Source: Pseudovirgaria hyperparasitica (Eukaryota). Taken from it: 64,000 bases of DNA. Position numbers and translations under genes: made by a program. The stretch lies in the NCBI GenBank assembly GCA_010093815.1, contig ML996575.1. One strand, written 5' to 3'. The notes beneath the pieces are model-generated. The model was given only the letters and a program-made list of their open reading frames with translations. It ran no database searches and was not told the origin of the DNA. Shown here one piece after another: positions 1 through 64,000 of this stretch; position 1 is the first letter of the stretch, and every line of letters begins with the position of its first letter.

Positions 1-1297
1 GCAGGGCAGGACAATCAAGCGCTTGTCCAGCTCATTGTTCGGTTATGGGCGCGTCGGTTTGAAGGATGGAAAGGCGGTGGTATTTGGATAGAGAGAGTGG
101 TGATGGAGTTGAAGGCAAGTGGATAGGGTGTGATGATTGTCTATCACGGTGGGCAGACAAATGGTAACGGGGGAGCCGCTAGTCAGTCCAAATACGGAAA
201 GGTCGCAAAGCGGGCGCGGGAACCTTGGAACACTGGCAAGTGTGAGTGAATGAAGGGGGATTTTTGGGCGACAATGAAGAGCTGTTGAAGGAGTGAAGGT
301 AGCAATATGGATGAATGCGGCTCGCAGTGGTAGCAGTAGCAGAAGCAGAAGCAGTAAGTAATTAGTAGGCGCGGCAAGGTTGTTGTGTACGTGACTTTGG
401 GCGGAAGTGGAATGTTTTGATTTACAGCGACGCGATGCACCAGATGTAGCTAGTAAGACAGGAGATGGGGAGCGTGTTATTGACTTTTTGTTGACTTTGT
501 TGTGGTGCCCCGGTCCCGGTGCGTGGCAGGACGCAGGTGTAGCAACGGTAGTGTGTAGGTCGCAAATCGATAGGCTGAGGCTGGCCGGACGCGCTGGGCC
601 CACTACGGAGAATGTGCACTACTGTATGAGTATTCTGATGCAGCGCCAGCCAAATCCAGTCATGACTTGCGGACTTGACGGTCTTGACCTAATTGACGGT
701 CTACAGTACCAGTTACCAGTACCTACAGTGGTAATAAGAGCACGCGCGTTGAGGTGGACTTGCGACTTTGACTGTGACGGCCTTGTCAGGCTGCCTAGGA
801 CCACGGGACCACTCACCACTCCTACTGACTTTGACCATGGATTGGAGCCTCAGGCATACCTCGCTGCATCCTATGACTGCCCCGGTCTTACGTGCGCGTG
901 GGAATAGACTACTAGTAACTTACCTCTTAGGTAGACGGGCCTTACTTATCCTACCTATTAATCATCACCTGGATAATTACCTACTGTAATCAGCAGCAGT
1001 CACTCGGGAGTCGGAATACAGCCAGCTGCCCAGTGACTATTACACCCGCTAACTTGGATCTCATCCTCATGACGGCGGCCAGGATGTATTACCTCAGGCT
1101 ACCTACGACTGATTACTATGAACTGTACTCTACATACTCTATACCTACTGCTACTGTACCCCCACCACCAACCCCACCTCTCTCTCAGCGCCAGTTTCAC
1201 ATTCGGACCTGTCATTCCCCCCCAACCGCGCGCCCGATGTGATGTTACTGTTACTGCTAACCACTACTGGGTACTGTGCTGCTGCTACTACTGCGGA

Positions 1298-1360
1298 GCT
1301 GCTCCTCCTGCTCTTCCTGCTGCTCCTCCTCCTCCTCCTCCTCCTCTTCCTCCTCCTGCT
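1298..1360. repeat. (CCT/GCT)n trinucleotide microsatellite upstream of the aminopeptidase
   Basis: Run gctgctcctcctgctcttcctgctgctcctcctcctcctcctcctcctcttcctcctcctgct read directly. Confidence 0.85.
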
Positions 1361-1660
1361 CGCCAGCAGCGTCTAAAATGCTCAGTCAGCTGCTGTGAGT
1401 GACTCCGGAGTCGTCCGAGTGCAGGTCAGTGTGAGTGTGAATTGGAGGCGTCTGGCGGGTCTTCTCCACGAGTCTCGTGTGCAGCCACCAGATTGGTTAT
1501 TAGCTCTTCTCTTTTCCTCTCTCTCTGCCAGGGCCTATTACATCAACCTCTGGCCACTCCTATGCCACAGCTTCCATTCTGCTCAATCCGCGCCCTGCAC
1601 CAGCTTCATTCGTCTTCATCGCTATCTGGTGTGCGGGTCCAACATCGCTCTCTACGCAAC

Positions 1661-3442
1661 ATGCCTCCCTCCCTTGCTGCCGCCAACGACTTCTTGTCCT
1701 ACGTGAACAGCTCTCCCACTCGTCAGCCTTCCCTTCCGCCTTCCTCGGCGCCTTCTAACCCAATTGCTGACCCTCCAAAGCTTTTCACGCCGTCAAGGGA
1801 GCTAGAGATCGACTCGAGAAGGCCGGCTTCAAGCCCATCAAAGTATGACCATGTGCTCTCGTGCTCACTTCCAAAACTCCTCGATTTTTCTCCATTTTTC
1901 TCGATTTTCTTTTCTTCTTCTAGACTTTTAGAAGGGTGCACAGCAAATGCGCGACGCCCTCAAAGTGCTCCCCTTGACATTTATTCGCCGCAGTGTCGCA
2001 ACTTTAAAGTGTTGCGCAACCACTAACGCAATTCGCAGGAACGGGAACCCTGGTCGTCGACTCTTCAACCCGGCGGAAGATATTACCTCACTCGAAACGC
2101 CTCGTCCATCGTAGCCTTCGCCATCGGCAAGAAATGGAAGGCTGGCAACCCTATATCCATGATAGGCGCGCACACCGATTCTCCTTGCCTTCGCATTAAG
2201 CCAGTCTCAAAGAAACAGAGTGATGGTTTCCTACAAGTTGGTGTCGAGACATATGGTGGAGGTTTATGGCATACCTGGTTCGATAGAGATCTGAGTATCG
2301 CCGGGAGAGTCATGGTCAAGCACGACGGACGTGTCGAACAGCGCTTGGTCAAGGTCGATCGGCCTCTTCTGCGAATTCCTACTTTGGCCATCCACCTCGA
2401 CCGCCAAGAAAACTTTCAGTTCAACAAAGAAACTCAACTCTTTCCTATCGCCGGCTTGGTCGCGGCAGAGCTGAACAGGCAGGAGTTGTCTGAGACTCCT
2501 AACAAACCCGACGGCGAGAAAGCAAAGAATGACGGTCCCTTTGAGCCGCTTCAGCTTCCGACCGAGCGACATCATCCTTTCATCGTTCAGATCATTGCCG
2601 ATGAAGCAGGTGTACCTGTAACGGATGTTGTTGACTTCGAGATAGTGCTCTACGATACTCAGAAGTCTGCCGTTGGTGGCTTGAATAACGAGCTGATATT
2701 CTCGCCACGACTCGACAATCTGATGATGTCCTACTGCAGCACCCAGGCTATCATCAAGTCTCTTGAAGACGCAACCGCCCTTGATGGCGATCATACAATC
2801 AGACTGATTGCATTGTTCGATCATGAAGAAATTGGCAGTCAGACCGCACAGGGTGCCGACTCTAATCTTTTACCATCCATAATACGCAGATTGTCAGTCC
2901 TTCCAAACGGAAACCACGGATCCGAAAAATCCTACGTCCATGCCTCCGACACTGAGGTAGATACTGCTACTGCATACGAGCAGACTCTGTCTACCTCGTT
3001 TTTAATATCAGCAGACATGGCCCATTCCGTACATCCAAACTATCCCGCCAAGTATGAGTCTTCGCATCGTCCCGAAATGAACAAAGGCACTGTCATCAAG
3101 ATTAACGCCAATGCTCGCTATGCAACAAACTCTCCTGGCATCGCATTACTTCAAGAGTCTGCCAGGCGGGCAAAGAAATCATCCACGAGCACATCAAGTA
3201 CCGCAAACGGTGTTCCTCTACAGCTTTTCGTTGTAAGAAACGATTCGTCATGTGGTAGCACTATTGGTCCAATGCTGTCGGCGGCTATGGGCGTCCGGAC
3301 CTTGGACTTGGGCAACCCGCAACTGAGCATGCATAGCATCCGCGAGACTGGGGGTGCCCATGACGTCGAGCATGCTATCAATTTATTCGAAAGCTTTTTC
3401 GCCCATTTTTCTGAATTGGAGACGAAGATATTGGTCGATTGA
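1661..3442 (+). CDS. APE4: Aspartyl aminopeptidase (M18), 3 exons (approx 1661-1721, 1781-1842, 2039-3442)
   Basis: Spliced N-terminus MPPSLAAANDFLSYVNSSPTPFHAV. M18 motifs GAHTDSP, RLDNL, FDHEEIGS, SADMAH, QLSMHSIRE. GT-AG introns with branch sites. Confidence 0.95.
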
Positions 3443-3786
3443 CTCCCAATCGCCTCTCCTCCGAAGGAGAGGCTGTAGGTAAAGCCTCACTTCAGACGTT
3501 GTAGATATGTAGCAGTAGACGAGACCGACGACGACACGAGATTTAGCATTCTGGAGGTGGTGCTCATGTTGTCTCTGGGTATATGGTGGGGGTATGTGAC
3601 AATCTGACTCGTGTCGGAATGATAACATTATGGCCAATGAATCGTGGACTACCTCGTGGCGGGGTGACGTCCGAGTACCTAAGGTGGGGCTCAGGCTCAT
3701 TGTTCAACAGTTCTTTTAGAAGAAGTTCAGCCATCTAATACAGATCTCCTTTCTTGCCAAAGCAAAAATTAAATACGTTCAACAAC

Positions 3787-4894
3787 ATGAGTGTCTCACA
3801 TTGCTTGACAGGCGACAAAGTCGCAATCGATGCATTCCTAGACCAATTCGATGTACGTGGATCTGGGTCATTCGTGCGCGCAATACTTCTAATCATGGGA
3901 ATCAGGTCTTCCTCTTCGACTGCGATGGTACGCGCCCTCTCACTACCAACATAAACATACGCACTGCACATAGTCATGCTTCAGGTGGAATATAATACTG
4001 ACAATTATGCGTGAAGGATAGGCGTGCTATGGTCCGGCAATCACATCTTCCCTGATGTACCCGAAACCCTCGACATGCTGCGGAACAGGGGCAAGAGGCT
4101 CGTTTTTGTGACCAACAATAGCACGAAGAGCAGGCAAGACTACAAAGCAAAGTTTGACAAAGCTGGCATCCAAGCCAATGTGGTACGATAGCCGATTCTC
4201 GAGGGCTGCGATCGAGCTCACTATGCTCTAGGAAGAAATCTTTGGTTCGTCCTACAGCGCCGCCATCTACATCGCGCGGATCCTTGACCTCCCCGCCGAC
4301 AAGAAGAAGGTATACATACTTGGCGAATCAGGTATCGAGCAAGAGCTTGCGTCCGAGGGCATCAAATACTGCGGTGGGACGGATCCAAACATGCGCCGCG
4401 ACATCGAACAAGAAGATTTCGATGCGCTCGCAGATGGCTCTGCATTGGATCCGGAAGTTGGCGTAGTTCTTGCTGGTCTTGACTTCCACGTGAATTACCT
4501 AAAGCTTGCGTACGGTCTCGCCTACCTTCAACGTGGAGCTGTCTATCTCGCTACCAATACAGACAGCACCCTACCCATGTCCAAATCTTTCTTCCTTGGT
4601 GCAGGAGGGGTCGGAGCACCACTCGTTACAAGCTTTGGGAAAGAGCCACTCTCTTTAGGCAAGCCAAGTCAGGCAATGCTGGATGCTGTTGAGGCCAAGG
4701 TCAAGATGGATCGGAGTCGGACCTGTATGATTGGTGATCGACTAAATACCGACATCAGGTTCGGCATTGATGGGAAACTAGGCGGCACCCTCGCAGTCTT
4801 GACTGGCGTGAGCAAGAAGGAAGAGTTTCTAGCTGATGGCGCAGAAACAGTACCGGCAGCCTATGTGGAGAAGCTTAGCGACTTGTTGGGCTGA
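3787..4894 (+). CDS. PHO13: HAD-IIA 4-nitrophenyl/phosphoglycolate phosphatase, multi-exon
   Basis: Spliced FD|VFLFDCDG|VLW (HAD motif I), plus VFVTNNSTKSR, GKPS and MIGDRLNTDIRFG. Confidence 0.93.
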
Positions 4895-5194
4895 TAGGAT
4901 CGCATATTTATGATGTGGCAAGCTGGAGTTAATTCTCGTGGAACATACTAGGAGACCTAGAGCATATGACTGCTTATTCAGCCCAGCCTATACTTGACCT
5001 TTCGATTGTTTTGCACAGTGATTGTAATTGGTTCATCAGTGTGTACTTAAACGCGAAATAACGCGTGGACGCGTCCATTTCTTGGCGGCGCGTCTTCCGA
5101 CATTCCGGCGACAGGGCTACTACTCATTTGATCCCCACCAGAAATACAGCATTGCGACAAACGAATTGCTATAACTAGCCAACATACATACACC

Positions 5195-6812
5195 ATGCTT
5201 CGGTCAGATAATCGCATCGATCCCAAGCGCAGAGCGCACCTAAGCCATAAGAAGCGACAATTCGCCGATTCAGAGTTCAAACAACAACACTATGAGCACC
5301 GATTGAACTTTTATGAATTACCGCCGACGACGGAGATCAGCTTGGAAGAGTTTGAGGAATGGGCTATCTCCAGGCTAAAAGGTCACACCCACAACGCTCG
5401 GTGTTCTTATAACCTAGTCGACTGACAAACGGACAGTGCTCTCTGAGCTCGAAGCATGCTCATTTCGCAACCGATCTCCGGAAGAAACAACTTCATATAT
5501 GTCTTCTATTCTAGAAAAACACTTGCCTCTGCACTCAAATTCATCGCGATCATCTACGTTACAGGATGAACGCAGAAAAGACCATTACTCGCATTTTATA
5601 CTCCGACTTGCCTTTTCGTCGACGCCAGACCTGCGCCAGAGGTTTGCACGTCTCGAAACCATGCTCTTCCGGCTGCGTTTCAAAGAGGACGACACGAGGG
5701 AAAAGCAAGCGTTTGTAAAGAGCCTCAACTTCGACTGGGAAGAGATGTCCAAGGAAGAGAAGGAGGAACTTGCCAAAGACCTGCTTGCGACAACTCCGGG
5801 CATTAGAAACGTAGATGAAGAAGGATGGTTTAAAGTGGATTGGGAGCAAGTCCCAGAACTGGTTGAGCAAAGAAGGGTACTTCTCAGGAGAGGAAGGGCG
5901 TATGTGCCGCAAAGGGAACAAATGAGCTTGGTCCTTGCAGAATTCACCAAACGGTTGGACTCTGCACTCGAGGCAAGCATTTCAGTCACTATCAACATTG
6001 CGATCGTTGAACCTAACCAGTATTAACAGCTTACCTCTCGAGCACTACCTCGATTAGACGAAGACGATCGCCTGAAGCCTATACTCGAGCATTTGTCCAC
6101 TAATTTCACTGCCCCTGACGTCGCATATAGTTCAGCAGACGGTGATATAGCAGGAATGTCCGTACCAACCGCTGCAAACATCGACACGCTCTCGCAGCAT
6201 TTTCCCCTTTGCATGCAGAATCTACATCAAACTCTGCGTGCGAATTCACATCTGAAGCATTTGGGCCGTCTACAGTATACGCTCTTCCTAAAGGGAATCG
6301 GACTGAGCCTCGAAGAATGCATAATCTTCTGGCGCCGCAGCTTCAAGCTCATCACCGACGAGAAGTTCAACAAGGAGTACCGATACAATGTGCGCCATGC
6401 GTATGGTGACGTTGGAGGTGATGCAAACCGCCGTGGACGAGGGTACACGCCATACTCATGTCAAAGGATCCTCACGGAGCCTCTTCCAGGTCCAGGTCAA
6501 TCGCATGGCTGTCCGTATCGAACATTCGCACCTGACAACCTAATCTCTCTGCTTCAGAAGGTGGGTGTAAGCGACCGCGAACTGCTGAGGGGTGTCAAGG
6601 AAGACGTCGGCAAGCAAAGGTATCATATTGCTTGTAATAGGGTGTTTGAACATGCACACAGAGTTGAGATCAAGACTGTTAAGGATCAAGGTACGTTGGG
6701 GGCGGCGCAGCTGGATACCATTGTGCATCCGAATACATACTTCAAACGCAGCTGGATGCTGAAGCACCTGGGAGAGGCGGGAGTAAAAGAAGAAATGATG
6801 GATGAGAGCTGA
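5195..6812 (+). CDS. PRI2: DNA primase large (Fe-S) subunit, 3 exons; second intron is GC-AG
   Basis: KDHYSHFILRLAF, HFPLCM, HLKHLGRLQYTLFLKGIG, YTPYSC, HGCPY, YHIAC, HPNTYF: the conserved PriL Fe-S ligand pattern. Confidence 0.96.
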
Positions 6813-7098
6813 AAGACTCGAAAGGGACTACTGGAGTTGGATACTATGGCGTTCATGGACTGCGCACTTGGACCGGCCCGGGGAATAGCATGACTGGGTC
6901 GTAATGTAGGCATATCACGTTTAGCGCATTGTTTTGACGACGACAAATGGGCAGCTTCACCAAATTCAAGACATACATTCTTGTAGAAATCACAGGGCTG
7001 ATACAAAACACTCCCCATCTTGGGAGAGGCGTCGGCGTTTCACCAAAGCATACGTCCCTCTCCACGATCAGACTGTGAAGCACCCATCACAATTCATC

Positions 7099-7488
7099 TC
7101 ACGCTGGCGCAGTCATTCCCGCAAGACCCCAAGCAGCAATCAGCGCTCCCGAAACACCCCTAAACACCGCCTTGCTAGGCATGCCTTCCCTCCAACAGAT
7201 CCACGCGTCGACCGCCCCAACGTAAAGCCCAAGCGTCGCCATCACCATATCAAACTCCACGAACCTCTCGCGAAAGTACAGCATGAACATAGACAGGCCC
7301 ACGACAGTGCCGCGAGCAGAGCTGAGAACCATGATAGCTTGCGCCTCCTTGGACAGGGCGACGCGCGGCGGGAGCCCGAATTCGAGGATGGCACCGTGTG
7401 CGTTGAAGAAGGGCCATAGGCCGCCAAATGTCACGGCGGAGGCGACGAAGAGGGAGGGCGTCTGGAAGAGGGTGAAGTGCTCAAACAT
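7099..7488 (-). CDS. Small integral membrane protein, DUF4267-like (paralog 1)
   Basis: Intronless ORF from MFEHF. Four hydrophobic segments with GGLWPFF..AILEFGLP and SARGTVVGL..DAWICWREG pattern. Family assigned from memory. Confidence 0.7.
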   Translation of the reverse strand: MFEHFTLFQTPSLFVASAVTFGGLWPFFNAHGAILEFGLPPRVALSKEAQAIMVLSSARGTVVGLSMFMLYFRERFVEFDMVMATLGLYVGAVDAWICWREGMPSKAVFRGVSGALIAAWGLAGMTAPA

Positions 7489-8008
7489 GGTGTTGATTGT
7501 GAGGAGTGGGAGTTTGGGGGCGTGATGTTTGTGTTTGTTTGGACTTTGCTCGGATGGGGTTTTGGGCCGATTGTGATGGGTCGTTGGGTTCAAAGTGAGA
7601 GGGGAGAAGGGGGATGGGATATAAGAGGCACGGTTAATGTTTTAAATAGTGTGAGGTTGCGCTGTGCTTGCAGGCCGGGTTACGTTCATGGGTGCCGCGC
7701 TAGGACAGATTGGGATGAGTAGTGAATAGAGCTCTCTATTCGTCAAGTCGTACATATTCCGAGCGCATATCGCCATACCGCTAAATTCCAAAACTACCTC
7801 CCATAGTTGAAACGTGTACTCCAACTGATAGAATACTAGCAGCCGCCGTGAGTCTTCGGACCGGCTCAATCGTATGTATCGAGTGTATTGCTTCATCTGA
7901 CTTCATAACTCAAAACACGCCTGTGTTTTCATGGAAAGGGTAACAACATCTGCTCAAGCTCGAGATTATGTATCTGGTCCAAGCCCTGCTGCATACAGAT
8001 CATGGTCA

Positions 8009-8479
8009 TTACAGCACCTTTAAACCAACAGGCGACACTCCAGATGTCAGTCCCACGATCCCAATCATCGCCGACAAGCCCACAGCCACGAATCGGAACA
8101 TGGCCTGCCCAGGACGACCATGCTGACTGAGAACCCAGGCATCCATAAATGCAATGTATCCCACCACCGACCATATAATGTCAATGGCTTCCAAGTGTTT
8201 CGCAGCGTACAGAGCCAGTACTGATAGACCGATCGTCGTATCACGTGCGGAGAAGACTGTAATGACTGGGAACGCGGGCTTCGCGGCGGCAATGGATGGT
8301 TGAAAGCCAAACTTCGTGAGCGCGCTCGAGGCGCTGAAGACAGGCCAAGTCCCACCAGTTGCCGTGAGTGCGGCGACGAGTATGGAGGGGATGTGGCGGT
8401 TCTCGAAGTGTTCGAAATGGGAGAATGCGAGAGTGATGATAGCTCCGCTCAGGAGGTGGGCGATTTCTCCGGTAGCCAT
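8009..8479 (-). CDS. Small integral membrane protein, DUF4267-like (paralog 2)
   Basis: 156-aa ORF aligning by eye to the neighbour: FEHF, GGTWPVF, ALTKFGF, SARDTTIGL, DAWVL..G.P.QAMFR. Confidence 0.72.
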   Translation of the reverse strand: MATGEIAHLLSGAIITLAFSHFEHFENRHIPSILVAALTATGGTWPVFSASSALTKFGFQPSIAAAKPAFPVITVFSARDTTIGLSVLALYAAKHLEAIDIIWSVVGYIAFMDAWVLSQHGRPGQAMFRFVAVGLSAMIGIVGLTSGVSPVGLKVL

Positions 8480-9449
8480 GAGTCTCGACGAAGATATTTT
8501 AGTATGGACGATGTGGGTGGGATATTGGACTGCAGAGTAAGCAGGATGCTCTGTGTATTTCGAGTTGCCGGGCGAATTTTGCGAGTGCTAAGTTTGAAGC
8601 ACAGGCGGTGGGATGAGGACAGCCCTGTTTCCCCCATCTACCTTGCCTGCTTGTTCTGATCTACATATAGATATTGACATCATTGACCATGCCGTAATAG
8701 CGGCACAGTCAAGGTTGCTTGCAGCGATATCTTGATTCCATGTTACCGCTGTCATACGGAGCGGGCATATGGGTGTGTCGGAACCTTCCGCCTTGCTACT
8801 AGGCATTCCCTTGCGGCCCGCATCGTCGCTAGCTGCCGAATGGGGCTTTCGGGCTTATTTGGCCGAAAGTCTCACAATATCATACTTTATCAATCAAAGA
8901 CGCATGACCGCCCAACATCCCCATCTTCCCATAAGTGGCCAATTTTCTCCAGAGCTGTGCCATCAGCTGCAGCTTAGCCGCCCATCCCACATGATATGAC
9001 CAAGTTGCCTTGTTTATCCTCCCTTTTCCTGAACGATCTATCATGTCATACTTCATCGCTAGGACAGTCAATCTTGTGGTCGGCAAGACACGGTCTGACG
9101 AAGAGCAAGACATAGTCCAAAAATCGGCACTATCAGGACCTAGCCTGAGAAGGCCGATTATACTCGCTCGCGCGCAACACCAATTGTAGTCTCTGGTTGG
9201 TTTACGGAATGCGTACTTTTATTCGAACTAAGGCAAGCTCATCAAGATCATCCGTCAAAAGTCTGAAGCTATTCCGGAAATTCCAATCGCAACGATAATG
9301 ATAACGTGTCAAGAAATCCTCCACAAGGTAAGAGTACACAAAGGCTACCCAGGGTTCCAACATTTTGGTCACTTGACTCTGGTTAGGCCAACGATATTCC
9401 AACCGCCCATTTCCGCTCCCGATCATGTGCGGATAACGAAGTATTGAGC

Positions 9450-10743
9450 TCAAAACTCAACAACATGTGACTTTGCTGGCTTGGCAGCTGATCCAGAAGT
9501 ACTGGGTCTTCCGCGTGTAGATTCAGTGGCAACTGACGTCGAGCTCGGAGATGTCCAAATCATACTCTTCTGTAGAAGAGAAAAGACTGTGGATTTGGTG
9601 AAGATCTTGAACCAGTATGCGGACACAGCTGGCGCGCAGCTGACGATGACAGTCCCCGAAACTTCGGCGGTTCTGGCACTGTATGTCAGATGGCGAAGAT
9701 GACTAGAGGTAATGGAACTCACGATATAATTCCAAGAAGGATCCCGTACCAGAAAGGGTCCTTCCCCTCGTAAATGATGACCCTCAGGGCGAGCGATACG
9801 ACACTCAATGCTACGAGGCTGTGAAAGGGCGATCAGCTGAGTTTGAAGCATTGGAAGATGCCGTACTGAACCTACATGACACCAGTAGAAAATACAATCC
9901 CTAGATGAATCTTCTTCGAGGTGCTCAGTCGAAGATGCATGATGATCGGGAAAGGTAGCAGAAGTATCACCAGATCCGCAATCACGGCAAAGACTCCCAC
10001 GATAAGACTTATCCAAGCGGAGTCAGAACATCGCTTGAACGTGACGTCTGCCCACGCCTCTCCAGATCGTGGGACACAAAAGACGCCACTGATGACAATA
10101 TTGAGCCCAAAAATGATAGCCATGAGGAAAATCCAGATGTAGGAGGAGATTCTGAGCCACTTTACCTTCCCAAAGATGCGGAGATAAAGAGCGAGGATCG
10201 CAGATTTCGCAGCCCAAAGAGTTGGCGCGATGATCATTTGACTGAGAATTTGATTCTAGCTGCCATTAACTACGATTCTTGTAGATTCAGTGAGTTTCCT
10301 ATGGTTTTACCTGCATAACTTGGTCTGTCAACATGGCAACGGACGTATCCCAGGAGTGCCTGCCAATGCCAGCTTCGCACACTTTGACATGTTAACAATA
10401 GTGTATATAAATTCGAGGCTCACTCACTCTTTCTCTGGGAAGCAAAGTAAACAATGCCCCCGGCATGAGCTAAGAAGCAGAGGTCTATGAAATAACAGTC
10501 AGTATAGCTGTAATAGCTTCTCGTCATATTCTTACAGTCATCAATGAACAATCGCCTAGTCAGACGTAGGTTCGTATAGGCTCGAAAGATGAGGAAAACA
10601 GTGCTCAAGATTATCAGAGTGAGCCCTCCAGCGAATTGGGAGTCCTTCAGAGAAGGCGGATTGATAAAGTTCGACGGGGCACCGCTAGGGTTTGTCGACA
10701 TGGGAATGAGAGATGGATCAACGCCTTGTGGAGCTGCGTTCAT
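9450..10743 (-). CDS. PTH11-like / fungal rhodopsin-domain 7TM membrane protein (no CFEM), multi-exon
   Basis: N-terminal P..NP.G.PSNF.NPPSL, FRAYT, RHGWD-like exon, AKSAILALYLRIF, ADLVILLLPFPII..L..S..KK, and E....VIVSCAP. Confidence 0.85.
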
Positions 10744-11515
10744 TTTCGATGTCGTGAAGAACCTCACTCTGAAGCTGAGTTCTAGTGGTGAAAGTTACTG
10801 TGGGTCTGGAAGAACCTGTGGCGATGTAGTTGATCTTAATCAGGCTGCGAAAGCTGAAAATAGAAGCGCCTGGCTCATCAGTGCTCCCTTGTTATGAACA
10901 TGCATGCATGTATGTCACAAATGGTCCCCCAGAGTAGGAATGGGGGCGAGGGCACTGCTCCCTGGAGCATTTTTGCTCGTTTCACTGGCTTCGTTCGATC
11001 TGAGTCTAGTTTGTGTTGCTCCTTAGGCAGTTCTCCAGTGGAGTCTGGGTATCCTAGCTGCCGTCTCTTGCATGCAGACCTGTGCATAACTGGGGGCATG
11101 GCTGAATATTTTGAGTCTGCGGTTGGAATACCAGGATGATTGCAGATTTAAAGGCATCAAAGACATGACTAGCAGCAGTTCTCAAACTTGGTCAACCTCT
11201 CCTTGTGTGAGACATGAGTTGATTGCGCCTTGATATACGCCGTGTCTTAGGACAGGTTACAGCTTACAGGGGTTTCTGGAGAAAACTGTAGAGCAAGTAG
11301 GAGGCGACCAGCATAACTGCTCGTTTTAGAAATGATTGTCCTTACTTTCAGATAATACATCCGAGTGATGTTATATATCAGAATCGAAGACCACTGAATA
11401 ACAACAGTGAGCCAGTTCCACCATTCACAATCCACAAGATATTCATAACTACAATCTTTCTACAATAGTACCTCTTCTCAATTCAATCGGTGAGGTCTTG
11501 AGTCTATTGACTACC

Positions 11516-13608
11516 ATGGTTCTTGCCGATGTTGTGTTATTTAGGGCTGGAGATGAAGCATGGCCCTTACTAGTGTACATCAGTCTTGTCATCTTACTTC
11601 CTATACTATCTACATCAGTCCGGAAGCATGGTCTGGTCTGTTCCAGGAGCAGCATGTAGTGGTCATTTACTGACAGTGTCTACCAGCGATACGTCATACA
11701 CTATCCTTATCTAAGTTTGAGACGTTCAGTTGAGAAATGGAGTTTCTACTGGAAAGGCCCTTCCCTTATTCAGGCATCATATGATGCGGTTAGAAGACCT
11801 CCATGATATAGAAGAAATGAAGTAGCTAATATCTGAAAGGCCCACGGGAAACCGTTTATACTCGATGCTCCAGGCCGACGCCATACCCTCGTGTCTACGA
11901 AGCAGCATATCAAGGATCTTGATAATGCACCAAAGGATGTTCTTTCGTTACAGGCAGCAGCCAAAATCGTAGGTCATTTCTTATGCTGATGGCAAGCGGC
12001 TGACTTAGTGTAGATGTTACAACCCAAATATACCATGCATAGTTTCAACTGGCCTGATAAGAAAGGCCTTGATGGAGCTCCTTTGACTAGAACATTGCGA
12101 GCTTTCCTGAGACATGATCTTGGTAGGATCTTACCGAAAACACGCGTTCGGAACGAAATCCTTCTCAGGAACATGGTAGAGGAGAGCCAAGGACGACCAT
12201 CTATTAGCCATGTTTTTCATACCCTTGTGGCAAGCACTCATTCGCTGGCCTTTTTTTCTGACGATCTTGGTGCGTAGTTGACCCAAGATATTCTTCATGA
12301 TCTAGATTCAAGGGGTATTATGGACTAATGCAAGCTCACCCAAGTAGTCAACGATACAGAGTTCATGGACGCTGCCCTCGATTTCATCTTCAGGGTCATT
12401 TACATTGCCGAACCGCTTAATCTACTGCCAGAATTTTTACAACCGTTAGTGCGACTTTCCCCCCTACCTTCATAGAACTGATACATCTCCTCAGTATGAT
12501 CGGTACTTTGGTGGGATGGATGTGTCCATCGCAGAAAGTAATGTTCGACAAAGTCCGAGCTCTGGCTCAGATACGCCTCGACGAGCGAGAGCAGGCATCC
12601 AGAGGTATCAAGGGGCCTGAACATGTGAGTATTCAGGTATTTACACAATTCAGTCTCTAACATACAGCCACACAGAGGGACTGTCTGCAGTGGGTGATCG
12701 AGCAAACCCATAAGCTACGGCCATGGTCAGCAGATAAAGTCGACCCATGGTCAGCAGAGCGAGTAACCCATGAGATGATTGCATTATGGTTTGGAGCAAT
12801 GCACAGTGTCACTTCAGTAAGTTCCCACGCATGACTCAGCATCTCTTGAGTTCTTCAGTTATTCTCGTATTATGGAAGTCACTGATTCAACCAAACAGAC
12901 TCTTAATTACGTCATACAAGACCTCTGTTTGCATTCAGAGTATGTAACACCTCTCCGGATGGAGCTCGAAAGTGCTGCCTTCAAGGCTTTTGAAGCAACA
13001 GGAGAGGGACTACCTCTGCTGGAGAGCTTTATTAAAGAGTCTCAGAGGATGAATCCTTTGGATTGTGGTCAGACGTCTGCCGTAGATCACAATATGCTCA
13101 GTTGGCTAACGACAGTAGTTGGAACTCGACGACTAGCCTTGAAGCCATTCACTTTCTCCGGCGGTCATCAGGTGAATGCTGGTGAATGGGTATGCACACC
13201 GTTGACACCAATGCTCAAGGACTCGGCCAAGTGGGCCCAACCCAACGAATTCAACGGCTTCCGTCATGTGAGTTCCGAAATACTCGATTCTTTGAAAGAT
13301 CGTCATGTATATGGAAGTATACAAGCAGAGAGACCACTTCCAATCACCGACATTCGTGAATGGCAGACATGGGGCACGGGCAAAATGGCATGGTATGAGC
13401 TAATTCTCCTCACCGATTTCACTTTACTAACAATTTCTGAAGTCCAGGACGTTTCTATGCGAGTGCAATGATGAAGCAGATTCTCGGACTGATCATAACT
13501 GACTACGACTGCACGATGGAAAATGTGAATCAGAACCGCAACTTCTCTTGGCGGACTGTTTATATCCCAACGACTCCATGTATCACATTGAAGCAGAGGG
13601 CGCATTAG
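11516..13608 (+). CDS. Cytochrome P450 (secondary-metabolite type, ent-kaurene-oxidase-like clan), about 9-10 exons
   Basis: N-terminal TM segment, I-helix EMIALWFGAMH, K-helix ESQR, PNEFNGFR, and heme motif WGTGKMAC|PGRFYA split by an intron. Stop TAG at 13606-13608. Confidence 0.9.
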
Positions 13609-14515
13609 GCATGGATAGTGTAACTCTCAGTAGCCTCGAGCATCCGGCTGCTCGCTCCTTATCATTTGGACAGGGATCTGACATCTTGTGAACCGCCGTG
13701 CCTTTTCTCCTTTTGGGCCCAACGGTCAACAGGGGTTCTCAAGACTCACCAATCGTTTTGACCTCATTTTGTTGATCCGGCCTGCGCCCGGAGACACGTC
13801 AGCGATCGGTGAATAATGAAACTCCCTGTGTGGATTGTATTTTTAGAGAATTCTCGGATTTGGCCAAGCTCGCCTCATAATCTTACAGTTTGCTTTGTTG
13901 CATCTGTTGCATCCAGCTTCTCTAGTTGTTGTTATTGGCCACTCCAGTGAAAAGAAGTTGGAGCTGCTGCAAGACAGTATTGAGACGGCCAAGACATCTG
14001 GCTATGCAGGTATTGCCAGTCTTTGTGATGTGGGGTAAACACCATACCTTTGTCCGAGCTCTGATGAAAATGCTCTACGAAGGGCGATACCCGCACGTTT
14101 TAGGAAAAAGATCTGAAACCTATTCCGGAAGTTCACAGGCGTGCCGTGACGCCAAGAATGAACCAGGCGTAGCAATATTGCTTATTCGTCCTGTTCTACA
14201 ATGCGGCACTGGCATCATCCGTCTAAGGCTGACATTAAGTTGCTGTCCAGTTGCATAGCCTTGTGACCAGACTGGGACTACGCCGTTAGTATGGTGTTGG
14301 TTGCCATATTAGTCCAAACAGACACACCACTAAAATTTATACCGTGAACTTGCCCTGTAAATACGGCATAGCAACAAAACTCTTGCTAGAATCACTTCGA
14401 CTACCCACCACTCCTGTACATGCAATGCTTCCCAGCTTCTATTCTCACTCCCCATAGTTGCCTCCAGAACCCCAAAACTTAGAGATACTCATTTTCGACA
14501 CGGCAATAGCGCACC

Positions 14516-16234
14516 ATGGCTTCAGAATCCAGCGAGGTCATAAAGCCTCCTGGATCTGAGAATCAATCTACCAGTCCACTATCTTCTCCCCATGAGAACT
14601 CATCAGAGAAGCCTCTACCTCTGGATATCGAGACAAGTTCCAAGCTCATGGGGCTGGATACTAGCGAGTCTCAACCCACGTTTCAACACACTTGGCGCAT
14701 TCGATGCATATTTGCAGTGCTCTGTATATTCTCCTTCCTTGGAGCGCTGGACAGTACCATTATAACCACCTCCCTCCTAACCATTATTCGGCAAATCGGC
14801 GGAGAGGAACAGCTCTATGTATGGGTTGCACATAGCTTTCTCTTCGCCTCAACAGCACCACAACCTATCTTTGGTCAGATCGCCGACATTTTCGGGCGTC
14901 GATATCCGTTCTTGGTGTGTATTACTTGCTTTGCCCTCGGAAGTGGCATTTCAGGAGGCGCCGGTAGTGCAGCGATGCTCATTGCTGGTCGTACGGTTCA
15001 GGGCTTGGGCACAGCAGGCCTATTTGTCCTCTCGGATATCATCATCTGTGACATCGTACCGCCAAGGTATCGAGGACCATACCTAAGCGCTGTTCTGTCT
15101 ACTGCAGGGATAGGATCTACCATCGGTCCATCTATCGGCGGTGCCCTGGCAGAGTCAAGCTGGCGCTGGATCTTTTATATGAATCTCCCCATTTGCGGTG
15201 TTGGATTCCTCGGGACTCTGTTATTGATGAACATCGAAGAACACAGGCCACGACACATCACACTTCGACAAGTGGACTTTTTCGGGATGTCGCTATTCGT
15301 CGTCTCGATGATTGCTTTGTTCTACGGCCTCATTACTGGTGGTATCCAACACCCGTGGTCATCGTGGCGAGTCATTTTGCCACTCGTGCTAGGTACATGT
15401 GGCTGGATAGCATTCCACGTCTTTGAAGCAAGCCGGTTCTGTGGTATCCCGAGCGCGCCGCCCCGACTCTTTCTTACCCGTACCTCTGTCGCTGGATTCT
15501 TGATGGTATTTTTCAGCTCCGTTGTCTTTCAAGCAATCGCGTACTTTTTGCCGTTGTATTTCCAGGCAGTCAGACTTGCCTCACCACTCGACTCGGGCGT
15601 ATACTTCCTGCCTTTCGCACTGTCCTTCATTGTTTTTGCAGGGTTCGCTGGCTGGTGTCTCTCGAAATGGGGATACTATGTTCCTCTCCACTATGCTGGA
15701 TTCGGACTGCTGGCTATCGGGATGGGCCTCTTCTCTACGCTGACCCAGAGTTCGTCAACTGGATACTGGGTAGGGCTTCAGTTACTTCCATCTGCTGGTA
15801 TAGCCTTTATCTTCACAGCAACACTGCCGAGTACCTTAGCTGCCCTTCCAGAAAAGGATGTCGCTGTTGCAACAGCAATGTACTCGTTCATCAGAGCATT
15901 CGGTCTCGTATGGGGGGTCACCCTCTCAGGGGTCGTATTTAATGGACAATTCGACGCAAATATCGGGCTGATCAGTGCTGACAACATCAGAACTCTGCTC
16001 AAGGGAGGTGCGGCGTACTCTTTCGGAGCAACTAGTGATCCGAACGCTGGAATCAGAGCGCTGGACGGCGCGATTCAGGGTCAAGTGCAGGAGGTTTACG
16101 TTAAAGCTCTTCGCGTTGTCTGGTTGGTCATAATGTCGATGGCACTTCTGGGTTTCGTGTGTGTTCCGATAGAGAGACAGCTTGAACTACGGACAGAATC
16201 TGAACCAACAACGTCATCAGATACGGCAGACTAA
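14516..16234 (+). CDS. MFS drug:H+ antiporter (DHA2-like, about 14 TMS), intronless
   Basis: 572-aa ORF with LGALDSTII, GQIADIFGRR (motif A), GRTVQGLG, IGPSIGGAL, WRWIFYMNLP. Confidence 0.93.
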   Translation: MASESSEVIKPPGSENQSTSPLSSPHENSSEKPLPLDIETSSKLMGLDTSESQPTFQHTWRIRCIFAVLCIFSFLGALDSTIITTSLLTIIRQIGGEEQLYVWVAHSFLFASTAPQPIFGQIADIFGRRYPFLVCITCFALGSGISGGAGSAAMLIAGRTVQGLGTAGLFVLSDIIICDIVPPRYRGPYLSAVLSTAGIGSTIGPSIGGALAESSWRWIFYMNLPICGVGFLGTLLLMNIEEHRPRHITLRQVDFFGMSLFVVSMIALFYGLITGGIQHPWSSWRVILPLVLGTCGWIAFHVFEASRFCGIPSAPPRLFLTRTSVAGFLMVFFSSVVFQAIAYFLPLYFQAVRLASPLDSGVYFLPFALSFIVFAGFAGWCLSKWGYYVPLHYAGFGLLAIGMGLFSTLTQSSSTGYWVGLQLLPSAGIAFIFTATLPSTLAALPEKDVAVATAMYSFIRAFGLVWGVTLSGVVFNGQFDANIGLISADNIRTLLKGGAAYSFGATSDPNAGIRALDGAIQGQVQEVYVKALRVVWLVIMSMALLGFVCVPIERQLELRTESEPTTSSDTAD

Positions 16235-16369
16235 GAGTCGGCCAACACAAAAAATGCCCAAGATGGAGTTCGACTGGACGGATGGCCGATAACAACACTT
16301 GTCGTCCGTGTACAGGCTCACCTGGTATGTGCTATTTTGTGTAAGCATCTACAAACATATCTTGAACAG

Positions 16370-16708
16370 TCACTTTAAGTACCTTCTCAGCTCCATTTGT
16401 AACGTAAACTCGTAGAGACATCCAGTGCCTTTTGAGGTTTGACGCACTTGCGCCATCCGATGCGGACACACCATACCGTTAATAAATTCTTGCACCTCTG
16501 TATCTCTTCTCTTCCCTACCAAGTCCTTGCAATATTCCACAGTTCGATCTTTCTCCCAATAAGCACGACCTCCAATATCCATACACTCTACACACAGCTT
16601 GACACCAGCCCTCGCATCATTCACACGTGTTCTCAGCCCCTCCTCCTTGTCTAGGGCATCCATTATACCGGCGGTCTCTGTTTCCAGGGCCACATCATCG
16701 TCTTGCAA
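16370..16708 (-). other. Possible 3' exon or remnant of an unknown gene
   Basis: 112-codon ORF with protein-like composition and no ATG start. Upstream frames are broken. Confidence 0.3.
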
Positions 16709-19106
16709 GTCTGTGTCCCGTCATCATGGCTGCAAATGCTTATGTTTCAGCTCATGATCTCAAATGCGAGCCTACTGCCACGTGGAAGAATCGCAAAAGC
16801 CCCGCGAGATGATATCCAATATGAAACAAATGCGTTGCTTTGTGAGCCGAAAAGGCTCTCACAGAGCATCATCGTGAGCAGAGCATGACCATTTTGGGTT
16901 CCCGCCTGATGGCATCTGTAGATGCATGCAAGAGTAGCAAGCTACCAGGAACGGAGACTGGGACGAGCATATTCTGATGTGAGATCACTCTAGTGCTAGT
17001 ATGATAGCTGTGGGACAAAAATTTCATGGAGAGCTTCAACCCACTACTGCTTTAATGCATACTCAAGTGAGACTGAGACCTGGTGAGTTCGACACGCATG
17101 GCGATCCGCCATACAATTCACGGCTTCGTACCTTGGCCTGACTCAAGTTGCGTGTGGACAGTGTGGACCGGAGGTGTCCCAGAAGCGTTTTCAAGGCACG
17201 CGCGAGTGTGTAGAAGGTAAGGTACTTAGAAGATAGAAGGGCCAGAGCGTTGATAGATAAGGCAGACGACATAGCGGGCAGCTAAGCTCGACTTAAGGAG
17301 CTCAAGCGCCTCGAAACATCCATCCGAATCCCATGTTGCTGCACCTATGACAGTTGGAAACTCTGGGTTTTCAAGCAGATGCTGTGGCTACTTTCCCATA
17401 ATTATCGTATCTTCAACTATCAGTCTATCGGGTTCCCATGGATGAGTCTAGCTTCCAGCTTGGCAAGCCTCACTGTGGATACGTGCGTGCTGATCATCCA
17501 TATCGACTGACAAAGCAAGACAAGGCGAATGCCACGCGGCACGCACGACACGGATCCTAGTGGTAATCATCACATCGTCAGATCTCTGCGTATGACCACA
17601 GCAGGAGACCTATGTTGGATTCGGTTGATGACGCGAGCATCCATAGTGCGACACCCGCGTTGCCGCGTATCCTCAGAAGTTTGTGCAATCGTCGATGGAA
17701 AAGCAACAAGAGTGTTGTCAGCATGCGAAGCAAACACACTAAGACAGCCCCAGATCCGACGCGACAGCAGACCCGAGGATGCTCGTTACTTCGTATGTAT
17801 CGTCACATCGCCACGTCCACGCTGCTGGGATACATTACCAAGCCGGTGGTTGGCCCTGTTGGTATAAATAGTGGAGATATCCATGGGTTGACAAGCCCGC
17901 AGCGACGATCTCTGCATATCACTTGTCACTACCCGACTAGTAGATCATCGAGATTCTGTGTTTTCGATGTCAATGGGCTGGGATTGTAGGAGTCGGACTT
18001 TGTAAGCTGATATATGTGTGTTTATATGCAGGAAGCGATCATCTAGCGATGGGTGATGACGGGGCATGCGTGCATGCTGGATCTGGTTGACGATCTATCC
18101 GAATAGGGCACGTTCTGTTCTATACTATATTGATTGACTACGTTGTGAAGCTTGAATCACCATCATCGTAATGTGCCGTAAGAATCGGTCTCGACATCAA
18201 GCCCCGGGTCTCACTGATGACAGTCTTGTCCGCCGCTTCTGCTGCAGCTCTATGGCCGACGGTGCCCACTTGACAGTTGACACTGATGTCGAATCGCTGT
18301 TCCACGACCCGATGTAAGCGGGGCTAACAGCTTGAGCTTGCTACTAAAGTACAAGACTAGTACGACCTATAAAGACTAGCTCAGCCGCAGATCGAGAGAT
18401 CTGCAGATGAAGGTCGGCAAGCCTTCCAAGAGTGAGGTCAGTAGATCGTCGATGGTTCGCTGGGCAAGTTGGTGATAGAACGTGCGCTGTAGCTGTAGCA
18501 TTGGTATCGGCATGGTATACTACAACGTGTTGATGTCGCTTCCAAAGCGTCGAGATGATGATAGTATGACGTTAAAGCACAGCCGTGTGAATAGAACCTC
18601 AAGTTATACTTACTGGTAGTCTTTCAGATGGCAGCCCGGTAAAATGCAGTAAGCATCAAGAGTGCAAAGCGATGTGGCGTAACTTTTTTTCTTCTGAGCA
18701 GTTCAGAAACCATTGTCATATAGTCATTATATAGGGTATCAATTCAGCTGCTCCAGCAGTATAAGCGCGCCCAATGCGCATACGGGAAACTTGACCGTTC
18801 CAAAAGTTTAAGTTTTCGCCCAGCTCTTGCCCGAGGGGCAATTACGAGTGTGAAGACCAGATGTCACATTGTAAGACTTGTGCTTCGCCTTTGCAATAAC
18901 CTCTACAGGGCAACTCTCTTGTCCTCGGTCGTTGATACCACCTCAATAAGACAAATCAGTCCATGCACACGGCTGATACCGCTGCATGACGTGTATGGTC
19001 ACTGCTAGGCAGACTAGCAAGCGGTACATGTGCTTGTATCAGGATGGGAATCCTGTGTTGTATGTTGATTGTGTTGCGCTCTTGTCCAGTTTGTAGATAT
19101 ATCTCC

Positions 19107-19616
19107 TCATCCGCCGTATCCGACGATGTCGGCACATCGTATACAGTAGTATAGATTCGAGCCGTAATTGATCATGCCGCGTGTGGAGCTGAAGATTGAT
19201 TGCTGATGGCATCTTGAGCATCTAATAGGTATAGTGGGTTGAGTGTGAACAGGGTTCAAAGAGGTCTTAGAGGAGGTCGAAGCACCGGAGTTTGATGTGT
19301 TCGGTTGGTATGCAGCTGCGGTTTGCAGCTGCAGGACTTTGGAGACATCCATGCTATGGTCTTTTCGTAGAAAGGGACGGGATGTGGTGACAGGAGTATG
19401 TGGAAACGGCGAAGAGTGTTTTATTTGAAAGTCCACTGGTGTATCCGCAGGTATTGGAGGTTCCAGACCGTAGAAGTATGAAGCGGAGCGTCGATGCGTG
19501 TGAAAATAGCTCCGGGGCGTAATGTTATCTGAAGATGTGGAGGGTGTGAGGGGCGAAGAAATGGGGGAGCAAGTGGCAGTAGTAGCACTGGCGGTGTCTA
19601 GTTGGAGCAATGACAT
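19107..19616 (-). CDS. Ser/Thr/Pro-rich small protein with C-terminal C4 zinc-finger-like motif
   Basis: Intronless ORF from accATG, ending RCSRC-x21-CIRC (NLYYCIRCADIVGYGG). Confidence 0.7.
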   Translation of the reverse strand: MSLLQLDTASATTATCSPISSPLTPSTSSDNITPRSYFHTHRRSASYFYGLEPPIPADTPVDFQIKHSSPFPHTPVTTSRPFLRKDHSMDVSKVLQLQTAAAYQPNTSNSGASTSSKTSLNPVHTQPTIPIRCSRCHQQSIFSSTRGMINYGSNLYYCIRCADIVGYGG

Positions 19617-20006
19617 GGTGAAACTGTATGAGAAGGACGGACAGGTCAACTGTTTCGATGCCAATGAAATTGGGATTTTGAGGGCAGAGAATCAGGGGAC
19701 AGGGAATAGGCTCTTGTATACTATGATGGTTAAGAAAGAGATCGTAGATTGAGCAATGCATTCCAGTGACAAGCCAATCAGAGCAGCGACTGAATGATAT
19801 GGATTGGCTGGCCAAGCTGATGGATTCCCTGTCAGGCTTGATGGATTCGCCCGTAACTGCCCAATCGGGTGTTTCCAGTTGGAACCCGCAACAGTGCCTC
19901 CAAGTAGACCCCGATCGCTCGCGTAAACCACACCGAATATGATGACTCTAACCACTCCCATAGCTAATTAAATAAAGTACCTACTTTTTATCTACAATCT
20001 TAAGGA

Positions 20007-21061
20007 CTACTTGGAGGTACTGTTGCCTAATGGCCACTCCTTAGAATTATGTTTCACGTATGTTTCCTCGGTTTTGACTAGGTAGCCTGCATAGGATCTC
20101 GTTTCATCATCATCAAGCTTGATCCTATAGTCTCCTAAGAGTACCAGCAGGCCAAGATAGGCTGCGCGATGCGTCAATGATCTTCACTTGTAAAAACATG
20201 CATGTAGCACATACCATAGTTATCTGCATTTATCAACGCGTTCTCCGCTGACTTCTCTATAACATTATTCCAATGGTATGCAGGAACATGATCGATTTCT
20301 AACTTATCTATTAGACGAAAATTTACCTCGGATTCATGAGACCTACTATCAAAATCTACAAGATGTGTAAACTCATGTAGTAGTGTTATGCTGGCAAGTC
20401 CATTCGGCCCAAGGAGTTTCTTCGTCCTAGTCGAATTCTTCGTCGTGTCTGAAAGCGGCGTATCTAACCAAAGATCGTTTACCGACTTCTCGATCGTCGT
20501 ATATTCTGCATCACAATAAGGCGCGCATATAGTTATGGAATTATCCTTAGGGTGAGTCAGTGGCCCTATTTGTCCTTGAGAGATGTACGTGACAGCATAG
20601 TTGTCTCCTCTGTATTCTGGTCTGCATCTCGGCGTATTCTTCATCCAGAATTGGGGTACACGAGATCCGTAGAGCATGATACTGGTCTCGGGTGACATAT
20701 CAAACCATTCATTCTCAAGAAATTGCCAGCGTTGATCTCCGTCACAATAAATATGCGTGTTGGCCTCTCTTACGTCTTTGGGCTGTGCGGAACCAATGCC
20801 GCCCATAACACTTAAAACTTCGTTCCACGCAGCTCCTGACTTGTGTTCAATTTTAAAGATACGGGATAGGAGTTTTTGAATGTCGGCATCGTTGGCCCAC
20901 ATGCGATCGTAAACTCGCCTTGCCATGTGTATTGCTTCCTTGATAGCTTCAGTCATAGCTGGCTTTTCGGTACATGTGGGGTGGACATGGTAGTATACTA
21001 TAGCAAATGAGGGGAGAGGAAAAAGAGAAGTAAGCATTGTTAGTAATGTTAAAGAAACCAT
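20007..21061 (-). CDS. Secreted zinc metallopeptidase-like protein (M35/aspzincin-like); introns about 20299-20346 and 20162-20214
   Basis: Signal-peptide-like N-terminus, TLLHEFTH, D..AY.W and ALINADNY|AYLGLL. The last exon was found by splicing and ends TAG at 20007-20009. Confidence 0.8.
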
Positions 21062-22317
21062 ATTATGTATACTCGAACCTAACTTGGAATCTGGGCAAAG
21101 GTATCGACTCTATACTATAACACCTGTTTATATATTCCACTATGGGCCCGTGGATCAATAAATCTTAGACTATGAATCCTTTTAATTTATATATAGTACT
21201 CGATATAAGACGATGATCGCAAGGAAGCACAGGGGAAAGGATGTTCCAGTAATCCTTTGAACGGGTATCCGTATTCTTTGATCCATTTTATTTTAACGCT
21301 GTGGGGCTATGTAGTCTTGGGTCTCTTCCCTGTAGCGGAACACGAAATGTCACCTCTGGAGGCCCATGTGAGAATGGGATGTGGATTAAGTGGCGATTTA
21401 TCCGTCTGTAACATTTTTAGCTCAACTGTAAGCACATCTCCCACGCGTGTCCCACCCTTATCTTTGAGCATTGATAAATCCCAAATCCCGCAAGTATGTC
21501 GATGCCTGTAGAAGTGCTCGAGACCGGGTTGTCGTACGAGAGAGTTGTAGAATTGCAACCATGCCTCGTTCGGTTTCAATGCGCTGGTCTCCAAGCGGCA
21601 CCCGCTTATGTTAATTAGAGTCGCAAAGGCTTTGCAAAGATGAAATTTATTGTCGCGCTGGTGTAAGCAGTTTAGACTCGAAACCTAGCATCTTACCGAA
21701 CACCTCCCATATCGTGCTTAGGTCGAAGTCATAGACACGTGTCTCGCTCAGGGGCCTGCCATATCTTATATACCTGTAAGAAGCGGAGAAGAGGGGCGGG
21801 CGAGTCGAAGAGCAGCGGCGCTCTAAGGGCATCTTCGATAGGGAACCATCACAACAGCTCGTTGGGACCTGCAAAGGAATAATCATATATGGCATGTCTA
21901 CTCTTGATGGTGTACTCAAAACAACGCATCTGTCAAATATGTAAGCCGCGTTTACTTTATATCGTTTAGGATTATGTCCGAGGATCTATGCTCCCAACAT
22001 AAATACGCGCACTTCAACTAGGGTCAAAATTGCCTCAACATCGAAACTCACGCTGAAGCGCCGCACCTACCATTTGATTTATTTAATACTTATTCGTACA
22101 ATTAGTAGCGTAGCATAATTAATATTAGTTAAGCAAAAGCGCTATGGTAATACATAATTCGTAGAGCGTAGAATGGCGTGTCAAGCTAAAAGGCGGAACG
22201 TAGGGGGTTCTAAAAAGGAAAAAAAAAAGGCAAAAGCCAAGGGGGTTCGGAAAGTTCTTAACAAAAAGTACGAGAAGGGAGTTCACAAAGTTTAGGAAAA
22301 AAGAAAAAGTTAAAGCA

Positions 22318-22399
22318 AGGGGGTACTGGGGGTCGAACCCAGAACCTCTTGATGTCGAAATGATCGTAGTCAAGCACTCTGCCATTGAGCCATACCCCC
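22318..22399 (-). tRNA. tRNA-Arg(ACG) with about 10-nt intron
   Basis: Reverse complement folds: GGGGGTA/TACCCCC acceptor, GCTC/GAGT D-arm, CTTGA-CTACGA[intron]A-TCAAG anticodon arm, CTGGG-TTCGACC-CCCAG T-arm. Oligo-T Pol III terminator downstream. Confidence 0.93.
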
Positions 22400-24211
22400 A
22401 TTTGATATTAGTATCTAATTCAAAACATTTATATTCTCTTTTCATTGTGCCCTTGTTGAGCGTTCTAGGCTATCAGAGCGAAGAAAGAGTGACAGCGCAA
22501 TCATGACATTGCGGGTTTGCAAGCTGACCCATCTTTTCGCGCTGCTATTATCTAGGGAATGTTTGCATACGATATCGCACTGGTCTCCTTTATCTCATAG
22601 ATTGATTGTAGGCATCGGTGATGAAGATGCTAGCACAATGGTATTTGTGTGGATAGGGTTTTCCACGTCATGTTGAAAGTCTGCCTACTTTCGACCTAGC
22701 AAAAGTGTACGTATATAGGTACAGGGCAATAGTTTGACCATCCTAGAAGGGAAACTGGAATTGACAGTGCAGCGTGTCCATAGTGTAGTGACATTCCAAC
22801 ACAAACTGCGCATGGGTGAAGATGTTGCCTTTGAAGCAACAAAAACCTTCGACTATGATTCCATTATGATGATATACAAAAGGTATAGATAACTGTATCT
22901 AGAGAAATACCAGCGAGGCATCAAAGAGCTAAGTCTCAGTCATAATGGAAACCAAGACTCGCACTTCATATTGAGACGCGATGGAAGCTTTCAACCGGGC
23001 GAAAAGCTCACTACAACGTCCCGTAGATTTTCTAAGCCTTGACTTTGAATGCCGGGCTAGTGGCGGAGAACAGCCCATCGCGGTGGTGGCTCCGATGCAA
23101 GCCCATGCCATCGCGGGGGTTGGTTCAGTCGAACTTCCGAAGTCTGGTTCAAACAATGCAGATATGTCAGTGTCTCACGCGGGGGGCGTGTCTGGTAGGT
23201 GATTTACTTGTGCGTTGGATCGCGCGGTAGGAGCATGTGTACAGACGTTTGGGGCCTCACTGTGGGGAAAGTCACTTTTAATCGCATTGGTGTACGGGAT
23301 TCCAGGCAAGGTCCAGACCACACGATCAACATACGCATACTTGGCAAATGAGTCCTATACAGTATCTCGAGGAAGCTAAACTCAGTGGGGAGGCCGTCTT
23401 TCGTCTTTGTGCATTGTCCAACATCATGACAACCATAGTTCGGTCTCGAGACTGTGAGTAAAGCTTACACTTAGAGCAGATAACATCCGAGAAGCAAATA
23501 ACTCAGTACTGTAGTGTTAGTCCTACACTACGTACGCACCTGTACATACCCAAACTACAAACGCGTACTGTCCCCTGGCATATGGGAACTATGCGTGTGT
23601 GCCTTATGGATCGTCAAATGAGGGGCATTCAGGAGAGATACATCGTGATATACACTAATTAGAGAGATAAAACACAGCCTGATGTGTCTATCAAGGATAA
23701 TAACTGAGTCGATTGTTGGATACGAACTCAGAACAGAACCTAATGGGCCGATAACCGTCCTGTTGTATCATTCCTGCCCAGTCCAAGCGATTAAGGTTTA
23801 GCGTGATTTGGGCTAATTTCCTCCCAACCTTACCTTGGAGCGAGGCGTTGGCGGCTGCCTCCCCTTATTGCGAGCCAACCTCCAAGCCAGACACACCCAC
23901 ACACCCGCAGAGCTTCAACTCCATCTACAAGCTCACTCGACCTCAACTACGCAGTCAGCGACCATTTCCGCAATCTCCAATCCATCTACAGGCAGCTGTG
24001 TGCACACATATTGGCTCGCTGGCGGACAAGAATTTGGCCAGCTCCCCGGCATTGGCATTCCACCTTCCAACCGTCTCTCTCCATCACACCGACTCCTCTA
24101 GCCCACGTCTATCGCGCGCCAACAGACCCTCTGGGTATTGCACTGCTGTGTATAACGGCTTAATCCTAGTCTGAGCTGTCCTCGACCGAACCTCGAAGTT
24201 GTTCTAGCAAG

Positions 24212-24611
24212 ATGATGTCAACCCCGTACGAGATTCGAACAGGCGACACCGGCAAGAGTAAGAAGCAAAGCATGGCAGAGTTAAAGCTACGTCGGTTGAC
24301 GGAGCTCAACACAAGACTCAAGGAGGACCTGGAGAGAAGGAGAATACCTGTCTCAGAAGCTGCGATCGAGTAAGACATCACCTTGACGAGAGCTATCGCG
24401 TATCCGTTTTCGTTGCTGACACTGTTTACGTACAGTTTGATTGCATTTACCGACAAAGAACCCAAAGACTTCATGGTACCTTCACGATGGGGAACGGTGA
24501 GCACGTCGCGATGATCAGCTTCGTGGGTGAAGTCTAATTCAATCCCAGGTCGATAAGAAAGAAGACCCGTATGCTCCGCAACAGTCTAGCGGTTGCTGTA
24601 TTGTCATGTAA
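24212..24611 (+). CDS. gpgA: Heterotrimeric G-protein gamma subunit, 3 exons (24212-24369, 24436-24496, 24549-24611), about 93 aa; missed by the ORF track
   Basis: Spliced KKQSMAELKLRRLTELNTRLKEDLERRRIPVSEA..DFMVPSRWG.VDKKEDPY..GCCIVM*, ending in a CAAX box. Confidence 0.96.
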
Positions 24612-27515
24612 TTCTACACACGATACCTCTTCCTCATCCACACGATATACCTCTACCGTATCTGCGCGTTTTGTCACATAAGCTCACACCACGGCCGTCC
24701 TTCACCAACCACTTCCTTCACTTCTCGGACGCCCTCAACGTCATCTAAATTTAATACCGAACCTCCACCACCCATGACAACTCTGGTATCTAACATACGC
24801 ATCCATATTTTCCCAACGACGAAACTATTTCCTGCCGATCTGACAGCGTGGCCATTATCAGTAGGCGATACGACATCGACCACAACTCTGGTCCATCATC
24901 ATAGCAATTTCCTTGCACGAGAGAGTTAGCGAGGTAATTTGGGAACACAAGGGCAACGACTAAAACGTATGGCTGTCGGTGACTGGTCCTGTATCTATCT
25001 AGCACAGCGGCGCATGTGGACTGTTTACATTGAAAACGACGACGGATGCACCCTGGAAGGCCGGATGAAGCACTCTACACTTGCAGTCTTTTAACGACTC
25101 AAATGGACTGCTGTGATGTCTTGCGCTTTTGAAGAGACAATGAGCTTGAGTAATTACATGTTGTTATGTTGATCATGTGCCAATTGATACTTGCGTCCCG
25201 TGTTTTCGAAGGTGGCCATTTGTTGACAAGGTGCAGCGACTAAAATATTTATACATTGTCGTCTTGGTGTACAACCTATCGGTCTACGTATTCCAGCAAC
25301 GGAATCGACGAGAGGAAACGCAACAGCTGCACATGGCTTACGCCGACACAGCCACCCGCGCACACGAAGAGATGTGTGATGAGGCACACAATACGAGGTT
25401 ATATTATCTAGATGTGATATCGGTGCGCCTTTACTAGAAGAACTGATAGAGTCACTGATGTGTCTCTCTACTGATAGTTATTAGCAGTAATTATCCTGAC
25501 ATGTGGGAATAGCTGGGAAGTGAGCATGGAAAAGGCAGCTGAAGTTGGCGCACGCCCTGATGGATTTAGCGAGGGGCGTTAGCTGCCCTTGCTAATGCTG
25601 CTGGGGCCTTAGGGATCTGTAGCATATGGACTCCAAGTTCTAGGTCACTAGTCACTACTGCGTGGGGACTGGGACAGCGATCTGTCGGATAGCTTGCGCA
25701 GGCGATATGCAGAGCGGGATAATCAGTGGGATGATGGGATGCGGCTAGAAAGGAGTTGCATCATGTAGATGTGTATTCGTATTCGGTCACGGTTCCATGT
25801 TCTGTTCTAGAGGGTTTCTTGGTTCCGAGCACGGCGAAGAGGTTGTGAAGTTGTGACACACGAAGAGCCTCGGCATATCTAGCTGGCCGAGAACAGACGA
25901 ATTCGAACCTGGCGTCTGTCAGGTAGTGCCATCATGGCGGTTTGGTATTTGGCGTGCGTTGCTGTTGGACATGTCAGGATGAGGATCAGAAACGCATTTC
26001 ATCGGATGGGAAGGCTGACTGGATAAAGGGACGAATAGCACATATATCACTCTGTGCATAGCAATTATGCATATACAGGTGTGCGGTATGCAGGTACCTC
26101 AACTAATAATCGGATCTGGGAGATCTTCGTTCCATATTAATATATGTGTGAGAGCCAGATAATATCTCTGTATCGATTTTCGCTCTGTTTACTGTACCGG
26201 TAGGCTGCCGGCCAGCTTCCAGATCGCAACGGTCCAGCCTGCATGCACCCCAGGCTTCATATGAGTGGGATCCCGAGATCTCGTCACCAATCCCACCCAG
26301 AAGGTCATGGCTACCCCATTGAATGTCTAACTTTGGGAAAGACCACAGTGGATCGATATTTGGGAGTGAGGCGTCTATCTTTGTATCATTCCGCACGTCT
26401 CAATCACTCGAGTTGAGCTTCTCTGTTTGTATAATTACTGTTGAATGTACATCTTTCTGCTGCAAAGTCGCCCTCACGACAAGCAGAAGTACTGAACCGC
26501 ATCGGACAGAGATGGATGGGGTCATCATGGGTCGCTCGTCAGGTCTAACCCTAGAACGCACAGAGGCGCCACAATTCATACTTACGCAACCACTGGAGCC
26601 CACGAATGAAAAGGTTCGCTGGGCAGCAAGTCAGCCATTGTGTGCAGCTGAGCAGGGAACCTTTCAACATCGTCTCTTTCTCATCCCACGCCCTTGAGCA
26701 ACGGCGTGGGGCTAGCAGCATCACTCTATGAGTAAATCACACTCGTGAACACATCATCTGAATTATTATGTTGTTTGAGACATTTGACTGCATTGCCTAC
26801 TACCTCCGCTTCTCACAATCAAGCAACCTTCTACCGCACGAAGGTATCCCATAAATTGGCGCAGACAAAACCTCGCAACAGCTATGCATTCTCTATCACT
26901 TGTGTAGCTTGAAAACATCTGTAACGATAGAGATTTGAAGGAGGCGAGGCTCATCTTAGCGATAGTCCAGCGTGCGCCGCCGGGTCAGACAAGAGCCAGT
27001 GGGTAATTAACAGTCAGTCGTAGGCGGTCTTCACACAGTTCCACCGCGGATAGTATTGGGGGTGTTTTGATGCCTAAATTAGAGCTATTCCCGTCTACTG
27101 CTCCACCTGGAGCCCTGGAATCCTTTGCGCGCTCTCTAAAATCTACTGCTGCTCAGCTTTCACTCTGCCCGCTCTGCTACGTCAAGCGATTTTGCTTCCC
27201 TCTCACGATCGATTTGGGATTCTTCATAACATTTGACATTGGACGCAGGAGATTCTCCACCCTCGCAAGCCTCCGAAATCTCCTCAGCCCTGCCTCTCGC
27301 TTGTATGCGACGACCACGCAGACGTCCTGCACATCTTGGAACCCCGCGCTCTTAGAAGGGCTTGGGCGCAAAAAAAGTACCTTGCGCCTCCCTCCCCCCT
27401 CTATTGGCCAATATCCCACCTGCTTCTGTTCGAATCTCGTCCTCACCCCAACACTGGTGTCGACATCACCACTGGGCGTTCACAGACTCCTGCTCCCTCC
27501 AAACGCTTTCCTACT

Positions 27516-29728
27516 ATGAATGATCAGGAGGGTGCACAATGGTCTGCTTCTCATCAAGAGTTCGATTCCATGGCGCAACAAGTCCCGGATCACGACTTTG
27601 CCAATTTTCTCGACTTAGGCGATCTGGGCGACCTCGAGTTTAGTTTCGATAGCAATGGCGCTCCTATTCGCGAGCCTAGTCAGCAGCTCAATGAGCTTCC
27701 TGATGGTATGCATATGCTTCATATGGGTTCAGACGTGCACTCCACTCAGACACAGATAGCAAACGTGCACCAGCAACATGTACAGCAATTTCGCCCGGCG
27801 CAGCACTCGATTTCACAGCCAGACCCCTCTGACGGTATTTACGATATGAAGTACGGCTTAGGAATGAATTTATATACCAATTCACAGTCACAATTTGGAT
27901 ATCAAGCAGATCAACAGCGCTTTGTCTCACACTCAGCTATCCCGCCTACTCCCAACAGTCTAGAGATCCACGCAGGCGCGCGATACGTCCAGCAGTACCA
28001 GCCGCAGCAGCATGCACATCAACAGCATACGGATCCCCAAAAGCAGACTCCCTACCAACTCAGAAATGATGATGCTGTAAGTATTTGGCACGACATGGCA
28101 CCGTGTAATGTTGATTGGGAATATAGGCCTCACTTACCCCGCTTGTATCACCAGCTGTTACACCTCAAGAGGCCGCTTTTCGAGTGCAACAAGATTTTAC
28201 CGTACCAGGCGCATACTTCAGCCCTCTGACTTCGCCGGCGCTTGAGGCGCAGAGGAAACGACACCACGTTAACCAACACACACCTGGAACTTCTGCAAGC
28301 TCAGCTGCGACTTCACCTATAGATACAGACGTGGACATGTTGGATCATGTAACCCAGGACACTGCGAGACAAGTAAGATATAGCACAGGTAACAATAGAA
28401 GAAATGGGCCCCGCTCGGCGACTTCGGCGTCAAAAGTAAGGCAATCGCCGATTCAACGAGCGAGACGGAAATCGAAGCCGTCGTCAAATATAACACCGAA
28501 AGAGATAGTAATGTTGAAAGAAGCTGAGGCAGCACAAGCTGGGGATTTACGACGACAGCGAGCCTCTGGATACGGGCTAGATGTACCACATCCCAGCCAA
28601 GAAGCCTCAGACGCTTCCATCTCTCCAGAACCCCTGACGGAATCATTGATGGGTCCGCCCCCCAGACCTGCATCATTAACACAATCGCCAAACATTTTGG
28701 GTAACAACATGAGCGGGCACAATCATGGGGTAGCACCTGCTACACCTGCTTCGCTCATGCGCCTCCAGAACGCTCCCGAAGAAAACTCCCCAAACATACA
28801 ACCAAACGGCCGCTCCGCTCCGGGATGCCCCCCTATTCTCGAAGATCTGAATCTACCTGAAGCAGCTCAAAGGCCAGTCGTATTGCGCGATCCTTCTCAT
28901 AATGGTGCCTTGACTCCTCGAGCAATGGCTAGGAAAACCCCGAAGCTTGGCCCTCGTATGACCCCTTCTGCTGGCGCAGCACTTTCAGGTAGACCCAGCC
29001 CCTCGCTCTCTGCCATGGCCTCTCCAACCACACCCATTACACACAGCCCTGGGATGGGCCGAAAACTCGACGCAAAGGGCAGAACCAGCAAGAAACGGAA
29101 CAGTACGTCAAGTACACTCGTAAGCCCAGCATTACGACCCAAGATAAGTCCAAGTATCAAGCCTTTGCTTCCTGAAGGCTGTACGTACTGCACATCTGCC
29201 GCTATCTGTGTCACTGTGCTAATAACATTTCTAGCCCAGGGCATGACAGATGACCAGCATGCCCTCCTGTTGGCCTCAAAATCAAATTACCAGAATATCT
29301 TGGAAGGCACACACGTACCGGGAGTCAACTACCCTGAAGCTCTTTCAACCAACCTGACGTCGAAACGAACGTCTCACAAGATTGCCGAACAGGGTCGCCG
29401 TAACCGTATCAACACGGCCCTGCTAGAAATGCAATCACTCTTGCCCTCACCTGTCGTATCGAAGAACAACAGTAAATCGCCTGGAAACGACGCCAAGTCC
29501 ACCGAAGAGGAACTTGAGACTCCTGAGGCCAACAGCAAATCCAACAGTGGGAGTGCGGCTGCTCAGAGCAGCTCGAAAGCTGCAACTGTCGAGCAAGCTA
29601 TTGATTATATCCGAACGCTACAAAAGGAAAGGGCAGATGTAGACAAGGAACTGGAAGTATTAAGACAGAAAGTGAAATTGCTGGAAAGTGAGTCAAGGAC
29701 AGTGAGCGATGGTAGCCAAGGCGGTTGA
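27516..29728 (+). CDS. nuc-1: bHLH phosphate-acquisition regulator (NUC-1/PalcA/Pho4); introns 28077-28126 and about 29181-29234
   Basis: TPLVSPAVTP, PGAYFSPLTSPAL, LLLASKSNYQNILEG and basic region KRTSHKIAEQGRRNRIN..SKAATVEQAIDYI. Confidence 0.92.
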
Positions 29729-30653
29729 TCCGGCGATTCTTCTAGTGGGCTGCCGGGTCGGCGGACTTTCTGGTTCCTGCGGGAAGTATTGATTCCAGAA
29801 AGACTTAATCGGCTGGCACGAGCATAAAGGAGTTTACGCGTCCTAACATCTGTTTGTTAAACACAGTACACACGAGCGATGAGGTTGTCACACGAACGCT
29901 GCTTTCGTCGCATAAGATTTTTTATGGTAATATGGTATGTTTGAACCATTCATGTTGTTCAGGTAGAAGCATAGCAACTGTTGTAGCCTCGTAGACGGTA
30001 GAGTGTTGGAGCGCATGTTTTCTATTCGATAAAGGGGACTAGCGTCATATGTACCCACATTTGGGAGAGGATGTTTGAGCAGGGAGTGACTACAGCCAGA
30101 CAGACCTGTCAATCCGGCGACTTTGGTCAAAAAATTGATTTATCACACCCAATACTTAGCATTTGTAATGCTGTCCCACTTCCTGCACCCTGTGCCATGG
30201 GTTAGTGTATTGCAGATGCTATGCAAATCTGGAACCAGATTATATCCATGTGTTCCCTAATCTACTAATCTATCCGACTGTGGAAGAAAGGCATTCACCG
30301 GTTAAAGCATTCAAGTTGAAGGGTATAGCTCATCATGTGATGCTTCGAGACAAAGCTCTGTGTGCACGGATCGAAGACCGCAAAACCTCTTTGCTTGCTA
30401 CACAACTCGTTTGAGAAACGCACACGTCGTTATAGTATGCGCACACGGGCAAATAATAAAATGTGACTCGACTCTCGTTGCCTTAATTATAAATATAAAA
30501 TGGGAGAATAGAAGTAGCAGACACGTGAAGCAGGAGTATCGCGCTAGTCCTGATACAGGCTCCCACACACCCACCTTGACGAAATTACTCTACACCATAG
30601 ATCATCACCGCCACGACTGCGACACCTTACCTCCAACACCACATACAGGCAAG

Positions 30654-33600
30654 ATGCCACCACCACCTCACAGCAAGCCTGAAAATGTGCTTAAGCGTGC
30701 ACAGGAGCTGGTCGGGGTCGGCCAGGCCCAGGCAGCACTGTCGCTTCTTCACGAGCATGTCGTCTCCAAGAGGACGCGCAACAGTCCAATCGCCTCGCTT
30801 GAGCCCGTTATGAAGCTTTTCGTCGAACTTTGCGTCGACCTCCGGAAAGGCAAACTTGCCAAAGATGGCCTATATCAGTACAAGAACACTGCTCAAAATA
30901 CGAATGTTGGAACAATCGAGGTGAGTCTGCGACCCCGCAATACACACCGCACATCTAATTGTCCATATAGACGGTGTTCAAACACTTCATCTCTCTCGCC
31001 GAAGACAAAGTCACAGAGGCTCAAACAAAGTCCGATGAAGTACAGTCTACCGCGACTACGTCAAACGTCGATGACCTCGAAGCTTCCGAGACGCCTGAAT
31101 CCATCCTTCTGTCCACCGTGTCTGGCGAACAATCAAAAGATCGTACAGATCGCGCTATAGTCACGCCATGGCTTAAGTTTCTGTGGGAAACCTACAGAAC
31201 GGTATTAGACATCTTCAAGAATAATGCTCGCCTGGAGATCATGTATCAGACAACAGCCCACCAAGCCTTCCAGTTCTGCTCGAAATATGCACGCAAGACG
31301 GAATTCAGACGTTTGTGTGAACTTTTACGGAATCATCTCCAAAATGCTGCCAAATTCTCGTCTCAGACGCACGCCATCAATCTCAGCGACCCAGACACTC
31401 TCCAACGCCACCTAGACACAAGATTCCAACAGCTCAATGTAGCTGTGGAGCTAGAGTTGTGGCAAGAGGCTTTCCGCAGTATTGAGGATATCTACACTCT
31501 CGTCAGTCTTAGCAAGCGGCCGCCAAAGAATATCATGATGGCGAACTACTACCAAAACCTGACCAGAATCTTCCTCAAGAGCGAGAACTATTTGTTTCAT
31601 GCTGCAGCTTGGAGCCGTTACTATAACCTTATGCGCCAATCAGCAAACGCTGTTGCTCTAGGACAAAGCCCCAAGAAGGACAATCCAGCTGTCACTGAGG
31701 CTGATATGACCAAGGCTGCTTCCTTTGTCTTACTTTCCGCCCTTTCAATCCCCGTCATCAGCACTTCGAGGTCCCGTGGCGCGCTTGTTGATGTAGATGA
31801 GGCTAAAAAGAACAAGAACGTTCGACTGACAAATCTTCTGGGAATGAGCACCGCTCCAACCCGTTCAATCCTGTTCAAAGACGCTCTATCCAAGGGCTTA
31901 CTGAAGCGTGCTAGGCCTGAGATCCGTGAGCTGTACAATATTCTCGAGGTTGACTTCCACCCGCTATCGATCTGCAAGAGGATATCTCCCATTCTTACCC
32001 AGATTGGTGAGGATTGCGAGATGGAGAAATACGTCCTGCCTCTTCAACAGGTTATACTCACTCGGTTATTCCAACAATTGTCCCAAGTATACGACTCGGT
32101 AGAGATTGACTTTGTCCTCGGTCTCGCTCAGTTTCCCGAGCCATTTCAGGTTACGAAGAGTACCATTGAGAAGTTCATCATGAATGGTTGCAAGAAGGGT
32201 GACCTTGCCATTCGTGTCGACCACGCCGCTGGTGTCCTAACCTTCGACTCCGACGTCTTCTCCTCTGCTAAAGCCCTTCACCCCGGTTCAGGCTCTGGAT
32301 CTGCTGATGCAGATGTAGGCTCTGTTCAACGCCTACAAAGCACACCCGCCGAAATTGTGCGCTCCCAGCTCACACGACTTGCTAAAGCACTTTATACAAC
32401 CTGTCAATACGTCGATCCTTCGTTCAATGCCGCTAGACACGCTGCCAAAGAACGAGCACTGACTCGAGCCAAGGCCGGTGCTGACCCTGAGCGGGAGGCC
32501 ACATTAGCGAGGAGAGCAATAATTGAGAAGAAAAAGCAGGCTGCTTCAAGCGCACAAGCTAAGAAAGAACAAGAGGAGCAGAAGAAGAAAGCAATTCGCC
32601 AACAACAAGCTATGGAAGAGGAGCAACGACGTCTGAGGGAAGAGCAAAAGGACCGAGAGACTAAGCGTCTTCAGGCCGAGCAACAGAGGATACAGCGTGA
32701 AGAGATCGAGAAGCAGATCAGTGAGCTCAAAAAGGATAGCAAGATCGCTATCGATCTTCCAGAGGATATCTCGACTCTCGACAGCGCACGAATTCGTGCA
32801 CTGAAGCTTCAAGCTTTAGAGAAGGAGAAGAACCAATTGGGTGATCAACTCCGCATTTCTGGCAAGAGGATCGATCATCTCGAACGAGCCTATCGACGAG
32901 AGGAAATCAAACACTTGACCAAGGACTACGAAGCGCAAATGGCTGCCGACAGGCAAGCCTACGATGAAGCGACAGAGCTTGAGCTGAAGGAGTCCAAGGA
33001 GAAGCACACAGAATCTGTTGAACTCAAACATCGTCTCGAGCGTCTGGTGCCGCAGTACAAGGACTTCATCACCACTGTTCGCGAACAACGCAGAGCTCAA
33101 TTTGACAAACAAAAGAAGGCAGCCGAGAAGGAACTCCAGCAGAAGATTCAGCAGCGTGTCAAAGAGGTTCGCGAGCGACAGGCGCGTGAGAAGCGTGAGG
33201 CTGAAGAGGCCGCTCAACACGAGCGCGAAGAGCAAGAAAGGTTAGAGAAGGAGGCTGAACGGAAGGTTCGCGAAGAAGAGGCAAAGCGTGAAGAGATGGC
33301 CGAAAGGAAACGTCTACGAGATATTGAGAACAAGTAAGTCTTTACTCCACCCCTCCTTTTCCCCGGCAGCAATCTCTACAACGTGCTAACGATCTTACAG
33401 GAGACTCGACGAGATCGCCGCCAAGCAACGTCAGCGAGAAGAAGAGGCAGAGGCCCGCCGAAAAGCTGGTGGTGCTCGTGCTCCACAACCTCCTACACGC
33501 TCATTTGAACGACCTACTGAGCCAACCACTGCTACTGCCAGCGGCCCACCACGTATCTTTGGAGACAAGCCTTCGTGGCGTGACCGCCAAGCTGCCAAAG

Positions 33601-34022
33601 AAGCCGCTGCTGCTGCTGGTGGAGCTACCGCTACACCACCTGCTCGCTCTGAATCCCCAGCTGTTGCAGGTACGGAAGAACCTCCCAAACGTACCGGCTA
33701 CGTTCCTCCTGCCCTCAGAGCTGCCGGAGGTGCTGCGCCGGGTGGTGGATGGAGGCCTCGTGAAGGTAGTGGCAGAGGACCCGCAAGAGATAGCTCACAT
33801 GGCCGGACTGAAAGTCCTGCAGCTGGCAGCGGCAGATGGCAAACCCGCGGCCGTGGTGACGGTCCCTCGAGGGAAGGTCCACGCGAGTCCAGAGCGCCTC
33901 GGGACGATTCTCGGGACGTGCCCCTCCGAGAGGAGCGGCCGCCGCCAGCGGATCCAGCCTCTGCAGGTGGGAAGTATAGGCCAGGCATGTTTGGATCGAT
34001 GAAGACGCAGCCACAACAGTAG
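30654..34022 (+). CDS. TIF32: Translation initiation factor eIF3 subunit a; introns 30921-30970 and 33334-33400
   Basis: [58 protein letters not shown] domain, coiled coil and RG/P-rich tail. Confidence 0.97.
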
Positions 34023-35290
34023 AGTGCTTGTTACGGTGAAGAGAAAATTGCTTGAATGCCGATTAGACACGATGCCACTTACCTCGGGATATTATAGTCA
34101 CAGCAAATATGTTGAAGGGAAGCATGCGTGCGGTGCTTCTTGCTCCCAGCAGACTGGACTGAGAAGCATTGCTTTGTGTATATTTAAGCTTGTTTCTTTG
34201 ATATTCCCTCACCCCACTACCCTTTTCTAGATCTGATTCTTTTCGTAGTGGCCTTTTCAAGGTTGGGGCATATGCTATCTGCATTCATTCTTTACTCCCG
34301 AGCACGTAATTTTCATTGCTGGCACTGTATACACGGTGATCATGCTCACTCATACTGATCTCAATTCTTCCCGTTCACAAATTTGAACATTCGCTAGCGG
34401 CTTTTTCAAAGCCGAAGAGCGAAAGGTCAACTTCTCGCAGTGCAAAAATATGTGTGTACTTTCTCCGTCCACATCTCCACCTTATATAGATAGCGACACA
34501 GATTATGATTGGTTCCGCTGATGGCTATATGGATATTCTCATTGTACATAGTACGTCTTTTCCCGTGTCCACACTATGATGTGACATCACCATCATCTGT
34601 ACCGAACATAAATGGGATATTTCGTCCTTACACGTTCTTCGTCTACACTCACTCCTGCATCCTTGACGAATTTCCCAGTGGTCGGGTGAGTACAATGCCC
34701 ATCCACGGCCGATATTTACTAACATTTCGTCTACACCTGTACTTGTACTTGTGCTCGTAGATCGAGCTATGGTCTGTAAAGTAGAACGTTCTCGCGTAGC
34801 CTCATCCGTTGTCGCCTCCTTCTATTTACCATTGCCCGTTACACGTTGATCGGCTTAGTTCAACCTTGACGATCTCTCAACGCCAAGCTTAACTGCATGC
34901 TTGTAGTTTCACACTTGCGTCTTCCAGTTTCTCCTACTCACTTCCGTCGCTTTAGGATCAGAATGGACATCCCCTAATTGGTAATCTCGCTAAAATATAG
35001 TGTTCTGTTGGATACCTAACTTGCTCGCATTCCTATTGGTGAAGGAGCAGGTTTAGAAGCCTGACAAGGCCGAATTATCTGCCTCAGGCCGTTCGCACAT
35101 TCTCACAGCACCTGAGCACAGTGTAACAGGTAGCACTCTTGATCCTTCGCCCAAAAAAGCCAGCCTTGACATGCGGCCTCGAGAAGACTGCTTCTCGGCT
35201 TCATCGCGTTAGCGATTACCTGAAGTGAAGTCTATAGAACAGGCCACCAACGCGAATCTTCCATAAGCCTCGTCCACATCTACCTCAGCA

Positions 35291-36106
35291 ATGGCAGAGG
35301 AGCTGCCTACAGCCACACCGAAGCTCTCGCATACCCCTGTCGCCTTTATCTCTGGCCCTCTCGAAGTCACCTGGGAATACTTTAACACTTACTACAAAGA
35401 TCGAATCGACAATGCTTTTAACCAGGGTCACTCCTTCGTCGTTGGACCTGTAGATGGCATCGACAAGCTGGCACTCGTGTATATCGTGGACAAGCTTAAC
35501 AATACCCCAAGAGAGGAGGATACTCCGGTGGATAGAAGCAGGGTTGACGTCTTCATGGGCGAGTTTGAACTAGGTCGTCGGCATGAGGTTGAGGACATAC
35601 TTGGCAAAAGGGTGACTGTCGCCACCGAGCGCGTTGGCGAGATGGTGAAGAGGGAGCCTTCGTGGGCGCGAGATGCAGCGATGACTGTAGCTAGTAGTTA
35701 CGATATAGTACGCTGGCGAACGGAGGACGAACAAAAGCTGGCGTATGAATTTTGGAGACCAAGGATCAGTAACACGGAACATAATGTGCGACGTCGAGCC
35801 CACTACATGGCTTTGAAAAGCTACGATGAAACGCAGCAAACATATATTAGGCACATTGACCCAACCTCCTGTATCAAACCAACCTTGCCAAAAAAATCGG
35901 CACTAGCACGATTCATTGCAGCCTTCTTCAAGGGCACGACGGGACAGCCCAACGACTTGACCAGCCACAGGAAACCTGTCGAACAAGACAGTTCACACAA
36001 TGGCTACGAGACGTGCAACGGCCAATGTGATGGCCATCGGGACGAGAAAGCACCTGACACATTTAACAAGCCATTTGGCTTTGGGAGCGATGGTCGTTAT
36101 GTCTGA
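35291..36106 (+). CDS. Hypothetical protein with SLOG-like (DprA/YspA/LOG) motif pattern
   Basis: Intronless 271 aa with AFISGP, FVVGPVDGIDKLA, ARDAAMTVASSYDI and SNTEHNVRRR. Fold call is inference. Confidence 0.65.
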   Translation: MAEELPTATPKLSHTPVAFISGPLEVTWEYFNTYYKDRIDNAFNQGHSFVVGPVDGIDKLALVYIVDKLNNTPREEDTPVDRSRVDVFMGEFELGRRHEVEDILGKRVTVATERVGEMVKREPSWARDAAMTVASSYDIVRWRTEDEQKLAYEFWRPRISNTEHNVRRRAHYMALKSYDETQQTYIRHIDPTSCIKPTLPKKSALARFIAAFFKGTTGQPNDLTSHRKPVEQDSSHNGYETCNGQCDGHRDEKAPDTFNKPFGFGSDGRYV

Positions 36107-37454
36107 CAGCCATTCAAATGAGATCTCCCTTGTTACCTCCTCTCTAGTCCCCTCACATAACACTGATAAGCCCTACTGCCTTCTCACTGCCGTCTATTTA
36201 CAACCATATACACTGCCAGAATAGCGTGAATGCTCCCCCTATCCCTAGAGACCGGTCCCCCAGTTGTCAACGGACTATGTTACTCCTCGATGTTTTGTGC
36301 CTGTCCCTCCAATCTGCTACAGTTTCTTGGTCATCAATAGCTCGATCATAACCATATGGGCCTTAATCGGAATACTTACTTTAAGGGCTTCTTTGTAGAT
36401 CGATGTGGCGTCCGAGCCTCGAAAGGCTGATATTGATTGGGTTGCAATCTGAATCCAGCGTGGCTCATCTTTCGGCTGGCTCTAGACTATGATCCTCAGG
36501 CGGCAGGTTCGAAGATAAGCAACGGAATACCCTCCCCGCACTTTTCTCAACTTATCCATTGAATTTATCAAGTCAATTAGCATATTTTGAACGCGTCTAT
36601 CAATAGATCGTACCCTATTACCCGTATATATCATTATATCGAGTCGTGAAATAGCTATAGAATAGGTATCAGTTGGACCTAGAGGAAGGCCCTTCATGAT
36701 CAGTGATAGGGACTCACGTAGTCCTAATATAGAAAAAATGTCGCTCAGGTTGCAGGTAAAGGGTGGATCTATTTTTAGTCACCACCCTACAATGAATGTC
36801 AAAATAGGCTAGATGAGGGATATTCAACAACAGCAATAGCCATGTTAAGTGAATGAGAGGCAATTAACCGTTTCGCTAGTACTTTCGCTTAGTTACCTTA
36901 TATCCTCTCGTAGAACCGGACAATATAAACGTTTCTATTTTTATTCACATGTTCTTACCTACCGCTAGATTACCTCTCTACCTCTACATAGGTGTCTATA
37001 TATCATTATATCTATATATACTTATAGAGTATCATAACACCGTTAACACTATATACTATTAAGCTCTAAACTCTTTGGTTTAGTCGATAATAAGATAGTT
37101 AAATCCTTAAGAAGAGGAAGGGTAGAGAGGTAGAAGCGTGCTTCTAAATGCGAAAGCCGTATTTACACGGGCTATCTTCTAAAAATTCTTAGAAGTTCCT
37201 CGCTATTCTTCTAAAGAGACTTTATAAAGAAATTAAATGGAGATAGATACGTACAGGTGCTAGTAGTGTTAAGTTCTAGGAAACGGATAGATAAAAGCAT
37301 AGGTGTCCATGGATGCTTCGAAGTCTAAGCTTTGTAAAAGAAATAATTAAGAGATATATCTTAAATATAGATAGATTTATAATATAAAAGGTACGACTAC
37401 TACGTACTCTATATCTCTATTAATATTGACTTTAGATACTCTATAGCGCTTAAA

Positions 37455-38530
37455 ATGGTTTCGTTATATTCGTTAATTCTATTTACTTCTCTATTATTTT
37501 TACCTTTATAGGCTAAGGTAGAATATTATATTAAGTCCTTATGTTACGAAAAGCCATATATGGTAGAGGCTATCCACGAGGCAATATATATAGTACGGCG
37601 AGCTTACTTACGTATACTCTTCTAGGATACCGATATTAAGCGTATCGTATAGTATCTTTTCCGTGTGTACAAAGAGCTAGAGAATTACGGAAAATTTTTA
37701 GTAGTTATGTTTAGCATCGGGTCCGCCCTAGAAGTCACGGACCTAGCACGGGCTAACACGCGTATTTTCTACGACAACGATCGCCGCTAGTACTCGGTTC
37801 TTAACGGTAAGACATAAGAACGACTATAGTATAATACGTCGCCCGGGTACTCGTTCGTGCACCGGAAAGTCCGTGTGCCTATATTCTATTATAAAAGCAT
37901 CCCCCTAGCATGTAGAATCGACCTAAGGGATAACCCTAACGTTCTAGAGATATATAGCGCCATATACCGGTCCGAGATTCCCGGTATCGATTTAGAATCT
38001 ATAACTATCTACGATGGAATTAGTAATAGAAAATACATAACGATGGCCCAAAGAAGTAAAGAATATTAGCTACCCATACTACTAGCACTAGATGAGAAAT
38101 TCGTGACGGAAGACGAGTAGCTAGTGTATTCACTTCCTAGTATAACGATACTACGTGAGTTTACGCATCTAAGAGAGTTCAAAAGTAAGTTCGAGAAATA
38201 TAAAACAGTAAATCTAGTGTTAATTAATCTATATTAGAGCTTAATATAAAGCCTAATCTATATTACTAGAGTTATATCTTAGAGAAGTCTTAGAAGGACA
38301 TGCTTAAGAACGCGGACAACTATGGTAAGCTCTAGATAATATACTTATTTTATTATTTATATATATATACACATTGCTAATGTATTATTATAGCGTACCT
38401 TAGTATGCTTACACTCTTAGAAGATTACGATATAACACTTAATGATAACCCGGGGTAAGCTAGAATAGGAAATCTAGTTCAAAGTAGCTATTTTCCCCCG
38501 ATAAATCGGGGGTCTACCACGAGTAGCTAA
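37455..38530 (+). pseudogene. RIP-inactivated paralog of the secreted HEXXH protein at 20007-21061
   Basis: MVSL..FTSL..P..A.V.Y....C.EKP.M.EAI.EAI..RR, IGSA, ANT.I.(C)D.D.R(W), SIT.LREFTH and MLKNADNY|AYL. Both intron positions are shared with the intact gene. Several TAG/TAA stops. Confidence 0.88.
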
Positions 38531-39489
38531 ATAATAGCTCTACTTTTTATTAGGTGGTTATAGATAGATACATTATATGTACTAGGTAGAGGGGGACGAT
38601 TACTATCGATACCCGAATATAATAGATAGAGGTACTATCTAGAGAAAGTATACTACTTATTAGGGAGGGAGATGAATAGATGATATAGGACGCGTAGTAG
38701 TATAAAATGTTTCTATAACCGGTAGTGCTATAGCGGTATCTTAGGTCTATGTAGACCAAGGTAGGTCAAAGTATATCTAACATGTTAACGAGAGCTATAG
38801 AGGCGAGGGCCGTAGATAGACTATAAATTACTTACCCCGTTAACAAATATTCCTTTAGTCATCTACTATAAGATTTCAGCGACTTTCTAGAATCATAAGA
38901 CACTCGCCCTCGATCCCTGTCTCCCTCTAGTACTACTCGATTCTAATCCGACTCTTATATAAATAAAGACTTCTAAGTAATGCTCTAAACCATAGCATGT
39001 GCCGAATACTATTGAAGCGATCTAAGACAGGGGTTCCAAGTAGAAACTAGAAGGAAATGTTCTCGCTTCTATACGGCGGCTCGAGCCCTCGCTTTGCCGT
39101 TCTTAAGAACGTAGCCTAGAATATACCTCGCGCATCTAAAGTAGCTCTGTTTTTAATTGCCTGGTAGATGAATTCCCCAAGGATAGTTCCTTAGCGTAGC
39201 GAGTTTAGTATATAGGAGAAGCGAAATTATACACGAACGGGACGATAGCTCTATACTCTATTTAAGTTTATAATAGATGTTACCAATTACTATCTATACG
39301 GGGGCATAGACGGACTATACCATGAATAATTTAATATAACATGCATAATTTAACGACATTTGTAGAAATGCATGATAGTAAAAAAGACTACGAAGTCTAG
39401 AATAGCTAATTAGATCCTATGTATGTCACGTTGTCTTAGAAGTAACTAGGCATAGTATTCTACTCAATGAAAATCTATAAAGGCGTACG

Positions 39490-40129
39490 TAGACTTTCTA
39501 TCAATTAGTTTAGTTTAACTTTAGGCCTCTAGTTAAACTAGACTAAAGTACTTTAATCCTAGCCGTCGTAGAATTAGATTAAACTATTAATCCTAGTAGT
39601 AGAATTAAAGTTAAACTAGACTAGACTAAAGTATATCCGTAGAAGTGGCTAAAAGTCTTAAAAATAGGTATAATTTACTCGAAGTTCGCCCATTTAAGTT
39701 AACATATTAAATTTTACCACGTCCACGTCCGTATATCTATATAGTCTATCTCTATATTAGCTAAATCGTTTAAATCCGTAGAGAAACTCACGAGTATACT
39801 TTTACGTTAGCCTTACGTAAGCACGCCGTCTATGATAAGGTTATATATATACTCGATTTTTGCCTATTTAAGTTAATATATTAAATTTTACCCTATCCAC
39901 GTCTGTATATCTATATAGCCTATCTCTATATTAGCTAAATTATTTAAATCTATAGAGAAACTTACGAGTATACTTTTACGTTAGTCTTATATATTCTCCT
40001 AGTTTATAATAAGATTATATCTCTACTAACTCTTAAGATCCTATAGTTATCTAATTAGGATCGGGCTTATCTTACTTCTTCTTAGTATAATTATATCTCT
40101 AGCCTCGCTAAACGTTCGCTCGTCGTTAT
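39490..40129 (-). mobile_element. hAT DNA transposon 3' end remnant (dimerisation motif, subterminal repeats, putative TIR)
   Basis: Minus strand about 40020-40129 de-RIPs to DDERTFSEARD.I..RRSK.SP..I.QL..LKSW. Inverted/direct gttaaactagact arrays at 39504-39630 and a TAG.. terminus at 39490. Confidence 0.55.
39668..39995. repeat. Two diverged direct copies of an about 150-bp unit (period about 174 bp)
   Basis: atttaagttaa(c/t)atattaaattttacc...gagtatacttttacgttag occurs twice, with differences mostly C/T and G/A. Confidence 0.85.
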
Positions 40130-40953
40130 TATAAGAATAGAGTTATTAGATAGTAGTATAGTTAGATAGAATAATAGGGTGTATTCTATTATAGAACGAA
40201 TTACTACCAAACCCTTTTAGTAGAAATCTAAGAGTATATATATAAAGGGACGCTAATCTATCTAGTACGTGACTATTTACCGCCCTTTACGTTACCTTCT
40301 AACTCTATTAGCTAAGGTATATATAGATCGGGTTCTACCTAAGGCTAAGTTCTAATAATTATCCCTTCTCTCTAGGAAGCTACCCTTAGCGACCTAGATT
40401 ATTATCTATCTCTATATCCCTATTCTAAGTCTCGTAAGACCTTAGTTATTCTTTACACTTTATCCTAGATATTTATTAATATTTACTAATCTAAGATTTA
40501 TATAAGTGTTTTCCTAATAAACTAGATTTTATCTATCCTAACTTCTTATATAGATAAGATTACCTAATTAGGCCTAGCGTATTATGTAATATAATTAGGT
40601 AAGCCCGGGTACTACCTATATTAAAATCTTTTCTTAGAAATATTCCTTTCTTTAAAAAACTTCTTAACTCTTTATAGAGTTTTTTAGATTATTAGGTATA
40701 TTACCCGATCCTTATAGATATAGATTTATATAGATTTACTATAATTTAGTATAATTTATATAATTTACTAATTTTCGTACCGTATTTAGCTAGTAATAAT
40801 AGTAATCTATAATAATCTATATAAATTAGTAATAATCTTAATATAGTTTCCCGAAATCTTAACGCTCTAAAGCAATTAGCGCGGAAATAGGCGCCTTTAA
40901 ATAATCCCTATCTCATATACGTTACTAATATATCGAAAGCTATTAATCTACCC
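40130..40953 (-). mobile_element. 3' end of an LTR retroelement: LTR about 40130-40357, PPT about 40358-40374
   Basis: RIP-ed termini TATTAGAA..TTCTTATA (from TG..CA), preceded on the minus strand by TAGAGAGAAGGGATAAT. It interrupts the hAT frame at the junction. Internal part not decodable. Confidence 0.45.
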
Positions 40954-41317
40954 TGTAATAGATATAACTAAGGTGTTACTACAATGGTAATTAAGATATA
41001 TTATAATTTAACTTAGAGAGAGTAGGGATAAGCCGTATGGTTATAGCTTTAAGTATAGTCTTAAGCGAGGTCACATAATACCCCTATACTAGTCTCTATC
41101 CGTCCCGGCTCCGTTATATAATACTAGAGATAAGGTAAAGCCGAAGTCTATAATATACCCTTATTCTCTAGGATCGTCCTAGGGACCGGCTTAGTATTTT
41201 ATATAATAATAACCGGCTCGGTTAGGTCTTAGGTTTACGGTCTTTATATCGTACTATATAATAACTATAGGGCTATATATTCCTTCTAGTAAGGTAGTAG
41301 CTTTTTATAGTAGCGTT

Positions 41318-41560
41318 CTAGCGGTTACGTGGCGGAGGTAGGTTCTTTATACTATGGTATTATAGATTATTAGATCGCACCGTGGTAGTATATTATAGTT
41401 ACGTCCTAGTAGTTACGTAGCGGAGGTAGATTCCTTATATTATAGCGTCGTAGGTTATATAATTATAAGGTAATAGAATCTTATAGTTATGTTATAGCGG
41501 TTACGTAGTAGAGATAGGCTTCTCGTATTATGGTATACCGCGTCGGGTTATATAAAGGTA
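41318..41560. repeat. About three diverged tandem copies of an about 88-bp unit in the Gypsy #1 3' region
   Basis: tagcggttacgt(g/a)gcggaggtag.. recurs at about 41319, 41407 and 41495. Confidence 0.75.
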
Positions 41561-41873
41561 GGATAGCCTACGTACGAACCGCGCGTCCTATTTTATTATT
41601 ATCCGTTTTAGGACTAGCTACTCTCTAGGCTAGGGGTTATATAGTAGTAGTAGGGTAGCTTATACACGACCCGTGTTTATTATTATTATCGTCTATTTTA
41701 GGACCGGCTCTACCCCGGCCTATATAATTTTCCCTAACACGAGTATATAGGTCCCACGCCTAGCGACTTTCTTCTTCCTTAACTACCCTTACACCTACTA
41801 TCTTAATACTATATAGTAGCTACTATAATATTAGTAAACTTATATACTACCTCGCAGCTTCTATACTATTATT

Positions 41874-43340
41874 ATAAGCGCTCTAGACCTAAATAGTCCT
41901 ATTATAGAAGCCGGCGCCGTCTTAGTGGTGGCTATAGATACTAGAGGTTAAGACCCTAACGATCGTCGCGCGCCTAGGCGCTAGAAACTAGCCGATCGCA
42001 CCGTGAGTAGGTCCTATCTCTACGCCGTTTCTTATACTAACTAGATAGACTATTCCTTCTACCGCACCCCGATAGGCTAAGTCTATTTACTATATAGAGC
42101 TATATATTATAGAGGGTAACTCGTTAGAAGACGAGCGTACCAAGTCCGTATACTTTATATATTATATATATATAAAGGCCCTAGAGAAAACTAGGGTGCT
42201 TAGGTATATACCGTCTCTATGCCGTGGCGGCGCCTACTAATCTTAGAGCGTAGCTATAAGTCTAGCCGCGGTACTAACTATATAAAGTACTATATATTAA
42301 AGGGAACCTACTTATAGAATACTAAGGAGCTCGCTATATACCCGGCCTTATATGAGGCGTAGAGTCGTCTTAAAAAGTTTATATATAAGTCGGTTAATAA
42401 TAACTTTAGCTATATAACGGACTATAGTAGTCGCGGCCTAGACCTAATAAAGTCTTCGTCCGGTAAGTAGCCGCGTATAAACTCTAAGTTCTACTATCTA
42501 TATAAGAACTATAAGTCTAACTTAGAGATTATCTATATCACGCGACGTAATACTAGTATTATTAGTTAGGCTTCTATAATATCTTATCGTGGCGCCGTAA
42601 TGTTATTTAAGCCGCTATATCGCGGTAGTAGTAACCGTAGCTAGATTAGTAGCGTGATTTACTAGATAAATTAGTATATATTCTATAACGAGGCCTAGAT
42701 AGGTAAGCTACGCACTAGTATCGGTACCTTATAGGTATATAAGCTTTATAAGTCTAAATATCTATTCTAACGCGTAACGTAGGGTACTATATAGTAAGTC
42801 GTATCTAGGTTAGCCCGCCTAGCGGAGCTACTATCTCGCCGCCTTATTACTTAGATAGTTATAGAGGATAAGGAGCCCTTATTAGGTAGTAGCCGCTCGC
42901 GCCGACCCCGGCCTATAGGTCATAGGGAGTCGCCGACTCGGAGCTCTCGCTATCACCCTATTAGGCCCCCCTAGCTCCCTATCGCCGCCCCTCCTCGTAA
43001 GTCCTTACTATCTTATTATTAGCCCCGGACCCCTCCTCGCTACTATAACCGCTCCTAGTCCTACGAGCGTTATAGCCGGTCCTCTATCCGCTATAATTAG
43101 TCTCTCTACTATCGTAACCGGTTATATAACTATCGTAACCGGTCGTACGACCGTTACCGTCGCTCGGGTAGCTATCGGTACCGTTCCTACGAGGATTATT
43201 AAGCGTTACACCGCTATTAGTTACTAGTCTACCCCCACTATAACCCTTCTACGGACGAGTATAACTCGCCCTCGCTACCCGCCTAGATTAATAGCTACTA
43301 CTATTATTAGGAGACGGCCTAGGGGAGGACTAGATAACTA
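41874..43340 (+). pseudogene. RIP-ed antisense accessory gene inside Gypsy #1, intron-containing, Cys-rich with RS/H-rich tail
   Basis: Intron gtgagt..ctaac..tag at about 42003-42048. De-RIP CMKCHVSKGTCSW (C-x2-C-x6-C) and RSQSHERHGRS..HRDRSYDHRDRSYD. Confidence 0.55.
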
Positions 43341-46300
43341 ACCTTATATTAGGATTTACGGATAAGGATAGTACCGGCCCTAGTACCGTGTAAACCTAGG
43401 GTAGGGCTAGGTAAATAACCTTTTTATGTCTTAAGGCGGGTATTAGTTTATTATTAGGTTATACTAGGTACTAGTGTTCGGCGTTTATTTCTTTCTTTCC
43501 TAAAATCTCTACTCTTATATTAGGTTATCGGGGCCGCTATAGACCTATAATAGTAGAGTAATATTACTACTTAGAGATGTATTAGAGTCGTAGACCGTTA
43601 TATAATCGAGTATTACTATATCTAGACTCGAACCGGTCTAGCGCCTTAGTATCTTCTACGTCCTTAAGTGGGACCTATATTAGTTATAACTAACCTTTCT
43701 ACTTTATAAGTATCTATCGCTTATTCCGCCCCCGTGTATTTTTTATATATAGAATATTCTTAACCTTATACTCCGCGACGTCCTCGTCTACTTTATTAAG
43801 CTTAAGCGCCGGTTCTAGGCGGGTATTAAGCCGCTCTTAGCTAGGTAGAGAGTCCTCTATAGCGCGCTTAATAAGGCTTATATAGACTATTTTATAAAGG
43901 TCTCTAGGGAGGTCGAGGGTTACTATTAAGGGGGTGGGTTAGGCTATAACCCGGTATTTTACCTATAGCTAGTTAAGTTTCCGGCTTAGATAGTTAGTCT
44001 TCACGTTCCGGAGGGAGAACTATACTATATTACTAACCTTAAAACGCTTAGCTAGGCGTTATAACTAGTTTACTAAGTCTTAGGAGCGCTACTCGGCCTA
44101 GGTAATAGCCGCTTAAGCTAAGGTAGTACTATCCTAAAGGTATTTAAGAAAATTTATAGCCTAACCTTTCGCTAAGGTCGTAGAGACGTTAGAGAGTAGC
44201 TACCGTAGTAATAGTTTAACGTAGTATCCGTTTAGAAGTAAGTTTAGCGCTATACTAGTTACTAACGAGGTACGGTTATTAAGGGTAAGCTAATATACCG
44301 GGAGATATTCCGGCTAGTTAGTTTACTCGAAAGTTACTATAACGCGTAGTACGGCCTGTATCTCCTAGTTTATACGCTTAGTACCGCCGTCTATCTACGG
44401 GTAGTAGGCCGTAGAGAGGTTCTAGCGTACACCTATTATAGAGTAGAGAGTTATCTAGAACTATCTAAGCTAGTCCGAGCCCCGGTCCGTAATTATTAAC
44501 TAGAGGAACCTCCGGAAACGCTACCACGTATTACGGAACCGTATAGCGTAGTCCTTAGCTACTATAGAGGTTATCGCCTCTAGCTAAATAAACTTTAAGA
44601 GCTAGTCTATAATAATAAGAAGATATTAGGGCTAGGACGGGTCTAATTAGGGGAGGTCGGTTATAAAATCTATAGAAATTTAGGACTAGAACTAGTCTAG
44701 CGTTAGAAGAGGCTAGAGGAGGCTAGGGGCCTTACGTTAGTTTATATAGGCCCTATAGTAGTTATAGTTTCGCATGAACTACCGGATATTAGTCTATATC
44801 CACTTCTAGTAGTACTCCCGCTAAATAGCTACGTAAGTTTTATTCTTACTAGAATAGCCCGCGAGGGGGGAGGTATAGAACTTCTAGATAATAGTTATAG
44901 TAAGGGGTTCCTACTCGGGTACCTAAATAACCCTCCGCTATATTAGTATTCCGTATACTAATATAGCGTAGTCTATAACCTATTTAGTAGTAAGCGCCTC
45001 TAGTAGAAAGAGGCGTGCCTTACCTACTACGGCCCTATAGCGGGCCTAGTATACCGGGACTAACCGAATAGTCTAGTTCTAGAGCTTCTAGAGGTGGGGG
45101 TTAGTAAAGATACTTCGTCCCTAGGGGAGATAGAACTCCCTAGAGCGGATACTTACTAGTACTATTTTAATAGCCCGTAGGGTTATAAGCCGTCCCCTTA
45201 GAAGGGACTTTTTAGATAAGTTCTAGTTACGGCGGCTTAGAGTATCCGGGCGGGCCGCCTAGAATCCCGGCTAGTATATAAGGTCGTAGTTAAATAGTAT
45301 AAGCTAGTCGGACTATCGTTACTACTATAGGATAAGAAGGTAAGACTTAGTAAAGTACTCGAGGTTTTTATAGTCTATATAGACTATAAAGAGGCGGTAG
45401 ATACTTCGGAGCTTAGGTTCCCACGCCTAGAGGTACTAAACTACTATAAGAAGCTCCTTATCGTAGATTATATAGTTCCGCTAAGCGGCCGTAAGGGCTA
45501 TGGAATAGTAGGCTACCGGGTACTAAATACCCTGAACCTTTTAGGATAGGTATCTACCCGTTACGTATCCGGAGTAATCCGCCTTAACTATTATATCGCG
45601 TGTCTCGTCCTAGGACTAGAGGATTAGCCCGGTAATAAAAGCGTTCTTTAGCGTATTAAATGCGTGGTCCTCAGCTAGGCCCTAGTAGAAGGCCGTTCCG
45701 GCCTTAGTAAGGGCGTAGAGCGGGGCCGCTATAGTAGAGAAGTTAGGGAGGAAGTTATAGCAGAAGTTTATAAATCTAATAAACCGCTAGACGCCCCGGA
45801 CCGTAGTTAGGGGCTCCTAGTCCCGGATAGTAGTAATCTTCTCTAGGTTAGGGCGGATTAACTCTCTAGCGGTAATAACGTAACCTAGATACTAGACCTC
45901 CTTAGTAGCGAAATAGTATTTAGTAAGGTTATAGTAAAGGTCCGCCTTTATAAGGAGAGATAGAATAGTTTTTATAGCGGCCTAGTAGTCTTCTAACGTA
46001 CCCGGGGTGTATATAAGAATATTATTAAGATATACTATATAGGTAACCCCAAGAACCCCGCTTAGTACCCTATTAATATAGCGCTAGAAGGAGGTAGAGG
46101 CGCCGGAGAGACCGAAAGGGAGAACTATCTATTTAAAGAGGCTAAACCGGGTATAGAAGGCCGTCTTATATTTATCCCCGGTAGCGACCTATAGTTTATA
46201 AAATACCGCCCGGATGTCCACCTTACTAAACTATAATATATTACTAATAGTATATAGGGTCTCGCGTATAAGTAGTAGCGGGTATCGGTCCTATTCGGTA

Positions 46301-47197
46301 ATACTATTAAGGGCCCTATAGTTAATATATAGCTACTACTTCCCTCCCGGCTTAGAGATAAGGAGTACTAGCGCCCTAGCCGCTAAGAAGCTAGCCCGTA
46401 TCTATCCCTTATCTATAAGATCCGTAAGCTAGCGGCGGAGCTCTATAAGTTATTCCCGAGATATAGTATAGAGGGGTCCCTAGGGGAGGTTTATAGGGGT
46501 TCCCGCCGGTATAGACTTAATGCGGATATAGTAGTTAGTATTCCCTCTATAGAGAGGTAGCGCCGACGCCTTTTCCTTATTAAAGAGATCGTGGTAGATA
46601 TATAGTATTAACGGGAGCGGGCGCCTATCCTCCGTAAGCTTAGTCGCGTTCTAGTTAGGTACTAGAGGTAACTAGAGGAGTATAAGTTATAGGAGGCGGG
46701 TAACGTCGCGAATACTAGTAGCGACTACTCGCCTACGGCGGTAAGCCGTCTCTAGACCCCTAAGAATACGGCCCTTCTCGGTAAGGACCCGGATACTTAT
46801 TAGGCGCCTATAGGTATTAATATCCTAGGCTATAAGGCCGTGGGCGTGGTAAAGTATAATTTCGCCTATATATATATTAATAATAGCGCCGGCCTAGTAG
46901 AGCCACGGGCTCCCGAGGATAAGGTCCCGGTCTAGCCTAGATACTATATAGGCGGTAAGGTGTTATCGCCACCCTATAATATTATACTAGATGGTAACGA
47001 CTTCTATAATCTCTAGTCCTAATACTCTATTAGTAGTAAGAGCTACTTAACGACGTAGGACCGCATTAGGAAAGATACAGCGCTCCCAAGTACTCCTAAG
47101 TACTCCCTAAGTATTCTTTCATCCCATTATATCCATTAGGCGGACCTACTTACTATCTATCCCAACGGGACGGCTTTATATAATTTATACTAAGTAT

Positions 47198-47244
47198 TCC
47201 GTTTATACCGAACGTCCCGTTTATACCGAACGTCCCGTTTATAC
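47198..47244. repeat. 18-bp tandem repeat running into the assembly gap
   Basis: ccgtttataccgaacgtc repeated about 2.6 times directly before the Ns. Confidence 0.85.
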
Positions 47245-47484
47245 NNNNNNNNNNNNNNNNNNNNNNNNNNNNNNNNNNNNNNNNNNNNNNNNNNNNNNNN
47301 NNNNNNNNNNNNNNNNNNNNNNNNNNNNNNNNNNNNNNNNNNNNNNNNNNNNNNNNNNNNNNNNNNNNNNNNNNNNNNNNNNNNNNNNNNNNNNNNNNNN
47401 NNNNNNNNNNNNNNNNNNNNNNNNNNNNNNNNNNNNNNNNNNNNNNNNNNNNNNNNNNNNNNNNNNNNNNNNNNNNNNNNNNNN
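47245..47484. other. Assembly gap (240 N)
   Basis: Run of n, flanked by tandem repeats on both sides. Confidence 1.
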
Positions 47485-48495
47485 CTACTCTATCTACTCT
47501 ATATACTCTATCTATTTTAATAGAAGTCTCTTTTCTAAAGTAATATCTTTATCTAAAGTATCTCTATAACTCTATATATCTTATTATTCTAAATTATATC
47601 TTTAGTATATTTAATTATAGTCTTTAAATTTAATACTAGAAAGATAGTATATAATAGAGAGTAGAGGTTAAAAATTAATTAGACTAGGAACTTAAATTAA
47701 ATGGTACTATTCTAAGCTCTCTCCGACTATATAGCTATAATAAAATATAGTAGACCTTCCTTTCTTCTACCTTTAGGCAGTGTCCTTTATCTATTAAAAG
47801 GTGTCCTTATCTAGAACTACCTTTAATAACCTTTTCTCCCACTAGACACTTCCCTCTATATTTCTAGTTACTATTTTTATTCTCTCTTATATTATCTATT
47901 CGGCCTCGTGGTAGTCTATATAGTTCCCTAGCTATATACTAATATCCGACTTCTCTTAAAAGTATACACTCTTTATATATAGGTTAAAGACCCGACTTGA
48001 ACGTCCGCTACCATCTAACTTTATTTTAATTTAAGTATCGGTCGGGGTAGATAGACTACTAGTTAAGGTAGCTATAACTAGGGATAATAAGTTAGTAATA
48101 GACTTATTCATACTATACGTATATATACTATTATTTACCGTTCCCGCGGTTACTTAGAGCGGGTCTATACTTAATACCTAAGATAGTATAATCTTATCCG
48201 TAGCTACTACCAGTAGTATAGAACTCTCACCTATATCTAATGGCGCATGAGATAATTCGAGGTACTTATCTAACTGGTTTAGAGTATCCGACTTATCCTT
48301 TTTATAGTAGTTAGTATCTATATAGCCTCTATAACTTTAGTATATACTTATATTACCTAATAGCTTAGACTCCTCACTCTCGTCTAAGTTATCCACATCT
48401 ACTTTAGAGAAGTTATCTAGGTTATCTTTATATGGGTTTATATATATAGTGTCCGGGTCGATTAGTGTTAGTACTATAAATACCGATGCTATTAG
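47485..48495 (-). pseudogene. RIP-ed ORF of unknown function, divergent from the Plavaka transposase
   Basis: Long frame broken only by TAA/TAG, with one intron-like segment (gtaat..ctaac..aag) and a 9-nt repeat end (atagagtag). Confidence 0.45.
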
Positions 48496-50468
48496 CGATT
48501 TTTAAATATAGTTAATGCGGTAGGGCGCCTAGTTCGACCATGTTAGGCTTAGCGCTCGCTATTCCTCTATATAATTTAGCACGCGATTAGATAAAGGTAT
48601 ATATATATACCTAGTATTAGTAGAGAGCGTGCGAATCTACAGCGACTAAAGGACGAGTTCGGCGCCCGCCCGCTACTATATTCATTAAGGGCATACCTTA
48701 TTATAATATATATAATGGTAATCGTAGATGGTGGGATCGGTCAGAATATACTACTATAGTACTCCTTCAATCTAAGGAATCTTAGAGACTATAGTAGAAC
48801 CAACTTTAGAGCCTTAATTACTACTAGCCCTACGAACATTTTCTAAGTTACGCTAGTATTATACTAATAATTAGTAACACGTCTAACACGACGTAAGTAA
48901 TATACCTTTACTCCTATATACGCGTTATTACGTATTAGATTACTTATACTAGCTTTTCTCTTCTCGGCTATCTCCTAGTCCTAGTATTCGGATACTATCT
49001 ATCTAACTCTAGAGAGGAGTTAGTAACGGAAGTCCATTATATCTTCCTTTACTAGCGTAATAACATAGGCGGGAGGTATGTTTTATGAATTGTAATTAAG
49101 GTAGTAGCTACCAAGATTAATATCTCCGGCGGCTGTCTAGACCGATTATACTAGTATCCCAAAACTATCTAGGCTACTATCTAGCCATATATTAAGGCGA
49201 TCGAATACCGGTGGTAACCGGCCTAAAAACGTTATAGTGATCGAAATCTCTATTATCGCGAGGTACCGGTCTCGTTTATAAGGCTAGAGACTATCTCTAT
49301 AGGACCGCCTCTTTTCACGGATAGTTAGTTCCCTCTCTACTACTATTTCTCTATCTTCTTCTATTAAGCTAGATGGCTAATACGGTAGAGAAGAGGACGT
49401 AAGGCCGTTATATCCCCGGTTACTATTACGGTAGAATGTTACCGTAACGTCTAAGCTATATAGGGCGTTACTACTATATTCGCTGCCGGTATGCCTAGAC
49501 TACTAGGTTATTAGTAGATAAACGAACGCGTCGAGATAAGCTAGGTATATATATACACGTTTTTTATGTCGATGGCTATCGTGTAAGTCCCTATTATTAA
49601 TACTAATACGTGTCTACGTTATATCGTATCTTCGTTTACCTATCCCGTTTAGTTTACTATAGTTACTAGATTGTCTTCTATTAGTGTTACCGCCATAGTA
49701 GCTAGATAGTCCCTTAACCGTCTTCCGTGTTAGAGGTCCTATAGAGAAGGTATATAAGAGATTAGTAGATATTTTTATTAGTAATGGGTCGGTGACCTAC
49801 TAGGCGATAATATTAGGTAGCGGGATAATAACTAGCTAGTAGACATAATAAAGGTTTAGGCGTAGACTAATATAGTGTTTTTATAGACGCGTAATGCTTA
49901 CGCGTTATTATTAATAATTTTAAGCGAGCGTGTATAGAAATTAAGGGGCTAAGAGCCGGGTAGAAGTCGGGGGTTAGTGGGTATATGTCGGGCTTTCGAC
50001 GGGCTTACACCTAACTTCTTTCGGTATACGCCTAGAATATCCGCCGTATACCGTATTATTACCATCTACTAATGATTATACTATAGTATTTTTCCTTTAT
50101 AGTAACTACACCTCGAGATACCATAGGCTATAGTCTCCTACTAATACTATAGTAGAAAGATTAGTAGTATATACTATATAATCCGTAGACACTATAACTC
50201 GGAACCGTATAGACGAGCACGGCTTACCGCATCGCTATTATTATTATAACTATTAGGCCCGTGGCTACTACTATTAACCGGGTCACGGCGCGGCTTTAGT
50301 ACTCGTAGTTATATTAGTCGATAGAACTCTTTGGTTCGCTCTATTAGTATTTAGCCGTCGAGTATTAATTAGGAGTCCGGGTCTATAGAATTAGGTACTT
50401 CTACTACTAATATTACCCTATATAAAGACACCACTATTTTCCCTAATCCTATTTCGGACCTGGAATCT

Positions 50469-53444
50469 ATGGACGGCGTTACTAGTAGCTATAGTACCGA
50501 TTTAGTATATTAGTCTAATATATATAGTAGAAATACTATGTCCATGGCGACGAGGGCGTCTAGTACTATATATTTAACGAAAACGTTCGAAGAGGAGAGT
50601 GGTATATATATTATAGTAGACTAGAGTAGACGTGATAATCCGTCCGACGTAAGTATATATAGTCTAGGTTTATAGTAGTAACTGATTTAGTAGGCCCGAT
50701 TCGGTTAATTCGATAGTAAGTTTATAGAGCGCCTTATAATATAGATGAATCGGTTCGGTATTTCGAATGTAGTATACGATGAATTAACTACTATCCTTAA
50801 ATAGACTTCCGCTATACCCCCCGACCTTTTTATACTAAAATCTAATGTCGTGCGTAAGTAGTTATTATACTACCCTAAAGGGATACCGCACGAAAGTTAG
50901 TAGCGTAGCTACGATATATTTAGTACTACCATAGTCGAATACTAGTATAGGGATCCGCTTACGTTAGTGGAATTCCTCCTTAGGTACCGACCGTTCGCTA
51001 GTAAGCTTATGTTTAAGCCGGTATAATAATTTACTAGTTTAGGCGACCGGGTATATAGTAAAGCCTATATAGTAGATAGTTAGTAGGATATGTACGCTAC
51101 TATTCCGGATAGTACCGTCGTCGTCTCTATTGTTTTATCTTCGGATAAGACGAACCTTACTAACCATGGTAGTAATAGAGTAGCATGGCTAGTCTACCTA
51201 TCTATTTATAATCTACTACTAAACGTCCGCTTATCTAGGAGTCTACTATTATTTCTACTACTTACTCTATTACTAGTAGTTAAGCTAGAAACGGTAGCGA
51301 ATTGCTTTATGTTCCATTAGGTTATGAGTAAAGTTCTAGTCTATATATCTACCCATAATAGAGTCGTTAACTATGCTAATTATTATATAGCGTTATAGGC
51401 TATATAGAGTACTAGAGTCCTAGTATTATATGCTAATGGCGGCTCGCGTAAGTACTATCCACGTTTAGCTTTATATATTATAGATTTTCCGGAGTAGGTG
51501 CTTATCACGGGTGTATCCCATTAGTATGCATGTCTAATATATATAGTCCCTGGTAATAGACGACAGTATCTACGAGAAGCCATTACTAGTATATAGAAGT
51601 TCCGTATATACTCGTCGTTATAGGAATAGGTTTACCGTATACGTCGCGAGTTAATAACTAATAGCCACGGTAGCGAGTATACTAGTAGTGAGATAGATAA
51701 TAGGACGAGTATACCCGGTGTCTTATCGTTTTCGTCGACGTCTTTCGCGCTAGTAGCATAGGGCTATTATATTCGCTAATCGGTTAAGAGTCGGTATTCT
51801 AGTAGGTGGATAGAGCTATTAGATAATTTCGCCTAGTCACTTACTAGAGTTAATATACACCGCGCGGTCGCTCCGGACATTCTATATTAACTATATAAGG
51901 GTATATTAGAACACACGTTTAATTAGATAGTCTCGTATATTATTAATTAAGAGCGTACGGGACATAAGTTAAAGGGTATGTTTACTAGTATACCCCCTAT
52001 AGAACGAGTAAAGAAGGCGATCGATAAGCGATTCGCGTCTATTAGGGTATTCGGTCGTCATAATCTACTCACGTATATAACTTTAGTAATATAATAGACG
52101 GGGGCGATGTTTAAGCGTATACTAGTAGTGTTTATAGTCGCGTTTAAACCGCTCCTATATTATGATCGACACTTCCTAAGCGCAGTGCGGGCGGTTATTA
52201 ATATATACATGTTAGCGGCGTACCATACGCATGATACGTAGATACTAGCATACTTAGAAGAGGCTATATTACGCTTAGACAACCTAAAATACTAGTTTAT
52301 ACCATATCGTGGATATAAATCGGAGGATAATCATTTTAACTTTCCGAAGTTCCATGTATTATCGTACCTGGTTAATGCTATTAAATACCATGGTTCGTTA
52401 CATCTAATATCGGTAGAGCTACTAGAGCGATCTTATATCGTAGTAAAGGAATTATATCGAGGTTTAAATAAGAGGGAGACGTTTCTATAGTAGATGCTAG
52501 TAGTAGACACACGCACGACGAATACTAAAATCTCTAGTAGTATAGAGGTGGCGGCTAGTACTAGTATATTAGTGGCCCCTAGCCTAGAGTAGCTCGATAA
52601 TATACGTAAGCTAGTCGGCCAGCGGCGTATTCTAAAGGAGCCACGCCGGAGTAAATATATACTCTACGTCTTATAGAGCCATAGACTATCTATATTCTAC
52701 TAGACTACTATCGGCAACCTCCACGACGTGTATAGTGGTAGTTTTATATTACTCGATACGGTTATACCCTTTATACGTAACTATCGTAATCGGCTTATCG
52801 GGGATAATATATCGAAAGGTACGAATGTCGAACGTATTAAAAAGGACCCTTCGTGGGCACGGGTCCTTCCTATCTATATATACGAGACTATATATATACC
52901 GATACGACTAGATAGAGACATATCTATAGAGGCCTTCGACCCGATTCGGGTAAGGTATACCCGCAACTAGTAAAAGAGTAGTAAGGCTAGGGAGGATTAT
53001 ATAATGGTATAGGAGTTTAACGAGGGTAGTAACCACCTTAACGGGAAGCGGGTTAGTAAAGTCCGTATGTTTCTAGAGGTATATAATATAGAGAGTATTG
53101 ACGTAACCAGTGGTATAGTAGCGCGATTCCTAGGTGTGTTAGTTAAACTACTTAATAACTTAGGTAGAGGTAATGTCGATACTATTAGTAGTCTTATACT
53201 ATTACGTATAGCGGGTTAAAGGTCTAGTAATAAGACTCGTACGATGGATAGGTTCCGTGTCTACGAGCTAGAGCATGTCCTACGCCCTATATAGATTATA
53301 TTATATTAGTTAGTTATGGATGGTTCATTCTAGTTAAACACGTATAGTAATTAGGGGATCTATAATAAGGTATATAACCTAGACTTCTAGGCTATAAATA
53401 GACGAAACGTGACCGTAGCGTTAAAACACGGGCGCGTGTCGTAA
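50469..53444 (+). pseudogene. RIP-ed Plavaka-family (CACTA-related) transposase
   Basis: De-RIP: YRDPL..VEFLL, RVYSEAYTADSWWDM, IVLSSDKTNLT (SDKT 51141-51152), AWPVYLSI.NL, CADG..RKCYPRLA.YI.DFPEQ, CP.C.VP, PDILHQLYKG, IDKRF, FNFPKFH.L.H and E..ERSHI..VK..YR.SNK. Confidence 0.9.
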
Positions 53445-53891
53445 GTCTATCGCTATCTACTACCGCCTACCATAGTATACCGGCATATACCGGCATATAG
53501 CGGAAGTTATGGTTTATATATAGTAGCACTCGATAGTCATATCCTACACTAGGATATCTCTAAGGAATAATCGTGGTTTATTACGATCGGTTCTATAAAA
53601 GGCTTATATTTAATAACTATCTATAATTTTAGCCAAGGAGCATCTAGGGATACACCTCCTTATTATCTAATAATTACTAGCTAGTATAAAAACTCTACGC
53701 CTCTAAAAGGGGCATATAGAACTTAAAGGATCCTCGTTCACGGGTAGAACTAGACACGGATAGTATTAACCTAATATAGATAGATTATATACATTAATAC
53801 CCTGAAATCCGAACTATGTCTCTAGGCCTACTAGACCTAGCTCGTACCCGATTCTAATGTTTTCGTTATTCGCGTTTATACCTCGTTAGAT

Positions 53892-54020
53892 ACCGGGTAT
53901 ATAACGAGTCTATGGTTAAGTAAGTGTTAGGTATATAACGAGTCTATTAATGAATAAGTGCCGGGTATATAACGAGTCTATATGAATAAGTATAAATGAG
54001 TATATACCGGGTATATAACG
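53892..54020. repeat. About four copies of an about 35-bp unit
   Basis: ccgggtatataacgagtctat.. recurs four times downstream of the transposase. Confidence 0.8.
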
Positions 54021-54137
54021 CTCTTACTAGGGAAACGTCTTCCTTAAGTATCTCCCCCTCCTAATATTTCTCCTTCTCTTCCTTTATTCTTTCTCTAGCC
54101 TTATAAGTATAGTTAGACTTATATTACTATATTATCG

Positions 54138-56850
54138 ATGTGTACGTTCTTATATAGACCGTTAGAAACTACGGTAACTAGATATACGTTCTCGTAATAG
54201 ATAAATATACCGCACTAATGCGTCGTATTATTCGTGTTTAATATAAGGGTTCGCTACTATAATTATTCGTTATTACGCTCGTCTATCTCTTCTTAATAAT
54301 AGTACTAATCGATAACGACCTATTATAGAGATGATAGTTAGTATTACGTACTTCTCTTAAATATTCGTATATTAATATTATATAAGCACATGCTTCGCGG
54401 AGGTCCTCTATCCTTCCCTTAAGCTACCTAGACTATCCCCTAATCGCTAAAAACTCTTATATCTAACTATTTCTACTATTTATTTCTTGGTTCTACTTGT
54501 TAGGCTTCGAACGATAGCGAACTACGACGGGTTAGCGGTTATCTATATTTTACGTATACCGAGTTAGTATATCTGAATATAATAGATGATAGTGTGTTTA
54601 TAATAGTATATACTAGATCTTATAGTATTCCTCTTTGGCGGTAGATCTATATAGTCGTAAAGACGGCCTACTATCCTATCGTGCCTATATACTACGCTAC
54701 TCTTTTATCATATATAGATAGTATTACCGGAGTAGGGCCATCGCCCGGTAAACTTAACGTTATATATAGAGTATTATATATTTAACGTTGTTATTTCACG
54801 TGCCCTATATTAGTGCGGGATCGGATACCGGCCGTATATTTCCCCGCCTCTATTAAATTAACGAGTTATTACCGAAAACTATACGGACTACTCGCGTTAA
54901 TGTAGCCGTAACGTACGTGTTATACCTACGCCTATTATATAGTGTACATGCCTATTATATAGTGTACATGTCTCGTCTCTCTATTACCCTAGTAATATAT
55001 ACTATTCCCTATTCCGTCTACCTATAGCTACGTCCGGCCAGCCGCGAATAAATAGCCGAGTAGAAGCGAGTCTCGACCTACTTTATATATTCAGAGCGTC
55101 TAATAGGTAGAAACTTCGGGTATACATGGAAGAGTTGATTTAGGAGGAATTTACTAGCCTATTACTAAACCTACGTAGTAAGGAAGTAAAGGACCACCAT
55201 ATAAAACGAGAGCGTTACCTATAGACAGTCATAGATGAATGTATATTTATTAACGGTAGTTATACTATTTCACGGGTAGATGCCATGTATTAACTTAATA
55301 CTATATTCTTAGTATTTACGCGTAACTAGCGGCGGTTGGCTAAATACTATCGTATACGTTAAAACGATGCCCCGGGCTAGACGAGCCGTCGTAATATTAT
55401 ATATACCCTATGAACCCGCCTAATATATCTAGCTAACCTAGTTATTCGACTGTCGGACTACTAGTATCTATATCTTCTAAGGTAGCCGTGCCGCCGTATT
55501 ATATATATATGCCTATAGTCCTTATCCGCGATTATACTCGGGTCACCCTAGTACTAATAACGGCTATATAGAATGGCACGACGCCGTTAAATATTAAGGG
55601 TGTAAAAATACGCGATATAGTAGGTCTTAGTATAAATAAACTATTAGAATTTATTAGCTCGTCTATGGATATACTAGGGGACGTAGGCGGTTATAGGCAT
55701 GGTCGCGTCTACCTAGAGTACCCGATTCTACCGAGCGAGTCGAGTGATATAATCCTTTATAAGGATAGTTTAGACTAGGTATTATAGTAGGCTATTAAAT
55801 AGGTACTAGGCTTAGGACTAGATCGGGTGGTTTTCCGCGTGGGCGATATAAATGGTATATTTAGAAGCCTACTATAACGTGTTAACTATAATCCAACTAT
55901 ATAGGAACGTCGCGCTATAAGTATAGTAGCGGGATTCATCCGTCTAGCGCGTGTAGGTAAGCTCGAGATATATATACGCCGATAGATATCGGCATATATC
56001 GACATATTACGACTACTAAGCGGTATATACTAATGTATACTAGTATATCCGGTATATACTAGTATAATACCGTCGCTCTTCCGTGGACATAATACCATTT
56101 ATATATCTTAGGTTTTCGGTTATCGGTTACGTATAGTATCATATACACGGCGGATACCTTACTAGATTTAGGTCTTTCGTCGATAGTATATAGATACGCC
56201 CTAGTCCACTCGATATAGGTGTAGTTAACGCTTCACCTACTTAAACGATAGACGTTAATAACGATACGACTAGTATATTTACCTATTATATTATTAGCTA
56301 GCTAACGTTATATTAGGAGAGTCGAGCGCCGCCGTCCCGCCTACTCCACCCGTCGATGTTAATATGCTAGCGATTATAACCTAATCGCCTTACGAATCGA
56401 TATATAATGCCGGTACGCTTAAGAGTTCGAGCGAACGTATAAAAGTCTAATATTATATACTATTTAGGGTCGGGGAGGAAGCGCCTACCGACGTAGTAGT
56501 TATTAAGGCGATGGTAGAAGTCTATATATAACTAGATATACTAAGTCCGCCTCCTTCTTATATGGTCCTATTACTAGATAATGTTACCGGTTTTAATATT
56601 GCGGGAGAGGAGTTTATAGACACGAACCCATGAATATCGGTATAACATCGGCTCGATAGTACGTATTATAGTATAAGGTAAGTTATATTTAAGCGGTAGT
56701 TAGACACGTGCGCTAGTATACTAACGGATATATAGTGTCTCTACCATGAATAGAATAGGCAAGGCATGGCTAGTAATATCTTACTACCTAGAAGAGATAG
56801 TTACCGTAGAATTTAGGAGATAGGCTCGGCGTCTATGGCGTTAGTGTGTC
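54138..56850 (+). pseudogene. RIP-ed multi-exon ORF(s) of unknown function
   Basis: Several 80-130 codon stretches with mostly RIP-type stops (about 54500-54910, 55127-55400, 55510-55855, 56310-56680), separated by intron-like segments. No family recognised. Confidence 0.4.
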
Positions 56851-57242
56851 GGACGGTTGAACTTTTATATAATACTATTCACTTATACCTATATTTACCT
56901 AAGCCCCGATTCGATAGCCTTCTATAATATACTATATACTCGGTCGGCGAGCTACTAGACTCATATAATAGTAGTATACTACCCCACTTTATATACTACT
57001 TAAGCTACTATTACTTTAGCCTACGTTAATCTTAGCTTCCTTTAGTCGTCCCTATGTTATAAAAGAAAACTTCTATAAACCTTTCCTCTACTTATCTTGG
57101 TTTTTAAACCTAAATCTTACCTTCTATACTTTATTCCGTGTTAATCACGACTATATATGAACGCTACGTTAAACTCGACTCTATTAACCCTTAAGGTCTA
57201 TTCCATATAATAGTTAACGAGGTTATATTTATAGTTTATAAT

Positions 57243-60175
57243 ATGGATTAAGAACTCGTTATATTCGGCGATGTTTAGGACTAGTCTACGCTCGACGTAA
57301 TTAAGCCTTACGTTTAAGCCGAGTCTCACGTTTAAGTCGAGCCTTACGTTTAAGTCGAGCCTTATACTTAAGTCGAGTCTTACGTTTAAGCCGAGCCTTA
57401 CGTTTAAGTCGAGCCTTACGTTTAAGCCGATCCTTATGTTTAAGTCGAGCCTTACGTTTAAGCCGATCCTTACGTTTAAGCCGATCCTTACGTTTAAGCC
57501 AAGCCTTACGTTTAAGCCGATCCTTACGTTTAAGCCGAGCCTTACGCTTAAGTCGAAGCTTACGATACGACTACCGTCTTAACCGATAATAAACCACTCG
57601 TCTTTAGTATACTTACTAGTAACTACCGTCCTAACGACGAGTATAAACTTAAGAAGGTCTAAAGTAGTAAGGCTCCCGTTCCTATTTACGCCACCTATTA
57701 GATCTCTCTTATATAGGGCGATCTATAGTTAACCTTTAGGAATATCTATAGTATTAGTAGAGAAACAGATGGACTTAAGTAGAAATAAGCGAAAACTTAA
57801 GCCGAGCTTAAGCTAGTAGTATTTAAGGCTCGTGGTAAAGGTCACGGCTTCGAAGAGTTAATTAGTTATATATATAGATTCCTTGAATTCCCTAAGTACC
57901 GCTCTTAGATTAAGTTACGTGCTCGCTTCCGATGGATTAATAAAGGGAAATCGGTATCCTTAATAAGCTTACTCCGCTTCAATCGTACTAACATCCTCCT
58001 ATTATCCGACCACCCTATAGTATAGATCTTTAAGGTTAAGTAAGTAGACGACTTTATCGAGTATTTTCCTAAACTTTCTAATCTCATTGTAAGCGAAGTA
58101 GATAAAGCTAATATACTATATATTAACACCGGCCTCTACGAAGACCCTCGCGACTTTTAGGTTATTAAACTTATAGCTAGCGAGCTTCTTAGTGTAGGTT
58201 TTACTATCCCGTTATATATTAGACCCGATATAATATATAAACGAGTGAAGTAATTCTTTGAAGATCTAGGTACTTATACTATAGTTCGTATCTTACTACC
58301 GCTACGTAACCCTATGGATCTTACCGGCTTTAATAATAAGCTTAAACTAGAGAGCGATCCGATTAATTCATGGTATATAGAAGTTACTACTCCCTATATA
58401 TAATACGGCATAATAAGTAGGCCGGATACTTAGCCCTAGATCTCTATTCTCTACCGCGAGTCATTCGATAAGAAATTCGACTACCTAATATATATCGCTA
58501 TAAGTACCTTATAAGATAAATAGGCGGATCTTCTATTATCCTAATTCCAAGACGTTACCGTCGGGTATATCTAGCTCTTAGGTGTTACTCGGGCGCTCTT
58601 AGCTATCGTCTATCCCATCGATGCGAAAGAATTCTATCGCATAGAACCAGGTAGTCGTAGGTACCTTAAAGTGGATTCAAAGGATTATAATAACGACGCG
58701 TACCGCTTTAAAGTCCTTCCATTTCGTCTAGGCGTCCTTCTATTCGAATGTCTCGCTCTAAAAGTCTTCGATAAGGTTAGGCGTCCTCCTAAAGTACCTA
58801 AGATACCGATTATATTAATGGATATAGTTACTAATGTAACTCGAGCTCGTCCTAAACATTTCATTCGGACTAGTAATACTAGTTTAAGTATAATCGGGTC
58901 GTCCCTTACTACGCTTATAGGGTTCATAGACGTTCCGGCTTTAGTTAGCGTATAAATCTACAATAAGCTTACTAAGTAACGCATTAATACGTGCTAGAAA
59001 CTAACCTACCACGCCGTGTAAGCTCCTAGAGACGGCGGCGTAGACGACCACGCCGCTTAGGATGCGTTTAATACGATAGTCCTTAATGTTATCGTGGACT
59101 CGGTATCTATGTCTCTAATACATGGGTCCCCTAACCCTAATAACGAGATTCTAGATCATAGTACGGAGCCTTAGGATACCCTCGTTACTCTTTCTAAATT
59201 ATCTATATCCCTAGATAATAATAAGGACACGAATATAGAACATAGTCACGATGTTATTAGCAACGAAGGTTCCATTACTAGCCCCGTCGCCGATATACAT
59301 ACACTCCTAATATCGTCCAAAGTCTACTCTAGTGTCCTATCCCCTTTACTACCCTCCGTATAGGATCTAATACTCGGTAATAACTATCTAAATCTTTAAC
59401 CCGTCGACTATAACCGCTACGTTAAAGATTATAAAAGATTCTACGATCTCTAGGATATTATACCTTCGGAACTATCTCCCTAATAATGGTATGTCTATAT
59501 ATAGGCGACGGACGTACTTAGGGCTTAGTTCCTACTTTACGGCTATGGAGAAGCTAGAAAGAGCTATTTATGGCTTCGTCTACTACTAGCTACACTTCTA
59601 ATTAATAAAATAAACGGTGCTCCTATCATCGCTTATACTACTAAGGTAGTTATTCTATCTAGCGATGTAATAGCGCACCTCCCTACGCTAGGTTCCACCT
59701 AAATATATAGAATATACATACATGTTATTATCGGCCTAACTAACGAAACCTACGACGACGCTATAAGAAAAGCATATAAATATACGAGTAATATATTTAC
59801 TCGCTATAAGTCTCTAAAGATACTAGTCGTTCTTTAAAGATGCCCCGAAGCCGTTAATCGAGAGGTTTTCTTTACTATAGCTAGACTATCTTATCGCGGT
59901 AACCCTCTTATCGGGCTAACCTAGAACGATATAATAGACGGTACCATCCTCGCGTAAGCCTAGGCCGACCATAGTAAACGACCATTAGAATATAGCACGG
60001 ATCCCCGTACTCGTCTATGGAAACTATATACCGGTTACGTTGCGCTCGAGGTCGTTAGACTCGTTAAATCTCGATACCAATACGAATGGATCCCTAAGAA
60101 TTTCGAGAAAGAAACGGCTCGGCTATTACGCGCTATCTATAAACGTTACTATTAGGACGGGAACCATAATAGACC
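57243..60175 (+). pseudogene. RIP-ed Upf1/DNA2-NAM7-like SF1 helicase, N-terminal about 970 codons, truncated by Gypsy #2
   Basis: De-RIP with legal CpA/TpG reversions only: Q-motif ELSPQQ (59469), Walker A FLLHG.GEAGKS (59529-59564), motif Ia HVIIGPTNETCDD (59721) and LVVL.R. One possible frameshift near 58400. Confidence 0.6.
57303..57554 (+). repeat. 14 x 18-bp coding tandem repeat, de-RIP (E/D)PHVQ(A/V)
   Basis: ga(g/t)ccttacgtttaag(c/t)c x14, in frame with the ATG at 57243. One unit retains CAC. Confidence 0.9.
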
Positions 60176-63100
60176 TGTATAGACCATTCTAATCCATGTA
60201 GCTACGTAGTGGCTAGAGCTGGGTTAAGTTAGCTAAGTTAAGCGAGGTTACTATATAAGTAGACCGTATAAACCGATTCCTACTCGTTAGGAATTAACCT
60301 CGTATAAGAGTAAGATTACTCTATAAATATATTCCTATGTCTCTCTATAAACTATTAGACTACTATCCTATATCTTCACTCTTTATATTTTAATTCCTCT
60401 CTATATAGCACGATAGTAGCTTATAGAGATAGCTCCTACTACGCGCTATAATACCCATGGCACTATCTTATACGAGAGACTCTCTCTAAATCTAAACGAA
60501 GAGAATAGTCTCCCTACGACCACCTCTACTAATAAGTATACTCTATAGACTATCGTACTAATAACTAGTACGGCATTCTATATAACCATAGAAGATTACC
60601 TAGATAATAAGGAAGGAGTCTATTATACTCCATCGCGGTCTAGTTTATACTATACTAGACCCATCCTTACTATAAGACTAGACCCTATTAACGTTAACGA
60701 ATTAATTTATTAGAACCGACTAACGTTAACCACGCCTTACGACGATATATATACTAAGCTATACACAGAGAGATAGCGTTAGGCTTAGCTTAAGTAGTAA
60801 CTTCGCGAACTTAACGAAGCGCGAGAACGAACCGCTAGACTCGAAGCCGTACTACGCGCTTTAGTACTAGTAGTAACTAACCTATACTAATATAGACTAA
60901 CTTAAGCCGAAATAGTCTAACTAAGTCTATTACTATCCCAGTTACCTTAGCCTAAGAAACTACCTTACTTTAATGGTAAAACTAGGAGGAGCTTTTATAA
61001 ATAGGCTTACTAGTATAGCTAATTCTTCCACCTATTCACGAACGATAGTAATAAGATTAGGTTCGCATAGAACTACCTAGACCTAACGCTATCTGAACGT
61101 TAGATAGTATATTAAATTAAACACCCTAAGGATACGTATAACTAGGACACGTTCACTAAATTCCTTCTTTAATGCTTTGGTAATAGAGCCGAGCGACGCG
61201 AATAGACTTAGAGCTATATCTTTAAGACTTAATAGCGAGAGAGATAATCCCTATTATAACTCCTCGAATACCTCCAACCTCTTTAGAGAGAAGCTAAGGA
61301 AGATTATATAGTTCGATAATACGACGACTTTAAAAGGTCCCTTAACCCGAGTGTAAAGGAACGCATCGACCTTATAACGTCTATCCCTACCGACCTTTAG
61401 GTACTTGCGAATCTTATAGAACGATATTAGCGTATAATAAATAACTAACGTTATATAGACGCACGACTATCTCTATTAATCTAATCCGATACGAAATCGT
61501 CTAAAGAGGACCGGTTTAGTAATAGATTACGTAGAATACCTCGTGGGCACTACTACTCTACGAACTCGAGAAGACGAGACCCGTACCGCGGATCTTTCTA
61601 CTAGTCGATATATCGAGACGCGAGAAACGACTCGTATAAATAATCTAAAGTCACCTACTATACCTATAGTAGGATAGGCTATATAGCACCCGAGTGCCGC
61701 TTAGGGAAACCACTAAATACTAATATAGATACTAAGTTAGTTATATACTATAAGTGCTAGTAGCTAGGATACATCGCGTCTAACTACCCGGTATACGATA
61801 TAAAAAACTAACTACCTATAAGGAACCCTCGCAACTCGTAGGCGTAACTAAAATAGAGGGATAACCAGCTAACTAGTACATCGAACTATAGGCTAGGCCT
61901 ATTAAGGTCCCTCGTGGATAATATTAGACCGTAATACTTAATAGCGGTTTAGCTACTAACGTTATATCGACTTAACGAGCACGAGAACTTAACGTTAATA
62001 TTTAAGTACTAATAGATGCTACCTTCTATAGTATCGATAGTCCTATTAAATTATAGGGTACCTATACTATTAAATACGGCATCTAGGATAGCGGGGGGAA
62101 GTAGAAACCCTACTACTTAACCTTCATCGTAGTAGATAGTCCCTTCGACATAATCCTTAGTATACCATAGCTCGAAAAATATAACCCGAAACTAGACTTC
62201 ATCTAGAAAACAGCTAGCTAGCGCATGTACCCACTATAATAGAACCTAGTATAGCTAGTTAACGACGAATAATTCTAGAAGGACTATAAAAAGGTAATCT
62301 CCGCTATCTACGTCCTCTTACTTACTTAAAATAGAGAGCTTAGTATTAAAGTAAACGAAAACCTACTATATTAGTATAAAATATACTAATATATCGCGTT
62401 AGTGATCGACTTATCTAAATTACCTTAATACTAACCTAACGACCTTACTATTAACCTTAAAGACGGTTAATAACCCCTATACGGACCTATCTACCCTCTA
62501 TTAGAACCCGAGCTATAGGTCCTCCGAGAATACATCGAAAAGAACCTTACGCGAGGATAGATTAGGCCTAGTATATCTCTAGCCGGAGCTCTAATTCTCT
62601 TTATAAAGAAGAAGGATAGGAGTCTCTATCTATGTATTAACTACCGTAGCCTAAATAATATCACGCGAAAGAATTATTACCTACTACCTCTTATCTCTAA
62701 GTCTATTAATAGACTAGGGCGCGCGAAGATCTTTACTAAGCTCGATCTACACGACGTCTACTACCGCCTATATATTAAGAAGGGCGATGAGTAGAAAACG
62801 GCGTTTAGGACCCGTTATGGACACTTCGAGTATATAGTGGTCCCTTTTAGACTAACTAACGCGCTAGGAACCTTCTAAGCGTATATTAATAACGCGCTAG
62901 TAGGCCTACTCGATATAACGTGCATCGTATACCTTAATAATATCCTTATCTTCTCTAATAACGAAGAAGAATATATCTAGCACGTACGCGTAGTCCTAGA
63001 TAGGCTAGAAAAACATAAGCTATATATTAAGCTATCTAAATACGAGTTCTACTAGGACCACGTTAACTTCCTTGGCTTCGTTATTACTAATTAAGGTATA

Positions 63101-64000
63101 ACCATAGAAAGGGATAGGGTCGCTACTATCGTGGACTAGCCTAAACTAAAATTAATTTAAGATATACGTGTCTTTATTAGATTCGCTAATTACTACCGAA
63201 AATTCGTTAAGTATTTCTCCCGGCTAGTAGCACCGCTTAACGCGCGTACTACCACTATAGATTCGTCTATTACGGTCCGCGGTAGATAGAAACAGTGTAA
63301 TATTAAATCGTAGCCTATAGAATTATTAGAAGGCGAAAGGGCCTCCTTCGAGAAAATTAAAGAGGCATTTATAACTGCCCTATTACTAGTGTACTTTAAC
63401 CTAACTAAACCTATCCGCGTCGAAACCGACGCGTTAGAATTTATAATCTTAGGCATTCTCTCCTAGCCTAGACTAACTAAGTCTAAAAAGGTCTAATAGT
63501 ATCTAGTTACGTTCTTCTCACGTAAAATAGTCGATGTTAAGACTAGATATACTATCTATAACCAAGAGCTACTAGTAATAGTAGAGTCGTTTAAATAGTA
63601 GCGATATTATCTTAAAGGTGCCATATATAACGTCGAGTTACTAACTAATTACTATAACTTAAAGGGGTTTATAAGCACGATAGTTTTAAACTATTAATAG
63701 GTCTAATAGGCTAAGTAGCTTATAAACTTTTACTTTATAATCTACTATCGACCTAGAAGTATAAACCTAGCTAATAGAATATTAAGAAGACCTAACTATA
63801 AAGAAGGCGCCTAGGATTATAGTAGCTATAGGGTCCTAGAGTAGCTATAGGCCTAACTCTTAAGGACGAGGTTAGATTTTAAGTTATTAGACGATTAGCA
63901 AGATACTAACATCAATACCAGTAATCAAATCTCTAAGACCGAAGCCGGTAACTAAAGACGCGGTACCGAAGTCCCTAGTAGGCCGTTTATTAGCGCTATT
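60176..64000 (+). mobile_element. RIP-ed Ty3/Gypsy #2: 5' LTR about 60176-60407, gag with two CCHC knuckles, protease, RT, RNase H; continues beyond window
   Basis: LTR TGTATAGA..TCTATA(T<C)A. De-RIP CYTCGRMGHIAPEC and CYKCQQPGHIASNC (61656-61788), LDSG (61937-61948), YGPIYPLS, KTAFRTRYGHFEY, YLDD (62930-62941), PIRVETDAS. Confidence 0.93.

Follow-up and report, generated by a model that had tools for sequence, protein, structure and literature searches.

A RIP-inactivated, probably PlavakaB-type transposon relic with a DUF6532 companion gene and candidate cargo in Pseudovirgaria hyperparasitica

Positions 47064 to 60175 of a 64,000-nucleotide stretch of Pseudovirgaria hyperparasitica DNA (contig ML996575.1; the whole stretch is referred to as the window) are probably the left part of one RIP-inactivated, multicopy transposon of the cut-and-paste PlavakaB type, with a CMCT/EnSpm-like DDE transposase and at least 7 kb after the transposase that would be cargo of the same unit. 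The better-supported result concerns the left arm: judged from sequence comparison with relatives, DUF6532 repeatedly accompanies Plavaka transposases within the element ends. The original prediction, of a single multicopy Plavaka-type element of at least 13 kb with dedicated accessory genes, including a Upf1-like helicase, is retained in part. The element is of Plavaka type and was multicopy before RIP, but its size is favoured rather than demonstrated, and at least one accessory gene is established (DUF6532, as in intact relatives), whereas the helicase is unconfirmed. Coordinates are collected in Table 1.

Table 1. Features of the block and its flanks in window coordinates
Feature	Position	Strand	Basis or detail
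Gypsy #1 relic (LTR retrotransposon), protease cut at the Plavaka left end	41000..47063	-	RVT_1, RNase H
Plavaka left terminus and subterminal short repeats	47064..47244	+	Terminus motif, contig joints
Assembly gap of 240 N in the left arm, between two short tandem arrays	47245..47484		Sequence
DUF6532 accessory gene relic	47980..49808	-	Domain at 48633-49064
Plavaka DDE transposase relic, single frame, ~38 in-frame stops	50535..53099	+	PF18759
Low-stop reading(s), predicted earlier as multi-exon ORFs	54453..56852	+ (as transposase)	54453-54902 and 55353-55772, 3 stops each
Tandem array (14.5 units of 18 bp) directly upstream of the P-loop reading	57304..57564		Self-comparison, repeat search
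Long P-loop NTPase-like reading (predicted as a helicase), cut by Gypsy #2	57600..60175	+	Walker A at 59541-59564
Gypsy #2 relic (5' LTR, gag, PR, RT, RNase H), leaves the window	60176..64000	+	RVT_1, depth

The transposase relic, predicted earlier from its reading, was translated with X at stops for the Pfam search and matched PF18759 on the plus strand (E 7.2e-29; 101.5 bits, cut-off 26.3) in two stretches, the best at 50925-51536. Its closest homologue (P0001) aligned at E 2.9e-13, and the LSSDKT block of the catalytic core (L291 S292 S293 D294 K295 T296) is invariant in 4 of 4 aligned sequences, the relic included. Because RIP changes codons for Cys or His to codons for Tyr, one copy alone is a weak test of further family motifs. 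A tblastn comparison with 80 metagenome loci gave 86 matches, all within 50500-53200 and with the locus L012 among the closest; in the six frames of 47000-60400, no match to these loci lay outside the transposase at E<=1e-3. No Plavaka relatives were found in a viral contig collection, and the scanned frames of 47.5-60.6 kb contained no other transposon protein family. The kinship of Plavaka with CACTA elements, stated earlier as background, agrees with Kojima 2025 (PMC12730594), where PlavakaB is placed in the CMCT clade, with termini 5'-CATCA...TGATG-3' and a target duplication of 2 or 3 bp.

The left boundary of the element falls at 47064, where the sequence reads CATTAGGAAA (also written CATTAGGAAAG... 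and CATTAGGAAAGATAC...), which is the PlavakaB terminus CATCAGGAAA bearing a single CpA>TpA change; the end had earlier been placed at 47078 (CAGCGCTCCCAAG), and the true start is 14 bases further left. Set against the PlavakaB termini CATCA...TGATG, the left end reads CATTA, one RIP-type change, and the right end was not found in the window. The pattern CATYAGRAAA has its sole occurrence in the window at 47064 and occurs 20 times in 17 of the 80 metagenome loci. Contig joints at 62076>47064 and 47192>47067 indicate that other copies begin matching there, with different flanks. Subterminal repeats follow at 47083-47113 (10 bp x3) and 47199-47244 (18 bp x2.6). The same start coincides with the end of the Gypsy #1 protease reading, and the earlier claim that the block begins where this protease is cut is borne out: the reading stops at the junction, right of ...DLILGSPWL. 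This protease tail lies at ~46.9 kb, with no D-S/T-G part beyond, and in the minus frame from 47100 Gypsy #1 further matched RVT_1 (E 2.8e-15, ~45874-46359), RT_RNaseH_2 (E 4.8e-15) and RT_RNaseH (E 5e-13). The adjoining region at 36.8-41 kb was without a Pfam match.

Two intact, TIR-delimited metagenome relatives share this terminus motif: L019 (6231 bp), whose termini CATCAGAAAAACGG / CATCAGGAAAACAG present the same 10-mer at both ends, and L012 (7322 bp), whose ends are CATCTGGAAAAATC.../...GATTTTTCCAGATG with flanks GGA|GAA. Both also have a left-arm DUF6532 gene on the strand opposite to the transposase, and the left end lies 3.7 kb (L012) and 3.4 kb (L019) from the transposase, compared with 3.47 kb here. 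The distance from terminus to DUF6532 differs (~0.7 kb in both, versus ~1.6 kb here, gap included). The core of the element has the layout of these 6-7-kb relatives: CATCAGGAAA... at the left, an opposite-strand DUF6532 gene and a transposase ~3.5 kb from the end.

DUF6532 (PF20149) was matched by profile positions 47-180 of 194 (E 7.1e-7; 29.7 bits against a cut-off of 24). One low-stop stretch (49389-49808) is in the frame of the domain and another (47980-48549) is in a different minus frame. A divergent ORF (47.5-48.5 kb) and a Cys-rich ORF (49.4-50.0 kb) had been predicted here; they flank the DUF6532 domain and are mostly one minus-strand gene rather than separate ORFs, and no frame inspected in the DUF6532 region was rich in cysteine. 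The domain was found in six independent metagenome relatives (L012, L019, L026, L034, L021 and L031, the last two with a purpose-built HMM), in each case on the minus strand and in the interval separating the left end from the transposase, as here.

RIP affects the whole right-hand part of the window. Between 37001 and 64000, each of the 27 one-kb windows has TpA/ApT >=1.46 and (CpA+TpG)/(ApC+GpT) <=0.46; the latter index is >=0.98 in all 37 one-kb windows from 1 to 37000. Across 47-60 kb it is homogeneous (0.18-0.34, versus 0.05-0.12 in Gypsy #1). Contigs matching 44500-64000 at >=80% likeness numbered 25333 in run X1 and 11079 in run X2 and covered 30 of 30 bins; both runs derive from one sample, probably the source of the assembly, and so give no independent support and have no bearing on other strains. 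Differences between copies in X1 were transitions at 883 of the 890 listed places. Mean summed depth, in which contig depth is not copy number, was in X1 21.2k for the left half (47755-53613) and 21.1k for the right half (53614-60123); X2 gave 9.57k and 9.52k for these halves, so that they agree within 1% in both runs, with no step at 53-54 kb. This equality speaks for a single unit of 13 kb or more, as do the homogeneous RIP index, the lack of matches to other transposon protein families and the failure to find a right end inside the block. Among the contigs, copies and relatives examined, none connects the transposase with the 54-60 kb part. Self-comparison of the window revealed two tandem arrays only, with neither a second copy nor an LTR mate.

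The copy lies within the protease region of the older Gypsy #1 and was itself split later, at ~60176, by the far more abundant Gypsy #2. At the bin beginning at 60124, summed depth in X1 rises from 19k to 120-305k, and Gypsy #2 matches RVT_1 (E 3.3e-20, ~62603-63085) and RNase H. On the favoured reading, the right end would lie outside the window because Gypsy #2 split the block. The cargo would comprise the uncharacterised middle reading(s), the 18-bp tandem array and the P-loop NTPase-like reading of ~860 codons. As in other Plavaka elements, the transposase would have bound short terminal inverted and subterminal repeats, excised the element and made a 2-3-bp target duplication, and the unit would have reached something like 100 copies before RIP killed it.

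The expected form of the right end is ...TCCTGATG (also given as ...TTTCCTGATG). Inside the block, searches with a degenerate 13-mer, an ungapped 41-mer (transitions tolerated), a 12-mer and a subterminal motif gave results at chance level. Gapped local alignment scored 24.0 at best, below the null mean of 27.3 (sd 2.9, 60 shuffles), and has little power because the null mean exceeds the best real score. The matching right end that had been anticipated was thus recognised in the window by none of five search types. Two end-like strings spotted by eye, GTATCT..TCCTAATA at ~54.05-54.07 kb and TATCTCTTCTTAATA at 54280-54298, were dropped as not above chance. A short right terminus could escape recognition in such degraded DNA.

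The principal rival, possible but rather unlikely in our judgement, is that the element is an ordinary Plavaka of ~7 kb (47064 to ~54.1-54.3 kb), whose right terminus was deleted or damaged by RIP beyond recognition. The DNA after it would then be an unrelated repeat, or several, of unknown family and by chance of similar copy number, and the P-loop reading would be unconnected with Plavaka. The sizes of the relatives speak for it and against a single unit of at least 13 kb: the TIR-delimited relatives of 6.2 and 7.3 kb have right ends 1.0 and 1.3 kb past the transposase, end-motif matches in L004, L022 and L023 place the right end 0.2-1.0 kb past it, and the whole range is thus 0.2-1.3 kb, whereas at least 7 kb follow here. 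Homologues of the 54-60 kb part were seen in no relative, the weak end-like strings at ~54.06 and ~54.29 kb differ from ...TCCTGATG by RIP-type changes, and X1 depth at 54.3-56.2 kb (16.4-18.2k) is slightly below that at 47.8-51.7 kb (20-25.6k). However, neither candidate end scored above chance, and the two halves are equal in mean depth in both runs. Furthermore, the minus-strand reading beyond ~54070 does not resume the Gypsy #1 protease or gag (no gag or RVP match), and 53.7-60.6 kb is without a known transposon protein family.

The middle reading (54453-56852) matched no Pfam or PHROGs family and had no homologue at E<=10. The plus frame of 57600-60175 contains ~37 stops in 858 codons, a stop density much like that of the transposase, and its sole motif is a Walker A, GYGEARKS at 59541, from which reversion of a single TpA gives GxxxxGKS. 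Pfam returned no family at E<=1 for this reading (three plus frames of 56800-60600 and three minus frames of 57600-60600), PHROGs returned none, and no relevant PDB chain was found at E<=10. None of 1.84 billion representatives matched it at E<=0.001, a word-index search gave nothing at E<=10, and a single-sequence AlphaFold2 model had a pLDDT of 36.3 and was not usable. SF1 helicases have motifs Ia, II (DExx) and III downstream of motif I (Walker A). No DExx or GDxxQ was found at the expected SF1 spacing after the Walker A, even with RIP reversal allowed; only ~211 codons remain before Gypsy #2. SNF2_N and Helicase_C had no match in the block, and helicase families matched none of 158 flank ORFs of the metagenome loci. 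The proposed Upf1-like helicase is therefore not sustained: AAA_11/AAA_12, solved structures and homologues were all without a match, leaving a RIP-damaged Walker A. The repeat number of the array upstream of this reading differs among copies (contig joints 57336>57378 and 57399>57332). Separately, the motif TATACCG showed no convincing clustering.

A scaffolding artefact at the left boundary is very improbable. In that case the two sides of the 240-N gap would come from different places, with the left terminus of one copy (or an unrelated contig) linked to the body of a second, and the Gypsy #1 cut would not be the start of the block. The gap lies only 181 bases into the element with tandem arrays on either side, and no bridging contig was found among those listed. 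Tandem arrays, however, often cause true in-place gaps; terminus, DUF6532 (-) and transposase (+) have the order and orientation of L012 and L019 on both sides of the gap, and the spacing from terminus to transposase equals that of these relatives, although the distance from terminus to DUF6532 is longer here. That another giant mobile element (Starship or Helitron) carries the Plavaka relic as a passenger is hardly credible despite the size, the uncharacterised readings and the P-loop motif, as DUF3435, Rep/HUH and PIF1 had no match at E<=1 in the scanned frames of 47.5-60.6 kb (excepting the minus strand at 57000-57600) and a Plavaka terminus forms the boundary at 47064.

The single-element reading can be compared with other Plavaka systems. 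Fungal PlavakaB elements such as Plavaka-11_AB of Agaricus bisporus, as presented in PMC12730594, resemble it in PF18759, in the CATCA terminus (CATCAGCAAAACGG in Plavaka-11_AB; CATTA here) and in having accessory genes inside the ends. The accessory gene there is TET/JBP, whereas here it is DUF6532 and the host is a RIP-active ascomycete; a TET-like cargo here is conceivable. The consensus cell of Plavaka-11_AB has 9895 characters, compared with at least 13.1 kb here before any right end. The giant Plavaka of the red alga Bostrychia moritziana (17.4-19.1 kb; bioRxiv 10.1101/2025.02.11.637652) is described as having several accessory genes, an internal tandem array and very many, mostly degenerate copies; the combination of transposase, accessory genes, tandem array and degenerate amplification is the same as here. 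Its cargo differs, consisting of PAG1-3 (N6-adenine methylase and SET; ParB-like and 2OG-oxygenase), and the word helicase is absent from the preprint. The PAG2 domains PF01555 (DNA methylase) and PF00856 (SET) had no match in the scanned frames here; PAG1 and PAG3 are without a Pfam model. The Plavaka of Tuber, also an ascomycete of the Pezizomycotina, has short TIRs and 2-bp duplications but the TIR motif CATAC, and cargo is not mentioned in the accessible portion of PMC12581995.

Bacterial transposons employ helpers such as MuB, TnsC and IstB. To our knowledge, such a role for an NTPase has not been described for eukaryotic cut-and-paste elements. A speculative and distinctly unlikely scenario is that an ascomycete PlavakaB lineage grew from the 6-7-kb two-gene form (DUF6532 and transposase) to a giant one (at least 13 kb here) by gaining several genes, among them one for a large P-loop NTPase with the 18-bp array in front of it, and that this NTPase is a dedicated transposition helper, for instance a helicase or an AAA+-type factor for target or DNA handling.

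The block consists of dead repeat DNA, a partial copy of an element of the known Plavaka group. The link to Plavaka gives context to DUF6532, a fungal domain without an assigned function, and provides a marker for annotators. Should the block be a single element throughout, Plavaka in a RIP-active ascomycete attained a size and abundance hitherto described for red-algal Plavaka only; its cargo would then differ from that of the red-algal elements, and giant cargo-carrying fungal elements would extend beyond Starships.

The block between the two Gypsy relics holds a real Plavaka element with a conserved companion gene, DUF6532. Pfam scans (six frames of 47500-57000, three plus frames of 56800-60600, and three minus frames of 57600-60600) gave two real matches only in the block: the transposase relic, which bears out the original prediction, and DUF6532 (see the table). 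Frames in the repeat region are all full of stops and were therefore read through, with X at each stop. The transposase reading matches three basidiomycete Plavaka proteins (best E value, 2.9e-13). To its left, a “divergent” ORF and a small “Cys-rich” ORF had been proposed as separate genes. Minus-strand coding remains are present there; one low-stop stretch (49389-49808) shares the frame of DUF6532 and another (47980-48549) lies in another minus frame, so that the two ORFs are most simply parts of one DUF6532 gene.

Features of the block and its surroundings (window positions) and of metagenome loci encoding relatives of its transposase (locus positions)
Feature	Sequence	Position	Strand	Details
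Gypsy #1	Window	41000-47063 (left flank)	-	RVT_1, E 2.8e-15; RNase H
Gap	Window	47245-47484		240 N
DUF6532 (PF20149)	Window	48633-49064	-	29.7 bits (cut-off, 24), E 7.1e-7
Plavaka transposase (PF18759)	Window	50535-53099 (single frame); best stretch, 50925-51536	+	101.5 bits (cut-off, 26.3), E 7.2e-29
Tandem array	Window	57304-57564		18-bp unit, 14.5 copies
P-loop reading	Window	57600-60175	+	~37 stops/858 codons
Gypsy #2	Window	60176-64000 (right flank); RT, ~62.6-63.1 kb	+	RVT_1, E 3.3e-20; RNase H
Element	L012	6197-13518		7322 bp; ends CATCTGGAAAAATCTT.../...AAGATTTTTCCAGATG; flanks GGA and GAA
Element	L019	1578-7808		6231 bp; ends CATCAGAAAAACGG / CATCAGGAAAACAG
DUF6532	L012	6852-7182	-	Pfam E 2.1e-8 and 1.2e-5
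DUF6532	L019	2226-2657	-	Pfam E 7.1e-16
DUF6532	L021	1825-2280	-	Small HMM
DUF6532	L026	5783-6346	-	Pfam E 1.3e-17
DUF6532	L031	5941-6396	-	Small HMM
DUF6532	L034	6950-7612	-	Pfam E 4e-9
PF17667 gene	L029	6388-7566
PF17667 gene	L041	4950-6527
PF17667 gene	L047	3725-4753
PF17667 gene	L050	4701-6140
PF17667 gene	L051	14047-15267
PF17667 gene	L058	5747-8250
PF17667 gene	L059	9663-10361
PF17667 gene	L066	14010-14750
KDZ fragment (PF18758)	L040	7317-7997	-
KDZ fragment (PF18758)	L066	7251-7925	-
NLR-type gene	L051	2146-5837

Metagenome contigs were scanned with an alignment of the relic and the three basidiomycete proteins; 282 stretches match a pattern and 235 encode a relative, the best 80 of which are loci L001 to L080. 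The same Plavaka query found no relatives in viral contigs. Inverted ends delimit two loci, L019 and L012, the latter among those nearest to the transposase of the block (tblastn, best 80 relatives). Plavaka elements repeatedly carry DUF6532 as a companion gene; it occupies the interval from left terminus to transposase and is oriented opposite to the latter. This arrangement is found with Pfam in four loci and, with a small HMM built from the Pfam-detected copies, in two more; the HMM misses the copies in L012 and the window and is thus not sensitive. In L014 and L015, which are the same in sequence, DUF6532 follows the transposase, in the same orientation. Left end and transposase are 3.7 kb apart in L012, 3.4 kb apart in L019, and 3.47 kb apart in the window, and this synteny in gene order and spacing argues against the gap in the block, flanked by two short tandem arrays, being a junction of unrelated pieces. 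In the literature searched, the fungal domain DUF6532 is named in a single paper, where it only stands beside Plavaka, KDZ, and Pkinase_fungal in a list of domains for which some genomes are enriched; that paper does not make the companion link.

Other genes accompany the metagenome relatives. A PF17667 “fungal protein kinase” gene lies on the same strand 1 to 2 kb downstream of the transposase in eight loci of a more distant Plavaka subgroup, and may be another accessory gene of that subgroup. KDZ transposase fragments 2 to 3 kb upstream of the Plavaka transposases of two loci look like nested or neighboring elements of two families. NACHT/NPHP3_N-WD40 (NLR-type) genes surround Plavaka elements, in the flanks of L012 and L026 and in L051.

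The left boundary originally predicted was right in kind and slightly misplaced: the proposed terminus at 47078, CAGCGCTCCCAAG, sits 14 bases inside the element, which starts at 47064 with CATTAGGAAAGATAC. Contigs of two public sequencing runs (X1 and X2), which are one sample and probably the source of the assembly, were mapped to 44500-64000. In one contig, Gypsy #2-like sequence abuts 47064, and in another 47192 is joined back to 47067, indicating that in other copies likeness starts at ~47064, beside different neighbors. PlavakaB elements have termini 5'-CATCA..TGATG-3' and duplications of 2 to 3 bp, and the Plavaka-11_AB consensus begins CATCAGCAAAACGG (Kojima 2025, PMC12730594, including Table S1); 2-bp duplications are reported for Plavaka of the ascomycete Tuber (PMC12581995). 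The CATTA of the block is one CpA>TpA change, the RIP signature, from CATCA. The motif CATYAGRAAA has a single match in the window, at 47064; this uniqueness is not significant alone (at least one match in 34 of 100 shuffles), and its position is what counts. Among the best 80 relatives it occurs 20 times, in 17 loci (~4 expected in random sequence of the same size), and several of these matches lie at the expected left end (L021 and L005) or at the expected right end (L022, L023, and L004).

The whole block of at least 13 kb had been proposed to be one multicopy unit. Indirect evidence favors this: its multicopy nature, the equal depth of its halves, and its even RIP indices. Contigs with ≥80% likeness to 44500-64000 number 25,333 in X1 and 11,079 in X2 and cover 30 of 30 bins, and 883 of 890 differing places among X1 contigs are transitions. 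Summed X1 depth is 16 to 28k across 47.8-60.1 kb, with no step near 54 kb; mean depths of 47755-53613 and 53614-60123 are 21.2k versus 21.1k in X1 and 9.57k versus 9.52k in X2, contig depth not being copy number and the runs being one sample. Set against the depth of single diverged contigs (~200 to 340), the summed depth suggests on the order of 100 copies. In 53.7-60.6 kb, no reverse transcriptase, integrase, other transposase, Rep, or tyrosine recombinase was found; the transposase, although damaged to the same degree, retains a score of 101 bits. Against a single unit, no contig spans the transposase and the 54-60 kb parts, and relatives end shortly past the transposase: 1.0 and 1.3 kb in TIR-delimited L012 and L019, and 0.2 to 1.0 kb by end-motif matches in L004, L022, and L023. 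Six frames of 47000-60400 gave 86 tblastn matches to the best 80 relatives, all inside the transposase, with none outside it at an E value of ≤1e-3 and noise only at ≤10. The matching right end sought inside the block was not found in 53.1-60.2 kb with a degenerate 13-mer, an ungapped 41-mer, a 12-mer, a subterminal motif, or a gapped transition-tolerant alignment, the last having little power in RIP-mutated DNA (best real score, 24.0, versus a shuffled-query mean of 27.3 [standard deviation, 2.9]). On balance, the at least 7 kb beyond the transposase are probably additional cargo of the Plavaka element.

The low-stop P-loop reading, which resembles the transposase in stop density and runs into Gypsy #2, had been called a Upf1-like helicase. 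It matches nothing in Pfam, PHROGs, 1.84 billion representatives (E ≤ 0.001), or a word-index search (E ≤ 10), and has one spurious match only among PDB chain sequences (E ≤ 10); single-sequence AlphaFold2 modeling was useless (pLDDT, 36.3). Its sole recognizable feature is a RIP-damaged Walker A, GYGEARKS at 59541, which becomes GxxxxGKS when the TpA in GCT-AGA is reverted. SF1 motifs Ia, II, and III could not be placed in the 211 codons after it, even with RIP reversal, and helicase families are found in none of 158 flank ORFs of relatives (45 from 10 loci and 113 of 117 others). The assignment as a Upf1-like helicase is therefore not supported; what the sequence carries is a putative P-loop NTPase relic. 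A Plavaka that carries a helicase or P-loop gene is not known from the literature searched; in passages of Kojima 2025 (PMC12730594), “helicase” refers to Helitrons. Accessory genes are reported in fungal Plavaka with TET/JBP (Kojima 2025, PMC12730594) and in a red alga, whose giant Plavaka elements of 17.4 to 19.1 kb have three accessory genes (10.1101/2025.02.11.637652). Directly upstream of the P-loop reading is a tandem array whose repeat number varies among other genomic copies; the red-algal giants likewise have tandem arrays beside an accessory gene.

In one-kilobase windows, composition is ordinary in 1-37000 [(CpA+TpG)/(ApC+GpT) ≥ 0.98 in 37 of 37] and RIP-mutated from 37 kb to the window end (TpA/ApT ≥ 1.46 and the former index ≤ 0.46 in 27 of 27 from 37001 on). 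As predicted, the degree of RIP is similar across the block (index, 0.18 to 0.34); Gypsy #1 differs (0.05 to 0.12). Self-comparison found no second copy of any block part within the window. The strongly AT-rich, RIP-mutated 36800-41000 (GC, 0.28 to 0.36) has a Pfam match in no frame and contains a ~174-bp tandem duplication (39669-40027). Both flanks are LTR retrotransposon relics, as proposed, with RVT_1 and RNase H matches on each side. Summed X1 depth rises to 120 to 305k in the bin starting at 60124, about 10 times that of the Plavaka block and Gypsy #1, and the Gypsy #2 family may be the dominant repeat of the Pseudovirgaria hyperparasitica genome. The block in the window is truncated by Gypsy #2, and its element has been killed by RIP.
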